DNA of 32,000 nt, from assembly GCA_965229705.1 (NCBI GenBank), contig OZ245922.1:30001-62000 (forward strand), given 5' to 3'. The notes under the pieces are model-generated. The model saw nothing but the letters and a program-made list of their open reading frames with translations. It did no database searches and was not told the origin of the DNA. The stretch is from Candidatus Saccharimonadota bacterium. Lineage in GTDB: Bacteria; Patescibacteriota; Gracilibacteria; BD1-5; UBA6164. This document shows, piece by piece, positions 1-32,000 of this stretch (position 1 is the stretch's first letter; the number at the start of each line of letters is the position of its first letter). The position numbers and the translations under genes are program-made.

Positions 1-338
1 TTATGAAGAAGGGTATTTGATGTTCCTGTAAATCAGAGTTTTGTAGAAATATATTTCCAAGTATTTGGAAAAAGCGTGATAATACCAAGCGAGATAACAA
101 TTCATCCTGAAAAAGTTTTCCAAAAACTTGGAGGAACATCTATGAGAATGGTACTCGCTTTTAAAAGAAGGGAGAAAATGATGATCGAGATACTCAGCGA
201 AGCAATAATCACTATGGGAATGCGTTTGTTGTTTCCGTCTTCGGCACTAGCTCAGAGGATAATTGGGAGGAGAGGAAGGACGCATGGAGCGAGAACGGTT
301 AGTACTCAGGAGAAAAAGGCAATAATGAGAAGCGTCAT
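1..338 (-). CDS. ccdA: CcdA/DsbD-family thiol-disulfide transporter (cytochrome c biogenesis transmembrane protein); 3' end runs off the window
   Basis: Minus-strand ATG at 338 with an in-frame TAA just upstream (348-350). Translation with TGA=Gly gives MTLLIIAFFSGVLTVLAPCVLPLLPIILGASAED..., hydrophobic and carrying the PCxxP motif typical of CcdA/DsbD. The + strand ORF 76-351 in the track is its antisense. Confidence 0.7.
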
Positions 339-422
339 AAAAGAGCATTAAAAAATATGACCATTATCATATATATCATACTTAAATGAAGCTTAAAATG
401 TGTATAGATCTCTAAAAACCAT

Positions 423-701
423 TTACACAAAACTATTTATACTCCCGACTGTTACTCTATCAAATCAAATGTTAAAATCAAAGGATTTAGTAATAGAATA
501 TTTTCAATCCTTAGCTACTTTCAAACTATTTATACTAAATGTATCTATCAAATTGACGATACTATCTTCGGTAAAAAAATAACTTGATTTTTGAGGCACA
601 TATAATTCTCCTCAAACTAAATGTCTATCCTTAATATGTTGTAATCTTTCATCAGATATTTTTAAACCTGTTTTAGCCACTTTAAAAGCAACTGCCTTCA
701 A
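423..701 (-). CDS. small hypothetical protein (92 aa), function unknown
   Basis: TTG start at 701 preceded by GGAGGTG with a 6 nt spacer; TAA stop at 423-425; 3 in-frame TGA. Translation is MKAVAFKVAKTGLKISDERLQHIKDRHLVGGELYVPQKSSYFFTEDSIVNLIDTF.... GTG at 710 is an alternative start. No family recognised. Confidence 0.4.
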
Positions 702-757
702 CCTAGCCACCTCCGGTAGTAGGTAGTATAATCGGGATTCAAAGTGAGAATTGATCT

Positions 758-1303
758 TTATACTTTCATAACATCAGCTTCTTTTGCTTTTGTTTTTTCT
801 TCTACTTTCTTGTTACTTTCATCAATGGCTTTTTGGAGATCAGCTTCATAAGATTTTGCTTCGTCTTCAGAGATTTCTTTCTCACTTTCAGCTCTTTTAA
901 TCGCTTTATGATAGTCTCATCTCACATTTCTCACAGAGACCTTGGCTTCTTCCCCAAATTTTTTTACAACTTTCGCCATATCTCGTCGTCTTTCCTCAGT
1001 AAGTTCAGGAACTTTTATCAGGACACTATCAGCCATAGTTTGTGGATTGAGCCCTGTTCCAGCATCGGTGATAGCCTTTGCGATAGGATGAATCAGGGTC
1101 TTATCCCATGGAGCGATAGAGAGCGTTTGAGGATCAAGGATATTGATACTGGCAGAGTTTTTTAGTGGTTGCACGCTTCCATACTGTTCTACCTGAATAT
1201 CCTCTACCAGTGCTGGTGTTGCGCGTCACATTTGCAACTTTGAAAATTCACTTTCAAGGTGAGAGAGAGCTTTCTTGAGGTCTCCTTCGAGATTATCTAA
1301 CAT
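758..1303 (-). CDS. frr: ribosome recycling factor
   Basis: 181 aa: MLDNLEGDLKKALSHLESEFSKLQM-G-RATPALVEDIQVEQYG...VSVRNVR-G-DYHKAIKRAE.... It aligns along its length with Frr. TGA at 1226-1228 sits on the conserved Gly of the xGRAxPxL motif. TAA stop at 758-760. Confidence 0.95.
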
Positions 1304-1387
1304 ATATATTGTTTTAAAAAATAAGTATTTTTTGAAGTATAGGGAGAATATTTTCTATTTCAAAATTAAATATTCCTGAAGAATATC

Positions 1388-1903
1388 TTATTTTTCTAAG
1401 AGAGATATCACTTCAGGGCGTAAATACTTTTCGATATTTTGTGTATCTCATTCCTCCAAGAGTTCTCGAACCTTTGTCCCTGATATGGGGAGATGACTAC
1501 GAGGAATTTCTACAATACTCAGTTCAAAAAAGAAGCTACTTTCAAACTCTTTGAGGACTTTTACCGCAGAATCGGTTGAGGTGTCTCCACAGTAGAGTGT
1601 GATATATTGTATGTTATCAGGGATATGTAAAAGAACTTCCTGAATCCAGTCGGTATCATCGGGAAAATCAGGAAGAGGAGATATAGATAGTTGTGTAAGA
1701 AACTTCTGAGAAATAAAAAAATCTTGTATCATTTCTTTTCTCTTCTCATAACTCCATGGATTTTCTATATTTTCTATATTGCTTGATCCGATAAGGATGA
1801 GTGTTACTGGATTTTCTTGTAGAGATTTTTGCACAAGGAGTTCGTGACCTATATGAAAAGGCTGAAATCGTCAGATGATAAGTCAGAGAGAGTTTTTGCG
1901 CAT
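1388..1903 (-). CDS. nucleotidyltransferase of the NadM/NMN adenylyltransferase type (cytidylyltransferase superfamily)
   Basis: 171 aa. The N-terminus MRKNSLGLIIGRFQPFHIGHELLVQKSL carries the GRFQPFHxGH signature, and both Gly of GLIIG are TGA. TAA stop at 1388-1390. Track ORF 1448-1834 is the central fragment. Confidence 0.75.
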
Positions 1904-1971
1904 ATAGTTTTACTTGCTCTTGTTTTCAGAGAGATGGATAAGAGGACTAAAAGAAGAGAGGATATATCAGT

Positions 1972-2904
1972 TTATAAGCTGTTAAAATAGTCAGTAAGGT
2001 CGGGGGCAATCTGTTTTTTGCGTGAGAGTCGTGCACCAAGAGATGCTTGGTTTTCATGAACATGACATCCAAAAACTTCTTCGAGTATTTTTGTATCTTT
2101 TCCTTCTAAGACAATGGTTGTATTTTCTTCTGCAAGGATATCTATGATAGAGAGCATAATAAACTCTAAACTTTGTTCTGTCTTGAGCTCTTCAAGTCCT
2201 CTTACAATCTCTTCTTTTCTTCCTAGGGCATATTCTGGGTTGGTGGTTTCGAGTGTTCCGATACCTATTTTATATGGTCCAAACTCGGAGTTTTTATAGT
2301 CATATTGTATGAGATCTTTTACCGGCATATCTCCCAGATCAGATTTTGCCTCAAACATGGGCATGGCAAATGCTTCAAGATCAGAAATACCAGCAATACT
2401 TTGGAGATCACTGGCAATAGCTTTGTCTTCAGCAGTGGTAGTAGGAGATTTCCATAGGAGCGAGTCTGACATGATACATGCGAGCATCATTGTTGCAACT
2501 TCTGGAGATATTTCAAACCCGACCTCTCGGTACATCTTATACAAAATAGAAGCGCTTGAACAGAGGGGTTCTACGCGAATATAGAGGGCAGTACTACTAT
2601 GAAAGTCCATTCTATGATGATCAACGAGCCATGTGACATTCAACTCTTTGAGGTTATCAGGAGCTTGCGAAGACTCGTTATGATCAACGAGACACACCTC
2701 TATCTCTGGGTTAAGTGAGCTCTGAATCTCTGGTGTTTCAAATCCATATTTTTCTATGAGGTAGGCAGTTTCTTTATTGATTTCTCACTGGATATATACG
2801 GTTGGAGTATATCATTTTTTTGTAAGAAAATCTTTCATGATTAGAGGAGCGATTACGCTATCTGTATCCGGATTTTTATGCCCTACGATAGATATTTGAG
2901 TCAT
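1972..2904 (-). CDS. ppaC: manganese-dependent inorganic pyrophosphatase (family II, DHH/DHHA2)
   Basis: 310 aa. MTQISIVGHKNPDTDSVIAPLIMKDF... (DHH motif I), then LVDHNE, LVDHHRM and the DHHA2-type C-terminus. Track ORF 1972-2697 extends upstream through two TGA=Gly codons to the ATG at 2904. Confidence 0.9.
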
Positions 2905-3094
2905 TTTTTTGTAGCTAAAAAACTAAAATATTTTCCTGAGAGATTATAAGTCTTTTGTGTTTTTTTCAATTTTTTTGATAAGGCTTCTCAAGTATTAAAA
3001 AATTATTAAAAAAATTTGCTAAAAAATATAAATATCTTGGGAAAAAGAGATATTTCAGCATAGTGAGTATGTTTTTATTTCTTCACATTTTTTT

Positions 3095-6000
3095 ATGAAA
3101 AGATTTTTGAGTCTTGGGTGTCTGATACTCATATTTTTCTCTCAAATGCAGTGGCTACAGGTCTATGCTGCACAACAATCTGAACTGAAAAATAGTAAAC
3201 AGCAGAGTACACAAACCCTCGAAGTATTAGATACTGCTATCGATCAGGCAGTAGAAAAACTCCAGAAAAATCTCACAAATGATCAGCAAACAGAGAGACT
3301 TGAAGAAAAGCATGAAGAAGTATCAGAATACCTTGAAGAAGTAGAACAAGAAATCCAAGATGCTACAAATACACAAGCCATCAAGGAAAAAGTCCAAGAG
3401 GCAAAAAAAGTCGTACTCCTCAAAGTTGTTTCTGGTGTTACTCAGTACGAAGATATAGAAGAAACAATACCACAAGAGGTAGCATCCTCACAGGAACAAA
3501 TAGAAGAGGCTATGGAAACTATTCAAGACTCACTTGAAACATCTTCATGAGACTACAGTATCATAGTACAAACGGAACTTCCTGTATCAAAGGTAAAAAA
3601 ACGCTTTCATAGCTTTGATACGAGTACCCGAGTATCGTTTATGTACGAGTCATGAGGACAACGAGTCTATGAAGTATTTTTAGAAAAAGATTCAATTTTT
3701 CGAAGAGAAATGCTCGAAGATATAGAAAAAGGAATTCTTCCAGAAAGCTTTATCGGAATACAGATAATCCTCCCAGAGGTGTACAGCCTCTTTTCTCAAA
3801 ATTCTTCCCTCCAATCGAAAAATACCTCCTCTCTCATCGAGGGAGAGGATATATCTCGTACATGGGGAATAGCAGAATACCAAACATATCATCACTTTTC
3901 AGAATCTTCTCCACAAAAAGTGACAGTTTGAGTCGTAGATACAGGAATAGATTATCTTCATCCTGATCTCAGGAATAATACTAATATCAGTAGAGGCCAA
4001 GACTTCGTGAATAATGATGATGATGCATATGATGACCAATGACATGGAACGCATGTAGCTGGCGTCATTGCTGCCAGTATCAACCAAGAGTGAATCATCT
4101 GAGTAAATCCCTATGCAGAACTTATCCCTCTCAAGATTTGTACCAATCGTGGTTTTTGCCCAAGTTACGCTGTACTCAGATCTCTCGAATACGCGACAGA
4201 AAATGGTATCGATATTCTTAATATGAGTCTGTGAGGAAGAGGAAATCCCAAAGATCATGCTATCTGTAATGCGATAGAGTCATATACCAAAAATGGATGA
4301 ATCGTTGTAGCTGCCTCAGGAAACGCCAATATCCCTGCAGAAAAATTTATTCCATGAGGGTGTTCGGAGTCAATAACAGTATGAGCCTATGACAGAGATA
4401 AGAAAAGAGCACCATTTTCAAACTATGGAAGTAAGGTAGATGTATCTGCTCCTTGAGTAGATATATACTCAACCTACCCAAAAAATACATGAAGCTATCG
4501 AAGTCTCTCAGGGACATCTATGGCAACGCCACATATCTCAGGTCTCGTCTCTCTGGCTCTTACGCAAGATAAGGATATAGGTACGAGAGATATGCGAAAA
4601 CTTCTACAAAAGCATAGTGTTCCTCTTGAAAATACTTCAGGGAAAAGTATAGGAGGAAGAGTCGATACCCTGTCTTTTCTTGAAGAGTTTCAGAAGGTAG
4701 TAGATGAAAATGAGACTATTCAAAATACCCCTCTTCCTGATCTGAGTGATCAGGATATCCTGCCAGACATCCCTGATCCCCAAACTCTCTTTCAAGAGGA
4801 AACCGAAGACTCAGGGTCCTCGCTGAGTGATGCAGAAATCATTTCAGAAACCACATATATTGATGAAGAAATATTTTTTATCCCAGAACAAGAACAGGCA
4901 GACGAACGTGTACGCGTTTCTAACCTTGAGCTTGAAGAGACAGATGGATCAGTGCCGCTTATCCAATCAATAGCACCATATACGATAGATCTCAATATTT
5001 TTTCAGAACACAGCGAAAACCAAATACAAAATAGTGAAAATCCAGAAGAAGAATTTTTTGAACTGGATGAGACAGGAGTTGTTGATGTCCAACTTGAGCA
5101 AAATAAGACGCTTACACCGTATTCATCGCAATCATATAATGCAGATGGAGAATTCATAGATCAAACACAAATCAACAGTACTGAAGATGCGGGAGAAACT
5201 GTTCCAAGTCTTCGTCTGGAAGGACCAATTGATTTGGATAATCTCCCTGCACTTCAGCCCTCTCTCGACAGTGAACAAGAAGAAGACAGTGAAGATGTCG
5301 AACAAGAACAAGATATGCAAGAAGAGTATGGAGAGGATCCCGTACAAGAGATCCAAGAGCTCTTCATAGATGGGGCTGAAAGTGGAGTGGATATAAGTAA
5401 CTTTCAAGAACAAGAGTTTACTCCTCTGCAACTCGAGCAATATCCAGAAGACTCAGAAACGCTTATATTTATAGATGAGGAAGGAAATACTATTGATACA
5501 AATCAACTTGAAGAAATTCCTCTTATAGAAGAAGTATTTGATTACAGCTACGATAGAGAAGTATTTCTTGATACTCATTCTGACTCTCTCCCTTTGGAAG
5601 AAGAGGGAAGCATGGTGGAAATAAATAGTGTATCTGATGAACAACTTCAAGAGCTGGTTATCACTGAGCATGATCCACATCTGCAAATACATCTTGAGGA
5701 TATACAGTGAGACCCACTTACAGGGTATGATGATATTGAGATACATAGCTCACCAAATCCTGACTCTCTCTGAGAGGAGAACAAGCATAGCGAGAATGAC
5801 GAAGTCGCAGCAGAGCAGGAGGAAGAAGATGGTATCATTCCTATTACTCCGATACTGGAACAGATTATTATTCCCGAGACTCAGGACGAACTCTTTGTAT
5901 GAGATGCACAAGATTCTGTAGAAATTAATAGTCTTATAGACGAAGAAGAGTGGCAAACTATAGAGATAGAAGAATATAGAGGAGAAGAGGTGCTCGAAGA

Positions 6001-9000
6001 AGAAATCAAGTCAGATACCCTCATCGAAGAAGAAGATCAGATAGAAGACAGTTTTCATCAAGAACTTACGCAAGAAGAGTATGAAGACATTATCAGTGGA
6101 AAGGCAATTATCTTCCCAACGATAGACCAGTTAGAAAATGAGATTCCAACACCAGAGGATTTATGGGAAGAAGATGAAGAGGGGATGGAGATACATAGTC
6201 TTGGTGATGAAGTTGAAGAATTTACACTTTGAGAATTTACAGAACTCTCAGAGGAAGAAATGGAAAACAGAGAATGAGCAGAAGATAGTGAGGAATCTTT
6301 TGGAATTCAAAATACATATTACTGTCACATCAACGCTGGAGAGACCTGTAGTTTTAGTATGTATAAACCATCGAGGTATCGTTTTCATAAAACAAACTCT
6401 CTGATTTCTGAGCATTACACTAGTCGTCATGTACTTACTATCAGAGGACTTCTCGAAGGAACATCTACCTATAAAATGTCTCGTTATGGAAAATATTACT
6501 ATACAATTTATGTTACTGTTACTGCTCCCAAGCCAGTAGTACCACCAAAAGATATATATGTTGATGTGGAGTATGGTAGGGGTCTATATGTGGATTTTGG
6601 GACAAAAACTAACTACTTATATGTAGACGGGAATACTCTTTGAAGGATATATGGAAGTGGTATGAATGTTTCAGGAGATACTCGAACTATGACGGTGTAC
6701 AGAAACTATACTCATGCCTATAATATTCATATAACATCAGTACCACAAGAACAAGAAATTTCTCTGATTGAATGACAGAGGTTTTATAAAAACATGTATC
6801 ATTTACAGGGTTTTACTCCAGTGATATGAGACGAAGATATTATTACATATAGTACAGGTTATCAGTCTTTGTATATACACGCAAAGACAGCTGGAAGCAC
6901 GCAGCTAAAATTGATAAATGAGTCTCTTTCGCAGCATGCTTATACCTTTAATGTTACTGTTACCCCAGCTCCACCACCACAAGAATATGATGTCACGATT
7001 GAAGAGTGAAGCAAACTCAAACTTTATTTTCCTGAACGTACTTATAGTATTGAAGAAACATATAATGATGGTGCGAGGGTATCGATAAAAAAGAGGAGTT
7101 CTTCACTTCGTATACAAGCCGACTTTCCATGAAATATTGAATATCTGACAAGAGATATAACAGGTGTACAGCAGTATCTTGTTCGTATACATATTACTAC
7201 GAAGCCTCCTGTTGTTATACAAAGTAGCGTACATGAGTGGCAGACGATTTCTCACAATCTTAATTACCCAACAAACAATGAATACTCTTATTCGTCAGAA
7301 GAACATGTGAAACTCTCAGTTGATAAGCATAGAGTATATATCACTTGAGAAAAGGCGGGGAATCTCGAGATATATGTAAAAAGAGAGGGGATTCATAGGT
7401 ACACAATACAGCTAGAGGTAAAGCCTTCACCAGCACCCCAAGAACATAGTATTCGCGTTTGAGAATGAGAACAGACGATTCTTCGTTTATGAGATACTCT
7501 TTCATATACTGTATCACATTTGCCTGAGTGACGTGGAAAATTGTCAGTATATACATGGCGTAATAAACTTTCACGACAGGCAAAGATCACGGGAACATTC
7601 CCGTGAAACAAAACGCTATTTCTTCGAGAATATCCGTCATGAATAGTGAGACATATACTCAATGTAGAAGTTGTTCCTAAACCACCAATTGTTCGAGAAG
7701 TAACGGTGAAGCAGGAGAAGTTGAAATCTCTAAATTATAAGTCTTATGATGCAGATTTTTCTCTTTCTGCTTCTTGATACATAAGTTTTTCAAAATCAGG
7801 GTCTCGTTATCAAAAAAAGAGCTATTATGTCAGGGGTCTGAAATGATGAGAAGTAGAACTTTATGTAAAAGAGCAGGGTATTCATAGGTATACTTATAAA
7901 ATTACGGTGATTCCAAAACCTGTGCCACAAGAGTATCATCTCAACTTTAGTTGGGCGTACGGACAAGCTAATATATCTTTCCCAGAATCGATTCGTAGAT
8001 ATAGGTTTTATTATCAAGGAAACACCGTTATGTATGATGATATACGAAAATATGATAAGAGTATAAGTATAGAGGTAGACAGAGTTTGAGAAGGAAAAAT
8101 CATCATCAGAGACAGAGATGACTACGATAGATATATCATACATGTAAAATCTGAACCTCACTATCGTGACTATACACTCTATACAACTGAAAGAACCTAT
8201 AACTTAGGAGTAAGTCTCAGAAATGTAAATACACATATAGTCAATAAATCAATAGCGCGACTCAACAAGTGATACCTAGAGTGACTCAAACCAGGAAAAA
8301 CAGAGCTTCATATTAGTAGTACGAGTAGAAAAAGATCATGAACAATAATAGCTATTTACCGAATACAAGTCCTGCCAAAACCAGTTCCAAAAGTCATTGA
8401 GTGTGAGACAAGCACCTATGAAACATGCTCACTTGAAGTTTCTAATGGTGGATATTATTATAACACAACTTTCCCGAATAACAGTTATGATATAACGGCA
8501 TCTAATACAGGCCTTCGTATTTCTTCACAGAGATCATGAGAATTTATCGCATATATGGAGTGAGAAAACACCAGCTATATTACGCATATATTTAAGGTGA
8601 CTTTTCATTCACGACCTCCGAAGGAATACGAGTGTCAACTTACTCGGTGATGAGACTGTCATCTTTGAAGTTTTCGTACCAATAATCGCCAACTTACATT
8701 TACAACAGACGATCCATCACTTTTTGAGATTAGATATGTGCGTGAGCGTCAATCTGCGACGACAACATGAAACAAAACATACAATGGCGAAGAATATAAA
8801 CAAATAGATGGAACATTCTCGTATAAAATTCGTTATACCCTGAGGGCAAAAGAGAATGGACAAACACAAATATATATCTACGACGATCAAGAACATCTTG
8901 CAACTATAGACCTCAATGTATACAAGATTCCTTCCATCGTTCTAGATACAACAAAAATAAGCACTAAACAAAGTGAAAAAGGCACAGTAAATATCCTCAA

Positions 9001-10795
9001 AGGATGATGAGACTACCAAAAGTACCAAGACTATGAAGACCTTGACTACTTCAACCCTGATACCAACGAACAAACAGAGGAGCAAAAGCAAGAACACTCC
9101 TACAGTGGTGATGTTACTATGCGTGAGATGACTCCATGACGTTATTATCCAAGTATACGCGACGCCTATGGACAGACAGTACAGATCACCTTTGTTGTCA
9201 AAGATACTACTCTCAAGATCTCGAACTACCGCCCTACCCTCAAGACCTGACAAACAAGCTATCTCGATATCCTTGAGAGTTATGGTACACCAAAAATAGA
9301 GATGAGCAGTGCAGACAAAGACAAACTCCAAGCACGCATCATCAAACAACAAGGATCAGAAGACCTACAAATCGAGCTTGCTGCTCAACAATCATGAACA
9401 GTAAACCTCCGAGTTACTGATCAAGAAGGGAATAGTAAGGTAGTACAACTAGTGATAGAAGGAGGAGATGTGAGTGAAGATACACAGGGAGAGGAGGAAG
9501 GGAGATCTTCATCTCAAAATCCTTGAGGAGAGAGTGATAGTGGTAATGGTGATGAGGAGAGTACAGAAGAGGAGAGTTGAAGTGCAATGAGTTTTCATGA
9601 TCTCCAGTACGGAAGAAATAATAGTGAAAATTGACTCTCAAGTCTGTATTTTGAAATACACTGAAAACAAGAGAATCTACAAGAAGTATGAATACAATAC
9701 AAAGATACAAGCTGAACATATGTAAGAGAAACATTAGAGAAAGAAGAAGACTGAATATATATACTCTGATTAGACAAAGAAATATGTATAAACTGTTACA
9801 ACGAATTTCAACCATACTTCATAGACACAAACAATACTACAACATACTATAATACCAATACATACCTCTCATTTGCAGATAATGGAATAAGAACTACAAA
9901 TACTAAAAACAAAGAAGAAGAAGACCTAGCAATAAGTTGAGTACAAGAATATGTAGAATCAACAAAGAACAAATTCTATAATATTAAAAAACAAATAAGA
10001 ACGTTTAAAGACGGTAATCAATGATACATAGATGGAAGTAAACAAGCAGTGCGTGATGCTATAGAAGATTTAAAAGAAACCCCTGAAGATATATTGAATT
10101 TGTTACAATGAAGTTGAAAGATACTATATGGGTATATCACCTGAGAAAGAACAGCAGAGGAAGATTGGAAAAAAGCGAAGGAATGATTATGAGCATTATA
10201 TAATCAAATAGAGGAAGTATATAATGAGTATGAGGAGTATAAAGAATATCTTACATCCTATAATATACAATGGATAGAATGATATGTATGAGTGAGTTCT
10301 AGTTTGATGTTTGTATGACCCGGAAAACTGAAATGAGCCAAGAGTAGTGAGAGGGTTGTGAAGAGGGTAAGGTCTACATGAAGGTCTTGATTTATAGCAA
10401 GTAAATTTAAGGATATAACTTGAGTTGATGACATAATAAAAGTAGCTCAGGATTTAGAAAAGGTCGATTGATTAGATAAAGTTAAATGATTAGAATGATG
10501 AGCAGTGAAGGTTTTAGGAGATAAGGAAGGAGTTGAAGGTGTAATGAAAAGTTTAGAAACTAAGGGGTGGAAGTGAGAAAAAAAACCATCGAATAAATGA
10601 AGTGTTTATAGGTATACATCTCCAGATTGAAAAGAATGAATAACTTTGAGAGATTTTCATAGTAGTGATACACAAGTGAGAGATGCTGGGTTTAAGCATG
10701 AAGTTACTATGGATTTGTTGAAGTGGAAAGATTGAAAACTACAAAAATTAAGATGAGAAGGGAGTGAGATAAAGTTTTTACTTCCTAATCAATAG
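3095..10795 (+). CDS. giant secreted multidomain protein (2566 aa): signal peptide, S8 subtilisin protease, acidic linker, tandem beta-rich modules, C-terminal toxin-like module
   Basis: I walked one frame (position mod 3 = 2) codon by codon from the ATG at 3095 to the TAG at 10793-10795 and found no TAA or TAG, and on the order of a hundred TGA. Track ORFs 3095, 3710, 4520, 5990, 6359 and 7907 all lie in this frame. The N-terminus MKRFLSLGCLILIFFSQMQWLQVYAA looks like a Sec signal peptide. Confidence 0.85.
3929..4640 (+). other. peptidase S8 (subtilisin) catalytic domain within the giant ORF
   Basis: Catalytic triad contexts are present: G-VVDTGIDYLHPDL (Asp), DDQ-G-HGTHVAGVIAA (His; TGA at 4040-4042 on the invariant Gly), NMSL-G-G, AASGNA and LSGTSMATPHISGL (Ser). 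Confidence 0.9.
4700..6300 (+). other. acidic (Asp/Glu-rich) low-complexity region of about 530 aa within the giant ORF
   Basis: Translation is dominated by E, D, Q, I, L and S runs, for example SLDSEQEEDSEDVEQEQDMQEEYGEDPVQE and EEDLWEEDEEGMEIHSLGDEVEE. No recognisable fold motifs. Confidence 0.7.
6310..9470 (+). repeat. about 11-12 tandem beta-rich modules (about 77 aa each, Ig-like by pattern) within the giant ORF
   Basis: Pro-rich inter-module linkers recur every 230-245 nt: TAPKPVVPPKD (about 6540), TPAPPPQEY (6975), TKPPVV (7205), KPSPAPQEH (7435), VPKPPIV (7680), IPKPVPQEY (7920), LPKPVPKV (8390), SRPPKEY (8620). Each follows an alternating hydrophobic strand such as YTIxVxV. Confidence 0.7.
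9480..10795 (+). other. C-terminal module of the giant ORF: acidic/Gly linker, helical pre-toxin-like region, putative toxin domain
   Basis: ...DGSKQAVRDAIEDLKETPEDILNLLQG...SSSLMFVGPGKLKGAKSSERVVK...KGSVYRYTSPDGKEGITLRDFHSSDTQVRDAGFKHEVTMDLLKWKDGKLQKLRGEGSEIKFLLPNQ*. The last part is duplicated downstream as orphan cassettes. No named toxin family recognised. Confidence 0.55.
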
Positions 10796-10799
10796 AATT

Positions 10800-11246
10800 A
10801 TGAAAAAAATAAAAGACATAAAAGATATATATTGAATAACAGAGTGATTTACAGATAAAGAATGAATAGAATATTTTTTATATGATTTATATGAAAATAA
10901 ATATTCAAAATGATTAAATGAATTTTGGTTGTGTAATATGCCGAAAGGAACATATAATAGAATATCAGAAGAACAACAACTAGACATTACCCTAGACTAT
11001 CTCTATCCTTTACTCAGAGATGGGAAATTGAAAATAAAAATATTATATCATGAATTAGAAAAAGATTGAGAAAATTTAAAAGAATATAAATTAGTAAAAT
11101 CAAAAGAATATACACAAGAAGAATCAAAGCAAGCTATAGAGGATATAAAGAGAGAATGGCTTTCTTTTGATGATACTAGAGAGAGAGAGAGTTTTGAAAT
11201 GCTGTGAGTATTATTTACTTTATACGAAAATGACTGGGATTGTTAA
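10800..11246 (+). CDS. immunity-like small protein 1 (148 aa), immediately downstream of the giant ORF
   Basis: ATG lies 5 nt after the giant ORF stop. I checked the frame codon by codon to the TAA at 11244-11246, with 6 TGA=Gly. Translation is MKKIKDIKDIYGITEGFTDKEGIEYFLYDLYENKYSKGLNEFWLCNMPKGTYNRISEEQQLDITLDYLYPLLRDGKLKIKILYHELEKDGENLKEY...ESFEMLGVLFTLYENDWDC*. The immunity role is inferred from position only. Confidence 0.7.
11178..11191 (+). repeat. (AG)7 dinucleotide tract inside immunity-like ORF 1
   Basis: The sequence act-agagagagagagag-tttt was read directly. The paralogous tract at 11839-11850 has (AG)6. Confidence 0.9.
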
Positions 11247-11416
11247 AAAAACGAAACTGAAAGCAATGAATAACCTTGAGAGATTTTCATAGTAGTGATA
11301 CACAAGTGAGAGATGCTGGGTTTAAGCATGAAGTTACTATGGATTTGTTGAAGATAAACAATAAGTGAGAATTTGGAAAGGTAAAAGAAATAAAATTTAT
11401 ATTACCTGAACAATAA
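11247..11416 (+). other. orphan toxin-tip cassette 2 (no start codon of its own)
   Basis: The frame (mod 2) is open from 11180 and encodes ...KKRNGKQGITLRDFHSSDTQVRDAGFKHEVTMDLLK-INNKGEFGKVKEIKFILPEQ*, with TAA at 11414-11416. The conserved part is about identical to 10636-10723 and the tail differs from the native one. Confidence 0.6.
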
Positions 11417-11424
11417 TATATTTT

Positions 11425-12084
11425 ATGGAAGATAATAACTTTAAAAAATTTTTAGAAAAAGAAAGAATCAAAGATATTTATGGTATTTGTGATTGATTTT
11501 CTATGGATGAGGAAAATGGTAAGATTGTAACTATTTATGATTTGTATTGGAATAAACAGTCGGTGTGACTAAATTATTTTATGAATAGTACTATAACTCA
11601 AGAGGAATGGGAGAAAATAAAAGATAATAGAGAACAACAACTAGACCTTACCCTAGACTATCTCTATCCTTTACTCAGAGATGGGAAATTGAAAATAAAA
11701 ATATTATATCATGAATTAGAAAAAGATTGAGAAAATTTAAAAGAATATAAATTAGTAAAATCAAAAGAATATACACAAGAAGAATCAAAGCAAGCTATAG
11801 AGGATATAAAGAGAGAATGGCTTTCTTTTGATGATACTAGAGAGAGAGAGTTTTGAAATGCTGTGAGTATTATTTACTTTATACGAAAATGACTGGGATT
11901 GTTAAAAAAACGAAACTGAAAGCAATGAATAACCTTGAGAGATTTTCATAGTAGTGATACACAAGTGAGAGATGCTGGGTTTAAGCATGAAGTTACTATG
12001 GATTTGTTGAAGTGGAAAGATTGAAAACTACAAAAATTAAGATGAGAAGGGAGTGAGATAAAGTTTTTACTTCCTAATCAATAG
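11425..12084 (+). CDS. immunity-like protein 2, fused in frame to orphan toxin-tip 3 through a 2-nt shorter AG tract (219 aa as it stands)
   Basis: I verified a continuous frame from the ATG at 11425 to the TAG at 12082-12084: MEDNNFKKFLEKERIKDIYGICDGFSMDEENGKIVTIYDLYWNKQSVGLNYFMNSTITQEEWEKIKDNREQQLDLTLDYLYPLLRDGKLK...DDTRERE-FGNAVSIIYFIRKGLGLLKKRNGKQGITLRDFHSS...KFLLPNQ*. With (AG)7 it would end ...ESFEMLGVLFTLYENDWDC* like ORF 1. Confidence 0.6.
11839..11850 (+). repeat. (AG)6 dinucleotide tract inside immunity-like ORF 2
   Basis: The sequence act-agagagagagag-tttt was read directly. It is one AG unit shorter than 11178-11191 in otherwise identical flanks. Confidence 0.9.
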
Positions 12085-12088
12085 AATT

Positions 12089-12601
12089 ATGAAAAAAATA
12101 AAAGACATAAAAGATATATATTGAATAACAGAGTGATTTACAGATAAAGAATGAATAGAATATTTTTTATATGATTTATATGAAAATAAATATTCAAAAT
12201 GATTAAATGAATTTTGGTTGTGTAATATGCCGAAAGGAACATATAATAGAATATCAGAAGAACAACAACTAGACATTACCCTAGACTATCTCTATCCTTT
12301 ACTCAGAGATGGGAAATTGAAAGTGAAAACTAAAAAACTTTTAAAAACTAAGAAAGATTTAAGAAAAGAATTACAGAACCCTCTTAATGATTGGTGGAGG
12401 CAATACTTTGAAAATTCCTTACAGGACTCTAATTGGGATTGAGCTTGGATTTATGATACAGAGTATACTAAAAAAGAGTCTCAAAAAGCAATAGAAGATA
12501 TTAAGAAAAAATGGCTTTCTATTAAAGATACTAGAGATAGGGAGAGTTTTGAGATGTCTTGAGTATTATTTACTTTATACGAAAATGACTGGGATCGTTA
12601 A
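12089..12601 (+). CDS. immunity-like small protein 3 (170 aa)
   Basis: The ATG lies 4 nt after the TAG at 12082-12084. The N-terminal half is identical to ORF 1 (offset 1289). The C-terminal half is a diverged paralogue: ...KVKTKKLLKTKKDLRKELQNPLNDWWRQYFENSLQDSNWDGAWIYDTEYTKKESQKAIEDIKKKWLSIKDTRDRESFEMSGVLFTLYENDWDR*. TAA at 12599-12601. Confidence 0.7.
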
Positions 12602-12714
12602 AAAAACGAGATTGAAAAGAATGAATAACCTTGAGAGATTTTCATAGTAGTGATACACAAGTGAGAGATGCTGGTTTTAAGCATGAAGTGGTGCATGAGC
12701 GAGAGAATTATTAA
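12602..12714 (+). other. orphan toxin-tip cassette 4 (short tail, no start codon, no following immunity ORF)
   Basis: Encodes ...KKRDGKEGITLRDFHSSDTQVRDAGFKHEV-VHERENY*, with TAA at 12712-12714. Homology to the other copies ends right after catgaagt. Confidence 0.5.
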
Positions 12715-12749
12715 ATACATCTCTTGAGAAATTATCAAAAGAGCTATGA

Positions 12750-13994
12750 ATGAAGATTGAAGACAACACCTGAGAAGTAACCATCAGAGGAAAAGAAGTA
12801 TGAAAACACTATCCAATTATACAAGACACATACAAACAAACACAAACCCTCAAGGTAGCAATAACAGATGTCACACTGAAACTCTCGAGCTATATACCGA
12901 AACTCAAAACAAATGAGGTATGATACATAGATATATTAGAGAGTTATGGAGTACCGAGAGTGTATATTCAAGAGAGTGATAAGAATAAAATAACAGGAGT
13001 TATTACAAGAGATAAAGAGACTCAAGATTTAAAACTTTGAGTGTATGTAAGGATGGCTGGAAGCTATACTCTCAAACTGGTAGATGATGAGGGGAATACA
13101 AGAGTATTGCAGGTAGAGGTGGAAGGGAGAGATGTGAGTGAGGAAAAGGAGGGAGAGCAGCAGGGGGAAGGAATTGATGAGAGTGAAAGTGATAAAGGAG
13201 AAAAATTAAGCTATGATATTGAATCAATATTTATAGAACTCTTTCAGGCAGCGTGACTAGAGTATGATCACATCGAGATTAACCATGGGGATCATGAAAA
13301 ACAAGAGAAAATAATGCTCAAAAAAGTGCATAACATGATACAAGCAAAGAGATGAAAAATTGCAGAGCTCAATTCTCTCAAATCAGCAGCAGAAATATTA
13401 AAATCAAAGTATATTGATAGAGATATCTCTGAAGACCATAAAGAACTCGTTCTGTGAATACTCGACTACATTTCTATTAAATGTACCTTAGCAATAAAAG
13501 ACCAATGAGTTTCAGATGGAGTGTCACAAGCAATAGAAGATTACATATATGACATAACAGAAACACTTGATCCCAGAGAATTTCCAGAACTTTTAAAGTG
13601 AATAACATTTTTAATACAACAGGTTTTAGAGTGAAATATACCTGATCAGATAGAAGATATATCAGAATGATATAAGGAGTTATACGAAATATTTACGAAT
13701 TTGAACGAGATACTTGATTGATTGAGTGACTACAAGAAGAGTTATTACTGATCATATATAGAAACAATAGTTGCAATGGAACTTATTCCATTTAAAGTAT
13801 GAAAGTTAAGCAAGTTGAAGAAGCAGTGAGCTTGAGATAGTAAGACTTTGAAGGAGATAAGGAATCGATCAGACCTTCTAAAAGTAGCTAAAAATAGTAT
13901 ACAAAAGTATGAACTTAAAGAAGTAAAAGAATTTGGTATAGTTCTGAAAAAGTGTGTAAAAATAGATATGAGGTATGTATGTAAATTATTGTAA
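12750..13994 (+). CDS. orphan paralogue of the giant protein C-terminus (last beta module, acidic linker, different helical pre-toxin region), 3' end replaced by the IS element
   Basis: Frame mod 0 checked codon by codon. MKIEDNTGEVTIRGKEVGKHYPIIQDTYKQTQTLKVAITDVTLKLSSYIPKLKTNEVGYIDILESYGVPRVY...VDDEGNTRVLQVEVEGRDVSEEKEGE... parallels residues encoded at about 9100-9500. ...IVAMELIPFKVGKLSKLKKQG... parallels ...LMFVGPGKLKGAKSS.... The last 17-19 codons (IVLKKCVKIDMRYVCKLL*) lie inside the IS inverted repeat. Confidence 0.65.
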
Positions 13995-15235
13995 TAAAAA
14001 TTTACAGAACAGGAATTCTTTTTTCTCAAAAGAAAGCTACGAGTTCCATTCTTAATGAATGAAAATCACGTACTTTTTTGAGAGATTTTTGTTTATTCTG
14101 TACTGCAAGAAATATAGATATTTCAGCAGATCTCTGAGTAAAGTATACTCTTCTTTTTCAAATATTAGATTTAATAAGTCCATTAAAATTCTCAATCACA
14201 TTCGTAGAATATATAAGCTTTCTGAGAGGATAAGAATATTTAAAATACCCTCCCCATACATCAATATTATAAAACCATTCCTGAAGCAAGATACTATATT
14301 TTTCCCATTTCTGCTTCATAGCCTCTAAAAACTTGAGAGCCTCCTCTTGAGAAACAGCGTTATACACTTTCTTAAACTCCATAAAAAATTCTGTTTTATC
14401 TTTGTATGAAATGGACTGGAGAAGGTTTCTGACTCTGTGCACGATACAGGGCTGAACTTGAGTGTTCGGAAAACAAGATTGTATTGCTTCTTGAAATCCG
14501 GCCAGTCCATCAACACAAGCTATGAGAATATCATCTACGCCTCGATTTTTTATACTATTTATAATTTCTTGCCATACAGCTGATGATTCTGGTTTTTGCA
14601 TCACCACAAAGTCTAAAATATCTTTTTCTCCGTATATATTTACTCAGATGATGAAATATACTGGCACACTTTTAATACAGCTTCTGCCACTATGACTCTC
14701 AACCTTCATCTTTATATAGGTAGCATCCAGATATACTATTGTGTAAAAATTAAGTAAGGTTCTTGACTTGAAACCCAGAAGTTCATCATATACGCTGATA
14801 TTTTTGAGAGCAAATCATTAGAAAATCCAAAACCATATACTTCTGTAAAATACTGTCTTATATCTTCAAAAGTATTTCATAATCGCATCAGACCAAGTAT
14901 CTGACTCCAAATGGTATCGAATATTTGTTCGAGTGTTTTTGCTTTTATTTCAGAAAAAAACACTGTGCCTTCTTCTTTTTTTCAACGGGTACGAGGTATT
15001 TCTAAATCCATACGACCAAAGTAGGTTTTAGGGCGTATCTTACGAGTTCCGTTCTTATACACATCTACTCGTGATACAAAATCCTCAAATTCTTCGTATA
15101 TAGCACTCTCTATTGTGCTTTTTAATCTTTGCAATATAGTTTCCATATCCTAAGGGATTAAAAAAATAAGGTACATATTTGCATACATACCTTATTTTTT
15201 TATCTCTTATTTTACACACTTTTTTGAAACAGTGC
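13936..15235 (-). mobile_element. IS256-family insertion sequence (about 1.3 kb)
   Basis: Terminal inverted repeats: 13936-13961 gtatagttctgaaaaagtgtgtaaaa against the reverse complement of 15210-15235 gcactgtttcaaaaaagtgtgtaaaa (20/26 match, inner 15 bp perfect). Subterminal aggtatgtatgYaaat is also shared. It encloses a mutator-type transposase. No direct target duplication is visible. Confidence 0.8.
14002..15146 (-). pseudogene. IS256-family (mutator-type) transposase, interrupted by a -1 frameshift
   Basis: N-terminal frame: METILQRLKSTIESAIYEEFEDFVSRVDVYKNGTRKIRPKTYFGRMDLEIPRTRGKKEEGTVF...GFSNDLLSK. C-terminal frame: NISVYDELLGFKSRTLLNFYTIVYLDATYIKMK...ILIACVDGLAGFQEAIQSCFPNTQVQPCIVHRVRN...STNVIENFNGLIKSNIGKRR...VL*. 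The length 1145 nt is not a multiple of 3. The frames must switch between 14739 and 14817, most simply at the A5 run (14801-14805). Confidence 0.8.
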
Positions 15236-16216
15236 CATTTTCTCTACTTGTTCTCTCACATTCTCATGATGCTTTTTATTTGAATACATATCTAAATACT
15301 CACTAACATTCACGCCTAATACCCCAGAGTATACTCTGGTATTTTTACCATCCTGAGATCTGTGAGCTTTTATTATTGGTTCTACTGGTACATAATCAAA
15401 ACCTTCTTTTTTCCAAGTATCTGTTGCTTTGTATGCATCCATCCAACTGATAAATGCACTGTTGGGAATTATTCTTAATATAACATTGTTTATGAAGTTT
15501 TTTCCTAAAAGGATTGTTTTTGTTCCTGTTTTAGGAAATTTTTTTCTGATAAATACATCCTCTCATTCATCTATACCTTTGTATAAAACAGGATTTCTTT
15601 CTTCAGCCTGTGACAATTGCTCTTTTTCAACTACTTCCACTACTTGCATAACTTCATTTTCAATCTCTTCCCGAACTTCTTCTGGCAAGTATTGAAGATT
15701 CCAGGCGATATTTGTCGCTGCTTCTTTCGGAGCTTTCTCTAGTAACAAGCGAGCGATTTTTATTTGGACTTCTTTTGGCAAGTATGGAAGATTTGAGGCG
15801 ATATTTGGCGCTGCTTCTATTGGAGCTTTTTCCAGTAACAAGTGAGCGATTTCTTTCCGGACTCCTTCTGGCAAGTATCTAAGATTTGAGGCGATATTTG
15901 GCGCTGCTTCTATTGGAGCTTTTTCCAGTAACAAGTGAGCGATTTTTATTTGGACTCTTTTTGGCAAGTATTGAAGATTCCAGGCGATATTTGTCGCTGC
16001 TTCTTTTGAATATCCATCCAAGATTTCTTGAGCTTTTTGATAATGATCACTAGGGACACGTAATAAGTCATCTATCTTTGATTGTATTTCAATTCTTATA
16101 GCATCGAAACTATATTGATCCCTTAATTGCTGTGCTCTTTTTTGAAGTACTTTATAGGTTAATTTTGGCTTATGTGGTAAGTCAAACATCTCGGGATATA
16201 CTACAGTTGTATGCAT
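15212..16216 (-). CDS. repeat protein: 4 x 31-aa HEAT-like repeats plus a kinase-N-lobe-like C-terminal region, 3' end truncated by the IS
   Basis: Track ORFs 15563-16216 and 15212-15442 join in frame through TGA=Gly. Repeats follow EAAxNIAxNLxYLPxxVxxxIAxLLLEKAPx. Then comes ...FPKTGTKTILLGKNFINNVILRIIP...EGFDYVPVEPII...RVYSGVLGVNVSEYL.... The last 8 codons (ALFQKSV*) lie inside the IS inverted repeat. Confidence 0.7.
15655..16005 (-). repeat. tandem 93-bp DNA repeats (about 3.7 copies) encoding the 31-aa repeats
   Basis: Near-identical units such as ggcgatatttggcgctgcttctattggagctttttccagtaacaagtgagcgattt recur at a 93-bp period. Confidence 0.85.
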
Positions 16217-16315
16217 ATTCTTTATTTATGAATCTTTTCAAATATATTACAATTGTAAAATAAAATTTTTTTTCTGTCAAAAAATGTAAAAAAACATTTT
16301 TAGAATCATATAACG

Positions 16316-16639
16316 ATGTATAAGGGTTATGAACAACGGAGGTTCATATCAGGTATGAAAGATATAAATGAGGTATCTCTTATAATGGATAAGAGAATTG
16401 GAAAAGATACTTTTCGAGTTATAGGTGATGTTATCAAAAAATTATCACATATGAATGGAAGTGAGATTAGTGAATATTCACATGGAGATACTCCATATCT
16501 TGCTACAAAAAATATAGGAGATATATTGAAAAGCGTCTTGTTTTTTTATAGAAGCCCTCAGTACGAATATGTAAAAGAAAATCATGATATTGAGAAAATA
16601 AAGAAAAATATGCCTCCTAAAAATTTTTTCAAAAACTAA
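16316..16639 (+). CDS. hypothetical protein (107 aa); C-terminal part resembles the end of a Panacea/DUF4065 (SocA-like) domain
   Basis: ATG with an in-frame TAG 5 codons upstream; TAA stop; no TGA. ...VIGDVIKKLSHMNGSEISEYSHGDTPYLATKNIGDIL... matches the pattern sG.eL...sH.e..PW by eye only. Confidence 0.45.
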   Translation: MYKGYEQRRFISGMKDINEVSLIMDKRIGKDTFRVIGDVIKKLSHMNGSEISEYSHGDTPYLATKNIGDILKSVLFFYRSPQYEYVKENHDIEKIKKNMPPKNFFKN

Positions 16640-16702
16640 AAGTTATATTTTATATTTTTTCAATATAATAGGAAAGGTTATTATAGTAATATCCTTTTTC
16701 TT

Positions 16703-18067
16703 ATGCCAAAAATCAGTTCTATAAATCCCTATTCAGGAGAAACGCACGCAACATTTGAAACACTCACAGATCAGCAGATACAGCAGAAGATTGAAAACGC
16801 TCAAAGCGCATTTTCTCACTGGAAAAATACATCTTTTACCGAGAGAAGAGATATGTTTCACTCTCTTGCAGATGTTATCGAAGAAGACTATGAAGAAACA
16901 GCAAAACTTCAAACACAAGAGATGTGAATGCTCTACAGTGCTTCATTACAAGGGATGAAGTGAACAATAACGCTCATCAGATGGTTTGCAGATAATGCTG
17001 AAACATACCTCGGTGCTCAAGACTATGAGCTCAATGGAACACAGGGAAAAATGCTCTATGATCCACTGGGAGTGATATTTGGAATTGGGCCATGGAATTT
17101 TCCCTACAACCAGATACTCAGGGCAGCGGTTCCAAATATTCTCGCAGGAAATACGCAACTCTATAAGCATGCATCAAATGTTCCTCTTTGTGCCCTACAG
17201 ATAGAAAAATGGTTTCTTCAGGCAGGTTTTCCAGAAGGGGTGTATCAGAATCTTTTTATGTCTTCTGCTCAGTCAGAGTTCGTTATTTCTCATAAATATG
17301 TAAAATGAGTGAACCTGACAGGAGGTGAGAGAGCATGATCAGTGATTGGGGCTCTTGCAGGAAAATATCTCAAACCGAGTGTCCTCGAGCTTGGAGGAAA
17401 TGATCCCTTTGTTGTTGCGAGCCACAAAGATACAAAAAAAATGGCAGTTGAAGCAGTGAAATGTCGAAACGCAAATGGAGGACAAAAATGTAACTCTTCA
17501 AAACGATTCATTGTCCCAGGAGTATACTATGATGAGTTTGTAGCAGAAATGACAGAAGTCATGAAGTCCCAAAAAATAGGGGATCCTATGCAGGCAGAAA
17601 CACAAATTCCACCAATGGCACGAACAGACCTTGTTCAGGAGATAGATGATCAGGTACAACAGACCCTTCAAGAATGAGCGCGCCTTATGTGTGGAGGAAA
17701 AATTCTCTGAGACAGATGAGAATACTATGCTCCAACAGTACTAGCTGATGTTACGCCAGAGATGACATCTTATAGGCAGGAAGTTTTTGGTCCAGTAGCA
17801 AGTATTGTGCGAGTAAAAGATATTGATGAGGCTATACATATTGCCAATGAAAGTGAGTATGGTCTTTCGGCTGCTGTGTATGGAGATGATGAGCAGGAGT
17901 GTCGACTGATAGCAGAAAGATTGGAGGGAGGAATGATATTTATCAACCAGTGAGCTGCCTCGAAACCACATCTCTCATTTTGATGAGTGAAAAAATCTGG
18001 TTACGGAAAAGAGAATGGCCCAGAGGGACTCAGAGCATTTACCAATAAGAAGATAATTATTTATTAG
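16703..18067 (+). CDS. NAD(P)-dependent aldehyde dehydrogenase (succinate-semialdehyde dehydrogenase-like), 454 aa
   Basis: Four track fragments (16703, 17051, 17342, 17762) share one frame. FGIGPWNFPYNQ, LELGGNDPFVV, the catalytic NGGQKCNSSKRF and EVFGPVASIV are all present. TAG stop at 18065-18067. Confidence 0.9.
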
Positions 18068-18073
18068 GAAGCT

Positions 18074-18781
18074 ATGAAAATACTTGAAGTACAAAAAATC
18101 AATAATACTCTCTCAGGAAAACACATACTTCATGATGTAAGTTTTTCGGTAAAACAGGGTGAAATATATGGATTTCTTGGTCCAAATGGTGCAGGAAAAA
18201 CTACCACAATGAAGTCTATCTTGTGATTTATACAACCACAATCAGGGAATATAAGGATATTTTGAGAAGATGGGATTTCTCTTGAAAGTAAAAAAAAGAT
18301 AGGATTTATGCCAGAAAATACCTATCTCTATAAGCATCTTACAGGAAGAGAGTTTCTCCATTTTAATGGAAGTTTTTTTGGGTTATCGGGCTATGAACTG
18401 GAAAAAAAAGTCTCAAAACTCCTCAAAAAAGTATGACTCCAACACGCATGAAATGAGTATCTCAAAAATTATTCAAAAGGAATGCTGCAAAGAGTCGGAC
18501 TTGCTCAGTCTCTTATCAATGATCCGGAACTTCTCTTTCTTGATGAACCGATGAGTGGACTTGACCCGATATGAAGAAAACAGGTACGAGATATCTTGAT
18601 GAATTTATGAAAAAAAGGAACAACCATATTTTTCAACTCTCATATCCTCTCAGATGTAGAGACTATGTGTGATACAGTAAGTATCATCAATCATGGTCGA
18701 ATAGTCGTACAAGACAAAAACGTTTCTAGTATTCATTGATGACTAGAAGATTTTTTTATGAGCTCAATACCAGCGTTATAA
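18074..18781 (+). CDS. ABC transporter ATP-binding protein (235 aa)
   Basis: Walker [11 protein letters not shown], signature [12 protein letters not shown], Walker [17 protein letters not shown] (TGA at 18572-18574 on the conserved Gly), and H-loop NSHIL. TAA at 18779-18781. Track ORF 18366-18554 is out of frame. Confidence 0.9.
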
Positions 18782-19584
18782 TCATATTTTTTCTTTTGCT
18801 ACCTGTTGAAGTATACTTGAGGATTTTTTGTGTGAGAGTAAGAGGTGTTGTCTGGTTTCTTCTATCAGCGCGTACATCATAGCTGAGAGTGATGAGATCT
18901 CTTGAAGAGAGCTTTTCCCTAAGGAGTGTAGATATTGAGAATAGTTCTTTTCTATGAAACAGGTACTTTCTGATAAGAAAAGATAGGCATGTTTTTCTGT
19001 CATCTTTCGGATAAATCAATGGAGAGTCTCATTGGGGAGTATCTCACATGATATATGAATATTCTTTGGACAGAGGTTTTTTCATAGTATGTCTTGAATC
19101 GAGATGGTCACTCATTGTTCTAAAATATCAAAAAAAGAGCACTGTTCTTTTTGGTATTTTGTGATATTTTCCTGAATATGAACTAAAGAGGCAGTATGTG
19201 TTTTTTGTATTTTTTCCAATAAATCTCGGGTTCCAATATGTACTGATCGAATACCCAGATATTCTCATCATTTCTTGATACATATATGGCAGGTGTCAGA
19301 CTCGAGAAAAAGAGATAACATATCCTTGTGTGAAAAGAGTTTTGGCAAAATATATTCTCTAGGAATAATCGCAAGAGTTTGTACTCACAAAATATATGAT
19401 ATTTCATCATAGAGCTTTTTGAGAGTTCATGGAATAGCACTATAGAAGATTTTTGTTTGTATATGATTTCCTGTTTTTCCGAGAGGAGAAGATGTTCTTT
19501 TTCCATCTATATCACAGTGCTCAATACGCGAAAAAATAGTGGTATTTTCTCATAGGGAAACACCTATATTTTTTTTTGTTTCAT
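18776..19584 (-). CDS. hypothetical protein, possibly actin-fold (ASKHA) ATPase-like; start unresolved (possible frameshift in an A9 tract)
   Basis: The minus frame is open (no TAA/TAG, about 12 TGA) from 19789 to the TAA at 18776-18778 but has no ATG/GTG/TTG in its first roughly 135 codons. ATG at 19584 (MKQKKI*) is one frame off. One extra A in the A9 run (19569-19577) would give MKQKKNIGVSLGENTTIFSRIEH.... Internal ...LFLESDTCHICIKKGGEYLGIRSVHIGTRDLLEKI... is reminiscent of PilM/FtsA-type phosphate-2 regions. Confidence 0.4.
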
Positions 19585-19998
19585 AAATGTTCCAAGCATG
19601 CTGAAGAACCTCTCGAAAAATATGATCATCAATGGGAGTATTATTTTTATGACTATAATGTACCTCAGAGAAAGTATTTTGTGTACTTCCCTCATAGCTT
19701 GAAAATACGCTATAGTCAGGTTGAGGAAGGCAGTGGGATAGATATTGAGCATGTATATCTAAGAAGATATTGAGGAGTTGCTGCTTTTTTTTACAGGTAT
19801 ATCAAGAAAATATATCACTATTTATCCGTTTTTCTTTATAAAAGAGTATATGACACTCAGAATTTTTGAGAGATATATAACATAGAGAAACTTTTCTCGA
19901 CTCTATATGTATCAGGCATAGAGTATGTGAGGGGATATATTTTTTTTGAAAATTCACAATATATGTGATTAGAGAGTTGAGAGTAATAGATGAAAGGA

Positions 19999-20505
19999 CT
20001 ATTTTCCTATTTTTCTTAGGAGTGTATTCCCTTCTCGGATTTCTCCAGATCCTATGAGAGCCATGGCGAGGTCTTCGGTAATGAGGTGGTCTTCAGGAGC
20101 AAGGTTTAAGGCTCTTTTTAGGATGGTAATACCTCTTTCGTTTTGTCCAGAGAGAGTATACGCCCAACCAAGATTTCTCAGTACTTCAGCATTATTTCCA
20201 TAGTAGGTATTTGACGCTTCAAGGTATACAATAGCTTCTTCTACTTTATCATTTGATAAAAGAATAAATCCTTTGAGGTAGTTTCCTGTTGCAGATTTTG
20301 GAGCGAGAGTCAGAGCAAAGTCTATGGTAGAGAGCGCTTTTTCAAAATCTGACATATATATATAAATATCTGTGAGCTCTTCGTAGAGGCGATAATCACT
20401 GGAGTATTTTATAAGAGATTTTTGTAAAAGAGAGATGGCTTGTTTGTATTTTTTTTGAAATTTCAGTTCTTCTACTTGAAGAACAATATCTTTGATCTGA
20501 TCCAT
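19999..20505 (-). CDS. tetratricopeptide (TPR) repeat protein, 168 aa
   Basis: Intact standard ORF ending in TAG. There are repeated 34-aa A/Y/L patterns, for example AEVLRNLGWAYTLSGQNERGITILKRALNLAP. Confidence 0.85.
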   Translation of the reverse strand: MDQIKDIVLQVEELKFQKKYKQAISLLQKSLIKYSSDYRLYEELTDIYIYMSDFEKALSTIDFALTLAPKSATGNYLKGFILLSNDKVEEAIVYLEASNTYYGNNAEVLRNLGWAYTLSGQNERGITILKRALNLAPEDHLITEDLAMALIGSGEIREGNTLLRKIGK

Positions 20506-20631
20506 AAAATAACTTTCTTGTAAATATACAGGTAATATATAAAATTCAGTATGAAAAGCAACGATTTTTTTTGAGAAATCGTGAATAATATATCAAGATG
20601 CTTTATCGGTTTTTGTAATATCTCTCTGCAT

Positions 20632-21987
20632 ATGAAAAAGACAAAAATAAAAATCTGAATTGACGAAGCAGGCAGAGGTCCATGGGCTGGGCCCGTAGTT
20701 GCCTGCGCTCTTGCATGGAATCCAAATAATATGCCAAAAAATGATATATTATTGTCAGTGAAAGACTCAAAAAAACTCAGTGAAAAAAAAAGAGAAGAGC
20801 TCTATAGCTGTCTTATAAATCTTTCTTGCCCTCAATCTTCTTTGCCTGAAGATGAGGCTTGTCCAAAACTATTTTTCTGAGTATGAGTCGTGGATAACTT
20901 TTTTATAGATGAGAGAAATATTCGTCAGGCAAATAAAGAGGCAATGAGAAGAGCTATTGTAGAGATTTACTCAAAGATTCCGAAAGAGTTTTCGGAGGTG
21001 TCAGTAGTGATTGATGGGAGAGATAATTATGAGTTTTCCGAGCTTACACAAAAACCTCTCTATATTATCTGATGAGATGGGAAAGTTTCGGAGATATCTG
21101 CAGCAAGTATTATTGCAAAAGTATTTCGTGATAAACTGATGTGTCAGTACGCAACACTATATCCTCATTTTGGTTTTGATCATCATGCTGGTTATGGAAC
21201 AAAAAAACACAAAGAAGTGCTAGAGTCTCAGGGAGTAGTAGGGATTCATCGAAAGAGCTATAAGCCAGTCAAAAAAGTCGTTGAAGCAAAAGAAAAGGTG
21301 CTCGTACATATATGCTGCTGACCTGATGCAACGGTTCCTCTCATGGATCTCAAAAAAGACTATGAAGTTATTGCTTATTGGTATGATCCAAATATTCAAC
21401 CAGTTTCTGAACACGAGAAGCGTTTTGACGCCTTTGTTCGAGTGTGTGAAATAGAGGGCGTGAAGTACATTCGATGAGAGTATGATGTAAAAAACTTTTT
21501 TCATAAAATTCGTGGTTTAGAACATACTCCAGAGAGAGGAGAGAAGTGTCGAGAGTGTTATGATATGCGACTTGAAAGGACAGCGTTACTTGCCCGTGAG
21601 ATGTGAATCACAAAATGGACGAGTAGTCTCAATAATTCTCCACATAAAGATATGGAAAAGATGTTTACTCTTGGAGAAAAATGGGAGACTGTTTCTACAA
21701 AAACGCAAACTATTAGTGATAATGAGCGTTGTCAGGCTAGTAAGATATTGGGTATCTCTGTTACACAGATGCTAGATCAAGCTCAGGATCGTGAGAAAAA
21801 TCAGACGGAAACATCTCTGAAAAAACATCTTGAATTTCTCAAGATTGCTTTTCGGAAAAGTGGGGGATTTCAAAGGAGTGTTGACTATACCAACGAGCAT
21901 AATATTTATAGGCAAAACTATTGTGGCTGCGTTTATAGTGACACATTCCCTTGAAGAGAGAAAAAGAAAGTGAAAAATAAGTTCTAA
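20632..21987 (+). CDS. rnhB: fusion protein: ribonuclease HII (N-terminal) plus epoxyqueuosine reductase QueH/DUF208 (C-terminal), 451 aa
   Basis: One frame checked codon by codon: [23 protein letters not shown] (TGA at 20656-20658), ...[23 protein letters not shown]...[31 protein letters not shown]...[18 protein letters not shown]...[17 protein letters not shown].... There is no TAA or TAG between the two halves. TAA at 21985-21987. Confidence 0.85.
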
Positions 21988-22012
21988 GGAAGTTCTGAAA
22001 AACTCCTTTTTT
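21988..22012 (+). terminator. weak candidate intrinsic terminator after rnhB-queH
   Basis: In ggaagttctgaaaaactcctttttt there is an imperfect 6-7 bp stem (GGAAGTT/AACTCC) followed by T6. The stem is short and AT-rich. Confidence 0.3.
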
Positions 22013-22080
22013 CTCTCTCCTTTTGCAAAGGAGAGATGGCTCGATAGAGCCAGAGTGGATTGGAAAATTTTCGTTTTTCC

Positions 22081-22779
22081 CTATATAATTCCCTTCACTG
22101 CAGAAATATTAAAACTATAGTTCATCTTGAGTCATCAGATAATTCAGATATATCATAACTCATCGTCTATTTCAATCGTCTTCATAATAATGGTATAGTC
22201 TTTGAGATATGGAAGAATATTTTCTTCTCAGATAAAGATATTGACTCCAAGTTGAACCGGAAAAGCAGAAATAAAGTCAGAAAAATTAGGTTTATCCTCA
22301 AGCATTTTTAAGAGCATAAAAATATCATCTCAGAGTCTTTTATGGTTTCTTTGGAGAAACTGTGAAACACCTGAGTACTCAGAAATATTTTTATCAGGCA
22401 AAACAAAGAATGCTATTTCTTTGGTATTTTTTGCAAGATTATAGACAATATTATGTACAAAACCTGAGAGTTCACTCATACTTTTTGCATGAAAAGGAGT
22501 ATTTTTTTCCTCGAGAAAGTACTCTGGAGTTTGTTGCATCATATAGTTTACAAACGCTCTGAGTCACTTTGCTGTTGGCAGTCTTCACGCGGAGTTATAT
22601 GGTTGATATATGAGTTCATGATTTTCTAAAAGAGCCATATCATTTCTCACAGTTGCACTACTGACTCATAACTCATACTTTTTGAGAAGCAGTTTACTTC
22701 ATAAAACATCACCAGTTTTTATATATTCTTCGATGATAATTTTGAGTATTTCTATGTTTCTTGGTGAAAGTGTGGTCAT
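22081..22779 (-). CDS. hrcA: heat-inducible transcription repressor HrcA (short form, 232 aa)
   Basis: MTTLSPRNIEILKIIIEEYIKTGDVL-G-SKLLLKKYEL-G-VSSATVRNDMALLENHELIYQPYNSA-G-RLPTAK-G-L..., NIFI-G-EENIL, and C-terminal GYIGIIGGLKMNYSFNISAVKGII*. TAG at 22081-22083. The track start at 22890 would read through the palindromic element, so the start at 22779 fits HrcA N-termini better. Confidence 0.85.
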
Positions 22780-22813
22780 AGGGGAGTTTTTACAGAAGCC
22801 TTGAAAAAGGTAT

Positions 22814-22876
22814 TTTTGTTTTCTTGAGACCGGCCTCGAGTTACTTATTTCAACGATTTGAGGCTGGTCTCTTAGG
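22814..22876 (-). promoter_or_regulatory. double-palindrome element (degenerate copy) in the hrcA 5' region
   Basis: Reading towards hrcA: AAGAGACCAGCCTCAA-atcgttgaaataagtaa-CTCGAGGCCGGTCTCAAG-aaaacaaaaataccttttcaagg, ending about 35 nt before the hrcA ATG. It is homologous to 29130-29205 and 28607-28648. Confidence 0.6.
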
Positions 22877-22934
22877 AAAGGTTTTTTCATTTCTTAGGAC
22901 CTCCTTTAGAGTTTTGGACAATTATACGCATTTG

Positions 22935-23981
22935 CTATAGAGTGTCGAGAGATTGTATAATTTTTATGAGTTCATTTTTTGTATTCTCGGGATGAAATTT
23001 TTGCAAAACAGTTTCATAAGATACCTGCGTTTTTTCTAAGAGTTTTTTCCTGAGAGTTTCTGTCATGTTATGAACAGAAAGAGGATCAAGATATAGAGCA
23101 GTATCTCCAAATACCTCTCTGAGGACTGCGATATCATTTACAAATATCTGACTTCATTCTTGCAGAGCAGTACTCATATGAAAAGGAAAAGACTCATAAA
23201 TACTCGAATAAATCACTCCAAGAGAAGATCTATAGTAGGCAGATTTTTCATTTTCAGGGATATCTCACAAAAATATCACATATTCAGATATACCATACTC
23301 GATAACTTTTTCTCGCACTTCGAGGTCTTTACTCGTAAATTCACAGCAAATAATAATAGAGAGAGGAGTTGAGGTCTGTGTATTGATATTTTTGAGTGCT
23401 TTGAGAATCCTCTCAAAATTATTATGAATTTCGTGAGGAGCGTCATACAAGAGATATGCTCCTTGGAGATTATGCTTTGCATGAATATCTATTTTAATAA
23501 TTTGCTCAGTATGCTCATCTTTTTTTTCAGGGAAAAATCCAGGTATATGGGCTATGTTTATTTCTGGAATATTGAGTCGCTCGTTTAGTTCAAGGGCGGT
23601 TCAAGTATCAAGGGTTATTGCCTTTTGTGCGTGTTTGAGACTCCTATGAAGAGTATACATATAAAGCGAATGCTCTAACCATCAGAGTTTTGGAAAAAAT
23701 ACTTCTTTTAAGTGGGGGAGAATCATGATATACTTTCCCTTATATCAGAGTGGTACCTGATGATGAAAAAATATTACGAGATCGAAGTCGTATTTTTGGA
23801 GAATATTTTTTTCACTGATAGTTCGCAAGAAAAAGTTTTTTCATCCAGGCAGGATATCCTCAGTGAGGAGCGTAGTGTTTTGTTCTCAAAAATGCTTTTC
23901 CAGGATATATGAGAGTGTTTCTACAAATTGTTTGTAGTGAATAGATGATTCATGAGTTCGGATATCAATTCAGATGTTCAT
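22935..23981 (-). CDS. glycosyltransferase family 4 (GT-B, group 1), 348 aa
   Basis: MNI-G-IDIRTHESSIHYKQFVETL... at the N-terminus. The C-terminal half has ...YYRSSLGVIYSSIYESFPFHMSTALQE-G-SQIFVNDIAVLREVFGDTALYLDP..., the E-x7-E type GT1 motif region. TAG at 22935-22937. Confidence 0.85.
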
Positions 23982-24213
23982 AGTTGCTTTAGTAAATATT
24001 TCCTCGTTATAGTAATCATTGTGAGGCAAGAAGCGAAGTATATTTTCTGAAAATGCAAAAATAAATTTGACAAAAATATGAGGAAAGCTATGAAAAATAA
24101 AGAATTTTCCTTGATTTTTCATAACTTTCTTTGTAAAATCTAAAAAAAAATAACACTTATTTTTCTGTATGATTTTTATCTTTTTGTGTCTTTTTTCTGG
24201 ACTTATATGAGGT

Positions 24214-24519
24214 ATGGTATCCCTGTACTTTCGTATGCGCGAAATCAAAGAAGAGATTATTTTATTTCCTCGACATCTGGCTTCACAGATAGCTCTTTTT
24301 GTGATTTTTGCTCTTATTTTTAGAGAATATTTCTCACAAGTTTTTATTGATCTTGGTTTTATAAAATTGGGTTGGTTCTTGATCTACATTGTTTTTAGTA
24401 GTCTCTCATTTTATGCAGTACAGGTGTTTTATGAGTTTTTTTCTGGAAATACTTTTTTTGCAAGTGAGGAAGAAATGAAGAAGTTTATTGAAAAACTTGA
24501 AAGTGAAAACAGAGACTAA
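24214..24519 (+). CDS. small membrane protein (101 aa, two predicted TM helices)
   Basis: Intact ORF ending in TAA. Hydrophobic stretches are IALFVIFALIF and LGWFLIYIVFSSLSFYAV. ATG at 24235 is an alternative start. Confidence 0.6.
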   Translation: MVSLYFRMREIKEEIILFPRHLASQIALFVIFALIFREYFSQVFIDLGFIKLGWFLIYIVFSSLSFYAVQVFYEFFSGNTFFASEEEMKKFIEKLESENRD

Positions 24520-25579
24520 AAAAATACTTGTCTGACTCTCGTGAGGAGTAGATAGTGCAGTTGCAGCATATTTACTCAAACAAGAGGGCTATGATGTGAC
24601 GGCTGGATTTATGATAAACTATCTTGCTCCAGAAGGTCAAGACTGTCCTACTTGAGAGGATAAAGAGGTTGCAAAACAGGTAGCAGAGTTTCTTGATATT
24701 CCTTTTTTTATCTTTGATTACCGTGATGAATACCAAGAAAAAGTCTTAGGCTATATGTTTGAGGGCTATAAAAAAGGTATCACGCCAAATCCAGATATCA
24801 TGTGTAATAGTGAGATAAAATTTAAGATATTTCTTGATGAGGCGCTGAGTCTTGGTTTTGATATGATTGCTACCTGACATTATGCTCAGATAGTGAGAGA
24901 TCAGAGTGTTTATAGACTCTTAAAGTGAGCAGATACTCACAAGGATCAGTCATACTTTCTTGCGTGACTCTCCAGAGATCAGCTCTCTAGAGCTCTTTTT
25001 CCTATAGGACATATGCAAAAGTCAGATGTACGAAAATTGGCTCTTCGTATAGGTCTTCCAAATGCTCAGAGAAAAGATTCTCAGGGAATATGTTTTGTCG
25101 GAAAAGTCCGCATGGAAACATTTCTCTCCAGGAAAATTCCTCAAAAAACAGGAAAAGTTATAGATACCTCAGGAAATATCTTATGAGAACATAAGGGAGT
25201 ATATTATTATACTATTGGACAGAGAAAGGGACTCGATATCGGAGGGCAAAAAGAACCGATATTTATTCTGGAGAAAGATATTGATACCAATACTATCATC
25301 GTATGATATGGGGATGATACAGATTTGTATAAAAAAAAGCTTCGGGTAAGAAATATTCATTTTCTCTCTGTAGCTCCAGATGCTCTTCAGAAAAAAAATG
25401 GCTTATACAGGTCTACCGCGAAAATACGATATCGCCAAAAAGATCAAGATTGTGTTATAGAAAAAAAGCGAGGCTTTTATGAAGTATCTTTTGATACTCC
25501 TCAAAGAGCGATTGCTCCAGGTCAGGTAATAGCATTTTATGATGGAGATGAGTTATGGGGAAGTGGAGTTATTGTTTAG
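24503..25579 (+). CDS. mnmA: tRNA-specific 2-thiouridylase MnmA
   Basis: (GTG start) [31 protein letters not shown] (PP-loop SGGVDS), [30 protein letters not shown], and C-terminal [18 protein letters not shown]. The start codon is uncertain (GTG 24503 or TTG 24497). TAG at 25577-25579. Confidence 0.88.
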
Positions 25580-26309
25580 TAGAGGTGAGTTGTAGTATTT
25601 TTTCGACGGTGTTTGATGAAATTTTCTCCGAAATACTCTGAGAGTTTCTCTGTAAAATATCTGATAAAGCGAGGACAATATCTGCATGTTGTACCGCGGC
25701 ACAAAGCTCATCTTGGGTAATACATCACTCATTGTGAAAAAAGTTGAGTAAGTCTATGATAGCTTGTTCACTTTTTTCTTGTAATGGTTGAGATTCGTTT
25801 TTTAAGATATATATTATTGAGTCAGCAAAGACTTTGAGATAGCGAGAAGCTTCTTGTTTCATTCCCTTATGCAGAGTTGTTTGAAGTTCATGACAAAATT
25901 GAGAGTGGTATAAGCTGATAGCTCCAAGAGCAGTGGTGTCATTGGTATATGAAAAAAAACTATGGAGAGTCTGATATATGCGGACTTCAGTTTCTTTGTT
26001 GTCGAAAAATAGTCATTCAATATATAAATATGATAAGAGGAATATAAGGGCTGTTCGTGGAGGAAGAAAATATAATCTTTCGAGAAAAATGAGGTTTGGA
26101 GAATCAATAATTCCTCATGCAATGGTATTTTCTAAAATCGTAATAAATTCATAGGAACATATACCTTGTTGAAGATATATTTCCCTCTCCACTGGGTTCA
26201 TACTTGCGAGCTTCTGGCTGATATGCTTTGCTTGTTCAATAAACTTCTCAAAAAAAGAAGTATGCTCTTCTATGGAGTGTATAAAGGCTGTTCAAGAAAC
26301 TTCATTCAT
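25569..26309 (-). CDS. hypothetical alpha-helical protein (246 aa)
   Basis: I enumerated all 247 triplets of this minus frame and found no TAA or TAG, with 4 TGA. ATG at 26309. MNEVSGTAFIHSIEEHTSFFEKFIEQAKHISQKLA...LYHSQFCHELQTTLHKGMKQEASRYL.... It is absent from the track because TGA splits it. It overlaps the mnmA 3' end by 11 nt. No family recognised. Confidence 0.6.
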
Positions 26310-26378
26310 AATAAAAAAATATACTGTAATATATATTGCTTATTATATTTTTTTATTCATAAAAGTAAAGTTTATTTA

Positions 26379-27284
26379 TTACCCCCTCATCATATCTTCA
26401 TGAATACTATCAGCAGCAAGGCATCACTCGGCTGCTGACATAATTGTTTGTTTAAATTTATTTGAGTTTGTGGTGACATCTCCAGCCGCATAGAGTCATG
26501 AAATACTTGTTTCTTGGCGAGCATCAACGACGAGACATCACTCATCATCCATCTTTGGATCTAGGTGGGCTATAAGATGTGTTGAAGGATCTGATCATAT
26601 TGCAACAAAAAAACCATCTGCTTTGAGCTGTTTCCCACTTTTGAGCTGTACATACTCAAGAAACATCTCTCCTCCCACTTCTTCGACTTCTTCACGAAGA
26701 ACGAGTTCAATATTATCTCTTTGTTGTACTTGCTCTACCCAGATGTCTTCTGCTCGAAAAGTATCTCTGCGGTGAACGATATATACTTTGCGACATATCT
26801 CAGCGAGGTAGAGAGCTTCGGTAAGAGCCGTATTTCCTCATCAGACGAGAACAATATCCCGATTCTTAAAAAACATTCCATCACATGTTGCACAGTAACT
26901 GACTCATTTTCACAAAAATTCCTCTTCTCCTGGAACTCAGAGTTTTCTATAAGTGTTTCCACTTGCAAGAATCACAAACCTTGATGTGTATTCTTGTTTT
27001 GTTGTTTTGACTATAAAACCTGATGCAGTTTTCTCAATACTTCAGACGGTATCTTGGAGGATTTCACTTCCTGAAGTTTTTGCATGTTCGGCAAAGTTTT
27101 CCATGATCTCTTTTCCACTTGCGGAGAGTGTACCGGGATAATTTTCTACCTTATGGCTTGTTGCAAGTGCTCCTCATGGTTCTCGACCGATAACAAGGTT
27201 TTTGAGCTTGTATCGACTCGCGTACATTCCAGCTGGGAGTCCCGCACTTCATGAACCTACGATAATCACATCATATGATGACAT
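26379..27284 (-). CDS. trxB: thioredoxin-disulfide reductase
   Basis: MSSYDVIIVGS-G-SAGLPAGMYASR (FAD GxGxxG, with TGA on the Gly), redox-active VSYCATCDG, NADPH site VLV-GG-GNTALTEALYL, and C-terminal LYAAGDVT. 301 aa, TAA at 26379-26381. Confidence 0.92.
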
Positions 27285-27367
27285 ACTTCTTTTTTTATAA
27301 AAATAAATTTTCGCAAAGTATAGTATTTTTTATACTAAAATAAATCTTAAGTATCATATTTATTTTT

Positions 27368-28585
27368 ATGTGAATTATCGACTATAGTCATCTCTCTGAA
27401 CGAGAACTGGAGGCAATTCAGTCAAAGATAGGAAAAACAGGAGAAGAGCTCAAAGTATTTATTGCAGATATCTTGAGTCCAAAGACACCAAACTGAGCTC
27501 ACTATTCTTCTGGAGAATATGATACAGAGAGAATGCGCGAGCTTGAGAGACTGGTAACAAGTTTTTGAGGGGTTGTCATCGTAGATCATATACAAAAGCG
27601 GTCTTTTCCAGACTACAAAACATATATTGGGAGTGGAAAACTGGATGAGATTATGGGACAAATGCATTGCCAATGAGCGCAACTCCTGGTTATGTGAAAT
27701 ATTCTCAAACCTCATCAAATACATACTCTCAATAATAAACTCAAGAATATTTGAGCAGTTTGCTGGGATAGGGTAGACCTCATACTGAAAATATTTGAAA
27801 AAAATGCTCAAAGCGAAGAAGCAAAACTCCAGATATAACTCGCAGCTATCAAGCATATGTGACCTCGTATTTTTAATATGTGAATGGAGCTGGGGAAGCA
27901 GTGAGGAAAGGGATCTGGTGAAACAAATACAGAAATTATGAAGCGTCATCTTGCAAAGCGTGAACAAGAAATCAGAAAGAACCTTACAAAATATGCAAAA
28001 GTCCGAAAAAATCATCGTCAAGCAAGAAAGAAAAAGGGCTTTCTCACGGTTGGAATTGTCTGATACACAAATGCTGGAAAATCGACACTTCTCAATTTCC
28101 TCACAAATAAATGAGTATTAGCAGAGGACAAACTCTTTGCGACTTTGTGAACAAGTGTTGGGAAGATGTGGATTTCTCAATCATTACCACACTCTTCTTG
28201 ATGAGAAGAGGGAGGGGAGTATCACCGTGGAACAGAGGTTCTTTTCTCTGATACCATAGGATTTATTCGTGATCTCCCACCAGAGCTTGTTGATGCTTTT
28301 GCCAGTACGCTCGAAGACTCTATAGAGTCAGATATTTTGTTTCATGTGATTGATAGTTCTGATCCAAAAATGGATGAAAAAATACAGGTAGTAGAAGATA
28401 TATTGGAGAAGATTCATGCAACGCAAGAACGGCTCTATGTATTCAATAAAATTGATAGACTTACAAGAGAAGAGTTATGAGTTATTCGGTCGAGGTTTTC
28501 AGGTAGTGGACAAGCGCTATATATTTCTTCGGCTGACTGAGAGGGAGAAGAAGAATTGAAGGATTTTCTGAGAGGGAGAATATAA
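27368..28585 (+). pseudogene. hflX: GTPase HflX, interrupted by a single in-frame TAA (27836-27838)
   Basis: The HflX N-domain reads ...CWDRVDLILKIFEKNAQSEEAKLQI-*-LAAIKHMGPRIFNMGMELGKQGGKGSGETNTEIMKRH.... The G domain has GIV-G-YTNAGKSTLLN, DKLFATL, FSDTIGFI and FNKID. The TAA replaces the conserved Glu of the LQVELAQL motif (GAA to TAA is one substitution). Final TAA at 28583-28585. Confidence 0.8.
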
Positions 28586-28606
28586 TATATGAAGCTCTGA
28601 GAAATA

Positions 28607-28648
28607 GAAAAATCTTGTGTAAGAGACCGGTCTCGAGAAAACAAAAAG
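28607..28648 (+). repeat. single-palindrome copy of the GAGACCGGTCTC element
   Basis: gaaaaatcttgtgTAAGAGACCGGTCTCGAGaaaacaaaaag equals the reverse complement of 29130-29205 with the internal 34 bp (the spacer and the second palindrome) absent. Confidence 0.8.
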
Positions 28649-28698
28649 TCCTTTTTCAGAGTTCCCTTAACGAAGTTTTTCCGTATTTCCTTACACAT

Positions 28699-28732
28699 AA
28701 AAAAGACCAAGATTTTCTCTTAGGTCTTTTTT
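28699..28732. terminator. bidirectional intrinsic terminator candidate
   Basis: aaaaaagacc-aagattttctctta-ggtctttttt forms a 10-bp stem (6 bp GC-containing core) flanked by an A-run and a T-run, so it reads as hairpin plus U-tract on both strands. It lies between convergent hflX and the 28752-29021 gene. Confidence 0.5.
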
Positions 28733-28751
28733 ACATTTTTTTGATGTGCTT

Positions 28752-29021
28752 TTAGTCGAGGATATCCTTCATATCAGATCGAAACTGATCCATAAGATCT
28801 CTCATCTCATCGCGTAGAGCATCTCTCTCATCATCGTCGTCAGTATCCCAAAGTTGATCTCTGAGATCAGACATATCTTCTCGAAGCTCATCTCTAAGGT
28901 CTTCTATCTGAGATCTTTGATCATCACTGAGACCCCCTCCCCAAAAACCAAAAGCAGATACACTGATTGTCATGCTTGTCATAAGCATAAAAAGAGTCGT
29001 AAGAAATGCAATTTTTTTCAT
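28752..29021 (-). CDS. secreted acidic helical protein, Spy/CpxP/ZraP-like (LTxxQ-type motif), 89 aa
   Basis: MKKIAFLTTLFMLMTSMTISVSA (signal peptide) followed by FGFWGGGLSDDQRSQIEDLRDELREDMSDLRDQLWDTDDDDERDALRDEMRDLMDQFRSDMKDILD*. The track start at 29078 adds an implausible 19 aa. Confidence 0.7.
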   Translation of the reverse strand: MKKIAFLTTLFMLMTSMTISVSAFGFWGGGLSDDQRSQIEDLRDELREDMSDLRDQLWDTDDDDERDALRDEMRDLMDQFRSDMKDILD

Positions 29022-29129
29022 AATCATATAGTTAAGAAAATAAAATATTACATTGTTTGGCATTATACAAAGAAACATGAGAAATCAAAAAAAAGTTTTT
29101 GTATCTCTCAAGGAAACTCTAAGAAATTT

Positions 29130-29205
29130 CTTTTTGTTTTCTCGAGACCGGTCTCAAGTTACTTATCTCAAGGGTTTGAGACCGGTCTCTTACACAAGAT
29201 TTTTC
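29130..29205 (-). promoter_or_regulatory. double-palindrome element (best copy) upstream of the 28752-29021 gene
   Basis: Reading on the minus strand: gaaaaatcttgtgTAAGAGACCGGTCTCAAacccttgagataagtaaCTTGAGACCGGTCTCGAGaaaacaaaaag. It contains two perfect 12-bp palindromes GAGACCGGTCTC, 22 bp apart. A TTGATT-N15-TATAAT promoter-like sequence follows about 45 nt downstream. Confidence 0.65.
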
Positions 29206-29206
29206 T

Positions 29207-29917
29207 TTACCCAAGAATATTTTCCAGAATATTCTGTATATCCGTCTCTGTTTCTTCATCATCAAGCTTGTCTTGGATGATTTCTACAAGAGCGTAGTAT
29301 GCATCAAGTCTTGCTTCTTTTCGTTCTTCATCCATATCACTATCTTCGAGAGACTCGATACGAGATTCGATTTTTTCTAGAGCTTTATCGAGATTTTCTA
29401 CAGGAATCTTATCAAGTCTGTCTCCAATTCTCTCGATAAATGATCATTTATACGCTTTTACAAACCCTTTTCTATCTGATCGAAAACCATCTCTTTTTTT
29501 ATCACGATTCATTCGCATTTCTATATCTTGCATACTGAACCTTTCCTGCTTTTCAATGATTTCAAGAGCTTCTTCGTTATCGGCAAAGAGTTCTTTCATC
29601 TCATCATAATATTCTTCTTGTAGTTCTTCGATTTCTTCTCGCACTTCATCCCTTTCTCTATCACTATCGGCGTCTAGGAACTCGTCTCTGAGTTCAGACA
29701 TATTTTCTCGAAACTCATCTTTGATTTCTTCAAGTTCTTCGATCTTTTTCTCACTAAAACCATCCATGAGACTTTGAAAACCTCTTTTACTTTCTTTCAT
29801 TCAGCTTTTCATCTGCATCTTTTTTGAATCGTACATTCATCTATCACTTACAGCGAATGTCGTTGTGAAAAGACTGGTAAGTAAGAGGATACTTACAATG
29901 AGTGCAATTTTTTTCAT
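29207..29917 (-). CDS. secreted highly charged helical protein, paralogue of the 28752-29021 product (236 aa)
   Basis: MKKIALIVSILLLTSLFTTTFAVS (signal peptide) ...FSEKKIEELEEIKDEFRENMSELRDEFLDADSDRERDEVREEIEEL... parallels LSDDQRSQIEDLRDELREDMSDLRDQLWDTDDDDERDALRDEMRDL. Track ORF 29444-29800 is extended at both ends through TGA. TAA at 29207-29209. Confidence 0.7.
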
Positions 29918-30022
29918 AAATATATAGTAAAAAAATAAAATATTACGCCCAAGCTATAGTATAGAAAAAATATGATAGAGTATAAGAAAAAAACAAAACT
30001 CTTCTCGACAATCCTTGAGAAA

Positions 30023-31096
30023 CTATTGAATTGTATCAACTTCTTCAATCTTCAGTTGTCGTTTTTTAGTATCATCAGGAGCAATCATCACAATATCTTT
30101 ATCAATAATATCGAGGCGTTTTTTGCCATCATTGTAGTGATTGACTGTTGTATTGAGAGCGTTTCCGAGTTTTTGGTACCCCAGCTCATATTTTTCGAGA
30201 TCTTTTTGGAGTTTGAGAACATATTTTTGGATTTCTTTTGCTTGTTTTTCGATTTGTAGAGACTTCATTCACTGGATAACTGTCTGGAGATAGGCATAAA
30301 AACCGCTTGGGGAGCAGATGATGACTTTTTTTGAAAAGCCATATTCTATGAGTTTTTGAGGAGCTATATCTCACAGTTTATTGATAAAAATATCATAATA
30401 CATTCACTCTGCAGGAATGAGCATAAAAGCGAAATCTGTAGTGCCTTCATTGGGAAGAATATACTTTGCGACTTCATCAATTCGAGTATGTATATCTTTT
30501 TTGAGAGCGTTGGAATAACTCTTGATCACAAAATCTTCTTCGGCTGAAACAAGTTTTTCATAGTTTTCTTGGGGAAACTTTGCGTCTATAGGGATAGTCA
30601 TATTTCAGACAAAGAGTGCCGCATCAACGATACCTGTTGAAAGCTGATACTGTAGTAAATATTGACCCTCAGTAAAGACATTTTCCAGAAGTTCTTTGAG
30701 GAAATATTCTCAGAGATTTCCTCGTCTTTTTGGATTCTTGAGAATACTCTCGAGTCACTCAAGGCGACTTCATATATCTTTGATATGCTTATTTGTTTCA
30801 GTGATTTCTGTCAGTTTTTTGGTGATGTTTGCAATATTGGTATTGGATATATGAGCGACTTCTTGAGAGTTTTTTATCGTTTGAGACATATTCTGCGTGA
30901 GAGACTTGGTACTGTCTGAGAGCTTTGTATCAAGAGTATGCGAGAGGTGTAGGAGCTGTTTTTGGAGGAGCTGGAGTTCTCAGGAGTTATTTTTTCATTG
31001 ATATTTTTTTGAAAGTAGCAGTATCACTCAAACACATACTCCTATAAGAAGTACAAAAGAGAGTGAGAGCAGGATAAAAAATATATCGAGGGACAT
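30023..31096 (-). CDS. rmuC: DNA recombination protein RmuC
   Basis: 357 aa: an N-terminal TM helix (MSLDIFFILLSLSFVLLIGVCV), a coiled-coil, then ...NPKRRGNLGEYFLKELLENV...MTIPIDAKFPQENYEKL...DFAFMLIPAE-G-MYYD...VIICSPSGFYAYLQTV.... Track ORFs 30404-30601 and 30023-30268 are in this frame. TAG at 30023-30025. Confidence 0.9.
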
Positions 31097-31192
31097 AGTC
31101 GTATTTAAGAGGATATTTTGTAAAAGTATATAATAACTTTGAAAAACTGCGAAAAATAATCCAGATTTTTGCACTCAAGGAAAAAGTGTGCT

Positions 31193-32000
31193 ATGTTTAC
31201 GAGGATACTCTCTAAATACCATATACATATGTACTTTTTACAGCAGATATACACGCAGTTTTGCTCTCATGTATTCTTAAGATTTCAGACTCCAGAAGAG
31301 GCGATGATGCAAGACAGGCAAGAATGAATCGATGATATCGATGAAGCACAAAAATATATAGAAGCGCTCCAAGCATCACAATCTATCGTATGAAAGCATG
31401 TACAAATCTTGTCCAACTTTCTCACAAAGGTCGAGGCGTGAGAGATAGCCTGACTCTCATCTGAAGATGCAGAGTTTTTACCACTCAAAGAAAAACTTGA
31501 TCGAAAGATAATAGAGCTCGAAAATCTCAAAGGAGATAGAACACTTCTCTCTCATGTGCAAGATAATGCTCTTGAGGATGTAGGTATTGAGGCGTATAAA
31601 GAAGTGATTGATACGAGTATTGAGAACAGAGAAAAGTGAGAATTTTTTTCGCGACTCGAAAGCGTTACGATTGAAAGTTTACAAGAAGGTGAAGCTAACA
31701 GTATTATTACAGAATTTGGAGAAGTATATATTTCTCAATGGCAAGCAGAGCTTGCTGAGCAAATAAGGTTCGAAACACCAGACGCAAAAACGCAGGGATT
31801 TATAGAAAAAATAGCGCAGATTCAGAGTATTTTTGAGATGGAGTCTTCTTCAAAAAATGGAGAAAGAAGTGGTGAGGTGATAGAGTTTTATAATAAGATA
31901 AAAGATATAGAAGAACCCCTCACTCTTGAAAGTGCAAAAGGTATAGTTGAGGAGTTTGGTTTCTGACTTATTCGATCATGGATAGATGAAAAACAGGAGT
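31193..32000 (+). CDS. hypothetical protein, 3' end runs off the window
   Basis: The frame is open from 31160 to the window end with 8 TGA. The first ATG is at 31193 (alternative at 31229). MFTRILSKYHIHMYFLQQIYTQFCSHVFLRFQTPEEAMMQDRQE-G-IDDIDEAQKYIEAL.... It is divergent from rmuC. No family recognised. Confidence 0.55.

Follow-up and report, generated by a model that had tools for sequence, protein, structure and literature searches.

The gene at 3095-10795 very probably encodes the toxin of a Sec-exported polymorphic toxin-immunity locus in a code-25 bacterium of the Patescibacteria (CPR), as judged from its sequence. The window analysed here is a stretch of 32,000 nucleotides from a Candidatus Saccharimonadota bacterium (GCA_965229705.1, OZ245922.1:30001-62000), and its features are collected in Table 1. 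Sequence comparison indicates that this type of bacterial weapon is already known and that the families of its tip and antidote, both absent from Pfam, NCBIfam and PDB, are not yet described. The first-pass annotation had proposed a polymorphic toxin that is exported, bears a stalk and an exchangeable tip and has a candidate immunity gene downstream, and this reading is now supported by the carriers of the tip, by the toxins found in the same slot and by silent cassettes. Of the features that define polymorphic toxins according to Zhang et al. (2012), five were found at the locus: an export signal, central repeats, an exchanged tip, a downstream immunity gene and orphan cassettes.

The toxin reading is supported first because the tip family ends four unrelated carriers, namely the S8-stalk protein, a C39-coiled-coil protein, P0010 and an RHS-PT-TG protein, with an immunity homolog each time. 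The Peptidase_C39/coiled-coil protein (P0015) carries the tip with an immunity homolog downstream (blastp 2.8e-13), as does P0010 (5.8e-10). At locus L006, a 1432-aa RHS/TEN_YD-shell protein with a Pfam match to PT-TG ends in the tip. Behind it come an immunity homolog, an orphan copy of the tip and another immunity homolog. Homologs of ORF 10800-11246 were observed directly behind the tip in the window and in L001, L003, L005 and L006. The reading is also supported because, in related code-25 contigs, the same pre-toxin region bears a barnase-type RNase with barstar behind it, or PT-TG with EndoU. The RNase is that of P0006 (Ribonuclease PF00545, E=1.9e-14 after Trp-to-Gly correction), whose gene is adjoined by a Barstar gene; the PT-TG (E=6.9e-9, 36 bits against a cut-off of 23.5) and EndoU_bacteria (E=9.3e-14) matches are in orphans of L001 that have a stalk end in common with the window protein. 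An Ntox21-like tip was also found behind this pre-toxin region in relatives. Lastly, the reading is supported by what comes after the gene, namely silent cassettes as well as an orphan C-terminal region.

Table 1. Features of the locus, in positions of the window
Feature	Position	Strand	Remarks
Full gene, 2566-aa exported S8-stalk-toxin protein	3095..10795	+	code 25; stop codon included
Sec-type signal peptide	3095..3169	+	MKRFLSLGCLILIFFSQMQWLQVYA/A; ortholog N-terminus equivalent
Charged helix-rich N-terminal region	3170..3916	+	no Pfam match
Peptidase S8 (subtilase) domain	3917..4618	+	Pfam match, triad, oxyanion Asn
Acidic spacer, ~4 degenerate repeats	4712..6304	+	core ELF(I/V)DGAExG-VEIN(S/N)
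Tandem beta-rich modules with Pro-rich linkers between	6305..9475	+	
Acidic Gly/Ser-rich linker	9476..9589	+	constant region stops, exchangeable C-terminal unit starts
Beta-rich pre-toxin domain	9590..9919	+	CxxC motif (ICINC); common to relatives with other tips
Helical pre-toxin region	9920..10336	+	hydrophobic Gly-rich end ...VGVSSSLMFVGPGKLKG
Toxin-tip domain (~130 aa)	10397..10792	+	invariant Y, S, S, G, T, E-x-K-F
Variable tail, type A	10724..10765	+	WKDGKLQKLRGEGS; distal end of long C-terminal beta hairpin (model)
Immunity-like gene	10800..11246	+	type A N-part, short middle, complete conserved C-terminus
(AG)7 tract	11178..11191	+	holds immunity gene 10800..11246 in full-length frame
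Silent toxin 3'-end copy, type D tail	11255..11416	+	INNKGEFGKVKE
Immunity-like gene, type D N-part	11425..12084	+	
Silent toxin 3' end, type A tail	11914-12084	+	within ORF 11425..12084
Immunity-like gene, type A N-part, long middle	12089..12601	+	kept in frame by interrupted AG tract
Truncated silent toxin 3' end	12610..12714	+	stops after ...FKHEV
83-nt scar	12681..12763	+	90-92% identical to post-PT-TG segment, EndoU orphans of related genome
Orphan C-terminal cassette	12750..13994	+	no signal peptide
IS256/Mutator-type insertion element	13928..15243	-	42-nt imperfect terminal inverted repeats

The Sec-type signal peptide and the complete subtilisin triad recognised at first pass were both borne out. 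Residues 1-25 are signal-peptide-like, being hydrophobic with a VYA/A site and a KD19 of 1.52, and are conserved in the ortholog described below; the charged region that follows possibly includes the subtilase propeptide. Peptidase_S8 was matched in Pfam at aa 275-508 (E=8.6e-52, 176.7 bits against a cut-off of 21.8), with the triad intact and in order, Asp (VVDTG), His (HGTH) and Ser (GTSMA), and with the oxyanion Asn (SGN). The top-scoring model for this domain is the NCBIfam mycosin TIGR03921, but its 156.2 bits against an equivalog cut-off of 278.75 rule out a T7SS mycosin. The acidic spacer (aa ~540-1070) has the length of ~530 aa and the acidic composition originally claimed, with 23-38% D/E, but it is not featureless, since four degenerate repeats are present. 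The tandem beta modules and their Pro-rich linkers (aa 1071-2127) were likewise found, their count being revised from 11-12 to ~13 of 73-105 aa. These modules presumably form an Ig-like stalk. Their Pfam matches were all sub-threshold (T2SS-T3SS_pil_N, HL_N-beta, Ig_TMEM132 and Big_2), and no match was found among PDB sequences.

By analogy, the subtilase may serve as a processing protease. In comparable systems a subtilase processes very long exported filamentous proteins at the cell surface: SphB1, a subtilisin autotransporter, matures FhaB, and mycosins cut ESX substrates. The window protein would be similar, except that its protease is fused in cis and scores below the mycosin cut-off. The in-built subtilase would mature or release the C-terminal unit, as do the published processing peptidases of polymorphic toxins, and subtilisin is listed among those of the Sec-exported ones (PMC3482391). 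However, because it lies ~1900 residues from the tip, unlike releasing peptidases, which adjoin the toxin domain, it might digest proteins of the target surface rather than release the tip.

Comparison with an ortholog in OZ245768.1, a 2700-aa gene of the same architecture on a 1.49-Mb chromosome, indicates that the unit from the linker onward is exchangeable: it is near-identical in this second genome, whereas the carrier is only 13-33% identical. Identity per 100 aa was 0.13-0.33 over the spacer and stalk and 0.83-0.99 over aa 2201-2500. The dS of the cassette is 0.12-0.30, against a saturated dS (>2.6 or not computable) for the carrier, and the dN/dS of the tip is 0.049. The C-terminal domain, previously called variable, varies in two forms only, by replacement of the whole cassette and in the 14-aa hairpin tail; apart from these, the two genomes share 99% identity over aa 2401-2500. 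The helical region and the terminal domain stand in the order given before, with 152 aa remaining after VGPGKLKG (aa 2407-2414).

As noted earlier, the C-terminal domain matches no named toxin family. Pfam gave only sub-threshold matches of tips to DUF7028 (PF22970), at best 24.8 bits against a gathering threshold of 27; they involve four of the nine tips (best E 2.1e-5) and cover only profile positions 34-74 of 83. The window protein has no match to PT-TG (PF14449) at E<0.1. An AlphaFold model was made of the P0015 tip, which is ~30% identical to the window tip (pLDDT 89, 8 sequences only), and it has no structural neighbour in PDB (best TM 0.30). Although barnase-barstar and EndoU cassettes are found in this slot behind the same pre-toxin region, the window tip has no sequence relationship to them, and the fold predicted for it is without a PDB neighbour. 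The FHSSD motif, taken as a hint of the HxxD signature of Ntox15/Tde DNases, was misplaced by a few nucleotides (10655-10669, not 10652-10666). It was also assigned to an invariant block, yet neither its His nor its Asp is conserved in the family alignment, where they align in relatives with Ser/Gly and with Thr/Ala/Glu, respectively. With no Pfam match to Ntox15 either, the identification of the tip as an Ntox15/Tde DNase was rejected.

The immunity-like gene begins 4 nt beyond the stop codon of the toxin gene, and its product lacks a signal peptide. The immunity family has motifs conserved across carriers and no hydrophobic segment, and the protein is predicted to be cytoplasmic. The silent units behind it consist of the last ~55 toxin codons and an immunity-like gene, and the DNA repeats of these cassettes are 99-100% identical. 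In the type D copy, an (AG)6 tract (11839-11850) causes a frameshift, and the ORF runs on into the silent toxin 3' end that follows. Four tail types were found in the two genomes, and at all 11 junctions they pair with four types of immunity N-part, a linkage that could partly reflect mere adjacency inside a duplicated block. Decay may have set in over part of the array, given that the conserved C-terminus is absent from most silent immunity copies; among all 11 copies, 8 are without this invariant end of the family. Carried further, the toxin-immunity pair would be real but the array a decaying tandem duplication without switching, made of frame-shifted pseudogenes with accidental (AG)n differences. 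This deserves serious consideration, although the odds are somewhat against it. It is consistent with the truncated remnant, the IS-cut orphan and the fused fragments of other cassettes. However, all 8 combinations of N-part and middle part are present among the 11 immunity copies, and the four tail/N-part types are kept in two genomes whose carrier dS is saturated, which points to continuing recombination and retention. In addition, the two genomes express different tails in their full-length toxins (A versus B), each with the matching immunity type directly behind.

It is only tentatively proposed, and is perhaps unlikely, that the locus unites a sub-domain diversification device, an (AG)n selection of the stored immunity copies that are read to the essential C-terminus, and a toxin fold without a solved relative. 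If true, recombination at the conserved flanks exchanges only the exposed end of the C-terminal beta hairpin together with the immunity N-part, both in a single linked block, and new toxin-immunity specificities arise without replacement of the catalytic domain.

The orphan cassette at 12750..13994 begins with the last two stalk modules and the linker (39% identical to aa 2004-2150) and continues with a different helical pre-toxin region and a different tip, truncated by the IS; the last ~22 codons of its ORF are IS sequence. The transposase of this element is contained in two ORFs (14002-14709 and 14736-15146).

Silent C-terminal cassettes with their own immunity genes downstream are found as Rhs/WapA orphan cassettes, CdiA-CT/CdiI orphan arrays and in Neisseria MafB, where a common homologous stretch permits recombination. 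The window resembles these systems in its downstream silent cassettes with immunity genes, and its tip family also ends the RHS + PT-TG protein of L006. Unlike in these systems, most silent units of the window hold only the last ~55 codons, with ~14 variable residues, and the immunity gene, so the array would swap a sub-domain rather than a whole domain; one orphan (12750-13994) is of the classical kind. CdiA/CdiB (T5SS) was rejected, since Pfam scans of the protein and its neighbours gave no TPS domain, FHA repeats, VENN/PT-VENN or CdiB, and no markers of T5SS, T6SS or T7SS were found in the window. Other comparators are the Sec-dependent toxins with subtilisin (Zhang et al., 2012; PMC3482391, Table 1; e.g. 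Ntox32 with Peptidase S8 and RHS repeats), which likewise have a signal peptide, an in-chain S8 domain, central repeats, a C-terminal toxin that can be exchanged and an immunity gene behind it. The window protein differs in that its repeats are ~75-aa beta modules and an acidic repeat spacer instead of RHS, its subtilase stands at the far N-terminus, its tip and immunity families are undescribed and its organism uses code 25. Groups 30 and 31 of a 2026 study (PMC13483458), which mentions neither S8 nor Patescibacteria, are PT-TG toxins that carry bacterial Ig-like domains in tandem. They have a similar order of tandem stalk (only presumed to be Ig-like in the window protein), pre-toxin region and variable toxin; in contrast, the window protein has no PT-TG match and its stalk modules fall below every Pfam Big threshold.

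How might such a locus work? Sec would export the protein, the stalk would keep the C-terminal unit at a distance from the producer, and the hydrophobic Gly-rich pre-toxin segment may aid entry to the target cell, in whose cytoplasm the tip would act. A nucleic acid can be guessed as its target, because the other tips in the slot are all RNases and the immunity protein is predicted to be cytoplasmic. The product of ORF 10800-11246 would protect the producer by binding and neutralising the tip, and the C-terminal hairpin that protrudes from it is the probable site. The downstream silent units, each with a hairpin tail and an immunity N-part, would recombine via their conserved flanks, swapping toxin specificity and matching immunity jointly, and they may also store extra immunity genes. 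The weapon could be aimed at a host or prey bacterium rather than at kin, immunity then being self-protection during synthesis only. This is somewhat unlikely: code-25 lineages do include epibiotic predators (PMC8080830), and the protein has a protease and a very long stalk, but by reasoning established for polymorphic toxins (PMC3482391), alternative immunity arrays with matching toxin variants fit mainly kin competition, in which relatives have different alleles, and the sequence itself points to no particular target.

It is very unlikely that the protein is a surface adhesin or protease and not a toxin, with the stalk and tip binding host or prey, the hairpin serving as a receptor-binding loop and the small proteins as chaperones or partners. 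The new tip fold without toxin homology, the variation centred on the exposed hairpin end, as in receptor-binding proteins, and the attachment role thought to be served by giant surface proteins of code-25 predators (PMC8080830) would agree with such a function. However, the slot is filled in relatives by barnase with barstar, EndoU and the Ntox21-like tip, and the same tip closes an RHS + PT-TG toxin. The partner, being cytoplasmic, could not chaperone an extracellular loop after export, and orphan cassettes with partner arrays are hallmarks of toxin-immunity loci.

The single uninterrupted table-25 ORF was confirmed. Positions 3095-10795 (+) form one frame of 2566 codons in which TGA occurs 79 times and TAA and TAG are absent; under table 11 the same frame has 79 interruptions, and the chance of a TAA/TAG-free frame of this length is ~1e-64 by arithmetic from the base composition of the window. 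TGA encodes Gly in the source organism, as it occupies invariant glycines of thioredoxin reductase (GSgSAG, VggGN), the S8 domain (gHGTH, SLgG, APgV) and aldehyde dehydrogenase (FggVKKSG). In the alignment of the orthologous cassettes, TGA stands opposite TGA 24 times and opposite GGA twice. That the gene is an assembly chimera or a pseudogene, its long ORF an artefact of joined unrelated pieces or of a wrong genetic code, is scarcely credible even for a metagenome-derived sequence at a locus rich in repeats and including an IS, given the purifying selection on the cassette, its conserved TGA codons and the TGA at invariant glycines of housekeeping genes. Chimeric mis-assembly, named beforehand as a possible objection, is excluded because the orthologous gene has the same architecture end to end in an independent chromosome. 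The copy of the protein in the public database begins at Met18, so that it lacks the signal peptide, and is mistranslated, with the 79 Gly given as Trp.

The gene at 3095-10795 (+) forms, as the first-pass annotation had claimed, a single frame of 2566 codons under code 25 (translation table 25). It contains 79 in-frame TGA codons and no TAA or TAG, and table 11 interrupts this frame 79 times. By our own arithmetic from the base composition of the window (A 0.34, T 0.31, G 0.19), a frame of 2566 codons free of TAA and TAG would arise by chance with a probability of about 1e-64. That TGA encodes glycine, not tryptophan, in this organism is shown directly, because TGA occupies invariant glycines of thioredoxin reductase (GSgSAG, VggGN), conserved glycines of the subtilase (gHGTH, SLgG, APgV) and the Gly-Gly of aldehyde dehydrogenase (FggVKKSG), and in an orthologous cassette alignment it falls opposite TGA 24 times and opposite GGA twice. 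Code 25 is known in Gracilibacteria/Absconditabacteria-type Patescibacteria, according to literature cited in PMC8080830. The public copy of the gene, P0002 (on a 1.0-Mb contig), was found to be translated with TGA as tryptophan, all 79 differences being Gly to Trp, and begins at Met18, so that the signal peptide is lost. P0001, a protein from locus L001 of the related genome OZ245768.1, is likewise stored with TGA as tryptophan. Word-indexed protein searches, whether the query was the C-terminal 402 aa or aa 1071-2566, yielded nothing but the gene's own mistranslated copy and one fusion ORF, and a profile search contributed fragments only. Single-sequence AlphaFold prediction of the Trp-corrupted window tip was unusable (pLDDT 44.8). 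Translation of TGA as tryptophan and the missing signal peptide hide such systems from homology searches and corrupt structure prediction; that public protein databases carry the window gene in this state is a practical warning.

Parts of the encoded protein (residues, aa) and repeated or mobile elements of the locus (window positions)
Feature	Position	Remarks
Signal-peptide-like hydrophobic segment	aa 1-25	ends VYA|A; equivalent N-terminus in ortholog
Peptidase_S8	aa 275-508	E=8.6e-52; Asp, His and Ser motifs plus oxyanion Asn
Acidic spacer	aa ~540-1070 (window 4712-6304)	Asp+Glu 23-38%, Lys/Arg nearly absent
Beta-rich modules	aa 1071-2127	~13, each 73-105 aa, Pro-rich linkers between
Acidic Gly/Ser linker	aa 2128-2165	
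Beta-rich domain	aa 2166-2275	contains ICINC
Helices	aa 2276-2414	end VGVSSSLMFVGPGKLKG
Tip	aa ~2435-2566	
(AG)n tracts	11178-11191, 11839-11850, 12533-12546	matching sites in L001
IS256/Mutator-type element	13928-15243	imperfect 42-nt inverted repeats, 13928-13969 and 15202-15243
IS256/Mutator transposase, split in two ORFs	14736-15146 and 14002-14709	minus strand

The S8 domain scored best in NCBIfam with a mycosin model, yet assignment as a T7SS mycosin was rejected at 156 bits against a cut-off of 279. The length and acidity first described for the 530-aa spacer were confirmed, but its description as low-complexity was not: it contains four degenerate repeats of 70-100 aa with the core ELF(I/V)DGAExG-VEIN(S/N), also written ELF/YIDGAExG-(V/L/I)EIN(S/N), and the spacer of the ortholog in the related genome (locus L002, aa ~590-1190) contains six repeats with the same core. 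This pattern, which was defined post hoc, gave 0.01-0.03 matches in shuffled sequence. The stalk modules, whose borders were set by hand at the linkers, can be aligned on a shared pattern in which one Gly is invariant, and BLAST self-comparison of the stalk detected no repeats. Because single modules gave only sub-threshold matches, chiefly to beta-sandwich or Ig-like families, and no match in a PDB sequence search, the stalk can only be suggested to be Ig-like.

The C-terminal domain remains, as first annotated, without a named toxin family. The only Pfam signal of the tip was DUF7028, which was sub-threshold and not adopted, as were sub-threshold HicA/winged-helix matches. NCBIfam, PADLOC and PHROGs gave no match to the tip, the immunity protein or the pre-toxin region, and PDB sequence and profile searches with the C-terminal region, the tip family, the stalk modules and the immunity family gave nothing below E=0.27. 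The family alignment shows as invariant the Tyr and Ser of Y.SPDG, the second Ser of SSS/HSS, one Gly, one Thr and E-x-K-F, with an Arg present in 7 of 8 sequences. The earlier comparison of FHSSD with the HxxD signature of Ntox15/Tde DNases was rejected: neither residue is kept in the family, the His standing opposite Ser or Gly and the Asp opposite Thr, Ala or Glu, and there is no Pfam Ntox15 match. Half of the tip sequences have Pro or Val in place of a second His (KHEV). An AlphaFold2 model of the correctly translated tip of P0015, another carrier of this tip, based on an 8-sequence alignment (pLDDT 89.1, pTM 0.83), predicts the order alpha-beta-alpha-beta-beta-beta-alpha followed by a long two-stranded hairpin; Foldseek found no neighbour of this model in the PDB (best E 0.086, TM 0.30) or in BFVD (best TM 0.36).

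HMMER was run exhaustively against 1.84 billion representative proteins, with the C-terminal region carrying Trp at Gly positions as the (corrupted) query, and yielded 13 relatives. A scan of species representatives detected one locus in 185,579 species genomes, namely the related chromosome, and two JGI metagenome scans detected none with the patterns used. The family is rare in public data, at about a dozen proteins among those representatives, and its apparent rarity is partly an artefact because code-25 genomes are mistranslated. Several relatives have the same pre-toxin region with other tips. In P0006 the tip is a barnase/RNase Sa-type Ribonuclease (E=1.9e-14 once Gly was restored), with a Barstar gene directly downstream on its contig. 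On the code-25-type contig of L004 (Logan ERR13868556_146926), an orphan-like cassette at 835-1748 has part of a stalk module and the same helical pre-toxin region, with a barnase-type RNase as its tip, and a Barstar gene is next. The tip of P0003 is weakly Ntox21-like (E=6.8e-5, under the cut-off), and that of P0007 matched nothing significant in Pfam, its sole match being EF-hand_3 under the cut-off.

Tips of the same family as that of the window were also found on unrelated carriers, all on standard-code contigs. P0015 contains a signal peptide, Peptidase_C39 (E=9.8e-15), a coiled coil and hydrophobic segments before the tip; P0010 (871 aa) is truncated by the contig end; and locus L006 encodes a 1432-aa RHS/TEN_YD-shell and PT-TG protein with the tip at its end (blastp 6e-8). 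In all three of these other-carrier loci (L003, L005 and L006), the next ORF after the tip is a homolog of ORF 10800-11246, the 148-aa ORF that begins four bases past the toxin stop in the window. L003 has two such homologs in tandem (2.8e-13, 37% identity over 127 aa) and L005 has one (5.8e-10), whereas in L006 an immunity homolog, an orphan tip (P0014) and a second immunity homolog follow in that order. Across carriers this family has in common the motifs YL..LL..G.LK, I..I...W and a C-terminal V.(F)TL(P/Y)EN, and it matches nothing in Pfam or the PDB. By the comparative criteria that define polymorphic toxins (PMC3482391), the tip is identified as a predicted toxin domain and ORF 10800-11246 as its predicted immunity gene, in agreement with the initial proposal of an exchangeable C-terminal toxin with an immunity candidate downstream. 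The immunity protein is predicted to be cytoplasmic because it lacks a hydrophobic segment (KD19 maximum 0.21).

The related genome OZ245768.1 (1.49 Mb; loci L001 and L002) encodes a 2700-aa ortholog with its parts in the same order. Its identity to the window protein, per 100 residues, is 0.27-0.29 at the N-terminus, 0.56-0.59 in S8, 0.13-0.33 in the spacer and stalk, and 0.83-0.99 in aa 2201-2500; over the last 66 residues it is 0.77. Because dS is low in the C-terminal unit (0.12-0.30) and saturated in the carrier (2.66 in the stalk, not computable in S8), and dN/dS of the tip is 0.049, the unit must have been exchanged long after the carriers diverged, and it is under strong purifying selection. 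Genes flanking the window locus show no synteny with the related genome. Downstream of the ortholog, at least eight immunity-like genes alternate with toxin 3' remnants, followed by two orphans of 652 and 410 aa with PT-TG (E=6.9e-9) and EndoU_bacteria (E=9.3e-14) matches. In L001, two near-identical PT-TG and EndoU orphan cassettes (11285-14130 and 16903-19022) are each followed by the same 293-aa ORF, which has no Pfam match and presumably provides immunity to EndoU. L001 also contains a Y1 transposase gene (19555-19992).

Downstream of ORF 10800-11246, the window contains tandem units of 630-700 nt, each comprising the toxin gene's last ~170 nt and an immunity-like gene; these are DNA repeats with 99-100% identity. 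Counting both genomes, the toxin 3' end is present in 13 copies, all of which contain GITLRDFHSSD..Q....AG..HEVT.DLLK and E(I/V)KF(L/I)LP, with four alternative tails in between. Every tail type precedes one particular immunity N-terminal type, the match being seen at 4/4 junctions for tail A, 2/2 for B, 3/3 for C and 2/2 for D. The presumably expressed tail is A in the window and B in the related genome, and on the tip model the variable tail would form the turn of the C-terminal hairpin together with the hairpin's distal part. Each immunity gene is a mosaic of three parts: an N-part (A-D), a hinge that is conserved, and a middle part that is either short or long. All eight N-part and middle-part combinations were found among 11 copies. 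Recombination through the conserved flanks could swap a hairpin end jointly with its matching immunity N-part, and these linked cassettes offer a compact natural system for studying the evolution of toxin-immunity specificity.

Beyond the motif DTRER, the length of an (AG)n tract close to the 3' end sets the frame in which the immunity-like genes continue. If n=7, or if the tract is an interrupted one of 14 nt, the conserved C-terminus is read, as in both genes after full-length toxins and in 12089-12601; with n=6, the frame enters the next toxin remnant, hence the fusion ORF 11365-12084 and P0001; and n=5, seen in six copies in L001, gives the third frame. The tract may be a slipped-strand switch or a mere mutational hotspot.

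At its right end the array passes through a truncated toxin remnant and an 83-nt scar, which matches the related genome's EndoU orphans at 90-92% identity, into the orphan ORF 12750-13994. Over its first 150 residues the orphan corresponds to aa 2004-2150 of the big protein (39% identity, E=2e-33); from there on it diverges into a different helical pre-toxin region and tip. Since the inverted repeats bracket the IS256/Mutator element from 13928, the IS supplies the final ~22 codons of the orphan, whose tip is thus truncated. Adjoining the element, a 334-aa ORF at 15212-16216 (-), whose 3' end overlaps the right inverted repeat, contains four tandem ~33-aa repeats (LLLEKAP.EAAPNIASNL.YLP..V..EIA) and a C-terminal domain, and has no match in Pfam or PADLOC.

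How might such a protein act? At the level of sequence, the comparisons demonstrate how the protein is built, that its cassette can be exchanged, that toxin and immunity genes are conserved neighbours, and that silent cassettes are present. Sec would export the big protein, and the stalk would present the C-terminal unit at a distance from the producer. The subtilase may mature or release this unit, analogous cases being SphB1/FhaB and the mycosins. Subtilisin is among the processing proteases listed for Sec-exported polymorphic toxins (PMC3482391), and cleavage of giant exported proteins has been proposed as the role of N-terminal S8 or C39 domains (bioRxiv 10.1101/2023.11.21.568195). Entry of the toxin into the target may be aided by the hydrophobic Gly-rich segment of the pre-toxin region. 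The toxin may act in the cytoplasm, possibly on RNA, because all tips identified in this position are RNases and the immunity protein is predicted to be cytoplasmic; PMC13483458 argues in the same way. The immunity protein would neutralise the tip at the hairpin.

To our knowledge, the means of attack and competition of code-25 Patescibacteria (Gracilibacteria/Absconditabacteria-type epibionts and predators) are almost wholly undescribed, and the locus provides a concrete, testable candidate weapon, a putative exported protease-stalk-toxin with a cognate antidote. The general kind is already known: polymorphic toxins with signal peptides and subtilisin were described by Zhang et al. 2012 (PMC3482391), PT-TG with tandem Ig-like domains was reported in 2026 (PMC13483458), and a Saccharibacterium has been noted to carry an Rhs-type toxin (PMC6031116). 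A literature search found no report of such loci from code-25 lineages. Compared with the libraries searched, the new elements are the tip family, with a predicted fold without a solved relative, the immunity family, the S8/acidic-repeat/beta-module carrier, and the silent units of hairpin tail and immunity gene only. The tip and immunity families, absent from Pfam, NCBIfam and the PDB, occur also on RHS and C39 carriers in standard-code bacteria.

Promoter and terminator scans of the window were at or below chance, and tRNA and Rfam scans gave no match. Directly downstream of the ribosome recycling factor gene, a 95-aa ORF at 423-710 (-) with a QHIKDRH motif weakly matches Ntox50 (bacterial toxin 50; E=0.058); it showed no resemblance to the P0007 tip. 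A 107-aa ORF at 16316-16639 (+) gives a sub-threshold match to the SocA/Panacea antitoxin domain (E=2.5e-4, 22.4 vs 25.7 bits). At 20551-21987 (+), a single 478-aa ORF combines Ribonuclease HII (E=9e-32) with epoxyqueuosine reductase QueH (E=9.3e-52) and looks like a gene fusion.

Follow-up and report, generated by a model that had tools for sequence, protein, structure and literature searches.

An array of silent tail and N-half cassettes behind a candidate polymorphic-toxin gene in a Patescibacteria genome that reads TGA as glycine

In Neisseria pilE/pilS and Borrelia vlsE, a surface antigen is varied under immune pressure by silent-cassette gene conversion, in which promoterless, incomplete copies donate sequence to one expression site. 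The variable mini-cassettes are bracketed by short conserved blocks, and the donors need no intact gene. For E-type nuclease colicins, Riley reportedly described in 1993 an "immunity region" in which substitutions cluster in the toxin 3′ end and the adjoining immunity gene. CDI loci consist of a full-length toxin and immunity gene followed by promoterless cdiA-CT fragments that have no start signals and carry their own cdiI (Poole et al., 2011, PMC3150448). These orphans have been proposed as a recombination reservoir; modules pass from strain to strain, and the arrays are broken up by IS elements (PMC3150448). For Rhs and Vibrio cholerae T6SS loci, homologous recombination is described as carrying an orphan module into the expressed gene (Koskiniemi et al., 2014, PMC3967940; Kirchberger et al., 2017, PMC5361080). 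Origin by displacement has been proposed for Vibrio cholerae T6SS immunity arrays and Rhs orphan strings (PMC5361080). Strings of type VII EsaG/TipC immunity paralogues have two or three high-similarity blocks in common, between which recombination yields chimeras, losses and expansions (Garrett et al., 2022, PMC9484751). In beta-augmentation CdiA-CT/CdiI pairs (Morse et al., 2012, 2015), closely related toxins have a conserved catalytic core and bind the immunity protein through a short element, a beta-hairpin; near-identical non-cognate immunity proteins give no protection (PMC9086364).

The locus described here lies in a 32-kb window, by which we mean the whole stretch of DNA analysed. The genome decodes TGA as Gly (table 25). 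This is supported by an alignment in which 20 Gly and 0 Trp stand against TGA codons, and by an invariant Gly position of the subtilase motifs that is encoded by TGA. An earlier note on this DNA had rightly spoken of a table-25 CPR genome, and the related chromosome OZ245768.1 is recorded as a Patescibacteria MAG. In the product of the giant gene (Table 1), the N-terminus is hydrophobic and resembles a signal peptide. An S8 subtilase domain lies at aa 275–508 (nt 3917–4618; Pfam Peptidase_S8, E = 8.6e-52), and the protein further has an acidic region, Ig-like repeats and, at its C-terminus, a toxin-like module. This protease-bearing protein looks Sec-secreted.

Table 1. Features of the giant gene, the cassette array and its distal end.
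Feature	Position	Strand	Basis or remark
Giant gene, 2,566 aa, TGA = Gly	3095..10795	+	open only when TGA is read through
Shared module: last ~390 codons of giant gene plus cassette array	9630..12763	+	common to OZ245768.1
Junction motif LMFVGPGKLK	10304..10333	+	read from sequence; C-terminal domain downstream differs between homologues
C-terminal toxin-like domain, ~100 aa (aa ~2468–2566)	10496..10795	+	six-lineage alignment; matches no described family
Tip block T copy 1, expressed, upstream homology block	10625..10723	+	repeat analysis
Tail type A of expressed toxin: WKDGKLQKLRGEGSEIKFLLPNQ, then stop	10724..10795	+	translation
Small ORF 1, 148 aa, presumed cognate immunity gene	10800..11246	+	N-half a, middle x (short), (AG)7, intact family C-terminus
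Block M copy 1 (…QQLDITLDYLYPLLRDGKLK…)	10970..11040	+	repeat family D4; other copies 11631–11701, 12259–12329
Long conserved block: small ORF 1 3′ part, spacer, silent tip copy 2	11105..11353	+	family D1 (230 nt)
Blocks equivalent to 11105..11353	11764–12012 and 12460–12689	+	family D1
(AG)7 tract of small ORF 1, family frame kept	11178..11191	+	sequence
Silent tail type B: INNKGEFGKVKEIKFILPEQ, then stop	11354..11416	+	translation
Small ORF 2, 219 aa including fusion	11425..12084	+	N-half b, middle x, frameshifted at (AG)6 (11839–11850)
Silent tail type A, second copy	12013..12084	+	within 100% identical repeat
Small ORF 3, 170 aa	12089..12601	+	N-half a, middle y (long), interrupted tract AGAGATAGGGAGAG (12533–12546), intact C-terminus
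Silent tip copy 4, ends after …KHEV, closes array	12613..12689	+	repeat alignment
Linker fragment of EndoU-type orphan module, no toxin domain behind	12681..12763	+	90–92% identical to L001 12533–12615, 17425–17507
Long orphan module, IS-cut	12750..13927	+	aligns to giant-protein aa 2003–2464; repeat D6
IS256-family insertion sequence, transposase split in two ORFs	13928..15243	-	Pfam Transposase_mut E 4.6e-41, 6.5e-06

That the giant protein behaves as a polymorphic toxin is supported by its homologues, which hold EndoU or colicin-D at the position of its C-terminal domain, and by five further lineages (L003, L006, L008, L009, L011) in which a small-ORF homologue follows 2–7 nt behind the toxin-like domain. 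Two contigs of one JGI metagenome (Ga0256834), L010 and L011, have the pre-toxin sequence MVFGPGKLKATKSVDRIVNKI... in common through GPGKLK…, after which L010 continues with a colicin-D-like domain and L011 with the toxin-like domain of the giant gene. The order in L008 is a Colicin_D domain (E = 2.6e-11), its partner ORF, a stand-alone toxin-like domain and a small-ORF homologue. At the same locus, OZ245768.1 has two long orphan modules with a terminal EndoU_bacteria domain, and a 293-aa ORF lies behind each of them; L003 has the classic long orphan only and no mini-cassette array.

Invariant residues in the six-lineage alignment of the C-terminal domain include R, S, T, E, K and F. The alignment holds no invariant histidine or obvious catalytic motif, which counts against the reading favoured below. 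The domain had no reproducible Pfam match and none in PDB, PADLOC or PHROG, the small ORF family had none in Pfam, and neither matched known toxin or immunity families. A weak match to DUF7028 did not recur in relatives. A profile search with the small ORFs gave 38 representative relatives, every one a small protein, and the small ORFs have no signal peptide and no membrane segment. An AF2 model of a small-ORF relative (moderate, pLDDT 71) places the N-half in the first two helices and blocks M and C in a long helix and sheet.

The toxin tip occurs in four near-identical copies, as the earlier note had claimed. A 44-nt core, TTGAGAGATTTTCATAGTAGTGATACACAAGTGAGAGATGCTGG, is exact in 4/4 copies on the + strand (10646, 11276, 11935 and 12631; 0 expected, none in 100 shuffles), and with TGA read as Gly all four encode GITLRDFHSSDTQVRDAGFKHEV. 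The silent tips are without the 5′ 98% of the giant gene. Translation with TGA = Gly returned the same tails as that note had assigned, WKDGKLQKLRGEGSEIKFLLPNQ for copies 1 and 3, INNKGEFGKVKEIKFILPEQ for copy 2 and VHERENY for copy 4. It had simply listed them; they are in fact homologous, all ending in E[IV]KF[LI]LP, which is kept as protein although the DNA diverges, and the truly variable piece is a stretch of 8–14 aa. Small ORFs start 4, 8 and 4 nt past the tail stops (10800, 11425 and 12089), in agreement with the spacing of 4–8 nt read before, and the second conserved block placed in mid-ORF was recovered at 10970, 11631 and 12259 (family D4). That tips 2–4 are without a start of their own needs amending for copy 3, which together with its tail A is fused in frame to small ORF 2. 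This ORF runs on into the tip owing to an (AG)n tract that is shorter by 2 nt; it equals public protein P0001, except that TGA is translated there as W.

The small ORF also contains a second variable segment, which is either short or long. A third block of conserved sequence covers the 3′ end of the ORF and the spacer and extends into the next tip. The per-column identity profile of the units accordingly resolves into three conserved and two variable blocks. Positions 11935–12323 are 100% identical to 10646–11034 (U1 = U3 over 389 nt), and U1 = U2 over 220 nt within the window. Across the small ORF N-half, dN/dS is 0.2–1.15, a range that is at most suggestive. An (AG)5–7 tract that frameshifts most silent small ORFs had been overlooked. 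In the two genomes compared below, 8/9 silent small ORFs have (AG)5 or (AG)6 and have lost the family-conserved C-terminus FE..V.FTLPENEW, and both expression-site small ORFs have (AG)7; these length differences, like those in A-runs, may be consensus errors of long-read assemblies. Mapped on the AF2 model, the frameshift would remove the last helix and strand.

Nine tip copies are present in OZ245768.1. DNA homology to the window is limited to the shared module, and identity of the giant proteins rises from 20–35% to 85–100% at about aa 2175. The GC content of the module is 0.287, versus 0.35–0.38 elsewhere in the window. The whole module is horizontally shared. The two expressed toxin/immunity pairs are 93–100% identical on both flanks and 45–72% identical across 10701–10950; they differ only across the tail and N-half cassette, and silent copies L5 and L7 of OZ245768.1 match the window's expressed cassette at 97.7% identity. 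A comparison with a related MAG, as the earlier note had proposed, revealed cassette shuffling in which flanking segments reassort and tail plus N-half stay intact. The co-variation it had seen holds in 11/11 units of the two genomes, tail types A/B/C/D pairing with N-half types a/b/c/d, although two adjoining parts that no conserved block separates would show the same strict linkage by contiguity. All eight N-half × middle combinations and several T-haplotype × tail combinations were found among these units. Type A occurs twice in the window, and A ×2, C ×2 and D ×3 in OZ245768.1. The mini-cassette array was seen in these two genomes alone; as they share one horizontally transferred module, it is in effect one evolutionary instance.

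At the distal end, the long orphan module is a diverged copy of the giant protein's last ~460 aa, starting with the last Ig-like repeat and including a junction-like motif. The IS256-family element that cuts it has terminal inverted repeats and ends at 13928. A second tier of classic whole-domain orphan modules had likewise escaped the earlier note.

On balance, we think it probable that a polymorphic-toxin locus of a Patescibacteria bacterium with TGA = Gly has its 3′ end in the window, and that its array reshuffles tail plus N-half cassettes by recombination or conversion. Linkage, mosaicism and the cassette-only difference agree with the swapping proposed in the earlier note; the toxin and immunity roles we infer. 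The last ~100 aa of the giant secreted protein form a toxin-like domain whose family is undescribed, and the next gene (148 aa, also of an undescribed family) would encode its immunity partner. Behind this expressed pair, each of the tandem silent partial units comprises the last ~55 toxin codons, as a ~100-nt conserved block T and a variable tail, and an immunity-like gene. In that gene a variable N-half precedes the 65–70-nt conserved block M, the middle is dimorphic, and a conserved 3′ block of ~150 nt continues into the T that comes next. The units could be reshuffled by homologous recombination or gene conversion between the three block types. In the expressed pair, exchange could replace the T-to-M segment alone, that is, the toxin's C-terminal loop and last strand plus the immunity protein's first two helices; the catalytic core would be left untouched, and the expressed immunity gene would keep its intact 3′ end. 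Tail and N-half may form the toxin/immunity recognition surface, so that each swap would change who is protected from whom. This scheme presumes a toxic domain, a protective small ORF, tail and N-half in physical contact, and switching at a useful rate.

The array could instead be a passive relic, the leftovers of successive replacements of toxin 3′ ends and immunity genes followed by unequal crossing-over; if retained for any purpose, it would then serve as a stock of spare immunity genes and not as a donor library. We regard this as rather unlikely. An effector 3′ remnant with an immunity gene pushed downstream is what the published displacement model describes (PMC5361080), the duplicate units, the recombination scars and the IS at the distal end fit, and the frameshifted small ORFs could be simple decay. 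Yet the junction is identical in every unit (immunity stop, ~11 nt, then T), which argues for one founding event plus homologous exchange and against repeated illegitimate insertions. The silent copies are free of stops and frameshifts outside the (AG)n tract, and the tail end is conserved as protein over diverged DNA. Spare immunity genes should mostly keep the conserved C-terminus, yet most are without it, and the expression sites differ by exactly one cassette, which is also present as a silent copy. We give a small chance to the (AG)n tract as the main device, with slipped-strand switching among intact, truncated and tip-fused small ORFs and functional fusions (219 aa here, 222 aa in OZ245768.1), for example as decoy or tethered antidote. 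Tract lengths of 7, 6 and 5 give all three frames, these are the sole dinucleotide runs of at least 5 units in the window, relatives encode RERES without a pure repeat, and the tip frame is open back to the tract in every copy. However, in the fusions an N-half is joined to a tail that is not its cognate (b to A; a to D), the tip covers no more than roughly half of the toxin-like domain, the frame is intact in both expression-site genes, and the length differences may be consensus errors.

A slim chance attaches to the view that there is no toxin system, the giant protein being a surface protease or adhesin with a tail varied, for example, to escape recognition by phage or host, and the small ORF serving as chaperone, anchor or partner in export. 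Neither protein matches a known toxin or immunity family, an invariant catalytic signature is not evident, and an S8 plus Ig-like architecture equally fits a surface protein; against this stand the bona fide RNase toxin domains (EndoU, Colicin_D) that homologues hold there, L008, where domain and partner form one cassette behind a colicin-D toxin and its partner ORF, and small ORFs without signal peptide or membrane segment. Collapsed, expanded or chimeric strain variants of a single toxin/immunity pair are very improbable. The source is a metagenome-assembled genome, and perfect repeats of 220–389 nt between units are hard for short-read assemblers, but the same unit architecture, in different order and content, appears in two assemblies that are independent of each other (one a 1.0-Mb contig, the other a chromosome-level record of 1.49 Mb), the unit junctions are regular, and the flanks on both sides of the array are unique.

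Like CDI loci, the locus has an expressed, presumed toxin/immunity pair followed by silent 3′ fragments, each with an immunity-like gene, and a stretch also present in the main gene marks where a fragment begins (PMC3150448). CDI orphans begin at or before VENN and carry complete toxin domains that are unrelated to one another, with complete and likewise unrelated immunity genes (PMC3150448), whereas in this array the block held in common is internal to the toxin-like domain, only the last ~20–25 codons vary, and a second boundary falls within the immunity gene. The giant-gene locus also has no CdiB/TPS or VENN features and a Sec-like route with an S8 protease domain. Orphaned 3′ regions with immunity genes downstream, and modules gained horizontally, recall the Rhs loci (PMC3967940) and the T6SS arrays of Vibrio cholerae (PMC5361080); there, whole C-terminal domains and whole immunity genes are swapped, unlike in this array. 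Domain matches and the gene list gave no RHS/YD repeats or T6SS genes in the window. The block logic of EsaG/TipC resembles that of blocks M and C, but those arrays (PMC9484751) contain immunity genes only, with no toxin fragment per unit and the toxin gene uninvolved, and their families are unrelated to the small ORFs (no Pfam match). Variants of beta-augmentation CDI pairs and E colicins are alleles across strains or plasmids, whereas the variants here form a genomic array of silent sub-domain cassettes; unlike in the beta-augmentation pairs, contact between tail and immunity protein is here presumed. The likeness to pilE/pilS and vlsE lies in the array layout, and unidirectional conversion or a dedicated initiator is not part of it; unlike there, a toxin and its antidote gene would convert together in one tract. 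Read in this way, the array would follow the plan of the orphan toxin/immunity arrays already known, at a finer grain.

The open reading frames of the window depend on how TGA is read. With TGA as a stop codon the longest ORF was 1.2 kb, and reading TGA through opened a single ORF of 7.7 kb. The invariant glycines of the subtilase motifs in this ORF are encoded by TGA (DDQ-TGA-HGTHVAG and NMSL-TGA-G), and when the protein was aligned with its giant homologue from a second genome, the residues opposite TGA codons were Gly 20 times and Trp 0 times. Thus, the code is table 25, as the earlier note had assumed. The public proteins of both genomes (P0001-P0008) were deposited with TGA translated as Trp (table 4), where the alignment supports Gly (table 25). 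This misstates ∼6% of the residues of these proteins, and the W-rich deposited sequences worsen homology searches and structure prediction.

The giant protein starts with a hydrophobic segment that, as read from the sequence, resembles a signal peptide. It continues with an S8 subtilase domain (Pfam Peptidase_S8, E 8.6e-52) and an extended acidic region, Ig-like repeats come next, and a C-terminal module completes it. A Pfam scan over the whole protein matched S8 and, weakly, Ig-like domains only. The genes neighbouring the locus are housekeeping genes.

Downstream of the toxin-like gene the window carries an array of units, each made of a tip block (T), a tail and a small ORF, the presumed immunity gene. 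The peptides and coordinates that the earlier note gave for tips, tails, small ORFs and the second conserved block were right. The 44-nt core of the tip block occurs four times without mismatch, against a chance expectation of 0, and the repeat families exceed what simple tandem duplication would give. Tip copies 2-4 had been taken to be untranslatable; this fails for copy 3, into which small ORF 2 runs on to give a 219-aa fusion. Promoter and terminator scans of the array, which are weak evidence, found no excess of either and no internal terminator, and Rfam and tRNA scans of the window gave no matches.

Features of the locus and its surroundings (window coordinates unless marked L001, the array locus of OZ245768.1)
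Feature	Coordinates	Strand	Remarks
Giant protein gene	3095-10795	+	2,566 aa, table 25
Region with DNA homology to OZ245768.1	9630-12763		
Junction motif	10304-10333		LMFVGPGKLK
44-nt core of tip block	10646, 11276, 11935, 12631		
230-nt repeat family	11105, 11764, 12460		
300-nt repeat pair	10628, 11917		
220-nt repeat pair	10970, 11631		
71-nt repeat family	10970, 11631, 12259		
Small ORF 1	10800-11246		148 aa, starts 4 nt past giant-gene stop
Small ORF 2, preceded by tip copy 2 and tail B	from 11425		
Small ORF 3, preceded by tip copy 3 and tail A	12089-12601		170 aa
Tip copy 4			last in array, truncated
EndoU linker fragment	12681-12763		83 nt
IS256-family element	13928-15243		terminal inverted repeats 13928-13986 and 15177-15243
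Split IS256-family transposase	14002-14709, 14736-15146	-	two ORFs
ORF adjoining the IS	15212-16216	-	334 aa; four tandem ∼33-aa repeats (…LLLEKAPIEAAPNIASNLRYLPEGVRKEIAH…); no Pfam match
ORF with weak antitoxin-like match	16316-16639	+	107 aa; SocA_Panacea, E 2.5e-4, below Pfam threshold
EndoU_bacteria orphan modules	L001 11285-14130, 16903-19022		near-identical; each with identical 293-aa ORF and 64-aa ORF
Y1 (IS200/IS605-type) transposase gene	L001 19555-19992		

A protein search led to a 222-aa fusion protein of OZ245768.1, a chromosome-level MAG of 1,489,121 bp labelled 'Patescibacteria group bacterium'. Its locus encodes a 2,700-aa S8 protein and contains eight small ORFs and nine tip copies. 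A genome-collection scan found OZ245768.1 only, and scanning metagenomes with the tip alignment gave no matches. We derived the layout of a unit from pairwise alignments and a per-column identity profile over the 11 complete units of both genomes. Conserved and variable segments alternate, and the conserved ones lie within the toxin-like domain and within the small ORF.

Segments of a unit, in order
Segment	Extent	Mean pairwise identity
T	∼100 nt, toxin residues …GITLRDFHSSDTQVRDAGFKHEVTMDLLK	88-92%
V1	remaining tail and its stop, then 4-12 nt and the first ∼60-75 codons of small ORF	36-79%
M	65-70 nt, …QLDITLDYLYPLLRDGKLK	83-92%
V2	two forms, short (x) and long (y)	variable
C	∼150 nt, 3′ part of small ORF, ∼11-nt spacer, up to next T	82-93%

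The window array is a recombinant mosaic. Unit 1 is identical to unit 3 across 389 nt (T, V1 and M) and to unit 2 across 220 nt (M, V2x and C), so that unit 1 combines N-half a with form x, unit 2 b with x, and unit 3 a with y. The tails are mutually homologous and have the end E[IV]KF[LI]LP in common; the real difference between them lies in the 8-14 residues between DLLK and this end motif. The N-halves are mutually homologous as well, but identity between types is only ∼35–50%.

Four tail types were distinguished in the pooled units, and each was found with one type of N-half.

Tail types and the N-halves that accompany them in the 11 pooled units
Tail	Tail sequence	Start of N-half	Units
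A	WKDGKLQKLRGEG[SI]EIKFLLPNQ	MKKIKDIKDIY	4
B	[IT]NNKGEFGKVKE[IV]KFILP[EK]Q	MEDNNFKKFLEK	2
C	TNN[NK]GELKPIEKEVKFLLPNK	MI[ND]NELNEFLEK	2
D	EGGIDGPSEIKFLLPK	MLKKAYTNGLII	3

The co-variation of tail and N-half, noted earlier for the window, thus extends to 11 of 11 units in two genomes. By simple arithmetic the chance of a perfect match under random pairing is 4!·2!·2!·3!/11! ≈ 1.4e-5, a figure that treats as independent units that are not. Each of the four N-half types is present with either V2 form, eight combinations in all, and amino-acid variants in T (TQVRDAGFKH, KQVREAGYRH, KQVNDAGFKH and others) are freely assorted with respect to the tails. Strict pairing of tail and N-half together with free assortment of V2 and T variants implies repeated crossovers in T and in M or C, and none inside V1. 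Cassette shuffling of the kind envisaged in the earlier note is apparent between the two arrays, which differ in order and content: A-a-x, B-b-x, A-a-y in the window and C-c-x, C-c-y, D-d-y, B-b-y, A-a-x, D-d-y, A-a-y, D-d-x in OZ245768.1. The N-halves gave dN/dS values of 0.2-1.15, calculated from sequences too few and too diverged for these values to serve as a test.

The expressed pairs of the two genomes differ in a single segment. Identity is 93–100% over 10221-10700 and again over 11010-11190, and falls to 45–72% over 10701-10950, which corresponds to V1. The expressed cassette is A-a in the window and C-c in OZ245768.1, and the silent copies L5 and L7 of OZ245768.1 match the window V1 at 97.7% identity. 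As a comparison between genomes, this difference is what would be left by replacement of the T-to-M segment from a silent cassette.

The small ORFs carry a second variable element near their end. The residues RERES are encoded by a pure (AG)n run in the window and OZ245768.1, and by mixed codons in relatives; such runs are the sole dinucleotide runs of at least 5 units in the 32-kb window. A tract of n = 7 retains the frame for the family-wide C-terminus …FE..V.FTL.ENEW, n = 6 fuses the small ORF to the next tip, and n = 5 gives the third frame. Both expression-site small ORFs have n = 7, and small ORF 3 of the window has an interrupted, in-frame version. The 8 other silent copies have n = 5 or 6, with loss of the last helix and strand of the predicted model. 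Outside the tract the silent copies contain no stops or frameshifts, and V1, the part that would be transferred, is intact. Donors thus look silent on both sides: their toxin fragments lack a 5′ end and their immunity genes a proper 3′ end. Simple-sequence contingency loci are defined by an intragenic repeat tract whose changes in length switch the frame. Here the tract lengths 7, 6 and 5 occupy all three frames in a comparison between paralogues, where sequencing error is possible, and the tract may act as a switch, mark the onset of decay or partly reflect consensus errors.

The shared part of the two loci is confined to the module and array. The giant proteins are 20–35% identical over ∼1,450 aligned residues and 85–100% identical over the last ∼390, and DNA homology is limited to the region 9630-12763. 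This region has a GC content of 0.287 and a strong G>C skew, compared with 0.35-0.38 in other parts of the window and 0.25-0.28 in OZ245768.1. Most likely, judging from this composition and identity, the module and array were imported from a low-GC relative. On that reading the mini-cassette array so far represents one evolutionary instance in two hosts, and such modules would move between lineages whose giant proteins are only 20–35% identical outside the module.

The linker fragment at the end of the array is 90–92% identical to the linker of the EndoU orphan modules of OZ245768.1 and is joined directly to the truncated tip copy 4, with no EndoU domain behind it, which marks it as a recombination scar. 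The truncated final tip ends at the identical nucleotide (after …AAGT) at 12689 in the window and at ∼11258 in L001, and the following DNA differs. Further downstream, the IS256-family element severs the 3′ end of a long orphan module, and the final ∼22 codons of that module derive from the IS. A search for the continuation of this module beyond the IS did not find it.

The C-terminal domain of the giant protein spans ∼100 aa (aa ∼2468-2566). Residues invariant in six lineages include an R, an S, a T, an E and a K (R83, S88, T102, E122 and K124 in the alignment) as well as an F. Neither the domain nor the small ORFs matched described families in Pfam, NCBIfam, PADLOC, PHROGs or PDB sequence and profile searches. 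A weak match of the tip region to DUF7028 (23.1 bits against the gathering cut-off of 27) was dropped, as none of 4 diverged homologues matched. A HicA-like fold, suggested by the pattern 'helix-GW…KGS…β-strands', found no sequence or profile support in the PDB, and the His of RDFH is not conserved. An RNase activity of the domain is a reasonable guess by analogy, made solely because alternative domains at the same position are RNases.

Behind the array of OZ245768.1 lie two long orphan modules, each of which duplicates the pre-toxin part of the giant protein, ends in an EndoU_bacteria domain and precedes a 293-aa ORF. Two contigs of the JGI metagenome Ga0256834 (L010 and L011) have the pre-toxin sequence MVFGPGKLKATKSVDRIVNKI… in common; in L011 it leads into a window-type domain and a small-ORF homologue, whereas in L010 a colicin-D-like domain comes next, ahead of an 82-aa ORF and a small-ORF homologue that stands as an orphan. 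The window has the same junction motif (LMFVGPGKLK). In another lineage (L003-L005) the gene for a secreted protein of 1,939 aa precedes a long orphan module of the classic type.

Profile searching with full HMMER yielded 38 representative relatives of the small ORF, all small proteins and most from TGA-recoded genomes. Wherever context was fetched (L003-L005, L006/L007, L008, L009 and L011), the relative lay 2-7 nt 3′ of a domain homologue. Adjacency at 2-8 nt holds in the window, OZ245768.1 and five further lineages. One of these loci, L008 (Logan SRR22388013 contig, 1-1525), is not TGA-recoded. In it, a Colicin_D C-terminal domain (E 2.6e-11) and a 124-aa partner ORF precede a stand-alone 140-aa protein with the window-type domain, next to which lies a small-ORF relative. 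The pair thus circulates outside code-25 lineages too.

To place the unit blocks on a structure we used P0039, a non-recoded relative of the small ORF, for which AlphaFold2 gave a moderate model from 11 sequences (pLDDT 71, pTM 0.64). A Foldseek search of this model against the PDB found no neighbour (best E 0.32, TM < 0.3), and the model of the natural fusion P0001 (8 sequences, pLDDT 38.7) was unusable. Placed by hand via sequence motifs, the N-half of V1 corresponds to the first two helices, M to a long helix and the first strand, V2 to a low-confidence insertion, and C to a strand, two helices and the last strand. This mapping suggests that the conserved blocks form a scaffold and V1 a discrete N-terminal element.

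Taken together, we consider it rather probable that this is a polymorphic toxin/immunity locus with an orphan array that works at sub-domain resolution. Recombination via T and M (or C) between silent and expressed units would exchange the C-terminal loop and last strand of the toxin together with the first two helices of the immunity protein, pieces that presumably form the toxin/immunity recognition surface. The sequences establish the anatomy of the units and their history of recombination. The earlier reading of the array as exchangeable toxin and immunity determinants is largely borne out by the sequence and the comparison of loci; the putative toxin and immunity roles are suggested by gene context, which is consistent throughout. 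The main rival, which we regard as somewhat doubtful, is that displacements and duplications have left the array behind as a passive record, an origin that has been proposed for V. cholerae and Rhs loci (PMC5361080). Against it, the junction is identical in every unit, damage to the silent copies is limited to the repeat tract, the conserved C-terminus is missing from most silent immunity genes, and exactly one cassette distinguishes the two expression sites. An assembly artefact is unlikely, as the architecture agrees in two independent megabase-scale assemblies. A non-toxin system of surface variation and a fusion-protein device driven by the (AG)n tract are minor alternatives.

A bolder version of the sub-domain reading, which we put forward tentatively, is a programmed, pilS-like conversion in which silent mini-cassettes would be copied via T and M into the expressed pair, re-tuning its specificity, with (AG)n keeping the donor immunity genes off or switchable. 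If true, this would let a genome-reduced CPR bacterium vary its kin-recognition or attack profile combinatorially without whole toxin genes. The exchanged piece comprises a ∼20-aa toxin tail and about 60-75 residues of the immunity protein, with homology blocks within both genes. If these pieces are the recognition surface, the locus would be a natural map of the toxin/immunity interface and an example of two genes co-converted as a single cassette. The locus also supplies a toxin-like domain and a partner family, both previously undescribed, and, from TGA=Gly Patescibacteria, a giant S8-protease type of polymorphic toxin whose junction motif is GPGKLK. It is of interest for interbacterial toxin and CPR biology.

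We compared the locus with known systems. It has sequence-level features of polymorphic toxin systems (sensu Zhang/Aravind 2012; Jamet and Nassif, 2015), namely a large multidomain, apparently secreted protein with N-terminal export/processing domains, a C-terminal domain that varies behind a common upstream region (L010 and L011; the EndoU modules of OZ245768.1), and a small, co-inherited gene in the immunity position directly downstream. The Pfam scan of the giant protein found none of the CDI hallmarks (CdiB, TPS domain, FHA repeats), and the junction is GPGKLK in place of the VENN that precedes the CT. It also gave no RHS repeat match, where the Rhs class is defined by an RHS/YD shell and a PxxxxDPxGL motif, and no match to the N-terminal DUF1020 of MafB, whose mafA/mafI context is replaced here by housekeeping neighbours. 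With these defining domains absent, the locus is not a CDI, Rhs or MafB member. As in pilE/pilS-type systems, one expressed copy is accompanied by incomplete, apparently promoterless donors with short conserved blocks around variable segments. The proposal that a short toxin element sets immunity specificity has a precedent in the colicin 'immunity region'. Beta-augmentation CdiA-CT/CdiI pairs provide another (PMC9086364). The locus works like the orphan arrays of CDI (PMC3150448) and Rhs (PMC3967940) and like the EsaG/TipC immunity paralogues with their block-mediated recombination (PMC9484751). Our open-access full-text search found no paper linking polymorphic toxins with Gracilibacteria or Absconditabacteria, and none describing such a system in Patescibacteria. 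To our knowledge, the exchangeable unit in described orphan toxin/immunity arrays always comprises the complete toxin domain and the complete immunity gene. Unlike CDI, Rhs, MafB, EsaG/TipC and colicins, the present locus has homology blocks that lie within the toxin domain and within the immunity gene, and it differs from the same systems in its small exchanged unit, its frameshifted donors and its host lineage.
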